DNA of 64,000 nucleotides from a virus. The notes under the pieces were generated by a model. The model did not search any database, had not been told where the DNA came from, and saw only the letters and a list, made by a program, of their open reading frames with translations. Shown here one piece after another: positions 1-64,000 of the stretch. Location: IMG/VR virus record IMGVR_UViG_3300037189_026207, positions 16,742 through 80,741 of that record; one strand, written 5' to 3'. The number at the start of each line of letters is the position of its first letter. Position 1 is the first letter of the stretch. The translations under genes were made by a program, and so were the position numbers.

Positions 1-1
1 G

Positions 2-886
2 TCTTGGATTAATTGGCTTACGGCATTTTGCGCATACAGTGCCGGGATGTTTTTCACTAATGTGGATATTGAACGGCCCAATAATCGCGTCCAGGTCGTG
101 ATCGGACGACGGTATGTTCCATTTCCCGCACGAGTGACACGGGATAAACCATTCCGCCATGCTGCTCCGGCGGTATAGGCCCTCTAACGGGTTATCTATA
201 GATTTTGGCGTCCCGGTGAAATGCGTAATAGCGTAACGAGAATACGACATCGTTTCTTGTACGATCGGAATATGGTCCGGATCCATATCCTGAATTTCGT
301 CAAAGCAAACGCGATCTGCAGACACACCGCGGACACGATCTGCGTCCAGCAGCGCGAACGAGAACAACATAATCGATTTGTTCTTAAAACTACGCTGCAA
401 TACGTTATTTTCAGTATCAGTTCCCGACCACTGCGACTTAACAGGAGATTGATCAATAAACGAACGGACGTAATTGTTGCTAAAGCGACGGATCTGCTCG
501 TACAGCGGCGTAACGTATAGCGTCTTGAAAAACGGGATGCTATTCGACATCACGACGCCATGCGCGGCCAGGCTTGTCGACTTAGACAACTGTCGGCCTG
601 TTTTCCAGACTTGATTCTTCGGCATCAATAATCTGAAAAGTGGGCCGAACGGGTAATGATTTTTTAAAGTGTACGGCTTACCATTTAAATTTAAAACTAG
701 CGGCAGAATGGGTTCCAGAGATGGAAAACATTGTTGCGCAGCTAGCTCTTGCAGCAGACCAGCCCGACTATTAAGTGCTTTAGCGTCTGTCGCATCAATT
801 GACACCAATTCCCGAAGAAGTTTTTGAACGCCCTCGTTAGGCGTTTCAATTCCTCCTTCCGGCGGCAGGGCCGTTTCCTGCAACAT
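2..886 (-). CDS. terL: Terminase large subunit, GpA-like ATPase domain (5' part only; runs off the window start)
   Basis: Manual translation of the minus strand from ATG at 886 is open to the window edge: MLQETALPP...KTGRQLSKST (Walker A)...LYVTPLYEQIRRFS...DRVRGVSADRVCFDEIQD (Walker B)...FTGTPKSIDN (coupling motif)...SSMAEWFIPCHSCG...CAKC. It is absent from the ORF track because there is no stop in the window. Confidence 0.88.
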   Translation of the reverse strand, partial: MLQETALPPEGGIETPNEGVQKLLRELVSIDATDAKALNSRAGLLQELAAQQCFPSLEPILPLVLNLNGKPYTLKNHYPFGPLFRLLMPKNQVWKTGRQLSKSTSLAAHGVVMSNSIPFFKTLYVTPLYEQIRRFSNNYVRSFIDQSPVKSQWSGTDTENNVLQRSFKNKSIMLFSFALLDADRVRGVSADRVCFDEIQDMDPDHIPIVQETMSYSRYAITHFTGTPKSIDNPLEGLYRRSSMAEWFIPCHSCGKWNIPSSDHDLDAIIGPFNIHISEKHPGTVCAKCRKPINPR

Positions 887-897
887 AAAGGTGCCCT

Positions 898-1081
898 TTT
901 GGGTAAATATGAAAATGGGCGTTATTCGCCCGGACAAAATGACGGTGAACTGCAGTGGCTAGAAGACGGTATTGGTTTATTGTTTACCGTAGCGTTTTCT
1001 AGCATTGTGTTGCTTATTACTGGTGTTGTCAGCATTGTAGCGGGTATTTTCTCGCTCATCACCGGAAACGATTACGACTAA
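898..1081 (+). CDS. Small membrane protein (start uncertain)
   Basis: Hydrophobic stretch GIGLLFTVAFSSIVLLITGVVSIVAGIFSLI; divergent from terL. Confidence 0.45.
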
Positions 1082-1145
1082 CAATCGTGCCGGGGCGAGT
1101 ATACTGGGGAGTAGCTTGCCCCGGCCTTATTTTATTGAGGAAAAA

Positions 1146-1370
1146 ATGCCAAACATAAGTAAAAGCGCTAAATTATATCAAGAACGGCGCCAGCCCGATA
1201 TTCGAAAAACATGGCGGGGTCCTGGTCCGTATCTAAACTTAAAAGATAATCTGGCGCTCAATTTAAAACTACAGCCGCCACTTCCAATTCCGGAAACGCA
1301 AATAAATCCGGCCGCTCCTGATAACACAAAGACAGAAGTTTGGCCATTTGGAGATTTGTACGCACCATAA
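1146..1370 (+). CDS. Hypothetical protein
   Basis: ATG after a GAGGA-like SD; stop overlaps the next start. Confidence 0.5.
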   Translation: MPNISKSAKLYQERRQPDIRKTWRGPGPYLNLKDNLALNLKLQPPLPIPETQINPAAPDNTKTEVWPFGDLYAP

Positions 1371-1540
1371 TGAAAGCTCAACCGACAGAAACTTTTGTTG
1401 GCTTTGGCAGTTTAATTTTCGGCGCGGCGTTGTTGGCTACGCCTGTGCTTGGCGCTCAAGGTTTTATTGGCGCTATCGTGACCATGTATTTTTGCTTGGT
1501 ATTCTTAAACGGAGCCTCTGGCGGAAAACGACGTGGCTAA
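1370..1540 (+). CDS. Small two-TM membrane protein
   Basis: Two hydrophobic segments; TAATG coupling to the upstream ORF. Confidence 0.5.
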   Translation: MKAQPTETFVGFGSLIFGAALLATPVLGAQGFIGAIVTMYFCLVFLNGASGGKRRG

Positions 1541-1889
1541 CGCACTAGATTTCATCGCGATTGTATTTGCTACCGGCGCTATTATTGATGTGTGGCATAA
1601 CGGCAGTATATTTGCCACAGCGCGCGCTATCGTGCAGGCGAAACAAGATGTCGCCCGTGATGGCTCGTTTATGCTTTTGTGGACAGAACTTCTAACCTGC
1701 CCATTCTGCAAGAGTTATCATATCCCAATTTATCTGTACGTTGCGCTCTTGTCAGCAGACTGGCTCGGGGGTATCGTAGCCGTGGGCGTCAGGGTTGTAA
1801 TCTACGGCCTCGCGGCGACCAGGGTTAGCAATATTGTTGACGGCCTTTTACCAAAAGAAATGAGATATGACAGAGAACGAATTATCTGA
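1533..1889 (+). CDS. DUF1360-like membrane protein
   Basis: ELLTCPFC motif between hydrophobic helices. Confidence 0.55.
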   Translation: MANALDFIAIVFATGAIIDVWHNGSIFATARAIVQAKQDVARDGSFMLLWTELLTCPFCKSYHIPIYLYVALLSADWLGGIVAVGVRVVIYGLAATRVSNIVDGLLPKEMRYDRERII

Positions 1890-2292
1890 CGAATCCAACA
1901 AGGCTCAGCCGGCCCCGGTTATTGAATCTAATGATCCGGCTTGCGATTTGCGGTTTTTCGGCGCTGCTAATAAATTTGCCGAAGAGATGATCAAAAAAAT
2001 TCCGGAACTGCACGGCGTGGCGGTAATTCCGATGTGGACGCCGCAGCTTAAGGACGTGCCTAACGGATTACTGCGGTTACGCAACGAAACGCCGCCGTAT
2101 ATCGCGGCACTACTGCAAATGTCCGGAAATGTCGTGGCATTTAATATTGATGTGCAGCGCGACATGCTGCACCAAATGCGCGCGTTTGATCAGATGGCTA
2201 AAGATATTGCCACAGAAGTAAAAAATAAAGTCGACGAGTTAACGGCGCTGAACGAAAAAATTGCAAATAGCAAGGAGCAAAAAGCGCAATAA
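1867..2292 (+). CDS. Hypothetical protein with C-terminal coiled coil
   Basis: Operon-packed ORF. Confidence 0.6.
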   Translation: MTENELSDESNKAQPAPVIESNDPACDLRFFGAANKFAEEMIKKIPELHGVAVIPMWTPQLKDVPNGLLRLRNETPPYIAALLQMSGNVVAFNIDVQRDMLHQMRAFDQMAKDIATEVKNKVDELTALNEKIANSKEQKAQ

Positions 2293-2558
2293 TGCCGACG
2301 CTAACAGAAGATCAAATTCTTGTAGATAAACTGCGTAAAAGATACGAAGGTTTGTCCGAAAAAGACGCTAGAGCCGATCTTCACGCAAAGTACGCTGAAA
2401 CTTGGAACGAACAAGAACTAGCCGCCGAGTTTGATGTGCTGGCGATAGACGGACCAACTGTCCAAGTAGTCCGAAAAGTCGATAGGCAAGCGGGAACTGT
2501 CGGATATATTGAGAAGCCGCGGGTGTACTTTGCCTTCGTGGGGTGTGATGATGAATGA
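2292..2558 (+). CDS. Hypothetical phage protein
   Basis: Operon-packed ORF; TAATG overlap. Confidence 0.6.
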   Translation: MPTLTEDQILVDKLRKRYEGLSEKDARADLHAKYAETWNEQELAAEFDVLAIDGPTVQVVRKVDRQAGTVGYIEKPRVYFAFVGCDDE

Positions 2559-2991
2559 ATACAAAAAATTTGGTACCGGAGCAGTGCGCAGTAACGATCG
2601 CGAAACTGTCCGATACGACTTGATTTCGCCCATTGGATTGCGCGCCCTGGCCGAAACATACGCAGAGGGAGCCGAGAAGTTTGGCGCAAATAACTGGGAA
2701 AACGGCATGCCGGTTACGGACATCATAAACCACGTATTAGCGCACATCTACGATTTTTTAGGGGGGTGCCGGAAAGAGCCGCACCTCGCTCACGCCGCCT
2801 GGGGATTATTAGCGGCAATACACTCGCTTGAGCAGTGGCCGGAACTGAATACAGCCACGCTCCGCGGCCCAAACTGCACGTGCCCGCCCGCTGCGCAGAA
2901 ACCCGCAGCCGCAGCCGCGGCGGCCGCAGCAGACGGGCAACTCGATACTCTACGGCAAAAATATGCCGCGCCGACGAATGGAAATTCGTAA
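2551..2991 (+). CDS. dATP/dGTP diphosphohydrolase-domain (DUF5664-like) protein
   Basis: FGTGAVR...RYDLISP...LAETYAEGAEKFGANNWENG...HLAHAAW motif pattern. Confidence 0.8.
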   Translation: MNEYKKFGTGAVRSNDRETVRYDLISPIGLRALAETYAEGAEKFGANNWENGMPVTDIINHVLAHIYDFLGGCRKEPHLAHAAWGLLAAIHSLEQWPELNTATLRGPNCTCPPAAQKPAAAAAAAAADGQLDTLRQKYAAPTNGNS

Positions 2992-3077
2992 ACGGCTGTT
3001 CAGCTATTGAAACTTTTATTGCGGTGACCTATCTTTCAATGACCGCCACGAACCGGCGGCCACCCAAGGAGCTAGAC

Positions 3078-3857
3078 ATGTCCGTCTCGACAGGTACGTC
3101 TGCAGAGAATTTTTGGGACGACGGCCTTGAAGAAGAAGCAGAGTGCGAAAAGTTTCTGCAAGAGCAGAAAACAAAAGTTATTGAATACGAAGAAGAAGAG
3201 ACCAGCGCAGAACTCGCTGGTGACGACGAAGACGAAGACGAAGAGTACGAAGAAGACGAAGAAGAAGAAGATGTCGATGATGATATTGAGGACGCTGCGG
3301 ACGTAGAAGAAGAAGAAGACGACGACGTTGAGTTGCCGGAAACGGACCACGCCGCAGAAGAAGAGGATAGTGAAACGGAAAATGATCCGGTTGCTGACGC
3401 CGAAGATGCAGATGCAACCAAATCTGTGAAAGGAAAGAAGATGGCTAAGCCGAAGACACGGACTGGCGGTAAGACGAAGGCCGAAGCGATTCGCGAAGTA
3501 ATTGACCGGCGCAAGCGAGCCGGCGAGTCGCTGCGTCCGCGAGATATTATTGAAGAGCTGACCGATAACGGGTTTGCTGTTAATGCGTCGCAGGTTAGCG
3601 TCACGTTGCGCAGCATGGGCGTGCCTCCGGCGCCGAAGGGTCGGATCAAAGGCACCAAGATTAAGCCCGCGACTCCTGGCGCTGAGCCCAAGAGTCGTAT
3701 GGCGCTGAAGACGGGCGTTGGCGAAAAGCCAGCGCACAACGGCAAGCCGGCCGACGCGGCTAACATGGTAGACATGGCCGTTGAGTTTCTAAAGGCCGCA
3801 GGCGGTCACGACAAGGCCGTCGAACTGCTCGACTCGATTGCGCGCTTTGCTCGCTGA
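3078..3857 (+). CDS. Protein with very acidic N-terminus and basic, putative DNA-binding C-terminal domain
   Basis: AAGGAG SD before ATG 3078; D/E-rich tract; then KTKAEAIREVI...RPRDIIEELTDNGFAVNASQVSVTL helical domain. Confidence 0.7.
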   Translation: MSVSTGTSAENFWDDGLEEEAECEKFLQEQKTKVIEYEEEETSAELAGDDEDEDEEYEEDEEEEDVDDDIEDAADVEEEEDDDVELPETDHAAEEEDSETENDPVADAEDADATKSVKGKKMAKPKTRTGGKTKAEAIREVIDRRKRAGESLRPRDIIEELTDNGFAVNASQVSVTLRSMGVPPAPKGRIKGTKIKPATPGAEPKSRMALKTGVGEKPAHNGKPADAANMVDMAVEFLKAAGGHDKAVELLDSIARFAR

Positions 3858-3885
3858 TCGATAGTCGAGTTTCGTGGATTGCGCT

Positions 3886-3930
3886 ACCCGGCGCGGGCTT
3901 GGTCGAAAGGCTGGCCCGCGCCGGGTTTTT
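3886..3930 (+). terminator. Intrinsic terminator
   Basis: ACCCGGCGCGGGC...GAAA...GCCCGCGCCGGGT stem followed by a T run. Confidence 0.75.
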
Positions 3931-4103
3931 GCGTTTGTAGCCGAAAAATCGCGGTGGCTTGACGCGGCGACAGAAATTCGGCATCACAGAAGAAACGGGC
4001 CAAGCTGACTGGTGGCCTAACCAATCAATGTCCGCGCGATGAGCGCGCCACAAATTTAATACAAATCATCGGTTTAAACTTTTTCTACAAACAGAAAGCT
4101 GTT

Positions 4104-5651
4104 ATGTACCTTTACTTGTTGAAGCACTCGGCCGGCGATGGTTATACGGTTGTTGGTCTGGCGCCCTCTAGCCGCGGCCGGGCCCCAAAGAATCATCACG
4201 CGCATGAATTTACTACTAAGTCCGGCGTGGAATTTAGTGGTTATTTTGCCGGAGTATCGAAGGATACGATTGATGCGGCAAGCAGCTGCGCTGAAATGAA
4301 GCAAGCGGTTGTCGACGGGGCCGGCACGCCAATCGCTCCTGACCCGGAGCAAATGACGATTGCCTGGGCGGCTGGAATGCACAGTGTTTTTAAGGCCATT
4401 ATTCCGACTGCGCCGCCGACAATGCAGCGCCAAATGGAGAGTGTGGTCGCGGCGCTAGACAAGATCTTCGACCCGAGTCGGTCTGGCGACACGGTTACCG
4501 AAGAAGAGCGTAATGAAATTGAAGAAATTATCGCGAATAATAAGAAGTTGTGCAACGTCGCGCTGGGCACGCTAGGCGCCAGCTGGACGAGCAAGAACGG
4601 GCTGACGTTCGATGCCGTCGAGCGGGTGGCTAAGAAGCGCGGAGCGACCAGTAAGGACGAAGGCAGCAGCCCAGCGCCCGCAAATGAGCCCAAGGCTAGC
4701 GCCTTCGGGTTTGAGCGGCTGAGCGGCGAAAAGCCTGAATTGAAGATTGTTGATCCGGCCGCGGAGCCGCAAACGACTGAGGCCAGCGGCGTGTTTATGC
4801 CAAAACCGGATTCGACTTATATCATCAATGAAAATACCGAAAATCTGTTTAAGATCTTAAATGTATCGCGACGGCACGGGCCACAAAATGTTAATTTGGT
4901 CGGGCCGCACGGTTGCGGCAAGACCGAATTGGCTATTCAATTTTCGGCCGCGGCAGAATCGCCGATGCTGATTATGGACTGCGCAAATTTGCGTGAGGCG
5001 CGTGACTGGTTCGGCTACAAGACGGCTCGTGAGGGCACAGTTTACTGGCACGAATCGCAATTTGTTCGTGCGGTCGAGGCTGGCGGTCACGTAATTCTGC
5101 TTGACGAGCTAAATCGCGCAAATCCTCATATTCTCAATACGCTAATGCCGCTGCTGGACGGCCGCCGGTTTACGTATCTCGAGGAGAAGGGCGATAAAAT
5201 TTGTGTCGGGCCGGGTACGGTATTCTTCGCCACGATGAACGAGGGCGCCGGATACACAGGCACGACCACTATTGACCGAGCTCTCCGCGACCGCTTCCCC
5301 CGGCGCTTGGAGCTCACGTATCTCTCCGAAAAGGACGAGATCAAGCTGCTGGTCAATCGAATTGGAATTGAAAAGGATATTGCGACGCTGCTGGTGCAGA
5401 TGGCCAACAAGATTCGCCAGGATTCCAGCGGATTGTCTGCGTCGCTAACTGAAAGTGTCTCTACTCGACAGCTGCTGGCTGCCGCGTACGACTTTGTGAT
5501 CGGTGGCGTGGAGACGCTACAGTTTACGATCAGCAATCACTTCTCACCCGACGGCGACGACGATTCGGAGCGCGTCAAGGTGCAGAATATTATTCAGGGC
5601 AAGTTTGGTCATTTACTGGCCGCGAAGGCGGACAAGAAGAAGGGAGCATAA
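4104..5651 (+). CDS. MoxR/CbbQ/CobS-family AAA+ ATPase with N-terminal extension
   Basis: GPHGCGKT Walker A, ILLDELNRA Walker B, FATMN sensor, DRALRDRF arginine finger, STRQL sensor II. Confidence 0.9.
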   Translation: MYLYLLKHSAGDGYTVVGLAPSSRGRAPKNHHAHEFTTKSGVEFSGYFAGVSKDTIDAASSCAEMKQAVVDGAGTPIAPDPEQMTIAWAAGMHSVFKAIIPTAPPTMQRQMESVVAALDKIFDPSRSGDTVTEEERNEIEEIIANNKKLCNVALGTLGASWTSKNGLTFDAVERVAKKRGATSKDEGSSPAPANEPKASAFGFERLSGEKPELKIVDPAAEPQTTEASGVFMPKPDSTYIINENTENLFKILNVSRRHGPQNVNLVGPHGCGKTELAIQFSAAAESPMLIMDCANLREARDWFGYKTAREGTVYWHESQFVRAVEAGGHVILLDELNRANPHILNTLMPLLDGRRFTYLEEKGDKICVGPGTVFFATMNEGAGYTGTTTIDRALRDRFPRRLELTYLSEKDEIKLLVNRIGIEKDIATLLVQMANKIRQDSSGLSASLTESVSTRQLLAAAYDFVIGGVETLQFTISNHFSPDGDDDSERVKVQNIIQGKFGHLLAAKADKKKGA

Positions 5652-5654
5652 CTT

Positions 5655-8600
5655 ATGGGTTGGGCTTGGAGATCATCTGAGTCGTACGGCGACAAGGACG
5701 AGCCTGCTGAAAAGCCCGAAACTGATAGCCCCGGCGCTAAGGAGCCCGAGGCATCGGGGTCGGAAAAGAAAAAGAGTTGGTGGGATCAATTCCACGATAA
5801 TTCGACAGAAGACGATTATTCTTCTGACTGGCGCGGATATCAGGGACCGGCATCAGACGCCGAACGCTATTCATACGGCGGCGCAATCGATGATTCTGAT
5901 TCTCAGTGGTACCGTAAAAGCAGCTTTAAATACAGTAAGTACAAAGACTACTCTCCGAGCAGTCTGTTTCGCAGCGCATTCTATTCGCCGCGGCTGTCTT
6001 ACGGCGGTCTTTCGTCGGGTGAGAATGAAGCTAAAAATAAAGCAATTCGGGCACTGCGTACGCTTAGTCGTAATGCCAACACGATTTGCGATAAAAACGC
6101 AAAAATTTCTTATGCCGTGCAATACAGCACCGGCGTTGACGCAAACACCTTTTCTGAAAATTTAATTGACGGAAAGGCTGTTAAGACAATTTATGTGTCT
6201 CCGGACAGCGTAGTTAACGCAGAAACTACGGAAGACGAAGACGCAGCGGTTGACGCGTTGACCGGTTTCGTTTTGCTCCGCGTTCAAATTGCGCAAGATT
6301 TTAATGCTCGCGTGATTAACGAGGTAAACGCGACTGCGCTGCGGTCATTGCCGACTAAATTGCTTAACGTAATTAAAGATGAAAATGCGACTGCCGGGCC
6401 ACTGGCGGCAACCTATGTAGACGAGTGCCTTTCCGGCATGTTGTCGAAGGGCCTGCTGACGCGACTTGCCCGGCGGCATGTCGTGAAGGACTGGGGCGGC
6501 TTTGCGCCGTACTTTGTCCGACACGCTAAGAAATTTACGGGAGTACGAGAAAAGCTGGAAGCGACAGAACTGTCCGTCGAAGGCTTGGTCGGCAAACTCA
6601 CCTACAATTTGGTCGACGACGAGAATCCGTTTGATCTTGGCGAAGAAGTCGAGCGTATTGTTGCGGAGCACCTCGGTGAAGAGGTTGCGCCGGAGAATAT
6701 TCTCATGACGTGTTTTACGCTCGTACTCAAATTGCGCGATTATGTCCGGCGCAAGCTGGCAGAAACCGCGGAGAGCCGGACGGAGGCCGGACCAATTGAA
6801 AATGAACTGCGCGATATGCTGGAAGAGTTTATCGAGCAGCACGGCAAAAGCGCAGCGGCGAAAAAGGCCGAAAGCGACGCCGCAAAAAATATGTTAACTG
6901 CGTTAGCCGAGCTTATGGGCGAACAGTTTCTGCACCAACAGCAGCAACGCGAAAGTACCGCCCCAGTCGACGTCCATTCTAGTTATCCTCAAATTCAAAA
7001 TGAGCTGGTCGCTCTGTCGCATATGGAGCAGCTGTTAAATGCGTTAAAGGATATGGATAAAACGCTTAAAAGTCACGCAGAGCTGCTGCATAACGCGAAA
7101 GACAATCCGAGTGATTTAGCGTTTCACGCGGCAAGGGCGTCATATGAGCAAACAAATATTGTAGCTAAGTTTACGCACTTTAATATTGCGCGTAATGAAT
7201 TCAAGCGGCGTGGGGCTGAAAATAATTTTGACCCACAAAAATACTGCACGGCAGATACGGCTAAAGTTACAGAAAAAATTGCGGAAGAAACCGCCGCGCT
7301 TGAAAAGCTAATCGAAGAGTACCAGCAGACGCTGAAAGACTCGATGGGGGCGCTCAAAGAGCAAATTGCCGGCCTGGCAAAAACTCAGGCCGAAAAAATG
7401 GCGGCGGCAAAAAGCGCGGCAGAAGAATTTGTAAAAACAGCAACTGAAGCCGGACATGAAATTCAAAAAATGCATGAAGAGTCCGGCAAAATTTCGTCGC
7501 TTGGCCAGATTGTACGCGAAACAAACAATCTAGTAGCTCGCATTAAAAATAGATACGAAGACACCGCGGAGCATATCAATCGCGGCATCGAGTTGATCGA
7601 GAATTGTCGTACCATCAAAACATTGAAAACCCAGCATGACAAATTATTAAGCAATGCGGATCTTAGCTTTACAGCTGATTTGCGCTCGGATTGGCAGTAC
7701 AATTGCTCGACTACGGCGATGTCGCATTTTGCGCAAACAGGCGTAGCAGCGCTGGATAATTTGAATTACGAAGCCCGCGAGAAGGGCAATCTAGACGACT
7801 TGCCAAAACAAGTGCGAGAAAGTCGGTGGCACGAGAGCGCTATCAGAAAATTCTTGTCGCAACTCAATAGTCCCGACGCCGGTTTTGAGGCGCAGGCGCT
7901 GGCACAAACTTATGCCGAAGCGTTTGAGCAACTTGAAAAGATCTGTGAAAATAATGGCGGAAAATCTGTGCCCAGAAATTTTGACGACATTGAAAATGAA
8001 GACCTGAAGAAAAAATTAGAAACACTGGCCAATAGTTTGGGCTTTAGTGATGAGCAGTCAATGCTCGATGTATTTAACGACGCTGAAGAGCTCCCAGAGT
8101 CTACGATGGCCGAAGCCGGCAAAGAAATTGGGCAAAAGATTTGCAAAATTTTACCGCTCTTTGACGAGCTAAACTCGACTGACAACGAGTTGTTTGGCGA
8201 AGTGGTCGGCGTGAAGACTAATGTGCTTGCTGACTCGACGAAGCAGGTAAATGATGAGGCCCGTAATGATCCGGAAGAGGATTACGTGGCGTACCTCAGT
8301 CATTCCGAAGCTAAGCCGGTTGTACACATTTCGCGGCCAAAAATTAATGTGTATGCAAAAAGAGAAGCGGACGCGTCGAAAAAGCGGATGCGCAATGTGA
8401 TTACCCGAATCCACGAAGCTTTGCAGTTTCACAACACAAAGCGGACGGGCGATATCTACGGCGCAAGCTCCGGCGATCTCGATGAGGGCGGCCTACACAA
8501 ATTGAGCTACGACTGCGAACATATTTGGACACAAAAGACGATCGCGCAGATTCCGGACGTGGCAGTCGGAATTCTCGTGGACCAGTCTGGCAGTATGAGC

Positions 8601-9170
8601 GGTGGCAAAAAGATATTTGAAGCGCGCGAAATGTGCATTGCGTTGGCTGAGGCAATCAAAAAGATTCCCGGCATTCATTTGCATATTTACGGCCACACTG
8701 CAAATACTAAAAATATGTCCGACCTGACATTGTTCGAGCACTATAGTTCTATGTCAGATACGGGAGTCGCAGCTGCAAATCTGGGAAGCCTGGGCGGCAT
8801 CGATGCGATTTCGAATAATTACGATGGTTATGCGATCAAGGAAACGGCCAAGCTGCTTTCACGAGATCCGGCCAAGCGAAAATATCTATTTGTAATTGCT
8901 GACGGGCTTCCGCACGGCGAAGGCTATTGCGGGCCAGAAGCAGAAAAGCACGTAACCAGCGTTTGTAAGTTTGTACGAGAGCGCTTAAAAATCGCGACGT
9001 ATGCGTTTGCAGTGGGTGTGACTGGATCACACCAAGCCAAGTTTGTGTCACAGTACGGTAGGGATAACGTAATGTTCCTCACCAATGTGACCGCTTGTCT
9101 TCCGCAAATTACTCGATTTTTGCGGAACACTATTCAAAAAGAAAAGACGCTCGTCGAGATTGGATCTTAA
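5655..9170 (+). CDS. Large vWA-domain protein (CobT/NorD-like partner of the AAA+) with long coiled-coil insertion
   Basis: C-terminal SGDLD...VDQSGSM (MIDAS DxSxS), NYDG, VIADGLP; directly downstream of the MoxR ATPase. Confidence 0.85.
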   Translation: MGWAWRSSESYGDKDEPAEKPETDSPGAKEPEASGSEKKKSWWDQFHDNSTEDDYSSDWRGYQGPASDAERYSYGGAIDDSDSQWYRKSSFKYSKYKDYSPSSLFRSAFYSPRLSYGGLSSGENEAKNKAIRALRTLSRNANTICDKNAKISYAVQYSTGVDANTFSENLIDGKAVKTIYVSPDSVVNAETTEDEDAAVDALTGFVLLRVQIAQDFNARVINEVNATALRSLPTKLLNVIKDENATAGPLAATYVDECLSGMLSKGLLTRLARRHVVKDWGGFAPYFVRHAKKFTGVREKLEATELSVEGLVGKLTYNLVDDENPFDLGEEVERIVAEHLGEEVAPENILMTCFTLVLKLRDYVRRKLAETAESRTEAGPIENELRDMLEEFIEQHGKSAAAKKAESDAAKNMLTALAELMGEQFLHQQQQRESTAPVDVHSSYPQIQNELVALSHMEQLLNALKDMDKTLKSHAELLHNAKDNPSDLAFHAARASYEQTNIVAKFTHFNIARNEFKRRGAENNFDPQKYCTADTAKVTEKIAEETAALEKLIEEYQQTLKDSMGALKEQIAGLAKTQAEKMAAAKSAAEEFVKTATEAGHEIQKMHEESGKISSLGQIVRETNNLVARIKNRYEDTAEHINRGIELIENCRTIKTLKTQHDKLLSNADLSFTADLRSDWQYNCSTTAMSHFAQTGVAALDNLNYEAREKGNLDDLPKQVRESRWHESAIRKFLSQLNSPDAGFEAQALAQTYAEAFEQLEKICENNGGKSVPRNFDDIENEDLKKKLETLANSLGFSDEQSMLDVFNDAEELPESTMAEAGKEIGQKICKILPLFDELNSTDNELFGEVVGVKTNVLADSTKQVNDEARNDPEEDYVAYLSHSEAKPVVHISRPKINVYAKREADASKKRMRNVITRIHEALQFHNTKRTGDIYGASSGDLDEGGLHKLSYDCEHIWTQKTIAQIPDVAVGILVDQSGSMSGGKKIFEAREMCIALAEAIKKIPGIHLHIYGHTANTKNMSDLTLFEHYSSMSDTGVAAANLGSLGGIDAISNNYDGYAIKETAKLLSRDPAKRKYLFVIADGLPHGEGYCGPEAEKHVTSVCKFVRERLKIATYAFAVGVTGSHQAKFVSQYGRDNVMFLTNVTACLPQITRFLRNTIQKEKTLVEIGS

Positions 9171-9175
9171 TTGTG

Positions 9176-9209
9176 GCGGGGCGGGCCGGGTAAAACCAGC
9201 CCGCTCCGC
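9176..9209 (+). terminator. GC-rich hairpin after the vWA gene (terminator or processing site)
   Basis: GCGGGGCGGGC / GCCCGCTCCGC inverted repeat; weak U-tract. Confidence 0.45.
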
Positions 9210-9245
9210 ACCAGTTTACAAGCACTCTAGTTCAAGGAGAACGCG

Positions 9246-9653
9246 ATGGGTTGGTGGCGAATTTCAGGGCCAAGTGGGCATATTAATTGGTCTGCCGGGT
9301 ACAACGGCGAAAATGCTACGTTGTTCAACTGCATCCCGGGGCGCGACGACCCAATGCAGATGTATAGCGGAGATGAACCCGCAGACATTCTAGATGCGGC
9401 AGTTAAGCAAATTGAGGCAGAGCTGCATGACGATGCGTATCGCGCTGCCGTACGAGCGGTATTTCTTAGGCAGCCGGGAGCGCACAAAGAGCATGAAGAA
9501 ATTCCGGCCGCTACAAAAGAAATGCTAAAGAATGCAAAAAAACAAATTGAAGATGTTTATCAACGCGAATGGAATCGCGCACCTACGCCGGCAGAATTAT
9601 CGGCAGTGTTTGAGTTTTGTACGAGTTTTCTCAAGTTTGACCGGTCTCAATAA
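9246..9653 (+). CDS. Hypothetical protein
   Basis: AAGGAG SD; MGWW...GDEPAD motif. Confidence 0.65.
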   Translation: MGWWRISGPSGHINWSAGYNGENATLFNCIPGRDDPMQMYSGDEPADILDAAVKQIEAELHDDAYRAAVRAVFLRQPGAHKEHEEIPAATKEMLKNAKKQIEDVYQREWNRAPTPAELSAVFEFCTSFLKFDRSQ

Positions 9654-9668
9654 CTTCAAGGAGTTACC

Positions 9669-9962
9669 ATGAAGAAGTTTGTTTTTGCTTCCATTTTCGC
9701 CCTGTCGGCTTTTACCTGCTCGGCGGCAGAGACGAGTGTTGTAAATCACGGCGAGAACGCGCCTGCTGCTGTCACAGCTGTAGCAGACGCTGCTCCGGCG
9801 CCTGTAGCGGTTGAGGGAACTTGCTGCGAGACTAAGCATCATCGTCGCCACGGGGTCGTGCGGCGGGCTGCGCGTCGAACGGTTGGTGCCTGCCGCGCTG
9901 TCGGCCGGGCGGTCGTGAGGCCGTTCGGGCGGGTGTTCGGTAGCCGCAGCTGCTGCCGGTGA
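9669..9962 (+). CDS. Small secreted protein with Cys/Arg-rich C-terminus
   Basis: AAGGAG SD, signal peptide MKKFVFASIFALSAFTCSA, tail ...RRVV-like Arg-rich segment ending GSRSCCR. Confidence 0.7.
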   Translation: MKKFVFASIFALSAFTCSAAETSVVNHGENAPAAVTAVADAAPAPVAVEGTCCETKHHRRHGVVRRAARRTVGACRAVGRAVVRPFGRVFGSRSCCR

Positions 9963-9967
9963 ACTAA

Positions 9968-10222
9968 ATGGCGTATTTTAACATTAGAACGACAACAGCG
10001 GTCTATCGTGATTACGCCGTAGAGTGCCCCAACGAAGAGGAAGCAAAAAAGCTGGCCAACGAGCTAGCCTACGCCGAATCTCCGAAAAGTGTACTCGAGA
10101 TGTGCAAAGGAAATGCGTACACAGTTCGGAACGACGTGGACGTCACCGCCTGCGTTTCTCCGATGCCTGAGAATACCTGGACTGGTATTAACCTAGCTGA
10201 CACTGTAGCGCATCCTGAGTAA
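9968..10222 (+). CDS. Hypothetical protein
   Basis: Operon-packed ORF. Confidence 0.6.
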   Translation: MAYFNIRTTTAVYRDYAVECPNEEEAKKLANELAYAESPKSVLEMCKGNAYTVRNDVDVTACVSPMPENTWTGINLADTVAHPE

Positions 10223-10233
10223 ATGACGGAAAC

Positions 10234-10262
10234 AAATGCCGCGGTATGGACCCGGCATTTTT
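10234..10262 (+). terminator. Probable intrinsic terminator
   Basis: AAATGCCG / CGGCATTT stem followed by T-rich sequence. Confidence 0.55.
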
Positions 10263-10284
10263 ACTTTTTAGAAAGGGCAACTCA

Positions 10285-10839
10285 GTGGGAATAGACATCT
10301 ATCTGTCTTGGCCAAAAATGACCAAGAAACAAAAAGAAGCGCAGCGCGTAGGATTTAGCGTGTACGACGGCAACACTGGATATTTACGCGAGGCTTACCA
10401 TGGCGCGCCGTACCCAAGCAAGATTTTAGTGCGTGAAGCATTTGAATCTAAAACTAACAAGGCAAAAATTCCCGCTAGCTTGATGCGCGAACGGCTTACT
10501 CACGTGACAGAACCAGCCCGCGGCGTCGGCATCAACGCCGCGGTTATGAATGAGGTTATTAAGAAGATCGCGGAAATGGTGGATAAAGAAAAGCCTGAAG
10601 GAGCGCTTGGCCGTTTTGGAGTTTTACACGTAGACCCCGGCACTTTTCCCCCAGAAAAACTAGATAACGACGCCATGACAGTTGAGGAAGCTGTCATAAA
10701 GCGTTGTCAAATAAATTATCCAGAAATGCAGCCAGAAGAAGTCGCGAGAATGTTGCAATCATACCGCGACTTCGTGGACCTGGCGGAACAGATGGAGAAA
10801 AAGACTGGAAAGCCCTGTACTGTTTACACGTCTTACTGA
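10285..10839 (+). CDS. Hypothetical phage protein
   Basis: GTG start after GAAAGGG; GIDIYL...GYLREAYHG motif. Confidence 0.65.
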   Translation: MGIDIYLSWPKMTKKQKEAQRVGFSVYDGNTGYLREAYHGAPYPSKILVREAFESKTNKAKIPASLMRERLTHVTEPARGVGINAAVMNEVIKKIAEMVDKEKPEGALGRFGVLHVDPGTFPPEKLDNDAMTVEEAVIKRCQINYPEMQPEEVARMLQSYRDFVDLAEQMEKKTGKPCTVYTSY

Positions 10840-10849
10840 GGACAAGAGC

Positions 10850-11290
10850 ATGCCAAGAGCAAAGAAGACAAAAGCCCAAGAAGAGTGGGAAATCATGATG
10901 GATAAGTTTGAAAAAGAAAAGCAAGAAAAGCGCCAAAAAGTTTTAAGTGAATTGAAGATTATTAGCGCAGAATTGTACGCTAAGGGTGTCACTAAATTTT
11001 CAGTCGAGTACAGCGGAGAAGGCGACTCGGGCGACTTTGACTGTGACTTTTACGAGAAAAATGACGCGTTTGGCCCCAAAAACAAAAAAGACATTCCAGA
11101 AAATGTCAAGCAAAAATTGTTAGACATTGTCTGGGAATTTGTGCCAAGCGGTTTTGAAAATAATGACGGCGGTTTCGGCGCAGTGCATATCGACTTTAAA
11201 AGCGACGCTATCGAACTGAGCCACAACGAGCGTGTTATTGAAGTACAAACCACCGAACAAAAGTTTGACTTTGACGGCAAAGAAATTTAG
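10850..11290 (+). CDS. DUF6878-like protein
   Basis: VEYSGEGDSG and GFENNDGGFG motifs. Confidence 0.65.
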   Translation: MPRAKKTKAQEEWEIMMDKFEKEKQEKRQKVLSELKIISAELYAKGVTKFSVEYSGEGDSGDFDCDFYEKNDAFGPKNKKDIPENVKQKLLDIVWEFVPSGFENNDGGFGAVHIDFKSDAIELSHNERVIEVQTTEQKFDFDGKEI

Positions 11291-11319
11291 TAACCGAGCA
11301 GAAAGCAAAGGATGCTACC

Positions 11320-11664
11320 GTGAAGTTCAAGAAGGCAAAAAAGTTTGAGCAGGCTTTAGTGGCCGTGCTCGAGTTTGTCCGGGTTACGGCGCACACAAAT
11401 CCAAAGGTAGTAGCCGAAGTGCTGCAAACAATGGGGCTAAAAGAAGAAAGTTTTGTACCACATGTAAATAGGCTTGTCAGGCTCGCGCTTAAAACGACCG
11501 ACGCGGTAGGCGACAGAATTGACGACGTACTGCGCGAACTTCGGCGGGAGTCGGAGCGGAGAGATGAGTTAATTGAAACGGCAAAAGAATTGTATAACGC
11601 AGCACACCCGGAGAGTGAAGATGGCGACGATATTCCTGACTGCTGCTCAGACGACGAAAACTGA
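11320..11664 (+). CDS. Hypothetical protein
   Basis: AAGGA SD, GTG start. Confidence 0.6.
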   Translation: MKFKKAKKFEQALVAVLEFVRVTAHTNPKVVAEVLQTMGLKEESFVPHVNRLVRLALKTTDAVGDRIDDVLRELRRESERRDELIETAKELYNAAHPESEDGDDIPDCCSDDEN

Positions 11665-11669
11665 ATAAA

Positions 11670-12050
11670 ATGGCGCATCCATATCATCACGCCTTGTCCA
11701 GCGTCAAAAAATGGGGCGGCGACGTAGCCGACTACCTGCCGATTCACGACTGGTTCGACGAGAGCAAGTCGTACATGGCAGACTTTCGTCACCGCGCGCT
11801 CCGCCATCACGCTGAAGGTATTTTTATGGCGGAGCACTTTTTTGGGAAGACTATTACAAATTCCGCCGGGAGAGTAATTCCTGTGCGCTGGGTCGGTGAA
11901 CAGCACGTGCAAGAAGATCTTGGGCGTATTCCAACCGTAGCTGATTGGATGACAAAAATACGCCCTGAAGATTGGATGATGGGTAGGGTTAAGAATCTAG
12001 AAAAAGAAATAGCGGCAGAAAAACCCGCCGAACTCCAGGAGGCAGTATGA
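11670..12050 (+). CDS. DUF6915-like protein
   Basis: MAHPYHHALSS.KKWGG...IHDWFDESK...RHRALRHHAEG...EQHVQEDLG. Confidence 0.8.
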   Translation: MAHPYHHALSSVKKWGGDVADYLPIHDWFDESKSYMADFRHRALRHHAEGIFMAEHFFGKTITNSAGRVIPVRWVGEQHVQEDLGRIPTVADWMTKIRPEDWMMGRVKNLEKEIAAEKPAELQEAV

Positions 12051-12379
12051 GCTCTTTCAAAGTTTTCGATAAAGCTGCGCTACAGCTTGCTAATAAGATT
12101 GCAATTAAACGCGGATACAACAGGGCAATTGTTGAAGATTACATTGCCGGCAGACCGGACAACTCGCATTGGGTCGTGACGTTCCATATGCTGCACGAGC
12201 ACGCCGCCGGCAAACCAGTTGATCCGCACGTACGCTGCATGATACAGCAGTTATTTGTAGAAAATCCGCCGACACTGTTCGTGGATACGGATATGAGTCT
12301 GTTTGAACTGCTGCCCGAAATTAGCACCGAGAATGAGGAAGGTAAACCAGCAGAAAAGGAATCCGCAGTTAATGGATGA
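12047..12379 (+). CDS. Hypothetical protein
   Basis: GGAGG SD; ATGA overlap. Confidence 0.6.
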   Translation: MSSFKVFDKAALQLANKIAIKRGYNRAIVEDYIAGRPDNSHWVVTFHMLHEHAAGKPVDPHVRCMIQQLFVENPPTLFVDTDMSLFELLPEISTENEEGKPAEKESAVNG

Positions 12380-12740
12380 CACGCAAAACCAGACCGAGCA
12401 GGAAAATCAGCAAGAAAAAGAGCTAATTGAAAAAATTGATTACGTCAGAAACTGGATAGATTTAGCGCCCGACTTTCCGATCATGGTGCAAGCGTTTATG
12501 GTCAAAGTAATGCTTGACCGCGGAGGCGTCCTTCTGGAGCCCGACGAAGCACAGCGCGTCGAGGGTTGGGTCGAGAATTTTTACAAGGATCTAAGCACGT
12601 TAATGGGTGTGCTGGAAGGCCACATCACCGTGGATTTTCCAGCCGGCCAAATGACGCCACACGTGACGCTTACCGAGCAGGGTAACGAGTGGGTTAAGGC
12701 ACAAATGCCTATGCCCCGCTCACAACCAGAAAGTGAATAA
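12372..12740 (+). CDS. Hypothetical protein
   Basis: Operon-packed ORF. Confidence 0.6.
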   Translation: MDDTQNQTEQENQQEKELIEKIDYVRNWIDLAPDFPIMVQAFMVKVMLDRGGVLLEPDEAQRVEGWVENFYKDLSTLMGVLEGHITVDFPAGQMTPHVTLTEQGNEWVKAQMPMPRSQPESE

Positions 12741-13688
12741 ATGCTACTACTCACTGGCGCGGCAGGATTTATCGGATCAAACATCCTGCGCGGATTAAAC
12801 GCGCGTGGGTATACCGACATTATTTGCGTCGACGATCTGACCGACGGCACTAAATGCGTAAATCTTAGCGGCACAAAATTCTACGACTACTACGACTGCG
12901 AAGAATTATTCTTTCAGCGTCTTTCCGTTAAATTGCAAGGCATTATTCACATGGGCGCCACGTCGAGCACGGGCGCCGCGGATGGCCGTGAAATTATTGC
13001 TAACAACTTTAGCTACACAAAAAAAATCTTCAGATTAGCGGAAAGCAATAACTGCCCAGTCGTGTACGCCAGCTCGGCCAGCGTGTACGGCAACGGCGCA
13101 AGAGGATTCCGCGAAGAGGAGGAGTGCGAGCAGCCTAACTCGCCCTACTCCTGCTCCAAGTGGATGATTGACCAGTACGTGCATCGGCACAGTATTCCCG
13201 CCGTGGGCTTACGGTACTTCAATGTGTACGGTCCTGGCGAAGAGCATAAGCGAGAAAATGCTAGTTTTGCGCACAAACTATTTAAAGCAGCGCTACAACA
13301 AAGTGCTGTTGAGATATTTGAGCATCCAACACAAACTATCAAGCGCGATTTTATTTATGTAAAAGACGCGGTTGATATTACGTTGTTTTGCTTATTTAGC
13401 AAATTTGTGCCCGGTGTTTACAACGTTGGTACGGGTATTCCGCAAAGCTTCGATGACATGCTTGACGCCGGCACAGCTGCGTTCTGGGCTAGTCGTGTTG
13501 GCGGAACAGTTCCTAGCGGAGTAAACCGACGCCCGCTGCCGGAAGAGTGGCTGAGCCGGTATCAAGTCTATACGTGCGCAGACATCACAAATTTAAGAAA
13601 ATTAGGATGGACTAACCCCATGACTACGCTGCAAGACGGCATGAAGCAGCACTGGGAGGCAATGACAGATGGAACCAGGGCGACATAA
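12741..13688 (+). CDS. hldD: ADP-L-glycero-D-manno-heptose 6-epimerase (extended SDR)
   Basis: TGAAGFIGSN, VDDLTDG, HMGATSST, ANNFSYTK, YASSASVYG, YSCSK (YxxxK), LRYFNVYGPGEEHK, RDFIYVKD. Confidence 0.88.
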   Translation: MLLLTGAAGFIGSNILRGLNARGYTDIICVDDLTDGTKCVNLSGTKFYDYYDCEELFFQRLSVKLQGIIHMGATSSTGAADGREIIANNFSYTKKIFRLAESNNCPVVYASSASVYGNGARGFREEEECEQPNSPYSCSKWMIDQYVHRHSIPAVGLRYFNVYGPGEEHKRENASFAHKLFKAALQQSAVEIFEHPTQTIKRDFIYVKDAVDITLFCLFSKFVPGVYNVGTGIPQSFDDMLDAGTAAFWASRVGGTVPSGVNRRPLPEEWLSRYQVYTCADITNLRKLGWTNPMTTLQDGMKQHWEAMTDGTRAT

Positions 13689-13908
13689 CGCTCAATTCCC
13701 TGTAGACGAAAGCGAATACTTATTTGCCCAAGCGGAACCAGAAATTGAATTTAATGAGCCGCTTGAGGCTAAAGTTATCTCAGACGAATTAGGCGCAACA
13801 TTCAGCTGCCGAGACTGCGGAGAAATTCAAGAAATTGACTATTGCCTGGGCTGCGATTGCTTTGTGTGCGAGCGTTGCGCTATGAGTTATTTAGCGGACC
13901 GCGCCTAA
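13669..13908 (+). CDS. Small Cys-rich zinc-finger protein
   Basis: CRDC...CLGCDCFVCERC. Confidence 0.5.
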   Translation: MEPGRHNAQFPVDESEYLFAQAEPEIEFNEPLEAKVISDELGATFSCRDCGEIQEIDYCLGCDCFVCERCAMSYLADRA

Positions 13909-14360
13909 TGCAAACGTTTCTGCCTTATCCAGACTATGAAGAATCAGCAAAATGCCTCGACTATCGACGGCTCGGCAAACAACGCGTGGAGTGCAAGCAA
14001 CTGCTGCTCGCGCTTGGCGTGACTGTTGGCGCGCACGTGCCTAAAAAGTCTGGCTGGAAAAATCACCCAGCCACAAAAATGTGGCGCGGGTACGAAATTG
14101 AGTTATGTCGATACGCCATTGTAATCTGCTGGGAATGGCGGAACAGAGGCTACAAAGACGAATTAGCGCGTCAATTTATATTTGCCGCAACCGTAAACGC
14201 AATGTCCACAGAATCGTGGATCGGTAAAAAACCGCCGTGGCTCGGAGACGATTTTCTACACAGCAGCCACCGCAGCAATTTATTACGCAAAGATCCAGAT
14301 CATTACGGGCAATTTGGCTGGGAAGAACCCGACAACCTGCCTTACGTTTGGCCGGTATAG
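13908..14360 (+). CDS. Pyrimidine-dimer DNA glycosylase/endonuclease V-like (MSMEG_6728 family)
   Basis: MQTFLPYPD...LDYRRLGKQRVE...WKNHPATKMWRG...PPWLG...SHRSNLLRKDP...YVWP. Confidence 0.85.
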   Translation: MQTFLPYPDYEESAKCLDYRRLGKQRVECKQLLLALGVTVGAHVPKKSGWKNHPATKMWRGYEIELCRYAIVICWEWRNRGYKDELARQFIFAATVNAMSTESWIGKKPPWLGDDFLHSSHRSNLLRKDPDHYGQFGWEEPDNLPYVWPV

Positions 14361-14367
14361 CAAAGGA

Positions 14368-14655
14368 ATGATAGTGACAAGCATATGCGAGCGCGGCGGA
14401 ACCCTGCTTGTTTCCGACGACGGAGACATTCAAGCATGGCTGCCGCTAGGCGGCGACTGTAATTGGAGAGAAATTTCGTGGCGGAGTAATAATTACCCAG
14501 CGTTACGCGTTAGCGATGTAACAGCCACTAAAGCTGAAATTGCGTCATTTATTAAAAGAAATTACGTTGGTTGGCTTATAAGAAAAGTCAACTTAGCTGG
14601 CATTACAACTGACGCAGATGGGCGTATTACAGATCATGCAGGAATTACACCGTGA
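14368..14655 (+). CDS. Hypothetical protein
   Basis: Operon-packed ORF. Confidence 0.5.
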   Translation: MIVTSICERGGTLLVSDDGDIQAWLPLGGDCNWREISWRSNNYPALRVSDVTATKAEIASFIKRNYVGWLIRKVNLAGITTDADGRITDHAGITP

Positions 14656-15044
14656 TTGATACTACTCAACTACGCGGGTTTACTGGCACAGAAAATTGGT
14701 ACAGATGGTCGCCGCTGTTTCCTAGAGTGTTACTAACCGACGGCACAAAATATGTAGCCGAGACAGCTGGCGAGCAAGGCGCATATTGGCTAATGGACGC
14801 AATTGCGTCGTACCAGCCTGAATTGCAGAAGAAGCGAAAAATGCAAGACTTTCAGCTGTGGACGCTGGCTGTTAATGAAAAAGATAAGACTGCTGTTTTA
14901 ATGTGCCAAGAAGACAGCCATAAAGCGCCAGTTATAACACAAGATATTGATCACACAGATTTTGATGTGCCGGAATTACGGCTGTACTGTATGCCGGCCG
15001 GCGATGGTAAATCTAAGGTCATTCTTCTCCCTAGTGAGTACTAA
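14652..15044 (+). CDS. DUF6876-like protein
   Basis: FTGTENWYR...TDGTKYVAE...AYWLMDAIAS...QDIDHTDF...LLPSEY. Confidence 0.75.
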   Translation: MIDTTQLRGFTGTENWYRWSPLFPRVLLTDGTKYVAETAGEQGAYWLMDAIASYQPELQKKRKMQDFQLWTLAVNEKDKTAVLMCQEDSHKAPVITQDIDHTDFDVPELRLYCMPAGDGKSKVILLPSEY

Positions 15045-15052
15045 CTATAACC

Positions 15053-16456
15053 ATGTCTAAAGCTCATAAGAAATTAATTGCAGACACGATCGCCCGCTGG
15101 CGCGAAACTATTTTGTACACAGGTCGCGGAGATGTTGACGCCGCAAAAAAGTTGATACATTCCGTACACAAAAATGCAAACGTTTTTGTTGTTGATACGC
15201 CAGCGCAGTTTTACATCGCGCAAGCAATTTTACGGCGACGTATTTCAAAGAAATTTGCTGTTGAGACGGTGTGCCCAAGTTTTGGAATTGCGGCAGATTT
15301 TGTGAATGATTTACGCGCAATTGGCGGTCCAGTAAATATGATTAACGGGCAGTCTTGGAGCCGGCGCTCAACCAAAAATTTGTTTGATCGTGCGTGGGTG
15401 CTTTACTTGAATAATCTGTTTGCAGACAAGCTTCCCGACGCGAGTATTACACCAGCAACCACGCAACGGCTAATCAACGGGCGCTCGCGCTGGTGGGTGC
15501 AAAACGACAACGCAATCGATCGGCGTGTCGTAATGGCGCATCAGATGTGTGATCTACACGCGCTATATCACAGCTTCGGAAATAATGTTGCCACAAAAAT
15601 TAAAGAAGAAGTAGACACAACCGGAAAAACGGACAAATTAGGTTTTAATGCAATTGCAGCGCATCTAGCGTTTCACACAAACAGTCGAATGGTTGAGAAC
15701 TCGTGTCTCACGCTGGCGGGGGCTGTGTCTAACGCCGGCGTAGACATTGTTAACGGCAACTACGACTGCTCGGCGCACTCGTTTGACGCGACGCAAGCAG
15801 AAATGCTGTGTCGTATTACAAATTGCAAGAAGCCAGAAGTAAACATTTGCCATGAAATTTTCCATTACGTGCCAGCTATTATGCATTTTCGCAGCGGATT
15901 TTTGTTGCTAGCAGAGCGACCTAAGATTGCGCTAAATGGCGACGGCATACTGCATTCTGAAACCGGGCAAGCGATTATGTATCGCGACGGCACGGGGTTC
16001 TGGTATCTCGAGGGGCATATGCTACGTCAGGCCGGGCGGCAGATCGTGATGAGCCCGGAAACGCTGGACGGCAAAACTGTCGAGAATATCGAGAACGAGG
16101 AGGAACGCAGAATCGCTATCGATCGACTGGGCTGGGAAAAGTACCTTAGCGATATCGACGCCAAGGTGCTGGACTCCAGAGAGAATTGGATCGACAATAC
16201 GATTGAGGTGTTGTTTGCAACTCCGCCACGCCAAGCTGGTCGGGAAGAGCAGCTGCGCACATTGCTATCATGTCGGTCAACTGGCCGGCGGTATTTTATG
16301 GCTGTACCTAGTGAGACAGAAAATTCATGGTTTCGGCGGCATAAGTCGATCCCAATTAAAACTTGTGAAGATGTTCAAAAGTGGATGGCAAACGGAGCAA
16401 AGTGCGATTATTTGCCTTATGCCAGCCATGATGTTCGAGTGATCGGTGCTTCTTAA
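15053..16456 (+). CDS. DUF6745-like domain protein
   Basis: ERP...LHSETGQAIMYRDG...IENEEERRIAIDRLGWEKY...CRSTGRRY...VP. Confidence 0.7.
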   Translation: MSKAHKKLIADTIARWRETILYTGRGDVDAAKKLIHSVHKNANVFVVDTPAQFYIAQAILRRRISKKFAVETVCPSFGIAADFVNDLRAIGGPVNMINGQSWSRRSTKNLFDRAWVLYLNNLFADKLPDASITPATTQRLINGRSRWWVQNDNAIDRRVVMAHQMCDLHALYHSFGNNVATKIKEEVDTTGKTDKLGFNAIAAHLAFHTNSRMVENSCLTLAGAVSNAGVDIVNGNYDCSAHSFDATQAEMLCRITNCKKPEVNICHEIFHYVPAIMHFRSGFLLLAERPKIALNGDGILHSETGQAIMYRDGTGFWYLEGHMLRQAGRQIVMSPETLDGKTVENIENEEERRIAIDRLGWEKYLSDIDAKVLDSRENWIDNTIEVLFATPPRQAGREEQLRTLLSCRSTGRRYFMAVPSETENSWFRRHKSIPIKTCEDVQKWMANGAKCDYLPYASHDVRVIGAS

Positions 16457-16467
16457 AGGAGAAAAGC

Positions 16468-17049
16468 ATGTCAGCTGTTCTTGACGCGATTCGCCAGGTA
16501 ACTGAAGTTGCAGAGAAAATTAAGAATGATAGTCCGCAAGATTTTCCAATTGCGGCTAATGTTGGAGACGCAGTACGGCAAGGCGATATTTATATTCAAT
16601 TGCTCGAGCCGTTAACTAAGGCGCCAGCTTTTTATACAAAGATTGCTGAGCCGGTGTTTCCATATCAGTTAGCGCCTGGAAATACCAAGGGGTCGAGGCA
16701 TTGTTTGGAAGCCAGTGACGGCGTAGAAATTTACGTACCACAAACTGACGTGCTTTTAGATGAGAATCTTGACGGCAATGATCGGTTTGAACTTGGTCGT
16801 GGATTTCGAGAGGATGTACACAAGTATGCTGAAAATCTTTCTTCAGTAGCCGGCGTACCTGTACATGAAATCGCCGCCGGAATTATCGAGGCTATGGATC
16901 TTGCTGGTCCGATTTTCGTGTTGAAGAATCCGACTACAGTATCGCATCCAGAGCATGGTAATTGGAATTTGCCGGCCGGAACGTATCGGTGTGTGTTTCA
17001 GCGCACTGTGTCGCTTAGTAGCAACTCTATTCGTAGAGTTTTAGACTGA
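16468..17049 (+). CDS. Conserved hypothetical, usual partner of DUF6745 proteins
   Basis: RQGDIY...LAPGNTKGSRH...HPEHG...LPAGTY...QR...RRVLD. Confidence 0.7.
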   Translation: MSAVLDAIRQVTEVAEKIKNDSPQDFPIAANVGDAVRQGDIYIQLLEPLTKAPAFYTKIAEPVFPYQLAPGNTKGSRHCLEASDGVEIYVPQTDVLLDENLDGNDRFELGRGFREDVHKYAENLSSVAGVPVHEIAAGIIEAMDLAGPIFVLKNPTTVSHPEHGNWNLPAGTYRCVFQRTVSLSSNSIRRVLD

Positions 17050-17059
17050 TTGTGTCGAG

Positions 17060-17176
17060 TGTTGAGATTTGGATTAATGCCAATCTCAACAATATTTTTT
17101 ACGCAACAAAGGGCTGGATTAACGCCGCCCTTTGTTGTTTTTGTTTTTGGAGGGCGCTTTTAAACGCCCTCCAAAA
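17060..17176. repeat. Three tandem inverted repeats (hairpins); two share the 12-nt loop TGGATTAAYGCC
   Basis: TGTTGAGATT-TGGATTAATGCC-AATCTCAACA; CAACAAAGGGC-TGGATTAACGCC-GCCCTTTGTTG; TTTTGGAGGGCG-CTTTTAAA-CGCCCTCCAAAA. Confidence 0.85.
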
Positions 17177-17366
17177 CATTTAAATTTGTTCATGTTGCTC
17201 TTATTTCTATACTAGGGAAGTATTCCCTAATCGAACTAAGTTCTGTACAAAGTGGAAAGCTGGCGACGCAAAACGCCTGAAATTCTAGCCTTTTTTGGCG
17301 AATTGAGAAAATCTTAACCTCTGCGAGTTTTGTGGCCGCCCGCATTTTTCTGGGCAAAACACAGGC

Positions 17367-17395
17367 TTGCGTCGTTTCGTATTCGCGATACACTA
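17367..17395 (+). promoter_or_regulatory. Possible sigma70-like promoter
   Basis: TTGCGT, about 16 nt, TACACT upstream of a GGAGG SD and GTG at 17420. Confidence 0.3.
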
Positions 17396-17419
17396 CACGC
17401 CCTGACTGTTGGAGGCTCT

Positions 17420-17725
17420 GTGGATTACCAAACTGACGAAGAGTTGTTTATTGACGGCTACCGGCTTGTTTTAACGTCTCTAGCCTGTCCCGAGCAATAC
17501 GATGTGTTCAACGCAAATGAAGTCAAAGTTGGGTACCTGCGTTTGCGTAGCGGCTATTTCCGCGCCGACTGCCCAACCTGCGGTGGCGATACAGTATACG
17601 AAGCGCACACACGCGGCGACGGCATGTTCGACAACGACGAGCGCCTGCCGCAATTAAGCGCAGCTATCGCGGCAATTTCTGCTTATTGGAAAAAGGCTAT
17701 GGAGGAAAAGAATGACGACGCCTGA
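17420..17725 (+). CDS. Conserved phage hypothetical protein
   Basis: ACPEQYDVF...VGYLRLR.G...GDGMF; GGAGG SD. Confidence 0.65.
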   Translation: MDYQTDEELFIDGYRLVLTSLACPEQYDVFNANEVKVGYLRLRSGYFRADCPTCGGDTVYEAHTRGDGMFDNDERLPQLSAAIAAISAYWKKAMEEKNDDA

Positions 17726-18008
17726 CGTAGTAAGCGTGCCGAAGCCAGGCTGTGTGCATCCCGTTGCCTATTCCGGCGACGTGCTCAATCAATTGCAGCA
17801 TTGGCGGCACCGGCATATTGCGCACTCCGGCGAGCTTTACGACGCCGCGGCTGAAGAGATTATCCGCCTGAAAAAGTTGTTGTTAAAATATGCAGGTAAG
17901 CTTAGCCGGGCAGAAGCAGAGATTCGCGCACTTAAGGGCGAAAATTTAACTCCAATCGACCCAACACGAATCGACCCAACACGCGCCGACTCATGGACGA
18001 CAAGTTAA
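17712..18008 (+). CDS. Hypothetical protein
   Basis: GGAGG SD; AAEEIIRL coiled coil. Confidence 0.55.
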   Translation: MTTPDVVSVPKPGCVHPVAYSGDVLNQLQHWRHRHIAHSGELYDAAAEEIIRLKKLLLKYAGKLSRAEAEIRALKGENLTPIDPTRIDPTRADSWTTS

Positions 18009-18307
18009 TTATAACGCAGATTTTAGACGATATGCGCCGGCACTCATCTGCTGAAAGTGTCATGCGCTCGCAGCTTTCGGCTAAAGTTGCAGAGCTAGAA
18101 AAAGAAGTGAATTCGTGGGAACATGAGTCGCTTAAAGATGACCAACGCATTCGTACAATGAAGTACACTATCGCATTGTTTGCTAGCGTGTTAAAACAAA
18201 TCGCTAATCCGCCCAACGCCGCGGGAGAATACGCACTCACCCGTGCAGATTGCGAAAACTTAGCGCGCGCAGTATTAGAGCAGGAGGCCAGTCATGAAGA
18301 AAAGTAG
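17993..18307 (+). CDS. Hypothetical protein
   Basis: Operon-packed ORF. Confidence 0.55.
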   Translation: MDDKLIITQILDDMRRHSSAESVMRSQLSAKVAELEKEVNSWEHESLKDDQRIRTMKYTIALFASVLKQIANPPNAAGEYALTRADCENLARAVLEQEASHEEK

Positions 18308-18755
18308 ATTGCACAAGTACATCGGTCGAAATGAAAAATGTCCGTGCGGCAGCAGCATTAAATTTAAAAGGTGCCACGGCCGCAATTCTTCGGACCGTCG
18401 TGTCGTGACGCGCAAAGAATATATCGACGCGGGCGAAATCCCGATTCGCTGGGTAATCGCGAACGAGAAAGCTACGGCGTTCTTTTCCGACATCAAAAAC
18501 CGCATTCTTGTATTCGCCGATCGGCAGGTCGCGGTTGACGTTACCCGCCTTGATATTTTTGCGTCTGCCGGCGAGGGAGAAATTAACTTAGCTGGCGTGG
18601 GGCCGAAAAAGTGGCAACATTTGCAAGAGACGTTGCCTTTTATCGAAGTCGGGTCGCTTGAGATGGCCAAGGCGCTTTTACAGGAGCGCATTGAGCAAAA
18701 AACTGAGGAACTAGGCAGTGCAGAAGAAGAAAAAGACAGTAACCCCGAGCAGTAA
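18294..18755 (+). CDS. SEC-C motif protein
   Basis: N-terminal IGRNEKCPCGSSIKFKRCHG. Confidence 0.8.
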   Translation: MKKSRLHKYIGRNEKCPCGSSIKFKRCHGRNSSDRRVVTRKEYIDAGEIPIRWVIANEKATAFFSDIKNRILVFADRQVAVDVTRLDIFASAGEGEINLAGVGPKKWQHLQETLPFIEVGSLEMAKALLQERIEQKTEELGSAEEEKDSNPEQ

Positions 18756-18972
18756 AGCTGCCAGCAAATCTACTCGCGCTGAAAAACCAGCGTATCTAAT
18801 TGTTGAAAAAATTGACGGCGAAGTACACGTCTATATGGAATCCGCCAATCATTACGAGAACGCTAAGCAGTGGCGCTACGACTCGATCGAGCTATCGCCA
18901 GAAGTGCTTGGGCACGAATGTAATTTAGCGGCATACGGCGACAATGTTCATTTTGTTTTCAAACTTGCTTAA
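18718..18972 (+). CDS. Hypothetical protein
   Basis: Operon-packed ORF. Confidence 0.5.
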   Translation: MQKKKKTVTPSSKAASKSTRAEKPAYLIVEKIDGEVHVYMESANHYENAKQWRYDSIELSPEVLGHECNLAAYGDNVHFVFKLA

Positions 18973-18984
18973 CGAAAGGCAGTT

Positions 18985-19365
18985 ATGCTCAATAGTGGCG
19001 GCAATACGCCCACGATGCAGGAGATGCTTCGGTATTGGTACACAAAGTTATCTATTGAAGAGATTGCCAAGCGGCTCGAGATTAGCGTAAATAAGGTTCA
19101 CAGACTTCGCCGCCGATACAGGCTGCCCACTCGATCCGCTATTGAAAAAACTGGCCGAGCAAACCACGAGCCGACGCCAGAAGAAATTGTGGAAAGTGCC
19201 GCGTTTATTCGGTCAAATTGGACGCCTGCGCAAGAGGCGTCTCGGCGTGTAAATCGCGGCGCAATCGAGCCGTGGACTCCGCCAAGTTATTCGTATAACA
19301 GTCGATCAGGTATTTTTTCTAGCACCTCTTTGTCTAACACCGGTAAAGATAAGGACAACGTATGA
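18985..19365 (+). CDS. HTH-containing regulator
   Basis: LSIEEIAKRLEISVNKVHRL HTH followed by PTPEEI...W...RR motif. Confidence 0.65.
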   Translation: MLNSGGNTPTMQEMLRYWYTKLSIEEIAKRLEISVNKVHRLRRRYRLPTRSAIEKTGRANHEPTPEEIVESAAFIRSNWTPAQEASRRVNRGAIEPWTPPSYSYNSRSGIFSSTSLSNTGKDKDNV

Positions 19366-19613
19366 CTAATTCAGGTGGCGGTTCGTCTGGGTGGGTGTTG
19401 GTTTTTATGGTGGTTGGTTTTGCTCTGTTGCTGCAGCTGGTTGTGGGTAACTCTGGCAATACATCAACGCCTGCGCATTCAAATTCAAACACGCCGGAGC
19501 ATCGGTATGTTCGCGAGCGTTTTCGGCAAGAGGGCTTCAGCGGCAGTGACTCTGAAGCCGCCGCTCGTGCAGTTATCAAGTTCCATGAAGCGCAAAAGCA
19601 GCGTGCTCAATAA
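19362..19613 (+). CDS. Small single-TM protein
   Basis: WVLVFMVVGFALLLQLVV. Confidence 0.55.
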   Translation: MTNSGGGSSGWVLVFMVVGFALLLQLVVGNSGNTSTPAHSNSNTPEHRYVRERFRQEGFSGSDSEAAARAVIKFHEAQKQRAQ

Positions 19614-20088
19614 GCTGCGAGGGTTCTGCAAGCGAGTGCGGCGGAGTTGGGACTACGCCGTACTCGGTTGGTCAAATTATGATTTTGATTACGGCTACTT
19701 ATTAGCGGTGCTGCGTTTTAAACTAGAGCGGATGCATAAGTTCCTCTCTGGTCCAGACGCAATCGCCACTCACGATAAGCCGGCCTTGCAAAGTCTACGA
19801 TTGGCTGCTAGGCTCGCGAAGAAGCTCGAGACAGACGAATATATCTTCTTCGTCGATCGGCACAATGAAAAGTGGAAACACGTACCGACACATGAGCACA
19901 TCGAGCCTACGCCCGATGAGCGAAAAGCCGGTATTGGCATGATTAGTCGTCCAATCCGAACGCCAGAGACGGCGGCAGCGCGCACGGAGTATATCCGCGC
20001 AGTTGAAGACGACCAAAAGATTAGAGCACGAGATTTAAGGTGGTTATTCTCCATAATTGAGGAATACCACACGAGATGGTGGGATTGA
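19585..20088 (+). CDS. Hypothetical phage protein (start uncertain)
   Basis: DFDYGYLL..LRFKLERM...WWD ending, a pattern seen in phage hypotheticals. Confidence 0.6.
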   Translation: MKRKSSVLNKLRGFCKRVRRSWDYAVLGWSNYDFDYGYLLAVLRFKLERMHKFLSGPDAIATHDKPALQSLRLAARLAKKLETDEYIFFVDRHNEKWKHVPTHEHIEPTPDERKAGIGMISRPIRTPETAAARTEYIRAVEDDQKIRARDLRWLFSIIEEYHTRWWD

Positions 20089-20146
20089 AGGACTGCAGGT
20101 GTGTTGCCAGCGGGCCAGATTTACCTCTTAAACAAAAGGAGCACTT

Positions 20147-21157
20147 ATGTGCGCTAAACCCAGTTCGGCCGGTTTGCGGAAAAAGATTGCGGCAGCTACT
20201 CATACGCCTAAAAAGGTTGACGTGAAGCCGCTCAAAGTGATTTGGATGACCCCGGCGCAGTGGCATGCTGTTCCGGCAAATCCTTACCAGAAAGCTAATC
20301 GCGCTAAGCGCACAAACATCGAGCACCTTCGACATTTTGTTGAAGAGCACGCTACAGTCCGTATGGGAATTTATCCTGACGGAAAGCGCTGCAAGATCGA
20401 CGCCCACACGCGCGACGATATTTGGACAAATCGTCCGTGGCTTGTAGATTTTATTCCGGCGCGGCTACGCGTTGAGTGCTATGAAGTTGCAGACGACGAG
20501 GAGGCAGCTGCTCGTTTTCGTCGCTGTGACAACAAGAAGACAGCGAAGAACGCTGCGGATGATGTGCACGGATCTTTCCGGCTGCAGGGCATCCCGACGG
20601 AGTCGCGGTTCTTTCAAAGTGCTTCAAATATCAAAAGTCCGCTGCAGTACGCTTACGAGATTGTGGTCGCTAGCACTAATCCGCCTGGCGTTCCACACTC
20701 GCTGAAAGCCGCCACAATCGACGACTATGTAATCATGTTCAAGGACGCTCTTGTCGCCCTTGACGCGATTAACGTGAATCGATCGCGGTTGAGTGCGCCG
20801 TTTATTACGGCGTTTTTGCTTGCCTACACCAAGCACGGTGAAGACGTTCTCCCGTTCTTTATTCGGGTAAACGAGGGTACTCACGGGCGCAGGGATGGCA
20901 AATTAATGTGTCCAATTGCAGCTATTGAGCAAAAGCGTGACAAATGGGATAGCGGCGGGCGTACTGAGCATTTTGACCTGGTCGTTCAGGTTCTCGGCGC
21001 CCTCGACACATTTATGCAGCCCGCGGGCTTCCGCGATCCAAGCTACCAGCCCAAGGTTGATATGCAAAAGATCATGGAAGTTGATTTGGATCACTACTTG
21101 CTTCGCGCCAAGGCCAAGCGAACTGGCCGCACGTTGAGCAAGCGCATGACGCGGTAA
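20147..21157 (+). CDS. ParB/DGQHR-like N-terminal domain protein
   Basis: AAGGAG SD; W..VP.NP.Q...KIDAHTR..IW (DGxxR-like motif). Confidence 0.5.
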   Translation: MCAKPSSAGLRKKIAAATHTPKKVDVKPLKVIWMTPAQWHAVPANPYQKANRAKRTNIEHLRHFVEEHATVRMGIYPDGKRCKIDAHTRDDIWTNRPWLVDFIPARLRVECYEVADDEEAAARFRRCDNKKTAKNAADDVHGSFRLQGIPTESRFFQSASNIKSPLQYAYEIVVASTNPPGVPHSLKAATIDDYVIMFKDALVALDAINVNRSRLSAPFITAFLLAYTKHGEDVLPFFIRVNEGTHGRRDGKLMCPIAAIEQKRDKWDSGGRTEHFDLVVQVLGALDTFMQPAGFRDPSYQPKVDMQKIMEVDLDHYLLRAKAKRTGRTLSKRMTR

Positions 21158-21172
21158 CTTTGTTGTTTGATC

Positions 21173-21210
21173 GCAGGGGGCGGAGGCTTTCTCCGCCCCC
21201 TGCTTTATTT
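21173..21210 (+). terminator. Intrinsic terminator
   Basis: GCAGGGGGCGGAG / CTCCGCCCCCTGC perfect 13-bp stem followed by TTTATTT. Confidence 0.85.
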
Positions 21211-21221
21211 ATAGGTGTACT

Positions 21222-22184
21222 TTGTTTGAAAACTTTGGTCCGCAAAAATGGTGGATCGCAAAACTTCCCAAATTTGCTACGCAGAACTTCTCTTACAAAT
21301 ACGTAATTCAACCTGCGGCTAATTACAAAAAACGTAAATTTGCATTTAATACATATCGTGTTGTTCTTGCACATTTAAAGCGCGCTTATCGTTATTGGTT
21401 CTACCGATGCCGTGAGCTTGTGTGCAATGACCTCTGGCTCCCGACAGCGCCCGATAACAACGCGACAGTTATTCGCCGGGCCGTAGCGCATTGCTTGTAT
21501 TGCACTCCTAGCCACGTGGTGCTGCATAAAAACAAAAAACCGATACCTGTAAATCCGTGCAGCCAATATCAAATTTGTCCGTTTTGCGCCGCTCGTGTTG
21601 CGGAAGATCTATATCGAAGACTAATGCGGGCGTTGAAAACGCTAAAAACATCTGGCGCGACGGCGTGGGCCACATACCGTTGCGAGCGATATGAAGTTGC
21701 GGCGAAAGGATTTGCTGATACGGGCCTGAGCGCCGCAGAATTTCAGGCGCACGTCAAAAAGCTACGCGAAGTTCTCGCCGATGAGCGCGTCCGATATCAA
21801 AAAATTTCAAAAGAGGTTGGAACGCAAACACTGGGCGCGCTTTGGGCTGTAGTGCCGTATCCGGCTGACACGGGCTGGGTAGTTGAAATTAGGCAATTTT
21901 ATCTGACTTATCCGCAGTCGCGCCGGCCGGCGAACCGTAAGCGTAATTCCTCTGAGTTAACCTCGCAGTCTATTAATATTCGAAATACAAAGCAGGTGAT
22001 AAACTTACTTGGTAACTTTGTTACTTATCCCGCTAGTCTGCTTACTGCGCATGCGGAGTTGACTGCAGTTGTTTTACACGCCCGGCGAGGACTGAGACTT
22101 TTAAATGGAACCGGACAACTCTACCGAAAAGGCCGAGAAGCCAAAAAAGAAGAAACAATACGAACGGCAGCGCACGTCCCCTGA
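21222..22184 (+). CDS. Rep_1/HUH-like protein, apparently lacking the HUH motif
   Basis: C...PCSQYQICPFCAAR zinc motif; GWVVEIR at the GWHPHxH position; C-terminal RGLRLLNGTG. Confidence 0.45.
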   Translation: MFENFGPQKWWIAKLPKFATQNFSYKYVIQPAANYKKRKFAFNTYRVVLAHLKRAYRYWFYRCRELVCNDLWLPTAPDNNATVIRRAVAHCLYCTPSHVVLHKNKKPIPVNPCSQYQICPFCAARVAEDLYRRLMRALKTLKTSGATAWATYRCERYEVAAKGFADTGLSAAEFQAHVKKLREVLADERVRYQKISKEVGTQTLGALWAVVPYPADTGWVVEIRQFYLTYPQSRRPANRKRNSSELTSQSINIRNTKQVINLLGNFVTYPASLLTAHAELTAVVLHARRGLRLLNGTGQLYRKGREAKKEETIRTAAHVP

Positions 22185-23385
22185 GTTTGAAGCGCTAGTG
22201 GGGCGGCTTCGTTACGTCGGCGAGTTTCTATTTAGCGGTAATTTGAGCGCGTACGCAGCAGCAGTCGGCATGACCGAGGAGTGGCTGACATACGTGTTGG
22301 ATTCTGCCAATCGCGTTCGGCTCACGACTTTTATGCAGTTTGTCACGAGTGGACTGGTGTCTGCGGAGTGGTTATTTTGTGGCACAGGACCAATGTTAAT
22401 GTCTAATGTTACAGTTGATTCAATTAGTGGTAATGCATCTTTGCAAAATATTAATAGTCGTTATGCGGTTTTAAATACGGCTGCCTTAGCTCCGCTTAAG
22501 CTGCCAGAGATCCCCGAACATAAACCTTCAACTGTGGAACACAACAATGACACGACACGACAAATTATTTCTGTTGCTCGTCAAGTATTTATTTCATCAA
22601 AAAACGCTAAACCAATAATTTTGTTCGTCAATGCGGCGCCTTTAATGGCCAACATCGCGCCAATAATTGAAGAGCTGCTACGCAAGAAGTATTTGACTGG
22701 AGTTGCTCTGTCGCTTTCTGCTGCTGAACTGGACTATCAACACTCAGGGCAGACAGATCCTGGCACATTTAATGATATCGTGATTCGCGGCGGCCAATCT
22801 GGTCTTGGCTTGGGTGAGGCGTTGGGCGCTTTTATCGCGAACCGCACTACGAACGACAAGAGTGTGTTAGCGGCTGCGTATTCTGTTGGCGTACCTGTGA
22901 CGGTACACGGCAGCGTAGGTGAGTCTCCCATGCATTTCTGCGCAGCCAAAAACGGCGCAGAGCTTGGGGCGGCCTACGGCGCAACTAGTTATGTTGATTC
23001 GCTCGTGTTTGCTGAGCAGGTCCGCAACATGTCCGGCGACGCCATGAGCCTGTTTTTAAATTTGGGTTCCGTTGCGCCTGGCTTGCCGCTGCTTTCCTCT
23101 GCGATGGCTGCTGCGCAAGAAGGACTTGGTTTGACATTTAATCGATTAAAAATCTCTCGATTTACGACGAGAAAAGTGACTAGCAATTTGGACGCGTGTG
23201 TATGCGCCCCATATGACTATTCGTTAGCAAATCTTCTGAGCGCATGCGACGCAATCTTTGAGGGAGGATTCGATGTCTACGTCAATCAAAATACCGGAGA
23301 GCAGTTTGCCTCCTTCGGAATGCTTAAGCAGTGTGCTGAAAACGTTCGAGAACGCGCAGAAGAGCAACGTAAGCGCAAGAGATAA
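22105..23385 (+). CDS. HTH-like domain fused to a deoxyhypusine-synthase-like (DHS/NAD-binding fold) domain
   Basis: N-terminal CI-like SAEWLFCGTGPM; C-terminal GLGLGEALG...SVLAAAYSVGVPVTVH..VG...H...FLNLGS. Confidence 0.55.
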   Translation: MEPDNSTEKAEKPKKKKQYERQRTSPEFEALVGRLRYVGEFLFSGNLSAYAAAVGMTEEWLTYVLDSANRVRLTTFMQFVTSGLVSAEWLFCGTGPMLMSNVTVDSISGNASLQNINSRYAVLNTAALAPLKLPEIPEHKPSTVEHNNDTTRQIISVARQVFISSKNAKPIILFVNAAPLMANIAPIIEELLRKKYLTGVALSLSAAELDYQHSGQTDPGTFNDIVIRGGQSGLGLGEALGAFIANRTTNDKSVLAAAYSVGVPVTVHGSVGESPMHFCAAKNGAELGAAYGATSYVDSLVFAEQVRNMSGDAMSLFLNLGSVAPGLPLLSSAMAAAQEGLGLTFNRLKISRFTTRKVTSNLDACVCAPYDYSLANLLSACDAIFEGGFDVYVNQNTGEQFASFGMLKQCAENVRERAEEQRKRKR

Positions 23386-24430
23386 ATTTTTATTGGCCGC
23401 CGCCGCGGTACATTTGGCGCAGCGCTTATTCTCAGGTACCGGCAGTACGAATACAGCATTTCGCGAAGCGGCCGCAGTTGAGATGGCGGCTACGCTGAGC
23501 AAACTGGCTGAGTTGCCGTGGAACAGGGTAAATTTTCCGGTAGCTAGTGTGCTGACGTCGCAGACCTACGCCGACATTTTTGCAGAGCACAGCGTAAAAG
23601 ATTCTGACCGCCCGCAGGTCTTGCTCGAGAGCCTGTTTACATTTCTAAACGTGCTCGAGATGGACCCAGATTTAGGGTCAGAATCTGTTCTGCGACAAAT
23701 TTTGCAAAGTGATGCTGTAACGAGAACTGTTGCGGCTACGCCCATTGAATTGAATTATCGCGCAAACGTATTAAAGATTTTTTCGCCGGCCAACGTAGCG
23801 GCAATTGATCTTGAGCCGTTACAGATTGTTGTGTACCGCGGCGAGCTTTTAGGCGGCGGATTCGGGCCTGAGCTCTGGGGCCTGGCGTACAACCACGCGG
23901 ACGATATGACGTACGTCCTGCTCGAAACGGGCGAGTTCTTAAAATTGCCGTCGACTAATCTGTGTCTCGCAACGACGAAAGATTATGCGTCAAGCGAGGT
24001 ACCGCCGTATTTGCTGGCGTGCGGTAAATTGTTCTTTCCGCACTTCCTGCCAAAGCTGCGAGTCAATCCGGCGACGATCGCAAAATTAGATAAAAACTTC
24101 GGTTCGTTTACGGAGCCTGTCTCACTAGTTTATGCAGACGTTTCTTCGCTAGAAAATTGTGAATCTGTACTTGACAGAGCTCGCTGGACGAGCGATCATG
24201 CGGACTCGAAGGGTGCGGTTAAAACGTTTGACGTAAATAGTTCTTGGCAGATTGTGGTAAACGCGCAGCAAGCCGCTATTAGGCCATACGTTAGCAGTGT
24301 TCTCGTGAATGCCGGAACTGGGTTGGTGATCATGCGCCTCGACACTCCGCGAGAGTTTTCAGCGTACGGTATTTATTTTTATCCGGCTGGTCCGGCGTCC
24401 GCCGCTTTAATTTCTTGCCCCAATCTGTAA
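23273..24430 (+). CDS. Hypothetical protein
   Basis: GGAGG SD before ATG 23273; long ORF. Confidence 0.7.
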   Translation: MSTSIKIPESSLPPSECLSSVLKTFENAQKSNVSARDKFLLAAAAVHLAQRLFSGTGSTNTAFREAAAVEMAATLSKLAELPWNRVNFPVASVLTSQTYADIFAEHSVKDSDRPQVLLESLFTFLNVLEMDPDLGSESVLRQILQSDAVTRTVAATPIELNYRANVLKIFSPANVAAIDLEPLQIVVYRGELLGGGFGPELWGLAYNHADDMTYVLLETGEFLKLPSTNLCLATTKDYASSEVPPYLLACGKLFFPHFLPKLRVNPATIAKLDKNFGSFTEPVSLVYADVSSLENCESVLDRARWTSDHADSKGAVKTFDVNSSWQIVVNAQQAAIRPYVSSVLVNAGTGLVIMRLDTPREFSAYGIYFYPAGPASAALISCPNL

Positions 24431-24432
24431 AA

Positions 24433-25908
24433 ATGACTGCCGCCACACGTCGCCCGAGAATAGTTGTTATTGGTGATTTACTCGCCGACGTGTGGTGGCA
24501 GGCCGGGCCATCTAGCCGCAACATAGAGCACGCGGCTATGGCGTTGGTTAGCGCGCCCGGCAGCAAAAAAATTACTGCTGGCGGCGTAGGCATTGTAGCA
24601 GCGGCTTTAGGGCGTGCCGGCTTTCAAGACGTTTCTTTGTTTTCTATTATCGGGCCGCAACCCGAAGCTAGTTTAGCGTTGCGAACATTAACGCGAATCG
24701 GCGTGAATACTGAACACGTAATTCGCGATGCTGATTTCGTGACGCCAATTAAAACAAGATATATCAATGCAAATGGGCATATCCTGCTTCGGCACGATAT
24801 TGAAACAACGCCGGCGGGTCATTCTGACTTTAGTAGCGCTCTAGCCTATTTAATAAAAGATGCTGATTTTGTAGTAGTGTCAGACTATGCAAAAGGTTGT
24901 ATAACACCGCACGACCGGTTGCGTATTGTGCAGCTGTGCCAGCGCTATTCAAAACTGTTACTTGTTGACACAAAACCCAGCGTTATTGACGCGTATCGCT
25001 GCGCAAACATATTTAAATTAAATAGAGCAGAAACAGAGGCAGTAGCCGGCGCACCAACAGGCTCGTTGCTAGATACAGCGTATTTGGCTGCGTGTAAATT
25101 AAATTGTGATGCGCTAATCGCAACAGACGGCGACAACGGCGTGGTTTGGGCGTCGGCAATGCATAAAAGAAGTACGGCGGCGCCAAAAAAGCATGTCGCC
25201 GGAAATTGCGTGGGCGCTGGTGATATATTTTTCGCCGGACTGATTCTTGGATTGGCGCAGCGCGACGCGCTTGGCGGGCCTGTATCTGCTGATGATTTAG
25301 ATAAGGCAGTATTTTATGGGCTTGTTGCGGCCGGCCAGCGAGTGCGAACAAATGGGTTTAAACCGTTCTCGCCCGCGGCGATTCAACAAGAAGTTTTTCG
25401 ACATCAGACGCGATTTAATCCAGCTCGCAAGATTTGCTCGTACCGCGAATTTTGCCGACTTGCAGCGCAGCTCCGTGAATCAGGCAGACGGATCGTGTTT
25501 ACGAATGGCTGTTTTGATTTAATGCACGAGGGCCATGTCAGCACTTTGATGTGGTCGCGCAAGCAGGGTGACGCATTATTTGTTGCGGTGGATTCAGATC
25601 AAAATGTGCGGCGGCTAAAAGGCGCCACACGCCCTGTGCACGACGAAACGACTCGCGCTACAAATGTCGCGGCGCTTGAGTGCGTGGATGCTGTATGCGT
25701 CTTTGACGAAACAGCCGCGGATGAAAACATGTCTTTACGCGACCTAATCCGCGCGGTACAGCCAGCTTTTTTGACTAAGGGGCCAGACTACGCAGATAAA
25801 AAAATTGTTGGACAGGAGTTTGCCGATCAGGTTTTACTTTGCCCGCTTGTTCCGGGTAAAAGCACAACGGCATTTGTTAATAAAATGACTGGATCCTTTA
25901 ACTCGTGA
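24433..25908 (+). CDS. hldE: Bifunctional heptose-7-phosphate kinase / heptose-1-phosphate adenylyltransferase
   Basis: PfkB-type domain (VIGDLLAD, TPIKTR, VSDYAKG, GAGD) plus cytidylyltransferase-like domain (VFTNGCFDLMHEGH, DSDQNVRRLKG.TRP, KGPDY, GKSTT). Confidence 0.88.
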   Translation: MTAATRRPRIVVIGDLLADVWWQAGPSSRNIEHAAMALVSAPGSKKITAGGVGIVAAALGRAGFQDVSLFSIIGPQPEASLALRTLTRIGVNTEHVIRDADFVTPIKTRYINANGHILLRHDIETTPAGHSDFSSALAYLIKDADFVVVSDYAKGCITPHDRLRIVQLCQRYSKLLLVDTKPSVIDAYRCANIFKLNRAETEAVAGAPTGSLLDTAYLAACKLNCDALIATDGDNGVVWASAMHKRSTAAPKKHVAGNCVGAGDIFFAGLILGLAQRDALGGPVSADDLDKAVFYGLVAAGQRVRTNGFKPFSPAAIQQEVFRHQTRFNPARKICSYREFCRLAAQLRESGRRIVFTNGCFDLMHEGHVSTLMWSRKQGDALFVAVDSDQNVRRLKGATRPVHDETTRATNVAALECVDAVCVFDETAADENMSLRDLIRAVQPAFLTKGPDYADKKIVGQEFADQVLLCPLVPGKSTTAFVNKMTGSFNS

Positions 25909-26025
25909 GTTTTTGTGTCTGCACCTAGCATATGTGGTTTACTTTTTTTGACTGTTTTTTGGCCTGTTGTTTTACTTTTTTGGTGGCCTAAAGCAGGGTA
26001 GATAATTTGCATCTGGAGGCAGTTT

Positions 26026-26262
26026 ATGGCTGAGGAGACTGAAGTTGCGGCTATTAAAACGGCTAAAACAAAAAGCGGCCGCGCAATATCAATACAAGCA
26101 TGGTTTACCGATAAACTCGGCACTACTGTCGGTGACCGCATGTTTAAAGAATTTGTTCAATTTACGGCAGACGCAGCGGGTAGCGGGCCCGGCAGTCCTG
26201 GCGTATTATTAGACGTTCGTGGTGGTCGTGTTGTCTCTGTACACTCAGCAGCCTTGGAGTAA
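26026..26262 (+). CDS. Hypothetical protein
   Basis: GGAGG SD. Confidence 0.55.
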   Translation: MAEETEVAAIKTAKTKSGRAISIQAWFTDKLGTTVGDRMFKEFVQFTADAAGSGPGSPGVLLDVRGGRVVSVHSAALE

Positions 26263-26265
26263 AAA

Positions 26266-26562
26266 ATGCCGCTATCTGCAGACAAATTAGCTCGCTGTAA
26301 CGAAGCCCTCACCGCGCTGCATCAGCTTCGCGGCGATTACGGCGATGTGCTTATTGTTCTTGACTACGTATCTCTTGCGGACGTCAACAACTACCAATCA
26401 GATACGGACGACAAACGCGCCGGAGACGTACTTACCGAGGAGGAAATGTCTGGCGTGTTATGGCATGTCGGCAAACAGGTAGGCGGCACAAGCCCAGATC
26501 TTATTGCGGCTCATGTGGAGTACGCGCTAGACGAGCACACTCGACGAAATACGCCGCAGTGA
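26266..26562 (+). CDS. Hypothetical protein
   Basis: GGAG SD. Confidence 0.55.
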   Translation: MPLSADKLARCNEALTALHQLRGDYGDVLIVLDYVSLADVNNYQSDTDDKRAGDVLTEEEMSGVLWHVGKQVGGTSPDLIAAHVEYALDEHTRRNTPQ

Positions 26563-26588
26563 TTTGACGCCAAAGACAAATAACTTTT

Positions 26589-26662
26589 GGGCCTCTAGCT
26601 CAATTGGTTAGAGCATCGGACTTTTAATCCGTTGGTTCTGGGTTCGAGTCCCAGGGGGCCCA
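26589..26662 (+). tRNA. tRNA-Lys (anticodon TTT)
   Basis: GGGCCTC/GGGGCCC acceptor stem, TAGCTCAATTGGTTAGAGC D arm, CTTTTAA anticodon loop, GGTTCGAGTCC T arm; CCA not encoded. Confidence 0.95.
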
Positions 26663-26842
26663 TCACCCCGGGCATGCTGATGTCCAGAGCGCCATGGCTC
26701 AAGCCGCTGCCTTCATTGCCGGCGGCTCAGCACCCTAGTCATGAGTGGGTTTGTAACCATGAAGCCGGCGGTGTTTAAGCTAAGACGGGATTCCTCACGG
26801 ACGCGCGCCGGAAGTCGTAAACGCAAGGAAGAAAGCGCAGGT
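26663..26842 (+). ncRNA. Putative structured RNA between two tRNAs
   Basis: Stems GGGCAT/ATGTCC; CATGG/CCATG enclosing AGCCGC/GCGGCT and ACCC/GGGT; CCGGCG-GTGTTT/GGACGC-G-CGCCGG; no convincing ORF. Confidence 0.45.
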
Positions 26843-26913
26843 TGCCCGATGGTGTAACGGTAGCACAAGAGATTTTGGTTCTCTTTGTCTAGGTTCAAAT
26901 CCTAGTCGGGCAT
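26843..26913 (+). tRNA. tRNA-Gln (anticodon TTG)
   Basis: TGCCCGA/TCGGGCA acceptor stem, AGAGA-TTTTGGT-TCTCT anticodon arm, GGTTCAAATCC T arm. Confidence 0.95.
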
Positions 26914-26941
26914 TGGTTAGCAATTTTAACAGGAGACACAA

Positions 26942-27205
26942 ATGTCTGATCGTTTTGCGCTAGAAACTGAAATTTTGAATTTCTCTAACGTCGCCGATGA
27001 CATAGACAACATCTGCGAAGCGGTACTAGAGCGCGATATGCACACCGACGACATTGCAAATGCCTTGATTGGTTTGTCTACGTTGCTCCGGCTGCGCGTA
27101 GAAAAGACATTCGACACGTTCAAGGCCGCATTTAAATTAGACGAGTACAGTTCACTACACTCTGCTACAGGTGCCGCCAGTGCATGCTCCGAAGAAGACG
27201 AGTAA
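26942..27205 (+). CDS. Hypothetical phage protein
   Basis: AGGAG SD; DRFALE.EI...DDI motif. Confidence 0.65.
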   Translation: MSDRFALETEILNFSNVADDIDNICEAVLERDMHTDDIANALIGLSTLLRLRVEKTFDTFKAAFKLDEYSSLHSATGAASACSEEDE

Positions 27206-27410
27206 GAAACAGCGCGTTATTATTGGCTTATTGACGATCCAAGATCACCTAAATGATTTGCTGTTAGAGCTGTGCCCGCCCTGCCCAGATTGCTGCCCCC
27301 CGCGCGGCCCGTGTGAGCCAGGAGAAGTTCACGATTATGGCCGCGGGGAGATATACATGTGCGATACGTGTAACGGGCGCGGATACATGCTCCCATCTGA
27401 CGAAGATTAG
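27171..27410 (+). CDS. Small Cys-rich protein
   Basis: CPDC...CDTCNGRG (DnaJ-like zinc-finger half repeat). Confidence 0.45.
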   Translation: MPPVHAPKKTSKKQRVIIGLLTIQDHLNDLLLELCPPCPDCCPPRGPCEPGEVHDYGRGEIYMCDTCNGRGYMLPSDED

Positions 27411-27425
27411 CCACCGGAGGCGACC

Positions 27426-28082
27426 ATGGGTAAAATAATATTTGGAGGTCAAACCATGGCGCCGGCATTCGACACATCGAGAATGTCACCGGATGAATTC
27501 AAATTTATCCGGCTGTATTGCGCTACAGCTCGTAATGATTATTACGCTGTGATGACAGCTGTCGCGCTCGCAGACCCGGCAGAACTGGGATTGACGTGTC
27601 CCTTTTCCGCCGCAAAAATGGCTTTTGGTTTTCAGGGTATGTACCGCGAGTACGCGCACAAATTCGCCGAGATCGGCGCAAAACACATTTCAGAAAAGAC
27701 CGCAGAAGAGTGCCTGCCGCCCCTGCTGCCGTCCTTAGACGATGTCGGAAAAATATTTACGATGTCGTTTTTCAAGATAGTGGATTCGGCCACGCAAAAA
27801 GCAATAGTTACGCCATCAAACAAAGTACCGCACGACGGGTGGAGCAGTGGGCGACCGGCAGACTGGCAGCATTCGTTAAAGTCGCTGCACGAGATTCAAA
27901 AACAAAAGAATCCGGCTGCAGATTTAAATCTTTTATTCAGCAAACTGTTTTCAATATTTATGGGGTATACATTTTACAATCAGCCGGGGCTACCCGCTCC
28001 CGATGATTACAACGACGATTACGACCCCTACGACGATTATTATGGCGAGGATGACGACGATAGTGATTACTACTTCAAATAG
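27426..28082 (+). CDS. Hypothetical protein with acidic D/Y tail
   Basis: GGAGG SD. Confidence 0.6.
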   Translation: MGKIIFGGQTMAPAFDTSRMSPDEFKFIRLYCATARNDYYAVMTAVALADPAELGLTCPFSAAKMAFGFQGMYREYAHKFAEIGAKHISEKTAEECLPPLLPSLDDVGKIFTMSFFKIVDSATQKAIVTPSNKVPHDGWSSGRPADWQHSLKSLHEIQKQKNPAADLNLLFSKLFSIFMGYTFYNQPGLPAPDDYNDDYDPYDDYYGEDDDDSDYYFK

Positions 28083-28091
28083 GGAGTAATT

Positions 28092-29225
28092 TTGTCTACG
28101 CCTTTTTTTGTGTTTTGCGCAGATCTGCATTTAGCAGACGGCGCGTGGACGAGCCGCCCGGCAATTTACGGCGATTCCTATTACAGTTTTGCCCAGATTG
28201 TTGACCATTGTCTGGAGCACAAGCTCCCGATGGTTATTGGCGGCGACGTCTTAGATGTAAAAAAGAATTTAGCTCGGCCAGTGCAGCAGCTGTATCTGCA
28301 GATGTCGCGTATGGCGGAAGCTAAGCTGCCCGTTTACTACATTCAGGGGCAGCACGAACTTGACCGCAACGTAACGTGGTTGAGCGTACATCCCTGGCCC
28401 GTCAACGTGCATAAGACGACGTTTACAATTGCGGGCTTAAAGATATACGGGATTGATTGGCTTCCGCGCGGAGAGATCCAGGAAGCCTTTGAGCAAGTTC
28501 CGCCAGACACGGACATTCTAGTATGTCATCAGGTCTGGAAAGACTTTATGAAAAACGTAGGACGACCCGAGTGTCATCTAGGCGATGTGCATCACGTTAA
28601 ATTTGTGCTGAGTGGGGACTTCCACGTTACCACAATTGAGACGGCGCCAAATGCGCAAGGAGATCCGGCGCAACTTATCTCAACCGGCTCTACCTGCATG
28701 CAAGACATCAGCGAAAGTTCGGACAAATTCTTTTATGTTGTCGGCAGTGGTGGTTCTTGTTTGGAAGTTTTTTCGCAACAGCTAAAAACTCGCCGCATGA
28801 AGTCATATACGGTAACCAGCGCAGAAATGCTCGATGATTTGTGCGCAGGCGGTTTTCTTAAAGACATTCAAGACATGATCGGAGATTTGCCCGCAGAAAT
28901 AAATAAACCGCTTGTGCGCGTTAAGTTCGATAAAACTATCCCGGACGCCTATATTCGGATTACCACAGCCGTCGGCGACCATGCACATTTATTTTGTGAC
29001 GCGCTTGTTAACAAAAATCGCGGCGAGCAGGAAACCAATCGCGCAGTCACTAAGAATGATTTGCTGACAACCGTAGCGGAGTTGCTGAATAACGACCCCG
29101 CTGCGTTTAATCTGGCCAGCATTCTTCTAGCCGCCGATAGCCCGGCCGGCGAACTAGAAGATCAGTTTGTACAATTCCAAAACCCAGAGGAATCTAAAGA
29201 TGCAGTTATTGCGTCTGGAAGTTAA
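28092..29225 (+). CDS. sbcD: SbcD/Mre11-like metallophosphoesterase nuclease
   Basis: ADLH, GGDVLD, QGQHE, CHQ, SGDFH motifs; adjacent to an SMC-like ATPase. Confidence 0.85.
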   Translation: MSTPFFVFCADLHLADGAWTSRPAIYGDSYYSFAQIVDHCLEHKLPMVIGGDVLDVKKNLARPVQQLYLQMSRMAEAKLPVYYIQGQHELDRNVTWLSVHPWPVNVHKTTFTIAGLKIYGIDWLPRGEIQEAFEQVPPDTDILVCHQVWKDFMKNVGRPECHLGDVHHVKFVLSGDFHVTTIETAPNAQGDPAQLISTGSTCMQDISESSDKFFYVVGSGGSCLEVFSQQLKTRRMKSYTVTSAEMLDDLCAGGFLKDIQDMIGDLPAEINKPLVRVKFDKTIPDAYIRITTAVGDHAHLFCDALVNKNRGEQETNRAVTKNDLLTTVAELLNNDPAAFNLASILLAADSPAGELEDQFVQFQNPEESKDAVIASGS

Positions 29226-31329
29226 GAACTGGTGTCAACATAAATACCGTGTCTGCACATTTACACGCGGGCTGGTTGCAATCGTAGGAAAGATTGGCTC
29301 GGGTAAATCTAATTTATTAGGCGCAATTTGTTGGCTGCTTACCGGCGAAAATCCAAACGCCGGCGTAAAAGCTGATAATGTGGCGCAGTTGGCGTCTCCC
29401 GACGAGCCGGCATTTGCCACGCTTGAGTTTGAACACTCCGGGCACGTGGTTGTTGTTACGCGGCACTTGCTTCCCGAAAAAGAACAAGCCACGCTTCTCG
29501 TCGACGGTAATGAGGCTGCTCGCGGAGATAAGGCGGTTACAGCTTACATTGAAAAGCTGCTCGGTATCGACAGCAAATTTATTTCTCGGTTTGTAATCGT
29601 TGCGCAGAACGAGATCTTTGCATTTATCGAGGATGGCGCGGCTGAGGTTGATAGGTTTTTCCAGAAATTGTTTGGCACAGCGGTCGCCGAGAAATGCCAA
29701 GACGTTATCGGCAAACACTTAAACAAATTGACAATCCCAGAGGTAATAGAAACTTCAAATCAGCTAATTACGCGGCTTGACGAATTAAATGTCCAATTGA
29801 ATGCGCTGGACATTGAAATCGCGAAACTACCCTCGCTCGAGTCTTTTTTAGCTATTCAACAAACGCAGCAAAAAGTTATTCAAGACTGGGAGCGGCGAAC
29901 GCGCTTGGTGGCGGAATTAGCTACCGCAGAAAAAAGCACTGAGATTCATGAACAGCAGCTTCAAGACGCTACGCGGGAACTTGCGCAGTACGACAGTGAT
30001 CTTGAGGCACTGCGCAAAGCCCTCGGCGGCGATCAGGCGGCACATTCAACCGCTAAGATTGCACTAGGGCATTGGGCAAACTATAAGCATTTGTCTACCG
30101 CAAAAGAAAAGACGCAAAATCGTATAAATGAAATTGTAACGCTGCGCGCGGCAACACAAGCTCCGGCAGCACCCGCGGCAGACGTTATTGATGTTGCTGT
30201 CAAACAAGAGATGGCGACAATTGCAGAGCTGACGCGTTTAGAAAAATTTGTAAGCACATTTGCGACAGACGGCGTAGCCGAGTGTCCGACTTGCCACACT
30301 TCCGCAAAAGATTTGAAAAAAGCTGTCGAGCAAGCTCAGCGCAGTATTGTTGAATTAAATGCGTTGCGTAAAAAGCAAAATGCGGAGGTTCAAGCGGCGT
30401 ATACCGCAAAGCAGGCATATGATGTATGGGCGCAGCAGGATTTAAACCTAGCGGCAGAAGAGAAACAGCTCCGCGAATCCATGGCGCTGTTCTCCAATGT
30501 GCAAATGCCCGAGCTGAGCGAAGAAGAGTCCGCAAAAATTGTTATGGACTTTGAAAATTTTCAAAAGGCTGAGCTGGGAATTCTTCCGCTGGCGCAAGCC
30601 GCAAAAGAAAAACGCGCGGCGTTGTCTGGCGGTCTGTCGGCGGCTAAACAGCAATATGAAAATCTTCAGGCGCAGATTGCTGACATAAAAGTAACGCAGG
30701 CAGAGGCGCATATGGCTACCACTGTACTGCAAAATTTAAGCCAGCAGTGTGTCAAGCGCCAAGAGTTAGAGCGGCAACACGCAGAGTTGAAATTTTCTTG
30801 CGATAACATTAATCAACAATATTTAACTGCAAAAGAAAATGAGCAAAAAGCTGAGCGGATGCGTGACTGGTCTGCGGTAGCCACTTCGGCAAAAGACGCG
30901 CTCAAGGCTGCGCCGAGGATTGTTGCGGCTAGAAATTTAAAAAGACTAGAGGCTGCAATAAATGAATTATTACAAGTATTTGGTGTTGACTTTTTTGTAC
31001 GCGCCGCCAATGACGAATCGCCAACATTTATTGCTGAATTTTTCGATGGACGTAAACAGCCGGCAAAAAGATTATCGTACGGGCAAAAAACCGTATTAGC
31101 GTTAGCTTTTCGCGTAGCTGTTAATGCGTTGTTTGCCGAAGAAATTGGTTTACTGGCGCTGGATGAACCCACAGCTTATTTAGATCAACAGAGAATTAAG
31201 GCGCTAGCCCCGGTTCTTGAAAAATTGCGCGAGCTTTCTACCGCGCGTGGGTTACAATGTCTATTGGTAACTCACGAAACTAGCCTGGCTCATTTGTTTG
31301 AGTCGGCGGTTGAGCTCGATGTGCAATAA
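29200..31329 (+). CDS. sbcC: SbcC/Rad50-like SMC ATPase
   Basis: GKIGSGKSN Walker A, coiled coil with CPTC zinc hook, LSYGQK signature, LALDEPT, VTHE. Confidence 0.9.
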   Translation: MQLLRLEVKNWCQHKYRVCTFTRGLVAIVGKIGSGKSNLLGAICWLLTGENPNAGVKADNVAQLASPDEPAFATLEFEHSGHVVVVTRHLLPEKEQATLLVDGNEAARGDKAVTAYIEKLLGIDSKFISRFVIVAQNEIFAFIEDGAAEVDRFFQKLFGTAVAEKCQDVIGKHLNKLTIPEVIETSNQLITRLDELNVQLNALDIEIAKLPSLESFLAIQQTQQKVIQDWERRTRLVAELATAEKSTEIHEQQLQDATRELAQYDSDLEALRKALGGDQAAHSTAKIALGHWANYKHLSTAKEKTQNRINEIVTLRAATQAPAAPAADVIDVAVKQEMATIAELTRLEKFVSTFATDGVAECPTCHTSAKDLKKAVEQAQRSIVELNALRKKQNAEVQAAYTAKQAYDVWAQQDLNLAAEEKQLRESMALFSNVQMPELSEEESAKIVMDFENFQKAELGILPLAQAAKEKRAALSGGLSAAKQQYENLQAQIADIKVTQAEAHMATTVLQNLSQQCVKRQELERQHAELKFSCDNINQQYLTAKENEQKAERMRDWSAVATSAKDALKAAPRIVAARNLKRLEAAINELLQVFGVDFFVRAANDESPTFIAEFFDGRKQPAKRLSYGQKTVLALAFRVAVNALFAEEIGLLALDEPTAYLDQQRIKALAPVLEKLRELSTARGLQCLLVTHETSLAHLFESAVELDVQ

Positions 31330-31332
31330 TTC

Positions 31333-32268
31333 ATGATATACTCAAATGATGAAAGCGCAATTAAGCTACACGTAGACGACGCCGGTTTTGTGTGGCACGT
31401 TTCCGGGATCGATAAGCCACAAAATTCCGGCAAGTTGGTAGATACATTTTTGTATTCTTCGCCCGTGCTGCGCGTTAGTTCGAACGTGCGGGTGTTGGGT
31501 TTGTCGCAGAATGCAGAATTAATTACTAATATGTATCTGCGAAAGCGTCAGCGCGAATTAGGCAGCATATTAGTCGCTGGGCCAAACATCTGTGAGTCTG
31601 GGTTGGAGCTCCGCGATCCGTACATTGTTTTGATGCGGATGCGCGAGTCTTTTTTAACGTCAGCTTGCGGCGGTTGGCACACGATGACTGACGCAGACTA
31701 CGCTACTTATGCGTTAGTGGCTAAAGCCCGGCAAACAGCGCATTGGTTTGATACGCCGGCGCGAGCTTTTTATACGGCTCACCCGGCATTTCCGGCGCTG
31801 CAGTTTATTCCTAACATTTCAAATCAGGACGCGGCTACTCTTTTAGCTACGATTGTGGATCCCAGATGGTATGTAGATCGGCGTATTCCTGATCGTGCGT
31901 CTAAGCTTGAGTTGTATCTTGGTTTAACGCCAAAAATTCAGCGCCGCATATCCAATGATAAAAAATTAATTTGCCGGGGGAGAGACTTACGTTGCGCTAT
32001 TGTTTTAAATTGCTGGAAAACTCAACACCCAGGCGCCGTCGACTATAATCTGCCGCAAAACTTTATCTGGCGAGTTTGGAAAGCGGCCGGCGGTGGCGCG
32101 AAGGGTGACCTGCGGGCTTCTCAGGCTTTTGTTCGTTATTTGCGCCTTAACTGGTTAGACGCATTAATTTTAAGAGCAGGCCCCCGAGATCGTATTTTCT
32201 CTAGCAACAATTTTTTCAAAACATCTGAAGAACGAGACGCTTATTCTACTCATATGTCGGCAATGTAA
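31333..32268 (+). CDS. IS110/Nop-domain-like (TIGR-Tas-like) putative RNA-binding protein
   Basis: HPAFPALQFIPNISNQDAATLLATIVDPRWY...ASKLELYLGLTP matches the IS110 C-terminal/Nop pattern (L..IPG.G...AA.LLA.I.D..RF.....L..Y.GL.P); terminal helix DLRASQAFVRYLRLNW. Confidence 0.6.
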   Translation: MIYSNDESAIKLHVDDAGFVWHVSGIDKPQNSGKLVDTFLYSSPVLRVSSNVRVLGLSQNAELITNMYLRKRQRELGSILVAGPNICESGLELRDPYIVLMRMRESFLTSACGGWHTMTDADYATYALVAKARQTAHWFDTPARAFYTAHPAFPALQFIPNISNQDAATLLATIVDPRWYVDRRIPDRASKLELYLGLTPKIQRRISNDKKLICRGRDLRCAIVLNCWKTQHPGAVDYNLPQNFIWRVWKAAGGGAKGDLRASQAFVRYLRLNWLDALILRAGPRDRIFSSNNFFKTSEERDAYSTHMSAM

Positions 32269-32273
32269 TTTCT

Positions 32274-32768
32274 ATGCAAGAAGTTATTATCAAATTGCGG
32301 TTTAATCGGGAATGCTTAGGCGCCTCAAAGCGTAAACGACACTCGCAGGTCGTGTTTTCTTTTGATCATGATCCCGCCGGGCGCATCATGTTTATGCCGT
32401 CTGCGTGGAGTAGCGTTATGCGCTATGCGGCTAAATTATCAAATCGGCATCATGACGCAGTGCAGAAAATCGACTGGTGCCCGCTTGTAGAGGGTCAGCC
32501 TAGACCTGACTGGCGGCGTACGATAGTATCCAAGGCCGGCGAGGCTACCAGGACGCACTACGCCGTGCACGAGGCTTTCCCGCCCGGCTCAACTATATTA
32601 ATTTCTGCAGTTGTCCCAGATGAAATTTCGCTGAAAGAATTTGAAGATTTATTGACAATCGTCGGAAAATACAAAGGCTTTTCACCATTTAACAACGCAA
32701 CAGAGCATTATGGGACATTTGAAGTCTTATCAATCACCACAATCAGAGACAACGCGAATGTCGGCTAG
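32274..32768 (+). CDS. Stand-alone Cas7/RAMP-like protein
   Basis: IKLRFNRECLG (beta1 plus G), FDHDPAGRIMFMPSAWSSVMR (RD..G.P.IPGSS.KG..R-like), HEAFPPGS, LLTIVGKYKGFSPF...YGTFEV (G-loop plus last strand). Confidence 0.65.
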   Translation: MQEVIIKLRFNRECLGASKRKRHSQVVFSFDHDPAGRIMFMPSAWSSVMRYAAKLSNRHHDAVQKIDWCPLVEGQPRPDWRRTIVSKAGEATRTHYAVHEAFPPGSTILISAVVPDEISLKEFEDLLTIVGKYKGFSPFNNATEHYGTFEVLSITTIRDNANVG

Positions 32769-34293
32769 TCTAGCGTGCGACATAATTATTAATCGCTGTG
32801 GAAACAGATTAACAGTTCATCGCGCCGACAACATGCCTTTTTCGGCGGAATTGCTCGAAGCGTTAACAAAAGATTTACGCTACCAGCATGTCGAGCATGT
32901 TCACGGCGCAGCGCAGCGCAACCCTATTACAGGGCAGCGCCAGTACTTTAAGACGACTGAGTACAAGTTATTTCGGTATGAGAACGGTAAGCTAATCGTG
33001 CTGGGTGGTTACTTAGCCCGAATTGGCTCGCAACTAAAGCGTCTTGGTTGCCGGGTAGCGTTGCAAGATACCTCGCCACCCCGCAAGCGCCCTGACGCAT
33101 TTAAACCAGAGTGGGCCAACATGGAGGGCCGAATTGAATTTAGAGCCCGGCAGGAGGAGTGTTTACGGCTTTTGTCGCGCGTACCTTGTGGAATTATTAA
33201 AGCGGTCACCGGTTTCGGCAAGACCACACTTATTGGCGCTGCTGCCCTGCTATTTCCTGAAGCAAAAATTCATGTTGTTACGAAGTCGGTAGACGTTGCT
33301 GAGCGTATTGTTCGGTCTTTAAAGCGTTTTGTGCCCAAAGTCGGAATGGTCGGCGACGGCTCAAAACACTGGGAGCGTGTAACAGTTATCACGGCTGGCA
33401 GTCTCGCTCACTCCGATGGCGACGCTGATTTTTTGTTTTGCGACGAAGTACATCAGCTAGCCACAGTGAATTTTTCAACATCGCTAGCACAACGATATAA
33501 GCACAGCCGCAATTTCGGGCTAAGCGCAACTCCATATGCGCGCATGGACAACGCGCATGCAGTTCTTGAGCCGTTGTTTGGTCCTATGATATTTGAACTG
33601 ACATATCAAGAAGCGGTAGAGCTCGGACTAGTCGTACCTATTCGTGTTCGTTGGTTGCCGATTCGTATGACGTTTAACCCCGCAGAACGATACTCAAATC
33701 GTGTGGCGCGAAAGCGTTACGGGGTCTGGACAAACGCTGATCGAAACCGTATGATCGCCGACGCGGTGCGAGAGTATCCTGACACGCATCAAATTTTGAT
33801 TCTTGTCGAAACAATCGAGCACGCAGTTCATCTGGGCTCTCTTCTGCCCGAGTTCACGCTGGTGTACTCGAGCATGTTTCCTTCTGACTGCAACAACTAT
33901 AAAAAGCGCGGTCTTTTGCCCAAAGATTACAAGCCGCTAAGTGATTACGACAAGCATCAACTACGTAATAAATTTGAGTCAGGTGAGCTGCGCAAAGTTA
34001 TTGCAACAGACGTTTGGGCTACCGGCGTAGATTTTGAGCAGTTAAATGTGTTGGTCCGGGCCGACGACCGCGACAGTGACATTGTTGACGTTCAGGGTCC
34101 TGGCCGTGTCAGCCGTTTATACACCGCGCCTAATGGTGATAAAAAAGAATTTGGCGAAGTTATCGATTGCATGGATACATTCGACCCTACTTTTTATCGA
34201 AAGAGTACGGGTCGTCGCAATTCTTACAAGCTTTTAGGATGGGAGCAGAATTGGAATGAAGCGCAGCGCAGCTGGAGGAACAATAGCGACTGA
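32758..34293 (+). CDS. SF2 DNA helicase (UvsW/Rad25-like)
   Basis: RARQ Q-motif, TGFGKT, DEVH, SATP, TGVD, QGPGRVSR. Confidence 0.9.
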   Translation: MSASLACDIIINRCGNRLTVHRADNMPFSAELLEALTKDLRYQHVEHVHGAAQRNPITGQRQYFKTTEYKLFRYENGKLIVLGGYLARIGSQLKRLGCRVALQDTSPPRKRPDAFKPEWANMEGRIEFRARQEECLRLLSRVPCGIIKAVTGFGKTTLIGAAALLFPEAKIHVVTKSVDVAERIVRSLKRFVPKVGMVGDGSKHWERVTVITAGSLAHSDGDADFLFCDEVHQLATVNFSTSLAQRYKHSRNFGLSATPYARMDNAHAVLEPLFGPMIFELTYQEAVELGLVVPIRVRWLPIRMTFNPAERYSNRVARKRYGVWTNADRNRMIADAVREYPDTHQILILVETIEHAVHLGSLLPEFTLVYSSMFPSDCNNYKKRGLLPKDYKPLSDYDKHQLRNKFESGELRKVIATDVWATGVDFEQLNVLVRADDRDSDIVDVQGPGRVSRLYTAPNGDKKEFGEVIDCMDTFDPTFYRKSTGRRNSYKLLGWEQNWNEAQRSWRNNSD

Positions 34294-35029
34294 TCCGACG
34301 CTGCTCACGCCAGACTGGCATAAAGCACTTTCGGAAAAACAATTAATGGCGTATGTTCGCCATTCGTATATTTGGCGACAGAGCGGCTCAACAGATCTAG
34401 CCAGCCGCGAACAGTTAAAGACAGTACCGAGGTGGGACGGCGGACAAGACGCGTATGGCGTAAAATTTAGCCCCGTCTGGCCAAAAATTGCGAGACTTAT
34501 TCGCGCAGTTGATGCAGATCCAGGTATTTGGGTCGCCGCACACTTCTCGCCGATCGCGACGCGAAAGTATGTAACGGACAGCGGCTCCTTCGAGGTTCCA
34601 GATGTTACGCCGTCAAATTTATGCGGCAAATTATCTGAAACAATTTATCATGAATATTGCAGCGCTTTTCCAAAGATAACTATCGATGGGTATAACGCGG
34701 CTGGCCGGTCCATCGCGCTTAGGCTGCGCAGTCTTCAACGCTTAAATGTGTCTGAAGACGATCGGCATTTTTGTGTAATTTGTGACGAAGGATATGTCGC
34801 TGCCTCGCCTATCGTTAGGCAGGGTTTCGCTAATGCCTTTAATTTACCTGAAGCTATTGCGCGTTATTTGTGGCCCGCCGCGCTGGAGTACGACGCGAAA
34901 CAACGACTGTATGATCGCGTTATTCCAGAATTTATTCCGGCATGGCTTATTTCCGATCAACTACTAGACACGGTAAAAAAGATCAGACAGCATTGGAGGC
35001 AGTATGAACAATCGGTCGGAAAGGGATGA
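34256..35029 (+). CDS. Hypothetical replication-module protein (possible helicase loader or initiator)
   Basis: Lies between the SF2 helicase and DnaB-like helicase; function inferred from position only. Confidence 0.6.
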   Translation: MKRSAAGGTIATDPTLLTPDWHKALSEKQLMAYVRHSYIWRQSGSTDLASREQLKTVPRWDGGQDAYGVKFSPVWPKIARLIRAVDADPGIWVAAHFSPIATRKYVTDSGSFEVPDVTPSNLCGKLSETIYHEYCSAFPKITIDGYNAAGRSIALRLRSLQRLNVSEDDRHFCVICDEGYVAASPIVRQGFANAFNLPEAIARYLWPAALEYDAKQRLYDRVIPEFIPAWLISDQLLDTVKKIRQHWRQYEQSVGKG

Positions 35030-36692
35030 GCAGCGCTGTGATATCCCGATTACGTATCCTGACATGTCTGCTATGTTGCGCGGACTGCTTCGATACGATC
35101 GGTTATTTGGCGAGGCAATTCGGGCAGGATTGAAGCCGCATCACTTCGGCACCAATCCAGACGAGACAGCGCATCAGGTTTTGTACGCTTCAATGTGCGT
35201 ATTGCGAGAGCAGTACGGCGCGATCACAAAACCAATGCTGATTCATCACATTGCCAGCTTAATTGTTGGTAATCATGTTGAATTAACTCCTGGAGAGAAT
35301 GAGTGGCTGCTTGGCCGGGATGACAGCAGTATTCAAGGCTTTATTGAAGAAGCATTTGATACTCCGCCGCTATCGTCCGAACAGGAGGCGGCAGAGAAGC
35401 GGCACGTAGAATCAATTCTACGTCGCTTTTTAAATTCTCGACTTATTAAACAATCGCTGCAGAGCGTATTAAATCGTGTAGATGCGAACTCGGCGCCAGA
35501 AGATATTGCCGGCCTGCTCGAAAACTTTTGTCGGCAGTCGCAGCGCGTTAAGCATGTCGGCGAGGCGTTAGACAATGCGGCGGCGTTGCCTGTATTTGGT
35601 TCTCCTATTGATTTACCGCCACCACCAGAACCGACAAATGTTCCGTGGATTGACCAGTACATCGGCGGCACTCGTCCGCGCGATCTTATTGGGCTACTGG
35701 CGCCGTTCGGCGGCGGCAAGACGACGATGGGTATTTCGGCTGCGGTAAGAATCGCAGAAAATTATTATCTTACTGAGCAGAATAAGATTGCCGTCTATGT
35801 CTGCTTTGAAGACGGGGCAGAAAAAATGCGGCACTTGTGTTGGTCCGCCGCGGCACAAATTGAGCGTCGGCTTTTTGATATTAAAGACGTAGGCATCGAT
35901 CCGGAAAAATTTTGGCGCGCGTTCTCTACGGCGGATACGCTTAAAGACTATGAGTTTGCATTGCCTATTAATCAGAACGGCAAAGTTATGCTCGGCGAGC
36001 GCGAGCGGTGGGAGTCTATTTCTGACTGGTACAACAAGCACTTTGTATTTTTAGATTTTGCCCACAGTACTGGCACGTCAGCCCGCGGCAACGGCGGCCC
36101 CGTGGAATTGGCTGAAGTTTTAAAGCGCGTAGTCGAAGAACGTAAGTGTGACATCGGCTTCGTTGTTATCGACTACGCGGGTCGAATGATTGACCGTATG
36201 ATCGGCATTCAACAGCAAGATCAGCTGTGGCGTTACATCAAACTTTTGCCAGACGAGTTGCGGCGGCACATTGCAGATGAGTTTGACGCTACACTACTGA
36301 TTGCGCATCAGCTGGCTGCCGGGGACATCAAGTCTTACCCGCCTAGTCGATATAGCCATCATCATGATTCACAGGGCGGCAAGAGTTTTGCGGAAAATTT
36401 GCACGCGTGCTGTTGCCTCGGTATGCGCGATATTGATACCAAGGCTTGTACGCTGCACTGGTCAAAGATCCGCGCATTTATGCCCGAATCTCCCCTAGGA
36501 ATTGTGAAAATTCATGACCACTATGTAGATGTTAATTTAGTGAATGACAAGTATCGTGTATGCAAACAGTCTAAGAAAATTTTATTAAACAGTGATATAC
36601 ATCCATTTACCGGCGGTCGTGAAACTTCTTCTCGCCGTAACTCATCTGCTTCTGTGTTGGATCCTTTTACAGCAAATTTTGGCGACGCATGA
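35004..36692 (+). CDS. Replicative helicase, DnaB/SF4-like
   Basis: PTNVPWID...APFGGGKTT Walker A, CFED, VIDY, AHQL motifs; precedes the primase. Confidence 0.8.
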   Translation: MNNRSERDEQRCDIPITYPDMSAMLRGLLRYDRLFGEAIRAGLKPHHFGTNPDETAHQVLYASMCVLREQYGAITKPMLIHHIASLIVGNHVELTPGENEWLLGRDDSSIQGFIEEAFDTPPLSSEQEAAEKRHVESILRRFLNSRLIKQSLQSVLNRVDANSAPEDIAGLLENFCRQSQRVKHVGEALDNAAALPVFGSPIDLPPPPEPTNVPWIDQYIGGTRPRDLIGLLAPFGGGKTTMGISAAVRIAENYYLTEQNKIAVYVCFEDGAEKMRHLCWSAAAQIERRLFDIKDVGIDPEKFWRAFSTADTLKDYEFALPINQNGKVMLGERERWESISDWYNKHFVFLDFAHSTGTSARGNGGPVELAEVLKRVVEERKCDIGFVVIDYAGRMIDRMIGIQQQDQLWRYIKLLPDELRRHIADEFDATLLIAHQLAAGDIKSYPPSRYSHHHDSQGGKSFAENLHACCCLGMRDIDTKACTLHWSKIRAFMPESPLGIVKIHDHYVDVNLVNDKYRVCKQSKKILLNSDIHPFTGGRETSSRRNSSASVLDPFTANFGDA

Positions 36693-37732
36693 GCACACCA
36701 ATTAACCCGACTCTGTATCGTTTGTTAGCTCAAAAATTTGGCGAGGTTAGATTTTCAAATGAAGGTTGTCATGCTTACGTGCAACGCATGCCTGATCCTC
36801 TTAATCCTCGTCGCACAATTACACGAGCGACGTCATGGGGAGAGTATTACTGCATTAATTGTCCGTTCTGTGGCGACACTCGCTTTCGTCTTTGGATTAA
36901 TCACACTTATGCATCTGAAGTAGTAAATGGTGTTCGGCAGAATACAAATGTCGCCATTTGTTATAACGAGCAGTGTTTAAAAGTTCCGGGGCGCAGCGAA
37001 CAGTTAGAACAAATTATTTTCGGGCATGGGCGCCATTTAAAGCCACAGGCGTTGCCCCTGCAGCCTGTAACGATGCCGCACGAACCAACGCCCGTTCGCC
37101 CGCCAGGCACTGTTATTCCGTTGACAGAGCTGCCGCTAGATCATCCAGCCCGAGAGTACGTAGTCTCTCGCGGGTTCAGCGCGGAAGAGCTAACTGCAAA
37201 TTTTAATGTCGGACTTTGCATCAACGTGGACGAGCCGCGGCTGTATACGGCTCGTGGTCGGTTGTATATTCCAGTTACGTATAGGCAAGAACTCGTGGGG
37301 TGGCAATGCCGCGCTATTGCTCCTAACTCAGAGCCAAAATATTTTAACGCCCCCGGAATGAAAAAATCTGCGCTGCTTTACAACTATGATGTTGCGCAAA
37401 GTCAGCCTTACGTCATTGTGGTCGAGGGCGTGCCGAGTGTGTGGCGATTAGGCCGAGCTGCGGTATGTTTATTTGGTAAGACTATGTCCTACCAGCAGCA
37501 GAAACTTATTGCGCGTACGTGGGCTGGCAAACCAGTATTTTTATTGCTTGACCATGACGCCAAACCGGAACTTGACCGCGCTACGACGACGCTGTCTAAC
37601 ATGTCGGTTAACGTGGTGCCGGTAGAACTTCCGGACGCGAGAGATCCGGCTGATTATTCTTTTGCGGACATTGGTGATTTGCTGGCGGCTCGTGCGTCAG
37701 CCGCTGGGTTAGGTAGTTCAATCAAAATCTAG
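36689..37732 (+). CDS. DNA primase (zinc ribbon plus TOPRIM)
   Basis: CPFCGD...C; YVVSRG; GRLYIP; KYFN; VVEG; LDHD; DPAD. Confidence 0.88.
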   Translation: MSTPINPTLYRLLAQKFGEVRFSNEGCHAYVQRMPDPLNPRRTITRATSWGEYYCINCPFCGDTRFRLWINHTYASEVVNGVRQNTNVAICYNEQCLKVPGRSEQLEQIIFGHGRHLKPQALPLQPVTMPHEPTPVRPPGTVIPLTELPLDHPAREYVVSRGFSAEELTANFNVGLCINVDEPRLYTARGRLYIPVTYRQELVGWQCRAIAPNSEPKYFNAPGMKKSALLYNYDVAQSQPYVIVVEGVPSVWRLGRAAVCLFGKTMSYQQQKLIARTWAGKPVFLLLDHDAKPELDRATTTLSNMSVNVVPVELPDARDPADYSFADIGDLLAARASAAGLGSSIKI

Positions 37733-37739
37733 GTGTATC

Positions 37740-40700
37740 GTGAAACATAATTTATCGGAAGCGCTGTACGACCAGCGTCGTCAGCCGATTGTTGAAGCGC
37801 AGTGGCCGGCGGTTGATTTTACTGGCCCGGGAATGCCTGCTCCTGGACCAGACTTTGTTAAGCACGCCATGGACCTCGGCGACGAAGTTGATATGGCGGC
37901 TTTTAAGAAAAAGAAGAAACTAGTATTTGGACAAAACTTAGATTACTTGTATCGTCGAGCGATGTATGACGCAGGTTTTTCTTTGCCTGTGCTCGGCAAG
38001 CGCGGGGTGTTTGACGCAAAATTTGTGCCAGGACATTTAATCGGGTCTGATCAGCAACAAATTGTGTACGGACCAAAACCAGCAAAAATTATGCTGGTCG
38101 GAAAAATTCCTGGCCTAGATAACTTGAGCGAAAAGGACGCGTGCGCCGGCACAGCGATGCACGAATTTTTTCGCGCCATCGGCGAGTTAGGCGTAACCGC
38201 AGAAGAGTACAGCAAGTGGTACGTCACGTTTGCTTGTAAGTTTAGCGCCCCAAGCATCGACATTGATGTTATTCAGGCGTCGTGGCTAAAAGATTGCGCG
38301 CTCATCACGGCGCAAGAACTCAGGATTGTACGGCCAGATTATATTTTGTGTCTCGGAGCCGACGCCACTAAGGCGATTATGAATTCGCCTGTAAAACTTA
38401 ATAACCAGGTCGGCGAGATTACTGTTCCTTTACCGGACGGCGGCGAGCATAAAATTCAAGTTATGTCTTCATTACATCCAGCATTTGTAGCTCGCAGGCC
38501 TGATAGTTACGCAGAGTTTCGCGGTCAGATTCAAAGATTTTTAGATCTAACGCAAGATAAGCTTACAACCACAGAAGACGTCGACCACGCTGAGATTTAT
38601 ACGGAAGATGCGTTACGCGCCACAGTAGACGAGATGATTGCAGACCCGGACGTTAACGCCAATATTATTGCCGTCGACTGTGAGTGGCACGGTGACTACC
38701 CGACTGAGCCCAATGCCTATCTGCGAACAATCCAGATATCAAATAAAGATAAGTGGGCACGAACTATTGTGCTCCGGTACGAAGGCGGCGCAGAAGCGTT
38801 TAGGCCTAGCCTAGACACGGCGCGTGAGCAGTTGTGCCGACTGTTAAAGAGTACGCCAGAACGGCAAGTGCGGGTGGGCGGGCACTTCCTGCGGGCGGAC
38901 TTGCCGTGGCTGATTAATTTTGGCGTAGACGCGCGGCCAGAGTATGCGCCAGATCCTGATCCTGAATGTCGCACCCGCGGCGGTTGGGATACAAGTCTGA
39001 TGTATCACGCGGTGAACGAGACGGCGAAGTACGGGCTGGATGCGTGTACGGTGCATTTCACGAATGCACCAACATATTGGGCCCGGCTTGATAAATGGAA
39101 AAAGAGCTTCTGCACACAATATAAGATTAAAGGCGGCAACCTGGGCGGCTACGGCGAATGCCCGAGCCACATTCTGCATCCGTACGCAAATTATGACGCG
39201 GACGTAACTCGTAGAATCATGTTGCGATTTTACGGGACGGACGGGCGTGACGGATTAATTGCCAGCGACACCTACCGCAACGATTGCTGGTTGCCGTACT
39301 GGACTGCGCACGTAGCGTCGTTAGCGTTTCTGGAAATGGAAATGACCGGCTTTGTTGTCGACCGCAATCGGGCCGACGAGCTTACAAATTTATTTATGGA
39401 AACGCAGGACAGACTGCTAGCGGAGATTCGTCAAGATTTAAGCTGGCCTGACTTTAATCCAAAGTCGCAGCCTCAACTTGCGGTGGCGTTGTTTGGTCGT
39501 GGTTTTATAAGCAATTTTACTAATACTATTACTGTGCCTGATTTTGCGCGTACGTTAGACCTAACGCCCATTAAGACAACGGGAAAAAGGCCTAAGTTAT
39601 GGAAAGATTTAAAGCCACAAACGCGTAAGACCTCGTCGCCGAGCACGGACAAAGAAAGCTTAGGTATTTTTGGCCACTTGAACGTCACTGCCGCAAAAAT
39701 TCGTGACTATAAATTTATTGCGCAGGTTTTGCAGTCCGTTCTGCGAAAGCCGAACGCAGACGACGACGGAGAATTTGAGACGGATGACAACGGCAATTAT
39801 TCGTATGAAAAAGGTCTTATCGGTTGCGCGCATGCTGACGGTAAAGTTAGAACGCATCTTTTCCAGACAAAAGAAACTGGACGCGCCAGCAGCTCCCGAC
39901 CTCCGCTTCAAAACCTTAGTTCGCGCAGAGAGGACGACTACAAGCGCATCCTTGGAGCCGCCCACAAACATCCGGTACGTTCAATATTGCGCGTCCCGCC
40001 CGGTTATGTCGGCATCGAAACGGATTTCACTGGTGCGGAATTGGCGGTCTTAGCTTGGCTTAGTCAGGACGCCAATATGATTGAACACGTCCGGCGTAAT
40101 TTATTGCCAGAAGAAGATCCTGATCACTACGATATTCACTCACAACAAGCCGTTAAAGTATTTAATTTAACCAACGTAACGCCAACGAAAAGCGGTATGG
40201 TTAAAGCTGGTTGCAAAGGACTGCGTATTGCGGCAAAAAACGTGAACTTTGGTATCCCGTACGGCCGCGGTCCTGAAGCTATTGCGCGTCAGTGTAAGGA
40301 AGAAGGCGTGAGCGTAACGCCAGAGGACTGTAAGGCGATGATTGCGGCTTACTTCTCAGCTTATCCTAAAACCGAAGATTTTCTTGCGTCTTGCCGGCAG
40401 CGGTCGCAGGATCCTGGTTGGCTTGTTGGCCCGTACGGAAGATTTAGACGATTTAGCAATTCGGCACATAAGGACGGCGCTACTATTGGAGAGCAGGAAC
40501 GACAGGCGCAAAACTTTCCAATTCAAGGCGGCGTAGCTGATGCGGTATCTATTGCTCTAGCTAATTTTGTTAATTATCGCGCGCAGCATCCAGATGTTGA
40601 GTATCGCGTAGCTCTTCAGATTCACGACGCTATTATTTTAGTGGTACCTATCGCGCACGCCGAGCGTGTATACCACGAGGTTATTCCCAAGTGCATGGTC

Positions 40701-40859
40701 GACGACGTGCCGTTCTGGCCGCGTACACTGAGCGGTCAGCCGATCCCGGTCGAAAAGCCGTATCATTTTGGTATTGATTGTGATGTATTTATTCATTGGG
40801 GCGAGAAGCTTAAGTCAAATCAAATCGACGAAATGGGCCTGAATTGGCTGAAAAAGTAG
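37740..40859 (+). CDS. polA: Family A DNA polymerase with N-terminal uracil-DNA-glycosylase-like domain and 3'-5' exonuclease
   Basis: UDG4-like LVGKIPG...ILCLGADA...LHPA; exonuclease AVDCE; TGRASSSRPPLQN; motif A DFTGAEL; motif B RIAAKNVNFGIPYG; NFPIQG; motif C QIHDA. Confidence 0.92.
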   Translation: MKHNLSEALYDQRRQPIVEAQWPAVDFTGPGMPAPGPDFVKHAMDLGDEVDMAAFKKKKKLVFGQNLDYLYRRAMYDAGFSLPVLGKRGVFDAKFVPGHLIGSDQQQIVYGPKPAKIMLVGKIPGLDNLSEKDACAGTAMHEFFRAIGELGVTAEEYSKWYVTFACKFSAPSIDIDVIQASWLKDCALITAQELRIVRPDYILCLGADATKAIMNSPVKLNNQVGEITVPLPDGGEHKIQVMSSLHPAFVARRPDSYAEFRGQIQRFLDLTQDKLTTTEDVDHAEIYTEDALRATVDEMIADPDVNANIIAVDCEWHGDYPTEPNAYLRTIQISNKDKWARTIVLRYEGGAEAFRPSLDTAREQLCRLLKSTPERQVRVGGHFLRADLPWLINFGVDARPEYAPDPDPECRTRGGWDTSLMYHAVNETAKYGLDACTVHFTNAPTYWARLDKWKKSFCTQYKIKGGNLGGYGECPSHILHPYANYDADVTRRIMLRFYGTDGRDGLIASDTYRNDCWLPYWTAHVASLAFLEMEMTGFVVDRNRADELTNLFMETQDRLLAEIRQDLSWPDFNPKSQPQLAVALFGRGFISNFTNTITVPDFARTLDLTPIKTTGKRPKLWKDLKPQTRKTSSPSTDKESLGIFGHLNVTAAKIRDYKFIAQVLQSVLRKPNADDDGEFETDDNGNYSYEKGLIGCAHADGKVRTHLFQTKETGRASSSRPPLQNLSSRREDDYKRILGAAHKHPVRSILRVPPGYVGIETDFTGAELAVLAWLSQDANMIEHVRRNLLPEEDPDHYDIHSQQAVKVFNLTNVTPTKSGMVKAGCKGLRIAAKNVNFGIPYGRGPEAIARQCKEEGVSVTPEDCKAMIAAYFSAYPKTEDFLASCRQRSQDPGWLVGPYGRFRRFSNSAHKDGATIGEQERQAQNFPIQGGVADAVSIALANFVNYRAQHPDVEYRVALQIHDAIILVVPIAHAERVYHEVIPKCMVDDVPFWPRTLSGQPIPVEKPYHFGIDCDVFIHWGEKLKSNQIDEMGLNWLKK

Positions 40860-40862
40860 GCC

Positions 40863-40890
40863 TAGACTTTCCCCCAAAGTGTGCTAGAGT
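40863..40890 (+). promoter_or_regulatory. Possible sigma70-like promoter
   Basis: TAGACT, 16 nt, extended TGn-TAGAGT in the intergenic gap. Confidence 0.3.
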
Positions 40891-40946
40891 ACCCGTAGCT
40901 CAATAGGAGCTTTTCTTTTTTACTTTTAAGTTTGGAGTATGTTTCA

Positions 40947-42332
40947 ATGCCTCGTTACGCTAGTCAGAATTTAGCATCTTTTGGCACTCAATCTTCCAAT
41001 AATAGTGGTGATGGAAAACGACGTTTATTTTGCTACGGAAAGCAACGCAATGTTATTACTGTCGGTGGGCGTAAAATGTTGGATGACGGCCTTTGCCTTC
41101 GCCTACTGCCGACGTATGAAGTTGATGATCGCGGTAGTCGACTGACCAATGCGCAAGGTCAACCGGTACTTACGCCGTTCAAGCGGGCCGATGGCTCGTT
41201 TGGCGACTGGTGCCGCACGTATGAGTGCGTGTCTTGGTTTGGTCAGCCCGGCTTGCACTTTGTTGTGCACGACGGCAATCCGTCCCTGAATCGATATGAC
41301 AGCCCGGTATGGATTCTGTATCAAGCTGCGTACAAGAATAAGGAAACGCCGGGTATTGGCGCTCTGTTCTGCGATTTGCTAAATCGTCAGGCTGGTTTTC
41401 AGCAGCAGACTCATGTCGGTTCGCTGAAGCGGCCTGAGCAGATTCTGTTTGTTAGCGCGTCGCAGGTTCATACCCGCTCCGACAAGTCGATCGGTCTTGG
41501 CGCATATGATCTGGCGGACCAAAAAGAGGGCAACGCCCGCATTTTTGGTTTTAAGAAGACCGCTGCTGAAAGCCTGCTGAATGCCCTACAGGTTCAGTCC
41601 GACAACGGCGCTCAACTGTGCGGCGATATGCTGGCTGATCCGGCTAAGTTAATTACTGTGATTTCTAAGTCGTACGGCGCAGCACTTCACCCGAAGCCGC
41701 CCCGCCCGCACGGCATCTCGATTGAAGGGCCTGAGTACGTAACGGTTCCGTATTACGCGCTCTCGCCACAAAATCCCAATGAAGTTGTGATTCTTGGAAA
41801 GGTGCAGGCAAAGCCCGACGCCAAGCTCCCGCCGGAGCAGCATTCGGTTATTTTGCACGATACCTACAATGGCCAGCGCGTAACCCTCGAGAACTACAGC
41901 CGGCAGCTTGTGACCGAGAACATGACGTTTGATGAGGCTATGTATATTATGACGTATGAAGAGCAGGCTGAATTAATGGTCGGCTCTTTCCCTCGTGAAG
42001 CTTTAGATTTTGCTTGGCGTGAACATCCGGAGTACCTGCGGTTCCTTCGGGGCCGCGGCGCTACTACGGTTGAAATGCCGCAGACCACGTTCCAGCAACC
42101 TGCTCCGGTGTCGGCTCCTAGGCCGGCTCCTGCCGCTAGTCAGCCCCAGTGGCCGACAAATACGGCACCGCAGTTGACGGACGAAATTGATCCCGATGCT
42201 GCGGCTGCTTACTCGCAGCTGCAGGCGGCTATGGGGCAGGCGCAAGCAACCGCTGCCCCGCAGAATAACGTGGCTGATGTCGTAGCGCAGGCTCGCGCTA
42301 AGGCTCAGAAGCAGGTCGGCGCTAAGAGCTGA
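40947..42332 (+). CDS. Hypothetical protein, possible ssDNA-binding or recombination mediator
   Basis: Between pol and RecA; LRLLP motif and a P/Q/A-rich low-complexity tail. Confidence 0.55.
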   Translation: MPRYASQNLASFGTQSSNNSGDGKRRLFCYGKQRNVITVGGRKMLDDGLCLRLLPTYEVDDRGSRLTNAQGQPVLTPFKRADGSFGDWCRTYECVSWFGQPGLHFVVHDGNPSLNRYDSPVWILYQAAYKNKETPGIGALFCDLLNRQAGFQQQTHVGSLKRPEQILFVSASQVHTRSDKSIGLGAYDLADQKEGNARIFGFKKTAAESLLNALQVQSDNGAQLCGDMLADPAKLITVISKSYGAALHPKPPRPHGISIEGPEYVTVPYYALSPQNPNEVVILGKVQAKPDAKLPPEQHSVILHDTYNGQRVTLENYSRQLVTENMTFDEAMYIMTYEEQAELMVGSFPREALDFAWREHPEYLRFLRGRGATTVEMPQTTFQQPAPVSAPRPAPAASQPQWPTNTAPQLTDEIDPDAAAAYSQLQAAMGQAQATAAPQNNVADVVAQARAKAQKQVGAKS

Positions 42333-42355
42333 TTTGTATTTATTCTAATCTTATC

Positions 42356-42397
42356 GGCGGAAAGGGTGCGCTTTGGAGCCACCCTCTTCGCCCCTTT
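42356..42397 (+). terminator. Hairpin between the SSB-like and RecA-like genes
   Basis: GGCGGA-AAGGGTG / CACCCT-CTTCGCC imperfect stem. Confidence 0.4.
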
Positions 42398-42410
42398 CTA
42401 CGAGGAAACT

Positions 42411-43787
42411 ATGGGACGACGCAAAAAAGAACTTGATACTGATATTGATTTAACCGCCCGTAACGGCGAGCATCCTGTTATTACTGAAATTTTAAAAGCC
42501 GCAGCAGAAGAGCAAGATCCTCTAATTGGTCTGCCTGTGCCAGCGTTGTCGGCGCGGTATGTTTTGCAAAGTAATATTTTTCCGTTGTCGCGGTTTACGC
42601 AACTCCGCGGCGAGTTTAGTGCCGGTAAGTCTGCTTTATTGATTGAGATCATGCGCTGGTTTGCCGTATATGGCGGCGGCGGTGTAATGATCGATACAGA
42701 AAGCAAAGCCAGCCGGAGCATGATTGACGGCATTTGCGGCCACAACCTTGATTACACCAAGCGTATCGTGGCGGTTCAGGCTAATACCGTAGAAGAGTGG
42801 CAAAAGCGTTACATTAGCCTGTGTCAGTTAATTCACAAGCAATGTGATGAAAATAAGTCAGGCAACGTGTACCCTATGTGCATCGGCGTCGATTCGATTT
42901 CTGCCGTCGAGGTAGAGCGACGCGTCGAAAAGGTTGCAGACGAGGGTCATGCGTCGGCCGGCCATCCGTATCTAGCCCGCAATTTGTCGGACTTTATGCG
43001 GACGGCGCTTATTCCAACGCTACGGCACTATCCAATCGCGTTTATTGCCACGAACCATCTGAAAGAAGAAATTAATCAGATGGGTTTTGGCGCCCCGAAA
43101 AAGTACGCTCCAGGCGGCGCTAGTCTAGATTATTATCCAACGCTGATCTTGGACATGGAGCGAGTCTCTAGCAAGATGGTTGAGAAGAATCAGCAGGAGG
43201 GGCAGCAGGTCCGGATCAAGGCGACCAAGAACAATCTTGGCGCTCCTGGGCGGCGTGTTGTTGTTAACTTGATGTGGTATAGCCGCGCTATACCGCAAAC
43301 AAGCCCGGACGGCGAGATTACGGGATATGTAACACAGCAGCATCATTACTGGGATTGGCACACCGCCACGACCAGGTTGCTTATTGATGTGCAAGACCCG
43401 GACCGAAAGCCACAGCCGGGCCACGACCCTAAGATCGCGGAGATTATGCGACAGGTATGTGACGTAGAGTACAAGCACGGCACCAAGAACGCAGACGTGC
43501 CGCTGGTGTACTCAAACGCGCTTGGAATCAGTAAGCAAGACGCCGTACCCGAAGTCGAGTTGTCGATGATTTTCGAGGAAAACGAGAAGATTAAGGGACT
43601 CGTGCACGGGTTACTGGGAATTAATCAGTACGCGGTATGTGATCCTGCGGTTAAGTATCGTGAGCAGGTTATGGCTGTTATGCGGGAGAAGCAGACGACT
43701 GACATCCCAGAAATGATGGCAGCCGCTTCCGCGATTGAAGATTTTATTCCGAGCGAACTTGATCCTTTGGGCCAGTTTGCAGAATAA
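42411..43787 (+). CDS. RecA/UvsX-like recombinase
   Basis: GEFSAGKS Walker A, IDTE, GVDSISA, TNHLK, PGGASLDY, KATKN. Confidence 0.85.
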   Translation: MGRRKKELDTDIDLTARNGEHPVITEILKAAAEEQDPLIGLPVPALSARYVLQSNIFPLSRFTQLRGEFSAGKSALLIEIMRWFAVYGGGGVMIDTESKASRSMIDGICGHNLDYTKRIVAVQANTVEEWQKRYISLCQLIHKQCDENKSGNVYPMCIGVDSISAVEVERRVEKVADEGHASAGHPYLARNLSDFMRTALIPTLRHYPIAFIATNHLKEEINQMGFGAPKKYAPGGASLDYYPTLILDMERVSSKMVEKNQQEGQQVRIKATKNNLGAPGRRVVVNLMWYSRAIPQTSPDGEITGYVTQQHHYWDWHTATTRLLIDVQDPDRKPQPGHDPKIAEIMRQVCDVEYKHGTKNADVPLVYSNALGISKQDAVPEVELSMIFEENEKIKGLVHGLLGINQYAVCDPAVKYREQVMAVMREKQTTDIPEMMAAASAIEDFIPSELDPLGQFAE

Positions 43788-44353
43788 TGGAACGAGATGA
43801 CTTTTTCCGGAATTTGTTTGAGAATAATACGCCGGAGGCTGACGCCATTAGGGCGCAGCGCCAGCTCGCGTACGAGGAGCGCATTATCAAGCGCATCTTG
43901 ACGGAGTGTGGCGCTGCGCCCGCCAGCTGGGGCGCGTTAGTGAATACATGCCGCCGAGAATCACACGAAGATAAATTAAATTTTGGGTGGTTTAATTCTT
44001 TTTATCGCCAATTTCCTGGCCAGCTTTGCGGTAAAAGAATTCCTTTTATGCATCAGATAACATTAGTAGATTTATTCAAACCGGTAGGCAAGAACAGAGT
44101 CGTAAAAGCCGTTAGTAAAGCGCTGGCCGCCCTTTCAGTTGATCCGGTTTTACAGCCTTATGTGTTAGTATTTCCAATTGTAAAAACACAATTCTGCGCG
44201 CACACTGTGGCCCGCGTCGCATACGACCCGGTCACGGGAACCAATCGAATGCAGTTTTCTATTCAATCGCCCGCCGGTGTAAGTTCCCGGCCACTGTTTA
44301 TTGAACCGCTAAAAACATTTTGTGCAGCGCTTGGTAATCAATGGGCTTTGTGA
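43787..44353 (+). CDS. Hypothetical protein
   Basis: TAATG coupling to the RecA-like gene. Confidence 0.65.
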   Translation: MERDDFFRNLFENNTPEADAIRAQRQLAYEERIIKRILTECGAAPASWGALVNTCRRESHEDKLNFGWFNSFYRQFPGQLCGKRIPFMHQITLVDLFKPVGKNRVVKAVSKALAALSVDPVLQPYVLVFPIVKTQFCAHTVARVAYDPVTGTNRMQFSIQSPAGVSSRPLFIEPLKTFCAALGNQWAL

Positions 44354-45495
44354 TGTCGCCTAGCCAACCGCCTGTTCAATCTGTATTTGCACAAATTGTC
44401 GCGCTATCATTCTCTTCGCGGCAGGAAAATGAGTGCATTAATTTTCTGCAAAAGCGCAGCGACGCTTCTGCGTTAATTACAATCTCGGACGAAGCCCAAC
44501 TCCGATTAGCCGCTGACGGTCGTTTAATTGAAACAGGCTACCGGTTTAATTTATTGGGTTTCTTTTCGGTTTGCCGCGCGATATCTGGCGGGTTAAGTCG
44601 CGTTTTTGGCGAAGTATCTGGGCTTACGCCATCTAAGCTATACGCGCTAGAGTCATCAAGCGTTCCGGCAGCCGTGAGCATTTATAACACGGCGTTACGG
44701 GTGCGGTTTGAATTATTAAGAGAACGCAACTTGCTAGTCGATAGCTCTAATCGCTCTGTCGACGGTTTTTTGGGTTTAAATCACAAACTACTCGATAACG
44801 CAATTTTTTTGGAAACTATTTTGACGGCTATGCGAGAGCAACAACCGTCTGCAATTTTTCAAAGAGCCGAGCTTGTAGGGCGAGAGTTGCGCGTGTATAT
44901 TCTGGACCAAGACACTCGCCGGTCGGACATATACGCCGATCCCGCGCATACTTATGCCGCTGGTTGGTATTTTTGTAATCGTGAAGATTCGGGGAACGCT
45001 GTTAAAGCTTTGCCTTGTTTGTTTACCAAGTTTGGCGTGGCAATTGACGAGAGCGGTACGCGAAAACGAGTGATTCACGCCGGCGCCGATTTGATTGGCC
45101 GCGCGACCGACTTAATTCGCTCGACATATTTGAAAAAGATAGATCTGAATGTAGTGCGTTCTCGCGTGGCGGCATTAAATAGTCAGTCGCTTGGATTTGA
45201 GGACGGCGGTTCTGCATTTTCTGAAACCGTTAAAAAATGGACTAACTATCTCGTGCGCTTCGGCATACCGAGAGAGATGGCCGCGGTGATCGCTAAGAAC
45301 GCTGGAGTTGTGGGTAAAGACCTTGCGCCGCGAGACCCGCTAGACGTGTTTACGCGAAAGGTTTTAACGGAACGAACAGCTTATGATTTAGTGTGTTCAA
45401 CTCTTCGCTACGCAAAAAATTTACCATCTAATCATCGTGAAAAGGTTCAATCGGTTGGTATGGCGCTGCTGTTGCCTAAAAACAGCGCTAAATGA
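44341..45495 (+). CDS. DUF932-like protein
   Basis: FLG.NHKLLDN..FLE...AGWYFCNREDSG..VKA.P resembles the DUF932 core. Confidence 0.45.
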   Translation: MGFVMSPSQPPVQSVFAQIVALSFSSRQENECINFLQKRSDASALITISDEAQLRLAADGRLIETGYRFNLLGFFSVCRAISGGLSRVFGEVSGLTPSKLYALESSSVPAAVSIYNTALRVRFELLRERNLLVDSSNRSVDGFLGLNHKLLDNAIFLETILTAMREQQPSAIFQRAELVGRELRVYILDQDTRRSDIYADPAHTYAAGWYFCNREDSGNAVKALPCLFTKFGVAIDESGTRKRVIHAGADLIGRATDLIRSTYLKKIDLNVVRSRVAALNSQSLGFEDGGSAFSETVKKWTNYLVRFGIPREMAAVIAKNAGVVGKDLAPRDPLDVFTRKVLTERTAYDLVCSTLRYAKNLPSNHREKVQSVGMALLLPKNSAK

Positions 45496-46370
45496 AAGGA
45501 AGTCAAATGTCTCAAGAAAATGAAATAATTGTAGGTCAGCAGGCTGTAATTTCAGCGGCATTTTCTGATATGCATGAGAACCTCCAAAAAGCGATCAGCA
45601 ACATCGACGAGATGATTACTGACCAGCACGCTGCAAACATCCTAACGCTGTGGCGCGTGGGCGAGATTATTTACGATTTAGAGGTTTGTCCAGATAAGTA
45701 CTTGACAGATTCGCAAAAATCTAAACACGTTAACCCACTGGCTTTGCTGGCCGATTTTTTCCGAAAGACATATAGCGTTGATCAGTTTGATATGGCGCGC
45801 GGGTTATATGAAAATTATCCGTCGCAAGAGGCTATCTCTAATCTTGTTAACGCGCGTTGCCCGGCACGACCCAATTGGCGGTTAACGGCGTCGCACGTGC
45901 AGCTTCTACTTTCTATCCCTGACAAGGATCAGCGAGAAGTGGTAGCGGAGCGCTGCGTGAAAGAGGCGTATACCACGAAGGCTCTTGCGGTTGAGCTGAC
46001 GGAATTACGCGGCGCAGCAAAGCGGGCGGAGAAGAAGCTCACCGCGCCGAAGGGTTTAAAGCAGCGCGTATACGACTTGCTTGAACATCAGCGCAAGTTT
46101 ATCGCTAGGTCGGAGAAGTTGTGGCTGGCAGATGACGGGCTATACGATACCGTCATGAATTCTTCGCCTACGCAGTTAAACGATACTATTCGCGGATATT
46201 TATCCGAAATTGACGAGAATTTTGAAAAATTACAAGAGGCGGTACAGGACCACCGAAATATGATTCGAAGAGTAAGCGAGATGCTGGAAAAGATCGACGC
46301 GGAAGCGGCAGACGCAGATGTTATGCGTGATTCTGCCCTGGCCTCATCCGATTCCATCCTTACCCGATAG
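45492..46370 (+). CDS. DUF1016 N-terminal-like DNA-binding protein
   Basis: LWRVGEII...LTASHVQLLLSIPD..QRE......KEAYTTKAL pattern. Confidence 0.5.
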   Translation: MKGSQMSQENEIIVGQQAVISAAFSDMHENLQKAISNIDEMITDQHAANILTLWRVGEIIYDLEVCPDKYLTDSQKSKHVNPLALLADFFRKTYSVDQFDMARGLYENYPSQEAISNLVNARCPARPNWRLTASHVQLLLSIPDKDQREVVAERCVKEAYTTKALAVELTELRGAAKRAEKKLTAPKGLKQRVYDLLEHQRKFIARSEKLWLADDGLYDTVMNSSPTQLNDTIRGYLSEIDENFEKLQEAVQDHRNMIRRVSEMLEKIDAEAADADVMRDSALASSDSILTR

Positions 46371-46377
46371 GTGCTAA

Positions 46378-46902
46378 ATGTTGTTCTTTAAAGATGTTCC
46401 GATTGTTGTGGATCCGGGCGTAGCAGCGCTGGAGGTCGGAATCATAAATGTGGCAAAGCGCGGTAAACGATTATTTTATGTCGTATTCGAGCGCGTTATT
46501 TTAAATTCAGAGACGGCGGATGCTCTTCCATTTGTGGTAACGTCGCAAACACCACACGTGTTTTCGATGCTACCTGAGCTGGACAAAAGCCCGTTCTTAC
46601 TGGTCTATGACTTGTTCGGGCGGTTGAGTGTCGTTTATACGCGAGAGGAAGGTACGAATGCTTGGGTGCGAAATGATGCCGCGCCAGAGCAAGTTGGTGA
46701 AACTATTACGCAGTTTTCAGCGCGTTTTTCTTTTAACACAGTCAAAGAGCGAGATAAGTTTTTAGCCGCTATGGGGCGTATTTCAAACAATAAGTATTCT
46801 CGTAATGACGTAGAAACAATTTCCCGGCTTTTAAATGCGACCTCAGTTGGGCCGATAGTATTACCAATTGCCATTGTTCCGCCACAAAAAAGTATTGCTT
46901 AG
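46378..46902 (+). CDS. Hypothetical protein
   Basis: Operon-packed ORF. Confidence 0.6.
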   Translation: MLFFKDVPIVVDPGVAALEVGIINVAKRGKRLFYVVFERVILNSETADALPFVVTSQTPHVFSMLPELDKSPFLLVYDLFGRLSVVYTREEGTNAWVRNDAAPEQVGETITQFSARFSFNTVKERDKFLAAMGRISNNKYSRNDVETISRLLNATSVGPIVLPIAIVPPQKSIA

Positions 46903-46909
46903 GTAAATA

Positions 46910-47635
46910 ATGACAAAAGTTTGCGTATGCGCGTTGCTTTACGGTAACGACAGCCATTGTGAAAACTTGGCGCTTCGGCTTTTAAACAAAGAGTTTATTG
47001 AGCTGGGGAAATACGCAGACTTGCGCATTGGACTTAACGCAGTTGGAACAGCCACGCGGCAAATCGTAAGCGGGGTAGTCGAAAAACTTCCGGATACTCT
47101 TGTAATAGATTCGCCGGAAAACATACACAAATACCCCATGATGCGGCGCCTATTCGACGCGCGCCCAATAGGGGCCCCGCTTACGATGTGGTTTGACGAT
47201 GACTCTTGTATTGTTCCCGAGACTAATATTGACGAGTGGTTAAACCGTATAAGTAAACAACTTAATACTTATGCTATTGTTGGTTCTGTTTATTTACACG
47301 GTTACACCGGCGGGCAACGAGACTGGATTAAAGCTCAATCTTGGTACCGCAGTAAAGCGCCGACACGGTGCTTGAACTATGTTGCCGGCGGCTGGTGGAC
47401 GGCCCAAACAAACGTCTTACACGAGCTCAACTGGCCTCCCGCCGGGCTTAAGAACAGAGGCGGCGACATCATGCTAGGCGAAGCAATGCGTCAAAATAAC
47501 TTCTTGATTGGCCACTTCCGCGACAATCTATGGATTAGCGCTAACGCTTCTGGCGTGGAATCCAAGTCTCCAAGGCGTGGCGGAACAGAAGTGCCGGCTG
47601 GCGTAGACTATGTGCCTAGGGGGGTAGTACCATAA
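46910..47635 (+). CDS. GT-A fold glycosyltransferase-like protein
   Basis: N-terminal beta strand, SPENIHKYP, TMWFDDDS (DxD), GGWW, GGDIMLG. Confidence 0.6.
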   Translation: MTKVCVCALLYGNDSHCENLALRLLNKEFIELGKYADLRIGLNAVGTATRQIVSGVVEKLPDTLVIDSPENIHKYPMMRRLFDARPIGAPLTMWFDDDSCIVPETNIDEWLNRISKQLNTYAIVGSVYLHGYTGGQRDWIKAQSWYRSKAPTRCLNYVAGGWWTAQTNVLHELNWPPAGLKNRGGDIMLGEAMRQNNFLIGHFRDNLWISANASGVESKSPRRGGTEVPAGVDYVPRGVVP

Positions 47636-47685
47636 GCGACGTACCCGAACTAGACGAATTAATTCGCGAATATGATTCTGTTTAT

Positions 47686-47889
47686 TTGTTTAATCGGCGT
47701 TGGGAGCAGCGCGAACGATTATTCATAAGCGCAAGTCGTCTTACTGCTATAACGTTAACAGTATTTTTTGCGTATTCAATTATTGGAATTTTTAGTCTTT
47801 TGATTGCGCCTGCCGCCGCACGAGTTTTCGTTAAATTATTTCCATACCCGCCCCGCCGAGATCCGTTTACCCGGTATCGTTGCAGGTGA
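47686..47889 (+). CDS. Small membrane protein (start uncertain)
   Basis: Hydrophobic LTAITLTVFFAYSIIGIFSLLIAP. Confidence 0.45.
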   Translation: MFNRRWEQRERLFISASRLTAITLTVFFAYSIIGIFSLLIAPAAARVFVKLFPYPPRRDPFTRYRCR

Positions 47890-47904
47890 CTATCTAGGTT
47901 AATT

Positions 47905-48303
47905 ATGCAAGTAATAACTACGCGCATAGATTTAGAGCGCACTCGGGCTGCGTGGTCACGTGACGAGTTTCTGCCCGCGCATGTTATTGCCCGTAAAGAC
48001 AATAAGCGATGGCGCGTTTTAGACGCGCCTTATTCGTTTAACTCGCCGCCTAGCTTTGCATCGGCGGATGCGGATAAATATATTCGAATTCCGCTATTTC
48101 CGTATAAACTAAGCCCGGTCGGCGATGTGGCATTAGCTTTTATGTTGCGCATGGGCTTATCTTTTGTAAATTACATATCAAGCGAAATCGACACGTTGCA
48201 TATTGTTACGGGGCAACCAGTTGAGCTAATTTATCAAGATCGCGATCTGATACATATGATTTGTTGGATAGGATTTGCATTTGTTGAAAAGGACAATAAA
48301 TGA
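47905..48303 (+). CDS. Hypothetical protein
   Basis: Operon-packed ORF. Confidence 0.6.
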   Translation: MQVITTRIDLERTRAAWSRDEFLPAHVIARKDNKRWRVLDAPYSFNSPPSFASADADKYIRIPLFPYKLSPVGDVALAFMLRMGLSFVNYISSEIDTLHIVTGQPVELIYQDRDLIHMICWIGFAFVEKDNK

Positions 48304-48941
48304 GCCGCAGAAAGAATAAAAAGCAACACACGAATATTAAACTCAGCAACGATGTAGCCCCGCAATCATCTGATTCTCAAGAACCGCAATTAACTTGCCC
48401 TGCGCCAGTTTTGTCGGTATCTCGAGCGCCGACGTCTGAGCCTTCTCCCGAGCCTTCCTCTGAGCCCGTAACCGAGCTGGAGCAGGAGCCCCCGATAGAA
48501 ATGCAGTCGTCAGACGCAGCAGACCCGGGCGAAAAAGACGCGTTTGTTGTTGCGCAAGCTGACGTCGCAATTAAACGCGGCGGCGAAAAATTTTATGACT
48601 ACTATTTGCAGTATCGCAATTTAAGAGAGATTGCTCGCGCTATTAACGGATTACAGCAATCTGCTCCTTTTCCTCGGCAACTGTCAATTCAAAAAATAAC
48701 AATAGACTTCACAATCGACGGAGTAGCTAAGACGGCTGAAAGCGCTGAGCCCAAAAAAGTTGGCGATATAGCGCCGCTGATTTCTTTTGCGATTCGAAAT
48801 GTTATTGAAAAAATGCACAATGAACTTCATGTGCTTTCGTATTTAGTAACGGGAATGCGCGACGCTGTACAAACTGCATTTAATTCTTGCGCAATGGCGC
48901 CCCCGGCCGGTGATTATGACAACACAAACACACAGCTATGA
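48300..48941 (+). CDS. Hypothetical protein with P/S/E-rich N-terminus
   Basis: Operon-packed ORF. Confidence 0.6.
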   Translation: MSRRKNKKQHTNIKLSNDVAPQSSDSQEPQLTCPAPVLSVSRAPTSEPSPEPSSEPVTELEQEPPIEMQSSDAADPGEKDAFVVAQADVAIKRGGEKFYDYYLQYRNLREIARAINGLQQSAPFPRQLSIQKITIDFTIDGVAKTAESAEPKKVGDIAPLISFAIRNVIEKMHNELHVLSYLVTGMRDAVQTAFNSCAMAPPAGDYDNTNTQL

Positions 48942-49774
48942 AAAAACGTTTCAATATAAATAGGGTATTCAAGCAAAGAGATAAGCTTTTTTTAGCGCTT
49001 CGTCCATACATTGGCGCAAATATCTCAGGTCAAGTATTTAAAGATCTGGTTGAAGACATTTATCCAAAACTTCCAGATTCAGTCTCCCACGATGCCGTTT
49101 TTGAATCCGCGCGGAGTTTGGCTGGTTTTGTTTTAGAGCGCAAAACAGCGGCTGAATTTGCTTGGCGCGTTGCTGGTAATATTTCTTTATTGAACGCCGG
49201 CACGCCTGTATTGTCCTGGACCATTCAGGTGCGCGACGAATGGATTCCAATTCAAATATTACGAGTTGATGCTGCAAATAAAAATTATCGCGCCGGTTAT
49301 CTTTTTCATTGCCGGGCGCTTGCTGGCTCGTCATGCCCGATGATTTTTGAGCAGTTTTTGTCGCGGGCTAGTTGTGCCGCAATTTCACGCACTGTTGGTT
49401 TTAATAATACTATGCCGTATACCAACGGGCTGCACTTTACTAATTTGCGTATGTGGGTCGGCGTTGAGGCCGCGCGCAGCTCTGACATGCCGCAGTTTCA
49501 ACAGGTCGATTGCTCTACGGCCATGCAGCAGCACAATAAAAAATTACTAGCAATTCGCACTAGATTGCAGCCTTGTGTGCAAAACTTCGAGCACCTATGC
49601 GAGCATTGTGAGATTGGATATGACCAGTGCCCAGCCGCGATATTCCCAAAGCGACTAGAAAAGAAGCTTTGTGAAAATTGTGGCGAGACACGGTACTTCG
49701 ATCCGAGCCGCGAGAGCAATTTATGCATGGCTTGCCTCCATGCCGCTAATACTAATAAAACAGCCGGAATATGA
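48938..49774 (+). CDS. Hypothetical protein with C-terminal zinc fingers
   Basis: CEHC..C, CENC, CMAC. Confidence 0.65.
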   Translation: MKKRFNINRVFKQRDKLFLALRPYIGANISGQVFKDLVEDIYPKLPDSVSHDAVFESARSLAGFVLERKTAAEFAWRVAGNISLLNAGTPVLSWTIQVRDEWIPIQILRVDAANKNYRAGYLFHCRALAGSSCPMIFEQFLSRASCAAISRTVGFNNTMPYTNGLHFTNLRMWVGVEAARSSDMPQFQQVDCSTAMQQHNKKLLAIRTRLQPCVQNFEHLCEHCEIGYDQCPAAIFPKRLEKKLCENCGETRYFDPSRESNLCMACLHAANTNKTAGI

Positions 49775-49851
49775 TTGGGCTGTTTTTTTAGCTATCAGAA
49801 GTATTGCATTCTTTCTGGCGGCCGCTATTGTATTAGGGCAGGAGGTGCTTT

Positions 49852-50508
49852 ATGTCTATCGGCTACCGCCCCAAGGGCAGCGACGGGCCCATTTACAACC
49901 CCGATCGTGATTACGCATATATTACGCCAACTCTTATGCGCAGCGCGATTGAGCGGCTGGACGCCCAGGACCTACCCGACGAAATAAAACAGTGGAAACA
50001 AAATAATAATATTACAGAAGCAGAAATTGTCGCAGCGGCTGAGGCGTTGGCGCGAGCACAGCGCGATTTTGTAAACGCCGCTGATCCGGTGGAGAGCTTC
50101 GAGCACGCACTGTCACGAAGAGACTTTCATGATCTTCGCCTGCCCGTGCGACAGCTATTATTTTCTATTATTGGTGAAGTTTTTTGCGCGGCCTGGTTTG
50201 TCGCGATTAGGGACGTATCAAAAATTGGTTTGGGATCTGCCGCGGAAACTGAGATGGCGGATTTCACCGCTTCTGTTCATAAATTTGCTACGAACGTTTT
50301 GCCGGGTAAAAACTGTACAGACCTTGCAACACTGCAGATGCGTAACGACTTATTGCAAACTCGCTGCAACATGCTACTCGAGGCGTATAACAAGTTAAAA
50401 AAAGAATCGACTGTTGTTGTGCCTCTGCCTGCCCCTCCGGTTTCTTTTTGGATTAAACTGGTCAAGCCGGTATTACGTGTTCTAAATGTGATCGGCCCCA
50501 TGAAGTAA
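49852..50508 (+). CDS. Hypothetical protein
   Basis: AGGAGG SD. Confidence 0.65.
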   Translation: MSIGYRPKGSDGPIYNPDRDYAYITPTLMRSAIERLDAQDLPDEIKQWKQNNNITEAEIVAAAEALARAQRDFVNAADPVESFEHALSRRDFHDLRLPVRQLLFSIIGEVFCAAWFVAIRDVSKIGLGSAAETEMADFTASVHKFATNVLPGKNCTDLATLQMRNDLLQTRCNMLLEAYNKLKKESTVVVPLPAPPVSFWIKLVKPVLRVLNVIGPMK

Positions 50509-50518
50509 GGATTATTTT

Positions 50519-51157
50519 GTGCCCAAATATCGAATGCATAAGGATCCGGCGGCTTTTGCTGCTAAGTTGCCGGCGCTGGAAGCTGGGGCGATTCGTTGTC
50601 TTGGATTAGATCTCGGTAGTAACTGCGGCGTAGCCATATACGATTTTTTCCCGTCAAAGAAAGTTTTGCAGGACAAGCTTCATTTATTTCAGTGGGACTT
50701 GTCTTGTAGCGGATTAGATTCTGGCGCCTCCAGATTTGTTCGGCTGCGCGCATTTTTAAACACCGTCAAACCCGACGCTATTGCCTACGAAGATGTTAAG
50801 TACACGCCGCCGCGAGAGTTTTTTGTAAACAAGAAATTCGGTATTCCGGCTATCTTATCTCGCGTGGCCACCGCGTCCGAAGTGTTGGGCGGGATGAAAG
50901 TGACAGTGGCAACCTGGGCGCAAGAAGCCGATATTCCGTCGGTTGGCTTTGGCGTTACCACAATTAAAAAGTTCGCTACCGGGAGTGGGCGCGCAAACAA
51001 AGAAGACATGATCAAGGCTGCTAACAAAACTATGAATACGGCGTTTGATCAATCTAAATATAAATCTGACGGAATAGACAATGTGGTTGATGCCGCGTTT
51101 GTTTTAATGATGCTTTTGCAGCAGGTTAAACTAAGCGCCCCGAACGCCAAAAAATAG
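50519..51157 (+). CDS. ruvC: RuvC-like Holliday junction resolvase
   Basis: LGLDLGSNCGVA, IAYEDV, TIKKFATGSGRANKEDM, DNVVDA. Confidence 0.85.
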   Translation: MPKYRMHKDPAAFAAKLPALEAGAIRCLGLDLGSNCGVAIYDFFPSKKVLQDKLHLFQWDLSCSGLDSGASRFVRLRAFLNTVKPDAIAYEDVKYTPPREFFVNKKFGIPAILSRVATASEVLGGMKVTVATWAQEADIPSVGFGVTTIKKFATGSGRANKEDMIKAANKTMNTAFDQSKYKSDGIDNVVDAAFVLMMLLQQVKLSAPNAKK

Positions 51158-51158
51158 T

Positions 51159-51785
51159 ATGTCCAATTTAGATTTTCAACGCGCCGACAGCGTATCGAAT
51201 CCTACAGCTTTGCGGCAGCTGTCGTGTCTTGAGTCTTTGCGTGAGCGCCGGGGCGATGTTCGTTGTTTTACGCCAGCCCTGCTTGTTACTCACGCGCACC
51301 TGCCGCTCGACCCAGCAGAAGATTTTTCGTCTCGGTTTCCGGCGGCTGCCGCACTACAGCCGTTTTGTGTTGAGCTTCCATCTAACGCCCCCCCATTTTT
51401 TTCGGGGCTTCCGACCACTGTATTACGCAATCGGCTTATTGACTGGAATCGCCGGCTGTACGCCATCGCGGCCGAGCGCGCTAAAGAATGTTTTGATTTT
51501 TTAGCGGGTATTGGCGCCACTGGGCATAATGGGTTTTTTGCTAGTTCGGTAATGTATGCAGCCAGCATCCCGGACCCACTGTCGCGAGCTACGCCTAGGA
51601 GCGCAATTGACGTAACTATGTTTGGCGTATTTTCTGCAAACAAGATTACATATCTAGCGCCCCGCTTCGATCTTCCGCCGATTCTTAACGTAATAGACGC
51701 AGCAGCTCGACTAACAATAAATACACCATTAAAACTTGACGACAACATTGAATCGCAATTTAAACAATTAAAGGAAGAAGAATGA
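51159..51785 (+). CDS. Hypothetical protein
   Basis: Operon-packed ORF. Confidence 0.6.
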   Translation: MSNLDFQRADSVSNPTALRQLSCLESLRERRGDVRCFTPALLVTHAHLPLDPAEDFSSRFPAAAALQPFCVELPSNAPPFFSGLPTTVLRNRLIDWNRRLYAIAAERAKECFDFLAGIGATGHNGFFASSVMYAASIPDPLSRATPRSAIDVTMFGVFSANKITYLAPRFDLPPILNVIDAAARLTINTPLKLDDNIESQFKQLKEEE

Positions 51786-52141
51786 GCGAATGGAGTAGTT
51801 GGTTTGATAAATCAAAACTAGATGTTATTACCAGACTACGTTGCGCCGTCGCTGGGGTTGAACCTACTTTGGGTGAATTACTTGAAGAGGCAGCTACTTA
51901 TATTGAAAAAATGCGTACAGTTCGCGCAGATGTTGAGGGGCGCTGGGCTGACGCCAATAATGGGCGACATCGCGCTGAAAAAAAGCTAGATAATCTAATA
52001 GCGCTTAACGACTCTCTGCGCCGAGAGATCCGCCTACAGCGGCAGGAAATCGCTGCATTAAGAGAAGAGCGTAAAATTTTTTTAACCGCTGATCTAGGTT
52101 CGATTACACCACAAAATGAGCTGTCTGGAGATATTCCATGA
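51782..52141 (+). CDS. Coiled-coil hypothetical protein
   Basis: ATGA overlap. Confidence 0.6.
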   Translation: MSEWSSWFDKSKLDVITRLRCAVAGVEPTLGELLEEAATYIEKMRTVRADVEGRWADANNGRHRAEKKLDNLIALNDSLRREIRLQRQEIAALREERKIFLTADLGSITPQNELSGDIP

Positions 52142-52590
52142 GTCCGCCTCGCGCTAAAGAGCCTAAAGAAAAAGAACCAGAACATACAGAAAAATTTTAC
52201 GCTGTTATTTTGCACCCAGACGGCGACTTCAAAGTTGAATCATACGACGAACTGGCAGGACTTGTAAAAAGGCTTAAAGCGCTTATTGATAAGGATGTTT
52301 CTGTTTTTTCATTTTCCGGCGTGCAACTTAAATTGTCTAAGCCGCCGTTTCGGCATTTGCTTACTCCCTGGGGTCCGCAGCCACTATTTGACGTGGCGGC
52401 TGACAGCCTAGAGCCAGACGACACCGGATATATGGGCGTAGACGCGATTCATTTATCTGGCCCCCCAGCGCTCAAAACACCAGAGCTGTCTAAAAACTTA
52501 AATGGCGACGTAGACGAATTTTTTGACGACGATTCTAATGACACCGGACTCGGTGTTTTCGACAGCGTGTTGCCGGATCCGGACAGCTAA
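52138..52590 (+). CDS. Hypothetical protein with acidic tail
   Basis: GGAG SD, ATGA overlap. Confidence 0.6.
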   Translation: MSPPRAKEPKEKEPEHTEKFYAVILHPDGDFKVESYDELAGLVKRLKALIDKDVSVFSFSGVQLKLSKPPFRHLLTPWGPQPLFDVAADSLEPDDTGYMGVDAIHLSGPPALKTPELSKNLNGDVDEFFDDDSNDTGLGVFDSVLPDPDS

Positions 52591-52696
52591 ATTTTTTTCA
52601 AAAACGTGGCATATTATTTGTTGTTCCCGCTCTTTGAAATTAGCGGGCAAGTAATTACTGCCACGGAGCAAGCGCTCCATTGGAGGATTTCTTGAG

Positions 52697-52942
52697 TTGA
52701 GTACCAGTACGGGATACGAGACCTACAGGCTAGTCGTGTACAACGACCGTCCTGTATTGTCTCAACGTAAATTTGACGCAGATCATTTGGAAGTAGTTTT
52801 CTACGACAATACATCTGCGCCGCAAATTGTCCACGAGAGCGATTGGAAATCGTTCTCTAAAAATGTGTTTGTTCCCAAAACTCTCGGCCCTCGTAAACGG
52901 GTCGCAAATAACTGGGACAAATACAGTAAGTACTGTCACTAA
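52697..52942 (+). CDS. Hypothetical protein
   Basis: GGAGG SD, TTG start. Confidence 0.5.
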   Translation: MSTSTGYETYRLVVYNDRPVLSQRKFDADHLEVVFYDNTSAPQIVHESDWKSFSKNVFVPKTLGPRKRVANNWDKYSKYCH

Positions 52943-52954
52943 AGGAGTGTTTCC

Positions 52955-54337
52955 ATGACTCGAGAAGAAGTTCAAGCTCCGTCCCCCTACACCGCACATA
53001 TGGGCAAGAAAGCCCGTAAGTCGAGGCAGGGGGCTGCGCCTTCAGCGGACCGGGCTGCGCGTCAGCACAGCCGGTACGCGTCGTTGAAAGCGCAGTTCAA
53101 CAAAGTGTGTCGGAGTCTCGTCGGCAGGACCGCGATCATGGTTCTGCCGGGCCAGGGCTGCCAGCACTCTGTTGAGCAGTTTCGGCCGGCGCACTGGGAG
53201 CGCCGGTGGCGTACGCGGCCGTTCTTTGTCTTGCTCTCGGTGGGCAAGCAGGAGCAGCAGTATACGTTGAAGCTCGCAGGAGCGACTTCCTACTTCGACG
53301 AGAAGTCGAAGAAATTGAGGTACGTCAACGGGTCCGGCGCTAAGCCGTGCCTGTATGACTTTCTGCGGCCACCGGCTCCCGGCGGTCGCAGCCCCGTGCT
53401 CGACGGGGCCTCAAATCACGTGCTCTTCACAGCAGCCAATAACCTGCTGCAAGAGCTTGTGAATACCGCAAATCAGCCGGTTGCACCGCTGGTGCTTCCC
53501 AAGCTGGTTTGCTTAATTTCCGGCCGCCACGTGCCTATCGACTTTAAGAAGGTCGAGAAGCTGGCAGCCGATGTGCCGGAGCCGCTGCGTGAGCAATACA
53601 AGCAGCGTCTGGTAAAGGAGGCCGAGATTGTCTCGTTGGGTACCCGCTTCGGTAACGCAGCGGTCATGCCCGATGCGGCGATCGCGCAGGCTTTCGCGGA
53701 GAAGCGAGCGTATGAGGATTATTCTGATATGTTGGGCGCCGAAACGGCCAACCCGACCCGGAAGATTCTCATGGCTGCTAACCCGGCTTCGGCCGTGTTG
53801 GCGCAAAATGGTTTGGAGGATGGCTGGGACGCCTCGGCGGACCAGGACCTGTACGAGAAGCTGCTCGCAGAAATGCGCGCCATGCTTCCCCTACCGGAAC
53901 TGGTGTCGGATGCGGATCTGCTTGATGCCCTTGCGGAGCCGAACGCACCCGTTCGGCCGAGCAGGACTCTGACAGATCTGATCGCCGCCGAGCCCGAGTC
54001 GGTGGTGCGCGCTCTGCGTAACACGATGCCTTACGGCGCCGCGTTGCGAGAGCACGTCACAGACCGGGAGCTGCTCGCCGCAGCGGCGAATCCCTACGCG
54101 CCGTTGACGGTGGGCGCGTACTCGAAGATTCAGGTTGTGGAGACGGAGGCGCTCGACGCGCTTCCCGACTTCTCGACCGGAAACTTCTGGTCGGCCGATG
54201 GGTGGACGCCGCCGAGCCAGTGGCAGTTCCCCGTGTGGGACAGCCACAGCGGCCTCGAGTTCGAGGAGGGCGACATCAAGACCGATGGTGTCGTCGAGTG
54301 CCTCCAACTCAAGCGGGAGCGCATCGCGGCGGAGTGA
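52955..54337 (+). CDS. Hypothetical protein, GC-rich gene
   Basis: AAGGAG SD; 460 aa; no recognised family. Confidence 0.7.
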   Translation: MTREEVQAPSPYTAHMGKKARKSRQGAAPSADRAARQHSRYASLKAQFNKVCRSLVGRTAIMVLPGQGCQHSVEQFRPAHWERRWRTRPFFVLLSVGKQEQQYTLKLAGATSYFDEKSKKLRYVNGSGAKPCLYDFLRPPAPGGRSPVLDGASNHVLFTAANNLLQELVNTANQPVAPLVLPKLVCLISGRHVPIDFKKVEKLAADVPEPLREQYKQRLVKEAEIVSLGTRFGNAAVMPDAAIAQAFAEKRAYEDYSDMLGAETANPTRKILMAANPASAVLAQNGLEDGWDASADQDLYEKLLAEMRAMLPLPELVSDADLLDALAEPNAPVRPSRTLTDLIAAEPESVVRALRNTMPYGAALREHVTDRELLAAAANPYAPLTVGAYSKIQVVETEALDALPDFSTGNFWSADGWTPPSQWQFPVWDSHSGLEFEEGDIKTDGVVECLQLKRERIAAE

Positions 54338-54341
54338 TGTA

Positions 54342-54632
54342 ATGCGGCATCTTATTCAACCTCAAAACGAATCTGTGCTGACTTGGCTTCTTGCAAGAGA
54401 TGCCGAGCCAAGCGTCTTGCCGACGTTTCCCACAGATTCGCGGAAGGGGCTGGTAGTGGGTCAATTATTGAACGGGAGTTGTTATGCCGAAGTGATAACT
54501 ACACCCGAACAGTTGAAAGCAGCGTGCGGGCCTGGGCTTCCACTCGGGCGTCTTTTTTTCCACGTGGATAAAGACGAACTGTATGCTGTTTGCGACTCGC
54601 TGGATGCCGCAAAATTTGGCGGGAGACTATAA
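54342..54632 (+). CDS. Hypothetical protein
   Basis: GGAG SD before ATG 54342. Confidence 0.55.
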   Translation: MRHLIQPQNESVLTWLLARDAEPSVLPTFPTDSRKGLVVGQLLNGSCYAEVITTPEQLKAACGPGLPLGRLFFHVDKDELYAVCDSLDAAKFGGRL

Positions 54633-54651
54633 CGGTCTCCCGCCTTTTTTT
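54618..54651 (+). terminator. Intrinsic terminator
   Basis: GGCGGGAGAC / GTCTCCCGCC perfect stem followed by T7. Confidence 0.85.
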
Positions 54652-54667
54652 AGCTATTGGAGATACA

Positions 54668-55528
54668 ATGAGCGAATATAAAGATCCAAATAAAGAAACA
54701 CTATCAAACGGCGTACCGATCGCCGCCGTCATGCGCGGCGACAAGGGCATGAAAGGCGTGATTGTATCGCCTGCCGGAGTCGACGGCCGTTCAACTGGCT
54801 TTAATCCGCACGACAAATCAACTATAGCTATTAATATTGAACCCGATAGCGGCAATGGTCAGACGTTGTCGTTGTCACAGTTTACTAAAGAATCTGTTCG
54901 CGCGGCTATGAAAGCAGCTGAAGAAAAAATAACAGGGAACGACATTCACGCCATTCGAGAGAGGACTGCCGTGGCTTTTGAAGAACTATCAAAAATTGCT
55001 AATTCTGGCGTAGTTAAAAAAGCGACTAGCACCACTACGCGGGTTCCCGACCCACCACAGCCGGAGCCGGATCTAGACGAAGACGCGGTATTTCCTGAAA
55101 CGGTTGACCGCACTTACAGCCCTATGGCGGCCTTCGGATTAAAGCGGTCAAAGACGCAAGCTGCTGCAGTACCGTCGGCGCCAAAGCCAAATCGCGATGC
55201 CGGCCCGCCAGCAAAGTTGCTGTATTTTGAGAAAGAAGGTATTGGTACGGTCCCCGCCTTTTTTCACGATGTTGTTGTTGATGTTAATTTTGACGATGAA
55301 GAATTAATAGAAACTGGCTTTATTGTCTTGGTTTACGACCTGCGATATGAGCAGGCTACCGCCCGTTGGTTCCCGCCCGCGCATGATCCCTATAACCGCC
55401 CCTGGGCCCTGCAAATAAGTAATGACAGGCGCTTGTACCTTGTTCAACCCAGCGGATTTCAGTATGTTTACGACAATCGCGAGTTTTGTGTGTTATCTGT
55501 AATAAAGGCCGTCACCTCGGATATTTAA
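54668..55528 (+). CDS. Hypothetical protein
   Basis: GGAG SD before ATG 54668. Confidence 0.65.
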   Translation: MSEYKDPNKETLSNGVPIAAVMRGDKGMKGVIVSPAGVDGRSTGFNPHDKSTIAINIEPDSGNGQTLSLSQFTKESVRAAMKAAEEKITGNDIHAIRERTAVAFEELSKIANSGVVKKATSTTTRVPDPPQPEPDLDEDAVFPETVDRTYSPMAAFGLKRSKTQAAAVPSAPKPNRDAGPPAKLLYFEKEGIGTVPAFFHDVVVDVNFDDEELIETGFIVLVYDLRYEQATARWFPPAHDPYNRPWALQISNDRRLYLVQPSGFQYVYDNREFCVLSVIKAVTSDI

Positions 55529-55529
55529 C

Positions 55530-55715
55530 ATGGAAAAAAGAGCTATTATTCATCCCGATGTCACGCCAGATCTCACAGCCGACGATAAAGTTAAATCGGC
55601 TAAAGATTGCGCTAAGACAAATATTGTGGATAATTGTGGGGCTGCCGTGCGCGAGCTAGATGCAGACTTTAGAAAAGCCGCTGCGGATAAAGTCAAAAAA
55701 GCCCTAGACTCTTAA
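55530..55715 (+). CDS. Small hypothetical protein
   Basis: Operon-packed ORF. Confidence 0.5.
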   Translation: MEKRAIIHPDVTPDLTADDKVKSAKDCAKTNIVDNCGAAVRELDADFRKAAADKVKKALDS

Positions 55716-55727
55716 CGGATTTTTATT

Positions 55728-57695
55728 GTGGCATCTCCGGGAACATTTACACAAGGCATCGCGGCATCTGGCCCGGGCGTAGCCGCAGACGACAGGTTTC
55801 CCGACCCGTTCTGCGATATTGCGTCACTGTCCATGCCGGAATCTATTCAGGCCGCTTTGCGCTGGTCTGAATTTATCGTCAATTGCAACGGCCCATACAG
55901 GCAGGCGATTGACCGTGTCGTGTCATATTTTCTTACAGATATTCAAATTCTGGATTCCGGCGCGAGCGACCTAAGCCGCGAGGAGAAAGACAAATATCTA
56001 GCATTCTTTAATGACACGCTGGGCATCAAAAACGCGCTGCACTCTGTGGGGCTTGACTATCTAACGTACGGCAACAGCTTTACCAGCGTTTTTGTGCCGT
56101 TTCGGCGCTATCTGTCGTGTCCGCGCTGTGGCATGGAAATGCCAATCGAGCGCGTGCATGAAAATCCCAAGTGCAATTTTAAGTGGGAAAATTTTGAGTT
56201 TCATGTCACTTGTCCAAGTTGTAAGACGAGTGACAAGTGGAAGCACATTGATCGACGGACTGGCGATTCCGAGCCGCTAAAGATCAAGCGCTGGAGCCCG
56301 CACGAAATTGAGCTACTGTGGGATCAATACAGCGATGAAGTCAAATATGTCTGGAGAATTCCTGAAGATTACCGCACGCTTATTCGACAGGGGCATATCC
56401 ATCATCTGCAGCGCGCGAGCTGGGAAGTCATTCAGGCGATCAAGAACAATCAAAATTTAATGTTCGATAAAGACGTGATCTTTCATTTAAAGGAAGACGC
56501 TTTATCCGGCATGCGAAATCGCGGCTGGGGTATCTCGCGCGTGCTCGCTAATTTCAGACAGGCTTGGTACGTACAGATTTTGCATCGCTACAACGAGGCT
56601 GTTGCGCTTGACTATGTAATCCCATTCCGTGTGATTACACCCGCGCCTAGAGGCGGTGACGCCGCCTCCGGCGACCCTGTACATACTATTAATTTAAGCA
56701 ACTTTACGGCGCGAGTGCAGGCCATGCTGCGGGCGCGTCGCACAGATCCGGCGCGCTGGAACGTGCTGCCGTTCCCTGTGAATTATCAAGCCCTTGGCGG
56801 CGACGCAAGTCAGCTGGCGCCTAAAGATTTGCTTGACCAGGGCTTAGATACTCTGCTGCGATGTATTGGTATGCCGGTCGAGCTGTATAACGGCACGCTA
56901 AGCATGCAAGCCGCCCCGGCAGCATTACGGGTATTTGAAGCTAACTGGGCGCATTTACCGCACAACTTAAATCTTTTCCTACAGCATGTAGCGCGCAAAG
57001 TCGCCGAGGTTAAGTCGTGGGAGCCGGCTAATGTTTCGCTCACTCGCGTTACGCATGCCGACGATCTCAACCGCCAAATGGCCAAGCTGCAGCTCATGAT
57101 GGGCGGGCAAATCAGTCAGACAACGGGACTCAAGTCTGTCGGGTTGGATTACGAGGAAGAAACGAAGCGCCGGCTCGAGGAAGAACGAATTTACGCGGAA
57201 GAACAAACGAGGCTCCAGACCGAAATGGAGCAGGCGCAGCAGATGGAAACATTGTCACAGCAAGCAGAGATGCTTGGCGGAGTAGGAAATCCAGGGGCGG
57301 GTGCGACAGGGATGCCACCGCAGCAAGCCGGCATGACGCCGCAGCCCGGCACGACGCCGGCCCCCACTGGTGCTCCTCCGGCTGGCGCTCCTCCTGCACC
57401 GCCACCGCCGCCAGTCGATCAATTTATTTTACAACGACAAAATTCGCCCAACGTGCCTAGAACTCCCGAAGAACTGCAGTCTCAAGCCCAGCTTTTAGCG
57501 CAGCAATTACTCGCGCTACCTGAAGGGCAGAAAGACAGTCAACTAATCAAACTGAAGCGTACTGACCCGACGATGCACGCTCTTGTATCTAGTATTATTG
57601 ACGATATTCGGCAGCAGGCCCGCTCACAAGGCGGCGCTATGTTGATGCAACAACAATTTGGCGGCGGGGGTGGGGCGATGCCGCCCGGCCCGTGA
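55728..57695 (+). CDS. Portal-like protein with zinc-ribbon insertion
   Basis: YRQAIDRVVSYF, GLDYLTYGNSF, IFHLK...GWGIS; Q/P/G-rich C-tail typical of portals; CPRC/CPSC insert. Confidence 0.6.
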   Translation: MASPGTFTQGIAASGPGVAADDRFPDPFCDIASLSMPESIQAALRWSEFIVNCNGPYRQAIDRVVSYFLTDIQILDSGASDLSREEKDKYLAFFNDTLGIKNALHSVGLDYLTYGNSFTSVFVPFRRYLSCPRCGMEMPIERVHENPKCNFKWENFEFHVTCPSCKTSDKWKHIDRRTGDSEPLKIKRWSPHEIELLWDQYSDEVKYVWRIPEDYRTLIRQGHIHHLQRASWEVIQAIKNNQNLMFDKDVIFHLKEDALSGMRNRGWGISRVLANFRQAWYVQILHRYNEAVALDYVIPFRVITPAPRGGDAASGDPVHTINLSNFTARVQAMLRARRTDPARWNVLPFPVNYQALGGDASQLAPKDLLDQGLDTLLRCIGMPVELYNGTLSMQAAPAALRVFEANWAHLPHNLNLFLQHVARKVAEVKSWEPANVSLTRVTHADDLNRQMAKLQLMMGGQISQTTGLKSVGLDYEEETKRRLEEERIYAEEQTRLQTEMEQAQQMETLSQQAEMLGGVGNPGAGATGMPPQQAGMTPQPGTTPAPTGAPPAGAPPAPPPPPVDQFILQRQNSPNVPRTPEELQSQAQLLAQQLLALPEGQKDSQLIKLKRTDPTMHALVSSIIDDIRQQARSQGGAMLMQQQFGGGGGAMPPGP

Positions 57696-57699
57696 AAAA

Positions 57700-58752
57700 A
57701 TGCGTGTTGGCATATACACTCACTACGCCCACTGCGATCAGACTTATTTCGCAGTTAGGCTAGCGCAATTGGCGCATAAAATTGGCCTCGAGTTTGATAT
57801 TTACTCGGATAAAACGCCAGGCAAATTAGGGATACCATACGATCGCGCTGTTGTGTCAAAGAGCGTTATCAAATTCACTGATTGGGCAAAAAAGCAAAAT
57901 GTTATTGTCTGGACTCAAGTTCCGCGCATTGAGCAAATTGCTTACGCAAAGCGTCGCGGTATTCGTACTGTACTTGTCCCTATGTGGCAGGAATTAGTAC
58001 GACCATACCGGAAAGCCATGCAGACTGCCGATATCGTAGTGAGCCAGTGCGCCGAGTGTCAGTCGCTGTTTAGTGAAGTATACAAGATAAAGTCAGCACA
58101 ACTAATTCCTTTTGACACCGGACTGCCAATAACTAAAAAAAATTCGCAGATTGATGAGCGGAATATCAAGCTGTTCTTGCCCTGGTTCGATCGTAACGCG
58201 AGGTGTTCTGGCGGTCAGTTTATTTCCATTTTGAAATTTTTGCTGGAACGTATGCAGGAAGCGCGTTTAACCGTTGCAATCACCACAAGCAGCTTTTCGC
58301 CCTCAATCGCCAAATTTTTTACTAATATGCGAAAAACATGCGGAGACCGCGTCGTACTTAAACGCGGCACGCCATACAACAAACGTCCGCCGCTATACGC
58401 CGATCACGACTTAACAGTATTGCCCGCCGAGTGCGACAACTACGGGTTATGCGCGCTAACATCTTTGACCATGGGCACGCCGGTATTATCTACAGCTATT
58501 TCGCCGCAAATAGATTTTTTGTATCCAGACAACAATGCAGAATTAATTGTCACAAAACTTGATTATGATGAAAACGGAGTAGTGCACGCGTTACCAGATT
58601 ACGAAAAATTTGGGTACGCGCTACAAACATTAATTGCAGAGCCAAGACACATTCAAAAATTAAACGCAAAAACAAACTACAATTTACACTCGCGCCGAAA
58701 AGCTTTTGAGATGAATTGGACAAACATTCTCGACAGCAGCCAAACTTTTTAG
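57700..58752 (+). CDS. GT-B fold (family 4-like) glycosyltransferase
   Basis: MRVGIY N-terminus; YADHDLTVLPAECDNYGLCALTSLTMGTPVLST (ExFG..xEA-like motif, diverged). Confidence 0.7.
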   Translation: MRVGIYTHYAHCDQTYFAVRLAQLAHKIGLEFDIYSDKTPGKLGIPYDRAVVSKSVIKFTDWAKKQNVIVWTQVPRIEQIAYAKRRGIRTVLVPMWQELVRPYRKAMQTADIVVSQCAECQSLFSEVYKIKSAQLIPFDTGLPITKKNSQIDERNIKLFLPWFDRNARCSGGQFISILKFLLERMQEARLTVAITTSSFSPSIAKFFTNMRKTCGDRVVLKRGTPYNKRPPLYADHDLTVLPAECDNYGLCALTSLTMGTPVLSTAISPQIDFLYPDNNAELIVTKLDYDENGVVHALPDYEKFGYALQTLIAEPRHIQKLNAKTNYNLHSRRKAFEMNWTNILDSSQTF

Positions 58753-58761
58753 GAGCCGGCC

Positions 58762-59535
58762 GTGAGTAAAAAAGACTTGGATTTAAAAACCACAGTAAAC
58801 TACGCGAAAGAAGCATACGGAGAGCTGCGGACAAATACGGATTCCAAAGTATTTACTCACTGTTGGAGTGTCGCTAGACTGGCCGAACAAATTGCGCACA
58901 AGTTTTTTGGCGACATGCGCGCTGACATGTTACCGCAAGACGCGCCTGACATTATTACGGCTATAGTCCACGCCTCTATACTGCACGAAATTATCAACTT
59001 TGGCAGAAAAACATTTGAGAATGTGGCTGAGATTGCCAATGTTCAAGTTGCGGCCATGGTATCCACGCTTAGTCGCGACTATCGGCTGGTAGAGACAAAA
59101 CGAGATCTGGAATACCGCGGCCGGCTAAGTCAAAGCTCTATCTCTACACATATAGTAGCTGTTGCTGAAGTTATTTGTTCTGCAAAAGAAGTAATTGATT
59201 CGCTTAACGCTAATGGACTTGCGCAGCTGGCTAAAACTCGCAAGATTCTAGGACAACTAGACGCGGACTTGCTGGTTGTGCATACCGCTGCCCGATATTA
59301 CGTATTGCGTTTATACGTTCACGCCGCTCGTAATCTTATTTCTGACGCAAACCAATTAATTAAAAAACTAAAGACGGAGGCAAAAGCCGCCAAGGCGATC
59401 GAGCGGCTAACCGCCAGCGTCGAGGCCAAACTAGCAATTAAAACGCCTGTTGAATCCCATACCAGCGATAGTTATCCCGCCACAAAGGAGAAAAAACGTG
59501 GAAAAGTCCGAGCTGCTAAAAAAGGTGTTGACTGA
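58762..59535 (+). CDS. HD-domain protein resembling small alarmone hydrolases, catalytic residues altered
   Basis: FTHCWSVA...ASILHEII...TFENVAE...VAAMVSTLSRD...AVAEVIC vs consensus Y..H...VA...AALLHDVVED...VKLADK. Confidence 0.6.
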   Translation: MSKKDLDLKTTVNYAKEAYGELRTNTDSKVFTHCWSVARLAEQIAHKFFGDMRADMLPQDAPDIITAIVHASILHEIINFGRKTFENVAEIANVQVAAMVSTLSRDYRLVETKRDLEYRGRLSQSSISTHIVAVAEVICSAKEVIDSLNANGLAQLAKTRKILGQLDADLLVVHTAARYYVLRLYVHAARNLISDANQLIKKLKTEAKAAKAIERLTASVEAKLAIKTPVESHTSDSYPATKEKKRGKVRAAKKGVD

Positions 59536-59812
59536 TTATTGCGCGCAGAATGAAGAGCTGCGATTTCAAGAAGAGCTGCTCGCCGCGTTTTGCGATTATG
59601 CGGCAGATTGGTTTAAACAGCGCGGCGTGGTTGGTGTTGGTCATACGCCCGCCGGCATAGCCATTCGGTTCGCTGATAGCTCTGAATATACTCTGTTTAA
59701 AACAGATGAAGAGACTAGTTTCGCTACCCCGGTATTTGTCACAGGTGTAGCGTCTAAGGTAACAAGACCGGCTGGTGATTCGGCGGCGAGCTTTCCTATT
59801 ACAGGGCGTTAA
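59498..59812 (+). CDS. Hypothetical protein
   Basis: AAGGAG SD, GTG start. Confidence 0.6.
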   Translation: MEKSELLKKVLTDYCAQNEELRFQEELLAAFCDYAADWFKQRGVVGVGHTPAGIAIRFADSSEYTLFKTDEETSFATPVFVTGVASKVTRPAGDSAASFPITGR

Positions 59813-59813
59813 A

Positions 59814-60455
59814 ATGTTTATCTGCCTAGAAGGCATAGACGGCGCAGGCAAAACAACGCAAGCACGCCTGCTGGCAAATCGTTTAATTACAGACGGCCAT
59901 GCGGCAATCCAAGTCGCCGACCCCGGAACTACAGCACTTGGCAAGGCCATTCGCGAGCTTGTACTAGAGCGCGATGAGCCGATTACACCTCTTGCTCAGA
60001 TGCTTTTATTCTCTTCTGCGCGCGCGGAGTTGTCTGCGTTTATTAAAGATCAGGTAACGCATGGAACGTCGGTAGTTTGTGACCGATGGATTTTGTCTAC
60101 TCTCGTCTATCAAGCGATGGACAATAAGATTGAGCCAGAGTTTATTTTGCAAATCTTCGCGCAAACGTGCATAGCGCCCGATTTGTGCTTTGTTCTTGAC
60201 ATAGATCCTGTGCAGTCTGAAAAGCGTCGCGCTCCGTCGAAAGACAGATTTGAGCGGCGGCCACTAGAGGATAAGAAAAAAATGCGGCAAGCTTATTTAA
60301 GCTATGCTAGCATAGCGCGGCAGTGCGCCAAGAATACTTACGTTCTCAACGCCGATGTTCCAGAAGATGTTATGAATCAAGCGATTTGTGATATTGTTGG
60401 TCAACACCTAAATCTTTTTGAAAGGCTGCCGCATGCTCAAAACTGCGCTCGTTGA
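59814..60455 (+). CDS. tmk: Thymidylate kinase
   Basis: FICLEGIDGAGKTTQ, DPG.T.LG..IR, LLFSSAR, CDRW..STLVYQ, PDL, DRFE. Confidence 0.93.
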   Translation: MFICLEGIDGAGKTTQARLLANRLITDGHAAIQVADPGTTALGKAIRELVLERDEPITPLAQMLLFSSARAELSAFIKDQVTHGTSVVCDRWILSTLVYQAMDNKIEPEFILQIFAQTCIAPDLCFVLDIDPVQSEKRRAPSKDRFERRPLEDKKKMRQAYLSYASIARQCAKNTYVLNADVPEDVMNQAICDIVGQHLNLFERLPHAQNCAR

Positions 60456-60903
60456 TAATGATTTCGCGCATATCTGCTCTACGCTCTATTCGCTGGCGCA
60501 GCGTCATATTCCCGCTAATGCCGTAGGCGACGTAAACGAACTAGCGCATGTGGCTAAGCTATTGAAAGAATCTGGCATCTCTCCGCAAATAGCCCCTAAA
60601 ATTTCTGCGCATGTTGATGACTACTCGTCAAGCGTAGTCAAGCAGTCTGCCGAATATCGATTAATTCGCGCGCGTTTTGCCGCAGCACTGGGCACAATAG
60701 CAGATATGGGGTCTAAAAAGATCAAGAAAAACAAAAGTGAATTTCACGCAGGTATTAATGAGGGTTTACGTCGCGCAGCTAAAATTGCGATAATGTTTTT
60801 AGAAGATCTCGACGCCGGCATTTATACCTCACATACGTACTGCGAAAATGATGATCCGGAAAAAATTACAGAACCTAAACCCCGAAGCAGTTTTGTTCGC
60901 TGA
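60433..60903 (+). CDS. Hypothetical protein
   Basis: Operon-packed ORF. Confidence 0.55.
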   Translation: MLKTALVDNDFAHICSTLYSLAQRHIPANAVGDVNELAHVAKLLKESGISPQIAPKISAHVDDYSSSVVKQSAEYRLIRARFAAALGTIADMGSKKIKKNKSEFHAGINEGLRRAAKIAIMFLEDLDAGIYTSHTYCENDDPEKITEPKPRSSFVR

Positions 60904-61102
60904 TTGGGCAGACGAAGCTTTATTAGGTTTATGTTGTGTTTCAGATTTTTCTCCGGTAGCGCTGTATAGCCGACAAAAAATATATGACGCATTACGTAAT
61001 CGCGGAATGTGTCAAGACGATGTAGAAGAGTATTACGCTAGTTTAAAGAATTTACGGGCTGGAGAGTTCACGCCTGTTATATTTGATGATTTAAAGGAGT
61101 AA
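60848..61102 (+). CDS. Conserved phage hypothetical protein
   Basis: DEALLG...VALYS..KI...GM..DD.EEY...GEFTP. Confidence 0.6.
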   Translation: MMIRKKLQNLNPEAVLFADWADEALLGLCCVSDFSPVALYSRQKIYDALRNRGMCQDDVEEYYASLKNLRAGEFTPVIFDDLKE

Positions 61103-61112
61103 ATAGCCTGCC

Positions 61113-61436
61113 GTGGCCACTACTGTTATCAATACCTCGGATACGATAGAGTTCAGAACTAACAAACCAGGCGCCCCAAAAGATCCAGTGCCATACGTAA
61201 CGATTCAGCTTGGCAACTGGGAGCTTGGATACGGCCACGATTTAGGCATAGTAATAGATTCAGGCGGAGCTGCTGATTATCCGCCAGTTCTTTCTGCCAC
61301 GGATGCGCGAAAATTAGCCAAGTGGCTTAACAAAGCAGCAGACGAGCTTGAAGGTATTGACGGAAAAAAGTCAAACAAGAAGAAGCACTACCACGCCGAA
61401 GAGGACGATGACGAAAATGGTGGATATAAATTTTGA
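61113..61436 (+). CDS. Hypothetical protein
   Basis: AAGGAG SD, GTG start. Confidence 0.55.
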   Translation: MATTVINTSDTIEFRTNKPGAPKDPVPYVTIQLGNWELGYGHDLGIVIDSGGAADYPPVLSATDARKLAKWLNKAADELEGIDGKKSNKKKHYHAEEDDDENGGYKF

Positions 61437-61499
61437 ATTACAGTGGCTATCTTGTTAAATTACACGTAGCCAGTTTATCTACGTGCGCGGGTAACAAGT

Positions 61500-62336
61500 A
61501 TGGCGACCAGTAAACGAATTTCTGATTTACCATTAAAGTCAAATCTCGCTGAAACTGATCTTCTAGTTATTGTTGATACGGATGCCGGGCCGCAAAATTT
61601 TGTCTCTAAAAAGACAACCGTACTGACAATCCGCAATCTGGCGCAAATAATTGCTGACGCCCAGATTGCGCTACAGAAAAATCAGCCAAACGGATTAGCG
61701 ACAATTGACGCGGCTACAGGTAAAGTTCCTGTAGCGCTGTTGCCTAGCTACGTAGACGACGTAGAAGAGTACGCGTCTCTAGCTGTTTTTCCTGCAACAG
61801 GCGAATCCGGAAAAATATATGTCGATATAGCCACTAAAAAAGTTTATCGGTGGGGTGGCAGTGTTTACGTTGAAATTAGCGCCGCGCCCGGCAGTACCGA
61901 CGCTGTTCCAGAAGGCACTATTAATAAATATTTCACAGAACAGCGCGCTTCCGGCGCAGCTCCTGTGCAATCTGTTAACGGACAAATTGGCGCTGTAATT
62001 TTAGCTATTCCTGTAGAGTCGGTTAACGGCTACACTGGCGAGGTTGAGTTAGGAAAATCAGATGTAGGATTAGGCAGTGTCGACAACACCGCCGACATCG
62101 ATAAGCCGATTAGTAGCGCTGTTCAAACGGCATTAGATGACAAAGAAGCTGTTGGCACTGCTGCCGCGGCTATTACATCCCACGAGTCAGCCGAAGACCC
62201 GCATCCACAATATACTACTCAAACAGAAGTTGAGGCATTAATTCCAGTGCAATCTGTTAACGGTAAAACTGGCGCGGTAGAATTAGACATTCCAGTAGCG
62301 GAAGATTTAACGCTAGACGGCGGCGTATACGCGTAG
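61500..62336 (+). CDS. Tail-fibre-related structural protein
   Basis: KRISDLP N-terminus, GKVP..LLPSYVDDV, STDAVPEG..NKYFT, repeated VxSVNG.TG.V, C-terminal LDGG. Confidence 0.7.
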   Translation: MATSKRISDLPLKSNLAETDLLVIVDTDAGPQNFVSKKTTVLTIRNLAQIIADAQIALQKNQPNGLATIDAATGKVPVALLPSYVDDVEEYASLAVFPATGESGKIYVDIATKKVYRWGGSVYVEISAAPGSTDAVPEGTINKYFTEQRASGAAPVQSVNGQIGAVILAIPVESVNGYTGEVELGKSDVGLGSVDNTADIDKPISSAVQTALDDKEAVGTAAAAITSHESAEDPHPQYTTQTEVEALIPVQSVNGKTGAVELDIPVAEDLTLDGGVYA

Positions 62337-62351
62337 GAGCCAGCTTAAGCG

Positions 62352-62804
62352 ATGAGCACTAAAAGAATTTCTGAAATGCCGCTGAAGACAGCCTTAGCGG
62401 CAGAAGACTATATCCCGATTGTTGATACAGCCGGCGGATTAAATAATTATCAGTCTAAAAAGACGACTGTAGCCAATTTAGTTCAATTATCAGCATTAAT
62501 TGCTGAAGCTCAATTATTATTACAAAAGGGACAAAATAACGGGCTTGCGCCACTTGGCCCTGACGGTAAAATTCCTGTTAATTTATTGCCCGCCGCGGCA
62601 ATTATTGAAACAACAATTGTGAGCTCGGCGGCAGCCATGACGGCATTGACCGCCCAGCGCGGCGACAAGGCTGTTCGAAGCGATCTAAACAAAACTTTCA
62701 TTTTAGCTAGAGAGCCCGCATCTGATATAAATAACTGGACAGAAGTGTTGGCGACTGGCACCCTACCGCCGCCTGAAGACTATTTAGACGGCGGTAATTT
62801 TTAA
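62352..62804 (+). CDS. Tail-fibre-related protein, paralogous N-terminus to the upstream gene
   Basis: KRISEMPLK...IVDT.G...SKKTTV...QK.Q.NGLA; C-terminal LDGGNF. Confidence 0.65.
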   Translation: MSTKRISEMPLKTALAAEDYIPIVDTAGGLNNYQSKKTTVANLVQLSALIAEAQLLLQKGQNNGLAPLGPDGKIPVNLLPAAAIIETTIVSSAAAMTALTAQRGDKAVRSDLNKTFILAREPASDINNWTEVLATGTLPPPEDYLDGGNF

Positions 62805-62890
62805 CGAAGGAAGTCGTTAATTTGTAGCATAATTTCAATATTGCTACACTAGGTGTTGAATTTGTTTTTAACAATAGAGGTAAATAAAGT

Positions 62891-64000
62891 ATGGCTAATA
62901 CCATTCGTATTAAGCGTCGCGCAACTGGTAATGCCGGCGCTCCTGGTGCTTTAAAAAACGCTGAGTTAGCTTTTAACGAAGTTGACCAGACACTGTATTA
63001 CGGTAAGGGTGCTGACGGTAACGGCAACGCTACTAGCGTTATCGCCATCGGCGGCGTGGGCTGGGATGCGACCCCCGACCTGTCGGGTTACGGCACGCTG
63101 GCCGGCGCGAATACGTGGTCGAACACGAACACGTTTAGCAGCACGCTGAACGTCAGCGGCGAGGGCAGCGCGCTTCAGTTAAACGGTACGTCGATTACTT
63201 CGACTGCCACGGAACTGAACCTCGTTGACGGTTCTGTTGCCGGCACGATTGTGAATAGCAAGGCTGTGGTCTACGGCGCGGCCGGCGAAGTAAACGCCAC
63301 CACGCTGCAGATCGGTGGTAATTCGATCACTTCGACCGCCGCGGAACTCAACATCCTCGACGGCGTGACGGCTGACTCTACGGAACTGAACCTCCTTGAC
63401 GGTTCTGTTGCCGCCACGATTGTGAATAGCAAGGCTGTTGTCTACGGTGCGGCTGGCGAAGTAAATGCCACCACACTGCAGATTGCGGGCTCGTCGATCA
63501 CTTCGACGGCTGCTGAACTCAACCTCGTTGACGGTTCTGTTGCCGGCACGATTGTAAACAGCCGGGCGGTGGTCTACGGCGCGGCTGGCGAAGTAAACGC
63601 CACCACACTGCAGATCAGTGGCAATTCGATCACTTCGACCGCCTCGGAACTCAACCTCGTTGATGGTTCTGCTGCCGGCACGATTGCGAATAGCAAGGCT
63701 GTGGTGTACGGTGCGGCTGGCGAAGTAAACGCCACCACACTGCAGATCAGTGGCAATTCGATCACTTCGACTGCTGCTGAACTCAACCTCGTTGACGGTT
63801 CTGTTGCTGGTACGGTTGTGAATAGCAAGGCTGTGGTCTATGGTGCGGCTGGTGAAGTAAACGCCACCACACTGCAGATTGCGGGCTCGTCGATCACTTC
63901 GACCGCCTCGGAACTCAACATTCTCGACGGCGTGACAGCGGACTTCGCCGAGCTTAACCTGCTCGACGGCGCCGTTGCTAACACCGTGGTGAACAGCAAG
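62891..64000 (+). CDS. Tail fibre / long repeat protein (runs off the window end)
   Basis: GAGG SD, ATG 62891: MANTIRIKRR..G.AGAP..L..AELAFNEVD..LYYGKG, then 44-aa repeats; open to the window end and absent from the ORF track. Confidence 0.8.
   Translation, partial: MANTIRIKRRATGNAGAPGALKNAELAFNEVDQTLYYGKGADGNGNATSVIAIGGVGWDATPDLSGYGTLAGANTWSNTNTFSSTLNVSGEGSALQLNGTSITSTATELNLVDGSVAGTIVNSKAVVYGAAGEVNATTLQIGGNSITSTAAELNILDGVTADSTELNLLDGSVAATIVNSKAVVYGAAGEVNATTLQIAGSSITSTAAELNLVDGSVAGTIVNSRAVVYGAAGEVNATTLQISGNSITSTASELNLVDGSAAGTIANSKAVVYGAAGEVNATTLQISGNSITSTAAELNLVDGSVAGTVVNSKAVVYGAAGEVNATTLQIAGSSITSTASELNILDGVTADFAELNLLDGAVANTVVNSK
63190..64000 (+). repeat. Coding tandem repeat with a 132-bp (44-aa) unit and occasional 39-bp (13-aa) sub-duplication
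   Basis: Unit ITSTA.ELNLVDGSVAGTIVNSKAVVYGAAGEVNATTLQI.G.S starting near 63192, 63324, 63495, 63627, 63759, 63891. Confidence 0.9.

Follow-up and report, generated by a model that had tools for sequence, protein, structure and literature searches.

The locus described here raises the question of what two small genes, called A and B below, are doing between the genes for a DNA-end nuclease and a helicase of a phage, and in particular whether they form an RNA-guided system. They lie in a 64,000-nt stretch of the IMG/VR virus record IMGVR_UViG_3300037189_026207 (positions 16,742 to 80,741 of that record), which we refer to as the window and whose numbering is used throughout. An earlier note, made from the letters of the sequence and without database searches, had read the first gene as a Nop/IS110-like protein and the second as a stand-alone Cas7/RAMP-like protein, and had proposed that the two make up a domesticated ribonucleoprotein (RNP) and a candidate new RNA-guided system.

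Results

The conserved block to which the two genes belong is made up as follows.

28092..29225, + strand: SbcD/Mre11-like nuclease subunit, which opens the block (phrog_100, SbcD-like, E 2.5e-7)
29167..31329, + strand: SbcC/Rad50-like SMC ATPase (Pfam SMC_N at 2.2e-18, and AAA_23; phrog_77, SbcC-like, 8.1e-34)
31333..32268, + strand: gene A, compact TasR/IS110-like protein of 311 aa (AF2 fold and structure comparison)
32274..32768, + strand: gene B, predicted minimal single-RRM RAMP of Cas7/Csm3 type, 164 aa (AF2 fold)
32710..34293, + strand: SF2 DNA helicase (Pfam ResIII and Helicase_C; phrog_16, DNA helicase, 2.9e-33)

The two short ORFs lie exactly where the earlier note had put them: the start of gene A follows the SbcC-like stop by 3 nt, the start of gene B follows the stop of gene A by 5 nt, and the last 59 nt of gene B are overlapped by the SF2 helicase ORF. 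When 36 B genes were aligned, synonymous variation was suppressed at codons 144-157 only, as expected of dual-coding constraint, and since this sole constrained stretch coincides with the site where the helicase frame begins, the overlap of gene B with the helicase looks real. Further neighbours encode a DnaB-like helicase, a DnaG-type primase and a UDG-PolA fusion, and the surroundings named at the outset (SbcCD, helicases, primase and polymerase) were all matched by Pfam and PHROGs. The PolA is only ~25% identical to those of T5-like Vibrio phages, and a tblastn search for A, B and the SF2 helicase among 50,697 GenBank phages returned no relatives.

The genes had also been taken to be co-transcribed. 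This is plausible, because all of them are on the same strand, their ORFs abut or overlap, and no convincing terminator lies between them; consensus scans of the locus for promoters and terminators, however, gave no signal above shuffle level. Elsewhere in the window, the hairpins at 17060-17176 resemble tandem intrinsic terminators, with a T-run after each.

Judged by sequence, genes A and B are far from chance ORFs, and word-based searches retrieved 320 homologues for A and 245 for B. The order SbcD-SbcC-A-B-SF2 helicase is fixed over 63 IMG/VR phage loci retrieved with A as the seed, in which the identity of A falls from 63% to 25%. SbcD is collinear in 59/63 of these loci, the upstream flank of the other four being ended by the contig end, and wherever that flank is present, the gene directly before A is SbcC. 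The pair that the earlier note had singled out is thus kept together across relatives: among the loci seeded with B, A lies upstream in 62/63 and the helicase downstream likewise in 62/63 (the remaining one ends at the contig end), and the gap between A and B is 0-10 nt in most loci. B is nevertheless absent from 10/63 A-seeded loci and from the complete genome G005, and the pair is therefore not an obligate unit. The profile of A matches 1,049 clusters at 50% identity, and all of those listed are about 300 aa long. A family so large and so uniform in length fits a core gene and not a mobile or defence gene, and the fixed synteny likewise argues against mobility. These loci show that A and B belong to the core gene set and keep a fixed place between SbcC and the helicase, abutting or overlapping their neighbours.

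Sequence databases gave little indication of what the two proteins are. Pfam, PHROGs and PADLOC returned nothing for either, profile searches of the PDB with the family alignments gave only rows at chance level, and no Cas match was obtained for A or B by PADLOC and Pfam or for their neighbours by Pfam and PHROGs. Both proteins are basic (pI 9.5 for A and 9.0 for B; family medians about 9.0).

The predicted structure of the gene A product (AF2, pLDDT 90.3) consists of a RuvC/YqgF-like domain (residues ~1-115) whose catalytic residues are not conserved and a Nop/Tnp-type helical domain (residues ~120-309). Tas proteins have a coiled-coil region for dimerisation between the nuclease and the Nop core; in the model of A, this part contains only two short helices (120-134 and 141-149). 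When this model was compared by VIA with 48,161 PDB representatives, its best match was TasR (9mty_B, Z 10.1, 231 residues aligned) and the second-ranked chain was the Nop domain of TasH (21kl_A, Z 8.2, residues 128-308), so that with TasR and TasH in the first two ranks A has the fold of a Nop-type RNA-binding domain. Full-length structural alignments were also obtained with the IS110 recombinases IS621 (PDB 8WT6) and ISCro4 (PDB 9T56), at Z 8.3 and 6.8, respectively, the latter value coming from VIA over the whole PDB representative set. Together these matches bear out the Nop/IS110-like call for the first gene. At the sequence level, the NCBIfam model TIGR_Tas_endo (NF052498) is matched by 37/54 and 13/24 members of the gene A family with a best E of 8.8e-7; the scores are 19-30 bits, the gene A protein itself reaching 19.2 bits, and no family member reaches the model's cut-off of 100 bits.

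The residues that are invariant across the A family are G114, H150, D176-P-R-W179, W228, R247, F266 and W274, and these include neither a DEDD set nor a Ser. No acidic residue of the N-terminal domain is invariant or nearly so in a broad alignment of 24 sequences, and in the beta-4 segment (I-L-V-A-G-P) gene A reads L79/V80 where many relatives have x-E-V. S207, the Ser of the G-L-x-P...S segment, does not vary within the close clade, but many deep members have another residue or a deletion there. The positions of A that we take to correspond to the catalytic positions of IS621 and TasR were assigned by secondary-structure position. In its build A is of the compact TasR/IS110 type, with no conservation at the RuvC and serine catalytic positions, and the absence of an intact nuclease motif that had been noticed in this one sequence extends across the A family.

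The predicted structure of the gene B product (AF2, pLDDT 83.4) has a glycine-rich loop, G131-x-Y-x-G135-x-S137-P, and a beta-hairpin at residues 81-98. A Foldseek search of the PDB returned 45 matches at E<=1e-3 (probability 1.00, E down to 6.8e-5), and among those listed all are CRISPR RAMPs or RAMP-bearing effector complexes. By VIA, the top 23 of the 48,161 PDB representatives are all CRISPR RAMPs, with Z from 10.8 to 7.1 (10.8 for the Csm subunit 9g9a_G, 9.5 for Csm3 and 9.1 for Cmr4), and the alignments at Z 9-11 cover 127-156 of the 164 residues; the best matches in BFVD are phage RAMPs. The model of B thus shows the RAMP fold with its glycine-rich loop, and the Cas7/RAMP-like call for the second gene agrees with these 23 best matches. 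On the strength of its model, B is a minimal Cas7-type RAMP.

Within the B family, G131, G135 and S137 are invariant and P138 is nearly so, and H99-E100, W45 and R82 are further family-wide invariants. Asp31/Asp33, at what is presumably the expected site of the Csm3 catalytic loop, are conserved in the close clade only. Sequence comparison gave no RAMP signal: Pfam RAMPs (PF03787) matched 0/19 diverse B proteins at E<=10, and ESM-Atlas placed a RAMPs cluster only at 0.76. Comparison of B by hhalign with the phage RAMP Vipr gave a probability of 4.5% for the Vipr of phage SUSP1 and 1% for that of the relative L027, with only the glycine loop and the last strand aligned, and the profile of B found no match in the SUSP1 genome or to PDB 36pp. 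Among the structural matches listed for B, from a fold library with entries up to April 2026 that may lack this structure, there was no 36pp chain. A fusion search found no longer protein containing B, which is weak evidence.

Because the claim of an RNA-guided system depends on a guide, the locus and its relatives were searched for one. No CRISPR or TIGR interspaced array was found in the phage's own 80.7-kb contig or in the complete 204.6-kb genome of a relative (G001). In both, TRF and a k-mer scan for regular spacing returned coding repeats only (collagen-like 9-nt periods and domain repeats of 132-189 nt), and neither has a 5-nt periodicity above shuffles. The vrRNA of VIPR consists of 9-16 GGY/NN repeats near the gene (bioRxiv 10.64898/2026.04.26.720920). 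A scan for such tracts reached a maximum of 19/27 in the contig and 22/27 in G001, i.e., no tract of the VIPR type, and as a positive control recovered all four vrRNAs of SUSP1 at 27/27. Nor is a guide found within or beside the pair: neither A nor B contains an embedded RNA, as judged by the absence of a matching synonymous-site constraint, no TIGR array adjoins gene A in its flanking gaps of 3 nt and 5 nt, and the 3-nt gap gives no space upstream for a non-coding end that would encode a bridge RNA. The earlier observation that cas1/cas2, an array and transposon ends are all missing is confirmed by annotation, by the array scans and by the fixed synteny.

One covarying RNA of ~175 nt, R1, lies upstream of A-B on the same strand (26659-26841) in the window and in 27 relatives, and Rfam holds no family for it. 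R1 was considered as a general guide partner. It is absent from L001, L002, L025 and L037, which have the tRNA-Gln, A and B, and in every deep clade that retains both genes the 10-kb flanks lack it as well; we rejected it as a general partner because several phages with both genes do without it. A comparison of G001 with a second genome, G002, for conserved non-coding DNA yielded tRNAs and a small number of short elements, with no element adjoining A-B; its ORF mask was too aggressive for a GC-rich genome, and gaps blurred its periodicity filter. In the relative L027, a genuine VIPR cassette is present as an accessory insertion that brings an array and a Vipr of its own (E 1.5e-25 to PDB 36pp), and L027 has the core B gene in addition to this separate Vipr.

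The programmable RNA-guided reading of A-B finds no support in these searches. The step in the earlier note from two guide-RNA-binding folds to an RNA-guided RNP is left without support on several counts: there is no array, no embedded RNA and no adjacent intergenic room, B is dispensable in some lineages, and in L027 the RAMP that uses a guide comes as a separate Vipr with its own array.

Comparison with known systems

Archaeal Mre11-Rad50-HerA-NurA end-resection operons bring together an Mre11/Rad50-type nuclease, a helicase and an RNase-H-fold protein. The A-B locus joins the same three kinds of protein, which we offer as an analogy only; it differs in that the nuclease residues are missing from A, which carries a Nop-type domain, and in that the helicase is of the SF2 type and not HerA.

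TasR, the closest structural match of A, is a TIGR-associated protein (TaTasR, PDB 9MTY; Faure et al. 2025, PMC12045711). Like A, it has an N-terminal RuvC-like and a C-terminal Nop-type domain, and catalytically dead TasR proteins are especially close to A. Unlike TasR, gene A has no TIGR array, either nearby or anywhere in the complete relative G001, and no conserved RuvC acidic residues, and the Tas papers searched describe no Tas at a fixed place in an SbcCD-helicase operon or beside a RAMP. A long branch of compact, array-less TasR proteins in densely packed viral genomes has been described (Xu et al., bioRxiv 10.64898/2026.09.09.750476), and gene A, phage-encoded and without room for an array, fits that description. 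The IS110 recombinases share the two-domain build and similar length of A, the ESM-Atlas clusters nearest A carry PF02371, and two members of the A family weakly match NCBIfam transpos_IS110. The A family differs from them in having no conserved DEDD set and in the loss of the Ser in deep branches, and A has the same neighbours in all 63 loci and no non-coding end of the bridge-RNA kind.

With the Cas7 proteins of CRISPR type III (Csm3/Cmr4) and of types VII and IV, B shares the RAMP palm, the glycine-rich loop and the beta-hairpin; it differs in being only 164 aa long, with a single RRM, no Pfam RAMPs signal and neither cas genes nor an array. Vipr of Escherichia phage SUSP1 (PDB 36pp) is, like B, a phage-encoded minimal RAMP without a second RRM, and B too adjoins a DNA-acting gene, the accessory genes of VIPR being a helicase or nuclease in some types. 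In contrast to Vipr, B has no GGY/NN vrRNA tract, no long flanking intergenic regions and no sequence homology to Vipr itself. We found no paper describing Nop/IS110-type and RAMP folds together, in line with the earlier statement that no described system combines them.

Discussion

Our preferred explanation, to which we give a probability of about 0.5, is that A and B are exapted guide-RNA-holder folds that are now fixed, non-programmable subunits of an SbcCD-SF2-helicase recombination/replication module. Because they are placed between a DNA-end nuclease and a helicase without a guide-RNA array, A and B probably serve replication or recombination. Presumably produced together with SbcCD and the helicase, the two proteins would, going by fold and position, act as nucleic-acid-binding adaptors. 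A, through its dead RuvC-like domain and its basic Nop-type domain, would hold duplex DNA, branched DNA or an RNA-DNA hybrid in the place where SbcCD and the helicase are active, and B, through its RAMP palm, glycine loop and thumb, would coat the single strand exposed by the helicase, much as Cas7 coats crRNA. As a pair they may connect the processing of ends and the unwinding of DNA with replication that depends on recombination or on an origin. What speaks against adaptors is that the characterised relatives of both folds (TasR, TasH, IS110, Nop5, Cas7 and Vipr) all use guide RNA, so that an RNA partner is the default expectation, and the array and RNA searches would miss a single non-repeated RNA encoded elsewhere or an RNA derived from a transcript. 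The loci and the complete genome that have A without B also count against this explanation. Of what was first proposed for this pair, the two folds, the loss of intact nuclease motifs and the conserved pairing are confirmed, but the RNA-guided RNP finds no support in these tests.

An RNA partner could be kept if A and B were a fixed, non-programmable and array-less RNP in the replisome operon, holding one phage RNA or a nascent transcript or primer. The dead TasR-like A and B as a Cas7-like filament former would then open or stabilise an R-loop at a defined place, which would serve origin firing or helicase loading and the start or restart of replication, and the displaced strand would be the substrate of SbcCD and the helicase. 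A parallel is offered by T4, T7 and ColE1, in which initiation is primed by a transcript. Both folds hold RNA in all known relatives, the A-B pair is ancient and mostly co-inherited, and the covarying R1 RNA is upstream on the same strand where it occurs; yet the patchy presence of R1 among phages with both genes, down to the deep clades, weighs against this account, as does the lack of any other conserved non-coding element adjoining the pair, and we consider it doubtful, though worth serious attention.

The same arguments from RNA-holding folds could be made for a new programmable interference system that keeps an unrecognised guide architecture elsewhere and uses SbcCD and the helicase as effectors against host or competitor DNA. 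TIGR-Tas and VIPR systems are indeed found in phages, where they serve inter-element conflict (PMC12045711; bioRxiv 10.64898/2026.04.26.720920), and helicases and nucleases are among the VIPR accessory genes. Such a system is nonetheless very unlikely here: none of the three known kinds of array is present in the complete 204.6-kb relative, A and B behave as core genes of fixed synteny in the replication operon whereas conflict systems are usually patchy, the real VIPR of the same clade is just such a patchy cassette with its own RAMP, and A has lost its catalytic residues. That loss suits another idea, in which A and B, as catalytically dead-looking miniatures of defence proteins, are anti-defence decoys that interfere with the type III/I CRISPR or TIGR complexes of the host, either by poisoning them or by sequestering their RNAs, and mimics of Cas subunits are known from phages. 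Genes for anti-defence, however, typically vary and lie in early or accessory regions, while A-B are deeply conserved, fixed in position and translationally coupled to SbcC and the helicase, and no sequence similarity could be detected between B and any host Cas7; we regard decoys as the least probable of these accounts.

Most known RNA-guided systems have the Nop/Tas/IS110 or the RAMP/Cas7/Vipr fold as their protein scaffold, and here both folds occur together as fixed core genes in uncultured ~200-kb phages that form a very large clade. The two genes are tied to SbcCD and a helicase, without any of the three known array types. For fold-based mining this is a caution, as a RAMP adjoining a Tas-like gene does not by itself make a defence system. 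If A and B have a guide-independent role in replication or recombination, this would bear on the origins of Tas, IS110, Vipr and the CRISPR effectors; alternatively, these phages may have an unrecognised way to store or borrow a guide. With two small proteins involved, either answer is directly testable. If the pair is instead an array-less RNP, RNA-guided DNA recognition would have been recruited for the virus's own core replication and not for conflict.

Genomic setting of the gene pair

The IMG/VR virus record that supplied the window is 80,741 nt long, with an estimated completeness of 39%. Within its replication operon the two genes are tightly packed, with no intergenic space beside either of them:

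31333-32268, + strand: gene A (TasR/IS110-like), 311 aa, starting 3 nt past the stop of the SMC/SbcC-like gene
32274-32768, + strand: gene B (Cas7/RAMP-like), 164 aa, 5 nt past gene A
32710: start of the SF2 helicase ORF, within gene B

SbcD-like and SbcC-like genes precede the pair, which is followed by the SF2 helicase, a 257-aa ORF without a known family, a DnaB-like helicase, a primase and a UDG-PolA fusion. The earlier note described this layout correctly, including both gaps, the helicase start inside gene B and the named neighbors.

Repeats and hairpins occur elsewhere in the window. A 132/171-nt tandem repeat at 63209-63919 (about 4 copies, 85% identity) is probably a repeated protein domain, and a T-rich 12-nt triple repeat (25943-25981) lies in non-coding DNA at the start of the block of + strand genes running into the SbcCD operon. 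At 17060-17176 there are three back-to-back hairpins with 8-11-bp stems unrelated to one another, two of which share a near-identical 12-nt loop (TGGATTAATGCC / TGGATTAACGCC); with T-runs following the first two, we read them as a tandem series of intrinsic terminators whose loop is unexpectedly conserved.

Structural identity of the gene A and gene B products

Gene A matched no family in Pfam, PHROGs or PADLOC, and the NCBIfam model TIGR_Tas_endo gave a weak match to residues 124-200 (E 9e-4, 19 bits, cut-off 100). Family members show this signal independently of one another, 37 of 54 in the close set and 13 of 24 in a highly diverse set (best E 8.8e-7), and two members touch the NCBIfam IS110 model. 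An AlphaFold2 model from a 54-sequence alignment (pLDDT 90.3, pTM 0.89) was compared with 48,161 PDB representatives by VIA, a structure comparison independent of Foldseek. The best chain was TasR 9mty_B (Z 10.1, 231 residues aligned over 8-309), followed by the TasH Nop domain 21kl_A (Z 8.2, rmsd 3.2, residues 128-308) and the IS110 recombinase ISCro4 (Z 6.8, 237 residues). The next matches covered the N-terminal ~110 residues alone and were to YqgF/RuvX, poxvirus and phage RuvC resolvases, and Cas12/TnpB RuvC domains (Z 5-6.7), while ESM-Atlas neighbors of gene A carry PF02371. Based on these structural and profile matches, the modeled product of gene A belongs to the Tas/IS110 superfamily and is a compact protein combining a RuvC-like with a Nop/Tnp-type domain.

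No sequence-level family was found for gene B in Pfam, PHROGs, PADLOC or NCBIfam or by profile searches. Its model (pLDDT 83.4) structurally matched CRISPR RAMPs only, with 45 Foldseek matches in the PDB at E ≤ 1e-3 and probability 1.00, and VIA aligned 127-156 of its 164 residues to CRISPR RAMPs at Z 9-11. In an unbiased search, the first 23 chains were all Csm3, Cmr4, Cas7 (types VII, IV and I-D), gRAMP or other Csm/Cmr RAMP subunits, and BFVD matches were phage-borne RAMPs. Both folds first proposed from the sequence, Nop/IS110-like for gene A and Cas7/RAMP-like for gene B, were therefore recovered by structure search.

A 24-sequence alignment of gene A products reaching down to 21% identity has as invariants G114, H150, D176-P-R-W179, W228, R247, F266 and W274, and no conserved acidic residue in the N-domain; S207 is invariant in the close clade and lost from many deep branches. 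Family-wide invariants of gene B include a glycine-rich loop (G131, G135 and S137, with P138 near-invariant), W45, R82 and the H99-E100 pair, and its Asp31/Asp33 pair is kept in the close clade only. Conservation is thus lost at the positions that we take to correspond to catalytic residues of IS621, TasR and Csm3, which were matched by secondary-structure position rather than by alignment to those sequences. The pair is basic in charge (pI 9.5 for gene A, 9.9 for its C-domain).

Conservation of the pair

At 50% identity, 1,049 clusters matched the gene A profile, 607 of them below 1e-30, and its homologues are ~300 aa in all clusters among the matches listed. Searching IMG/VR with gene A yielded 63 loci on contigs of mostly 35-225 kb, several of them ~200 kb, and the order SbcD, SbcC, gene A, SF2 helicase was kept wherever there was enough upstream flank. 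Gene B is present in 53 of the 63 and missing from 10 mostly deep-branching loci (L041, L049, L051/52, L054, L056, L057-59, L063); one complete genome of 226 kb (G005) lacks it throughout. The reciprocal search with gene B also gave 63 loci, with gene A upstream in 62 and the helicase downstream in 62; the gap between the genes is 0-10 nt in most loci, and gene B overlaps the helicase. The synteny check proposed in the earlier note therefore finds the pair conserved together, behaving as core genes coupled to SbcC and the helicase. In a quick tree of gene A with moderate support, B-positive loci occur to either side of the deepest splits and B-negative loci form about three patches, as expected if the pairing is old and gene B was lost several times.

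Some relatives depart from this arrangement. Extra small ORFs are inserted between the two genes at L007:10926-12663, L008:10926-12031 and L009:10923-11174. In L007, L020, L029, L043 and L053 the SF2 helicase ORF reaches ~880-920 aa and similarity begins only at query residue ~150-170, pointing to an added domain or to insertion of an intein or a homing endonuclease. The sole B-seeded locus without a recognizable gene A (L142:2171-3872, IMGVR_UViG_3300017991_000051) has four small ORFs (96-194 aa) between SbcC and gene B; gene A may have been replaced, split or become too diverged.

Search for a guide RNA

Third-position entropy across 36 diverged A and B genes was saturated throughout (mean 0.8) except at B codons 144-157, which are the helicase overlap, and no stem-loop tigRNA-like element was found inside either gene. 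Tandem Repeats Finder (TRF) and a regular-spacing k-mer scan detected no CRISPR- or TIGR-like array in the window's own contig or in the whole of a complete 204,621-nt relative (G001). A third type of array is that of VIPR, a phage system in which vrRNAs of 9-16 GGY/NN repeats guide the RAMP protein Vipr (bioRxiv 10.64898/2026.04.26.720920). The highest score in the scan for these was 19/27 for the own contig and 22/27 for G001, and 5-nt periodicity did not exceed that of shuffled sequence. As a positive control, the same scan on Escherichia phage SUSP1 recovered all four vrRNAs, up to 27/27, flanking the gene that PDB 36pp names SUSP1 Vipr. All three known array types are absent from the own contig and G001, in agreement with the earlier note's observation of no array and lending no support to its RNA-guided reading of the pair.

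Two phages with A proteins no more than ~50% identical to that of the window have four short stretches conserved at 75-81% between them, which in G001 (IMGVR_UViG_3300014720_000001) lie at 113487-113616, 48639-48713, 83218-83332 and 88732-88836. Two lie outside ORFs of at least 75 aa, the longest beside a tRNA cluster, and the other two have only weak codon periodicity; they are possible further small RNAs.

One relative, L027 (IMGVR_UViG_3300022752_005685), carries a complete VIPR-like cassette at 3267-4840, directly after tRNA-Gln:

3267-3775: array of about five vrRNA-like GGY/NN units, each ending in a T-rich tail, uncovered by the GGY/NN scan
3777-4139: HNH-like ORF, 120 aa
after the array: Vipr homologue, 234 aa, 33% identical to SUSP1 Vipr (E 2e-33; E 1.5e-25 to 36pp)

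No other locus has such a cassette, and L027 retains its core gene B alongside it. The Vipr proteins of SUSP1 and L027 resemble the gene B profile only in the G-loop and last strand (hhalign probability 1-4.5%). In this clade, then, a RAMP that works with guide RNAs comes in on a cassette of its own, patchily distributed and bringing an array along, and gene B behaves quite differently.

A conserved RNA, R1, lies upstream of the operon:

26659-26841, + strand: R1, ~175 nt, between tRNA-Lys (26588-26664) and tRNA-Gln (26843-26913)

With compensatory changes in 20 of the 28 pairs predicted by RNAalifold, R1 is, as judged by covariation, a real structured RNA, and its invariant CCC and GTGGG segments could form a pseudoknot. 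Besides the window, 27 relatives have a match to its covariance model, in every case upstream of the operon; no Rfam family matched. In nearly all cases R1 directly adjoins the tRNA-Gln 5' end, where cleavage by RNase P would set the 3' end of R1. As R1 is missing from L001, L002, L025 and L037 and from the 10-kb flanks in all deep clades that keep both genes, we rejected it as a general partner RNA of the pair.

Interpretation

We favor, at a probability of about 0.5, the reading that the two proteins are exapted, non-programmable nucleic-acid-binding subunits of the SbcCD-helicase module. The main competing explanation, which we consider less probable, is a fixed RNP that works with a single RNA or with a nascent transcript, for instance to form an R-loop for initiation. 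A programmable interference system fits the data poorly and appears improbable, and an anti-defense decoy, also a poor fit, is more improbable still.

Our literature search on a Nop/IS110 and RAMP combination found nothing, consistent with the earlier note, which knew of no described system combining both folds; no RAMP neighbor is mentioned in the TIGR-Tas papers or in the paper on IS110/Nop evolution, and the VIPR paper (bioRxiv 10.64898/2026.04.26.720920) does not mention IS110, RuvC or replication. Xu et al. (bioRxiv 10.64898/2026.09.09.750476) report a long branch of array-less compact TasR proteins from tightly packed viral genomes, to which the family of gene A probably belongs. As exapted subunits, the A and B proteins would bind nucleic acid within the SbcCD-helicase module, on substrates and in an order of events that we infer.

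Follow-up and report, generated by a model that had tools for sequence, protein, structure and literature searches.

A predicted TasR-like protein without a detectable guide array, encoded beside SbcCD and replication genes of a phage

The TasR-like gene and its neighbours

The window, a stretch of 64,000 nt, is part of an 80.7-kb phage record that is estimated to be ~39% complete. It contains an intact gene for a protein resembling TasR and IS110 proteins, and the large open reading frames (ORFs) that surround this gene are all on the + strand (Table 1). A 3-nt gap separates the stop codon of sbcC from the start of the TasR-like gene (TAA ttc ATG), and 5 nt lie between the end of the gene and the next ATG; because both gaps are this short, the operon is tight and has no space for a flanking non-coding RNA, in line with the first-pass annotation, which had noted the lack of a non-coding flank for a bridge RNA or a TIGR array. 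Translation of the TasR-like protein is probably coupled to that of SbcC. Between 25.8 and 41 kb, sites resembling promoters or terminators are no commoner than in shuffled sequences.

The genes that follow are predicted to encode a Cas7-like protein, a helicase whose best sequence matches in the PDB are archaeal XPBII/Rad25 proteins (E 1e-13), a 257-aa protein that is possibly a loader, and the core of a replication machinery. The family A DNA polymerase has, by its Pfam matches, both a 3'-5' exonuclease and an N-terminal domain of the UDG superfamily, and a UvsX/RecA-like gene is located further downstream.

Table 1. Coordinates of the TasR-like gene, of domains and motifs in its product, and of the neighbouring genes in the window.
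Feature	Position	Strand	Evidence
SbcD/Mre11-like nuclease gene	28092..29225	+	PHROG 100, E 2.5e-7; syntenic in related loci
SbcC/Rad50-like ATPase gene	29167..31329	+	Pfam SMC_N E 2.2e-18; PHROG 77 E 8e-34
TasR/IS110-like protein gene, 311 aa	31333..32268	+	Intact ORF; AlphaFold model and fold matches
N-terminal RuvC/RNase H-like domain, residues 1-118	31333..31686	+	Model, structure matches, column statistics
GGWH motif, residues 113-116	31669..31680	+	G113 99%, G114 98%, W115 84%, H116 94% (n=167)
C-terminal Nop/Tas-type domain, residues 120-311	31690..32265	+	TasH alignment
DPRWYVD motif, residues 176-182, best-conserved stretch of the family	31858..31878	+	D176 99%, P177 100%, R178 99%, W179 91%, D182 83%
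L..Y.GL.P helix-hairpin-helix, residues 192-200, IS110 Transposase_20-like signature	31906..31932	+	Motif and model; G197 97%, L198 89%
Cas7/Csm3-like RAMP protein gene, 164 aa	32274..32768	+	Model, VIA, Foldseek; directly downstream
XPB-like SF2 helicase gene	32710..34293	+	Pfam ResIII and Helicase_C
257-aa protein gene before dnaB	34256..35029	+	Without Pfam or PHROG match; nothing informative in the Atlas; syntenic in most loci
DnaB-like replicative helicase gene	35004..36692	+	PHROG 19 E 1.6e-13; weak Pfam DnaB_C
DnaG-type primase gene	36689..37732	+	PHROG 47 E 6e-43; Pfam DNAG_N
Family A DNA polymerase gene	37740..40859	+	Pfam DNA_pol_A E 1.5e-44, UDG, DNA_pol_A_exo1

The structural model of the 164-aa neighbour has a pLDDT of 93.5. 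It was aligned by VIA over its whole length; Cmr-beta scores Z 12.3, and Csm3, gRAMP and the Cas7 proteins of types VII and IV score 12.1-10 (the range over Cmr, Csm3, gRAMP and type IV Cas7 is 12.3-7). In Foldseek, 107 matches pass E<=1e-3, the lowest E-value being 1.5e-6. By its predicted structure this protein is a minimal RAMP of the Cas7/Csm3 type.

Gene order was compared among 62 related IMG/VR viral loci, in which the TasR-like proteins are 25-63% identical to that of the window. All 62 share the order SbcD–SbcC–TasR-like gene–(Cas7-like gene)–XPB-like helicase–(257-aa protein)–DnaB–DnaG primase–family A polymerase, with the SbcC/Rad50-like gene immediately upstream of the TasR-like gene in every case and the XPB-like helicase present in each locus that has enough flanking sequence. 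An HMM placed the Cas7-like gene beside the TasR-like gene in 51 of the 61 usable loci; it is missing nearby in the other 10, which are divergent, so the Cas7-like protein is not an obligatory partner. Where it is missing, the gap contains insertions or different ORFs and no RNA that is clearly recognisable. In five complete genomes, of 204-226 kb, the TasR-like gene is single-copy. The gene is fixed, not mobile, and its copy number and synteny agree with the initial suggestion of a domesticated gene without element ends.

Fold, family and conserved residues

An AlphaFold2 model of the TasR-like protein, built with 52 relatives, has a pLDDT of 89.5 and a pTM of 0.89. Foldseek against the PDB gave the IS621 bridge-RNA recombinase and TIGR-TasR as the top matches, with full-length alignments and a probability of 0.96-0.97, at E-values of only 0.015-0.03. 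With VIA-align, TasR (9mty_B) scores Z 10.6 with 229 residues aligned (model residues 8-309), IS621 scores Z 8.3 and ISCro4 Z 6.8; TasH scores Z 7.9-8.3 over residues 120-308 only (127-308 at Z 8.3), with an rmsd of 3.2-4.6 over 135-151 residues. A search of 48,161 PDB chains that is independent of Foldseek ranked TasR first (Z 10.6), TasH second (Z 8.3) and ISCro4 third (Z 6.8), followed by RuvX/YqgF, poxvirus and phage RuvC resolvases and the RuvC domains of Cas12/TnpB, which match residues 1 to ~115 at Z 5-7.

These top ranks, together with the RuvC-type matches to the first ~115 residues, lead us to read the model as two domains, an N-terminal one with the RuvC/RNase H fold and a C-terminal one of the Nop/Tas type, and by fold the predicted protein is nearer to TasR than to IS110 (Z 6.8-8.3). 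The proposal in the first-pass annotation that the gene derives from the IS110/Tas (Nop-domain) superfamily is borne out by the structure matches and by weak PF02371 signals among relatives; the best matches are TasR, TasH and IS110 proteins and not unrelated HhH proteins. The pattern that it had recognised in the C-terminal half, L192-x-x-Y195-x-G197-L198-x-P200, is accommodated in the model by predicted helices at 190-195 and 200-207, and the terminal helix that it described is predicted at residues 298-310. The N-terminal domain has an RNase H-like order in the model (strand–strand–strand–helix–strand–helix–strand).

The classes TasA, TasH and TasR were defined by Faure et al. 2025 (PMC12045711), with TasR proteins either active or inactivated and with a Nop domain that is related to those of IS110 and box C/D Nop5. 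The gene had been described at first as a nuclease-less, TasA-like derivative. The missing catalytic signature stands, and the likeness to TasA, a solo Nop protein, does not: since a full RuvC/RNase H-like N-terminal domain is kept, the protein is better described as TasR-like with a dead nuclease domain.

The model has no long helical hairpin, and its longest helix, at 255-278, spans 24 residues; the Nop-like part has 192 residues compared with ~246 in TasH and is thus ~55 shorter. Both features of the model fit the absence of a coiled coil.

At the sequence level the TasR-like protein has no Pfam match (E<=0.1) and no PHROG match, and neither PF01548 nor PF02371 matches anything in the window's genome record at E<=10. 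PDB sequences were searched with the protein alone and with two profiles, A1 and A2, and gave nothing for it, tblastn against 50,697 phage records (isolates) gave no match, and the BFVD viral structures yielded one weak unnamed match only (probability 0.82). The similarity to Tas and IS110 proteins comes from the predicted structure and weak sequence signals: 4 of 52 relatives have a weak match to Pfam Transposase_20 (PF02371, the IS110 C-terminal domain; best E 0.04). Protein-language-model features place the protein beside clusters that carry PF02371, with a score of 0.93, including viral and Minisyncoccota clusters.

Relatives of the protein are numerous. At least 320 clusters at 90% identity were found, all ~310 aa in length, all named 'hypothetical' and on contigs of up to ~208 kb; with a profile, 1042 clusters (50% identity) were retrieved at E<=1e-3, 602 of these at E<=1e-30, and the best 150 of the 1042 were inspected. 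A search that started from the most divergent member (L062) found 2 proteins only. Among 185,579 cellular species genomes a single one has a family member, and it is on a 13-kb MAG contig. The protein is basic (pI 9.5), as is the family (median 8.85).

Conservation was evaluated by column statistics over 167 diverse members, with identity down to 22-25%. Nucleases of the RuvC fold need two carboxylates, one on strand beta1 and one after beta4. With the catalytic positions assigned by fold topology and not by superposition, strand beta1 (residues 9-14) has ~0% Asp/Glu, K11 being Lys or Arg in 83% and H13 His in 60%; after beta4 there is Asn60 in 93%, and no column within residues 1-118 exceeds 69% Asp/Glu. 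The IS110-type DEDD tetrad, for which the first reading of the sequence had found no clear counterpart, is accordingly lacking from the family, and the N-terminal region, which that reading had proposed to check for a decayed RNase H fold, combines an RNase H-like strand order with the loss of the first two catalytic carboxylates. Because the beta1 and beta4 carboxylates are absent, two-metal catalysis appears unlikely, as judged from fold topology.

The set of conserved catalytic carboxylates of RuvC/YqgF-type resolvases is lacking; only D/E122 (99%), which follows the GGWH motif, and H116 (94%) are conserved, at the domain boundary. These two residues may be positioned about where RuvC enzymes have their last His/Asp pair, in which case two of four positions may survive, and they may form a residual or altered active site.

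The IS110 catalytic SG after GLxP is also missing, as had been noticed from the sequence. The residues that follow GLxP are GLTPKIQRRISN; S207 aligns with the region of the IS110 'SG' nucleophile and lies here in 'ISN'; only 23% of members have Ser at this position, which some lineages have lost by deletion. A few distant members alone retain 'GVSG' ('VSG'), apparently a remnant of IS110-like ancestors.

Other positions are strongly conserved across the family: W21, R53, G56, N60, P84, S111, GGWH 113-116, D/E122, Y126 and H150 and, in the C-terminal part, DPRW 176-179, D182, GL 197-198, W228, R247, W274 and E300. The DPRWYVD stretch is invariant in alignment A2.

Search for an RNA partner

TRF found no tandem array in the window. 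Lag-identity scans were run on the window's own record (G000) and on four complete related genomes, with periods of 20-99 nt in G000 and G001 and of 26-69 nt in G002, G004 and G005, and none of the five has a TIGR-like periodic array by these scans, which would overlook stem-loop units whose stems vary, arrays with less than three units and RNAs encoded by the host. A genome-wide scan for arrays had been proposed in the first-pass annotation, and its outcome agrees with the array-less locus described there. Apart from four hairpins of 23 nt in G001 and a duplication of 35 nt in G004, every signal seen is a coding repeat whose period is divisible by 3.

In G001 (204 kb) only ~7.5 kb lies in gaps of at least 120 nt, and blastn of the intergenic gaps of G000 against those of G001 found only a tRNA in common. 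A scan of the gaps for hairpins with large loops gave noise only, and Rfam recognised two tRNAs only in the window. The tRNA spacer at 26665-26842 is not more stable than shuffled sequences (z +1.45) and has no Rfam match. A conserved hairpin-loop motif, TGGATTAAYGCC, was found at two positions only, 17070 and 17115.

RNAs embedded within the gene have been described for some tas genes. Synonymous sites were compared for eight operon genes in 11 related loci, a subgroup 70-93% mutually identical and distinct from the window's closest relatives. Synonymous codon identity is lower in the TasR-like gene (0.46) than in the other seven (0.52-0.57), and no segment within it reaches the 99th percentile; outliers are found only at gene overlaps (the 3' ends of sbcD and of the Cas7-like gene) and at one SbcC motif. 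This pattern of substitution speaks against a conserved RNA within the TasR-like gene.

Fibrillarin (PF01269) and L7Ae (PF01248) have no match in G000, G001, G002, G004 or G005, with positive controls, and a snoRNP-like reading was rejected on this result. Box C/D Nop5/Nop56/58 proteins (PMC12045711) follow the same design principle, a dead RuvC-like N-terminal domain fused to a Nop domain; the phages examined differ from that system in having neither fibrillarin nor L7Ae, and Nop5 is not among the top structural matches.

Proposed role and alternative readings

We consider it likely that the protein is an exapted, nuclease-dead and array-less TasR-like subunit that binds nucleic acid within the recombination/replication machinery of the phage. 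The analysis shows the predicted fold, the lost catalytic residues, the absence of mobility and, in the sequences scanned, of an array, and the fixed synteny, and ligand and partners are what we infer. In the proposed scheme the protein would be neither a transposase nor a programmable nuclease, and instead a basic, single-copy core subunit of the recombination/replication module in a large group of uncultured ~200-kb phages. Its N-terminal domain, having lost the first two RuvC catalytic carboxylates, would be joined to a Nop/Tas-type nucleic-acid-binding C-terminal domain in which no long coiled coil is predicted, and the Nop-like domain and the dead RuvC scaffold together would bind a structured nucleic acid. 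Candidate ligands are an RNA, an RNA-DNA hybrid or R-loop, and a DNA end that is branched or forms a hairpin. As precedents, TasR proteins that are catalytically dead retain DNA binding, and a TasR clade with neither array nor coiled coil has been noted in dense viral genomes (bioRxiv 10.64898/2026.09.09.750476). The protein may act, in most lineages, with the adjacent Cas7-like protein, a putative single-strand binder, and it might position or regulate the XPB-like DNA opener or SbcCD in recombination-dependent or R-loop-primed replication.

Tas and IS110 proteins are programmable nucleases, repressors and recombinases, each accompanied by a guide RNA of its own. In this family the fold occurs without array, catalytic residues or mobility, and its gene is among the most conserved of a replication/recombination operon. 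Either RNA-guided machinery has been exapted for DNA replication and repair, or a guided system draws on an unconventional source of guide. The latter is the question left open by Xu et al. 2026 (bioRxiv 10.64898/2026.09.09.750476) for a long branch that they term the 'divergent tas clade', with compact TasR proteins, without a coiled coil, without detectable arrays and in dense viral genomes, for which they leave an 'alternative guide RNA source' open. The present protein is similar in being compact and TasR-like, with no long coiled coil predicted, no array found and in a tightly packed viral genome, and its family is probably that clade; the identity is only probable because the text of the preprint gives no accessions, and the match is by description. 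Genomic context, partners and function are not given in the preprint, and the context of SbcCD, Cas7-like protein, XPB-like helicase and replisome comes from the present analysis.

Among characterised proteins the nearest are the TIGR TasR proteins, in particular the dead stem-loop TasRs (TaTasR 9MTY; PateTasR and CsTasR of Xu et al. 2026), which are likewise phage-borne, of ~300 aa and composed of RuvC-like and Nop-type parts; TasR is the best structural match, and the RuvC domain here is inactive as in the dead TasRs. The TasR-like gene differs in the lack of a predicted long coiled coil and in being a fixed core gene of a replication operon and not an accessory locus. No TIGR array adjoins it or lies within it, and none was found elsewhere in the four complete genomes. 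No sequence similarity to the solved Tas proteins is detectable.

It is possible, at a rather low probability, that the protein is a genuine RNA-guided DNA binder whose guide does not come from an adjacent array; an RNA encoded in trans or by the host, a transcript of the phage, or a primer could take that part. The complex would in this case be a Tas-Cas7 ribonucleoprotein that recruits the XPB-like helicase to an origin or a recombination site. Recruitment of this kind has parallels in Cascade, which recruits Cas3, and in type IV complexes, which recruit DinG. The TasR-like and Cas7-like folds are otherwise known from RNA-guided effectors, an SF2 helicase is next in every locus, and the Nop-like motifs of the C-terminal part are the best-conserved part of the protein. 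Xu et al. 2026 (bioRxiv 10.64898/2026.09.09.750476) show RNA-guided repression by dead TasRs and by TasA, and the alternative guide source that these authors leave open would suit this reading. The searches described above speak against it, with no array or conserved non-coding RNA in G000 or the four complete genomes, little gap sequence in G001, only a tRNA shared between the gaps of G000 and G001, and no excess of synonymous conservation within the gene. Furthermore, the dual-spacer dimer geometry of Tas proteins is doubtful here since no long coiled coil is predicted, and the Cas7-like gene is not present in all loci.

A more specific form, which we think unlikely, is that the TasR-like protein, the Cas7-like protein and the XPB-like helicase make up a chimeric, array-less Tas-Cas7 ribonucleoprotein, in which a phage transcript or primer would serve as the 'guide' that builds or stabilises an R-loop and opens the DNA for loading of DnaB. 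If so, the Tas-Cas7 complex would be an RNA-guided machine for replication initiation or recombination, drawn from two lineages of RNA-guided defence and transposition.

Improbable, in our estimate, is an active structure-specific nuclease or resolvase that uses a non-canonical site (for example H116, D/E122, N60, K11 and R53) and works with SbcCD on branched DNA. The near-invariance of H116 and D/E122, the location of the gene next to recombination genes, and the resemblance of the N-terminal domain to YqgF/RuvX and to poxvirus and phage RuvC resolvases (Z 5.8-6.8) are in its favour; against these, the beta1 and post-beta4 carboxylates are absent family-wide, and the C-terminal Nop-like domain would be left unexplained.

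That the gene is a functional or recently decayed IS110 insertion sequence, or a standard TIGR-Tas module for defence or competition, is hardly credible: the fold similarity to IS621 and ISCro4 and the weak PF02371 matches in relatives are outweighed by the loss of the DEDD tetrad and of the conserved serine, the absence of flanking non-coding DNA and of an array, the single copy, the same position in 62 of 62 loci at identities down to 25%, and a full-length protein under purifying selection in 1042 clusters.

The IS110 recombinases (IS621 8WT6/8WT9; ISCro4 9T56) share with the TasR-like protein a RuvC-like N-terminal domain, an L..Y.GL.P C-terminal domain, the full-length structural alignment and the weak PF02371 signal; they differ from it in their DEDD residues, conserved Ser, bridge-RNA flank and mobility, and the TasR-like gene is single-copy.

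The conserved operon provides a concrete set of proteins for co-expression. Archaeal Mre11-Rad50-HerA-NurA and XPB-Bax1 clusters are comparable by analogy only; NurA and Bax1 are not among the structural matches and, unlike them, the RNase H-fold domain of the TasR-like protein has no catalytic residues. The analogy is one of arrangement, in that these clusters also place an RNase H-fold protein and a helicase beside homologues of Mre11 and Rad50.

Cas7-like gene beside the TasR-like gene

The gene directly downstream of the TasR-like gene (see table) encodes a protein that, by its predicted structure, is a minimal Cas7/Csm3-type RAMP. The model has a pLDDT of 93.5, and comparisons made with it give VIA Z values of up to 12.3 and Foldseek E-values down to 1.5e-6. 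No CRISPR locus is present around the gene, and of 61 related loci 51 have it next to the TasR-like gene. The divergent relatives L041, L048, L050, L053, L055-L058 and L062 lack it at this position; what separates the TasR-like gene from the helicase there is unrelated small orfs, insertions of 1.9-2.1 kb, or just a gap of 165-350 nt. The 350-nt gap in L053 is GC-rich, and its predicted fold is very stable (-139.6 kcal/mol).

Features in and around the window and in the complete related phage genome G001
Feature	Location	Strand	Remarks
Three tandem terminator-like hairpins	window 17060-17176	+	3' of gene 16468-17049
Bifunctional HldE-like protein	window 24415-25908	+	PfkB kinase and cytidylyltransferase-like domains
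tRNA-Lys/tRNA-Gln spacer	window 26665-26842	+	178 nt
Cas7-like gene	window 32274-32768	+	164 aa; predicted structure
SF2 helicase, XPB-like	window 32710-34293	+	5' part overlaps 3' end of Cas7-like gene
Family A DNA polymerase	window 37740-40859	+	N-terminal UDG-superfamily domain, then 3'-5' exonuclease domain
Long low-complexity coding repeats	G000:C1:1000-1500 and 3800-4050		Upstream of window; Ser-, Asp- and Gln-rich
Tandem array of four 23-nt hairpins	G001:C1:18495-18600 (locus L063)		Intergenic

Hairpins and the tRNA spacer

The stems of two of the three tandem hairpins in the window are unrelated, yet their 12-nt loops are nearly identical (TGGATTAAYGCC); this motif is confined to these hairpins in the 80.7-kb record and occurs only once in G001. 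The loops are too small for Tas-type spacer pairs. The hairpins of the G001 array share the stem GACTGC/GCAGTC, with 10-nt loops of two alternating kinds; the array has no variable spacers and is therefore not TIGR-like. The predicted fold of the tRNA-Lys/tRNA-Gln spacer, a candidate structured RNA, is not better than that of dinucleotide shuffles (z +1.45); an Rfam search gave no match at E<=1, and the spacer is not conserved in G001.

Helicase, polymerase and outlying genes

The best PDB sequence matches of the helicase are archaeal XPBII and Rad25 (E 1e-13). Among the related viral loci, the helicase match begins about 1.5 kb farther downstream in L007, L020, L029, L042 and L052, and this shift suggests an insertion (an intein, an intron or a homing-endonuclease gene) in or ahead of the helicase gene. 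The UDG-superfamily domain of the polymerase was recognized with Pfam UDG (E 3.5e-9). The HldE-like gene lies just upstream of the replication module. The low-complexity coding repeats of G000, the window's own record, have periods of 24 and 42 nt, and repeat-rich genes resembling them are found at 112-116 kb in G001.
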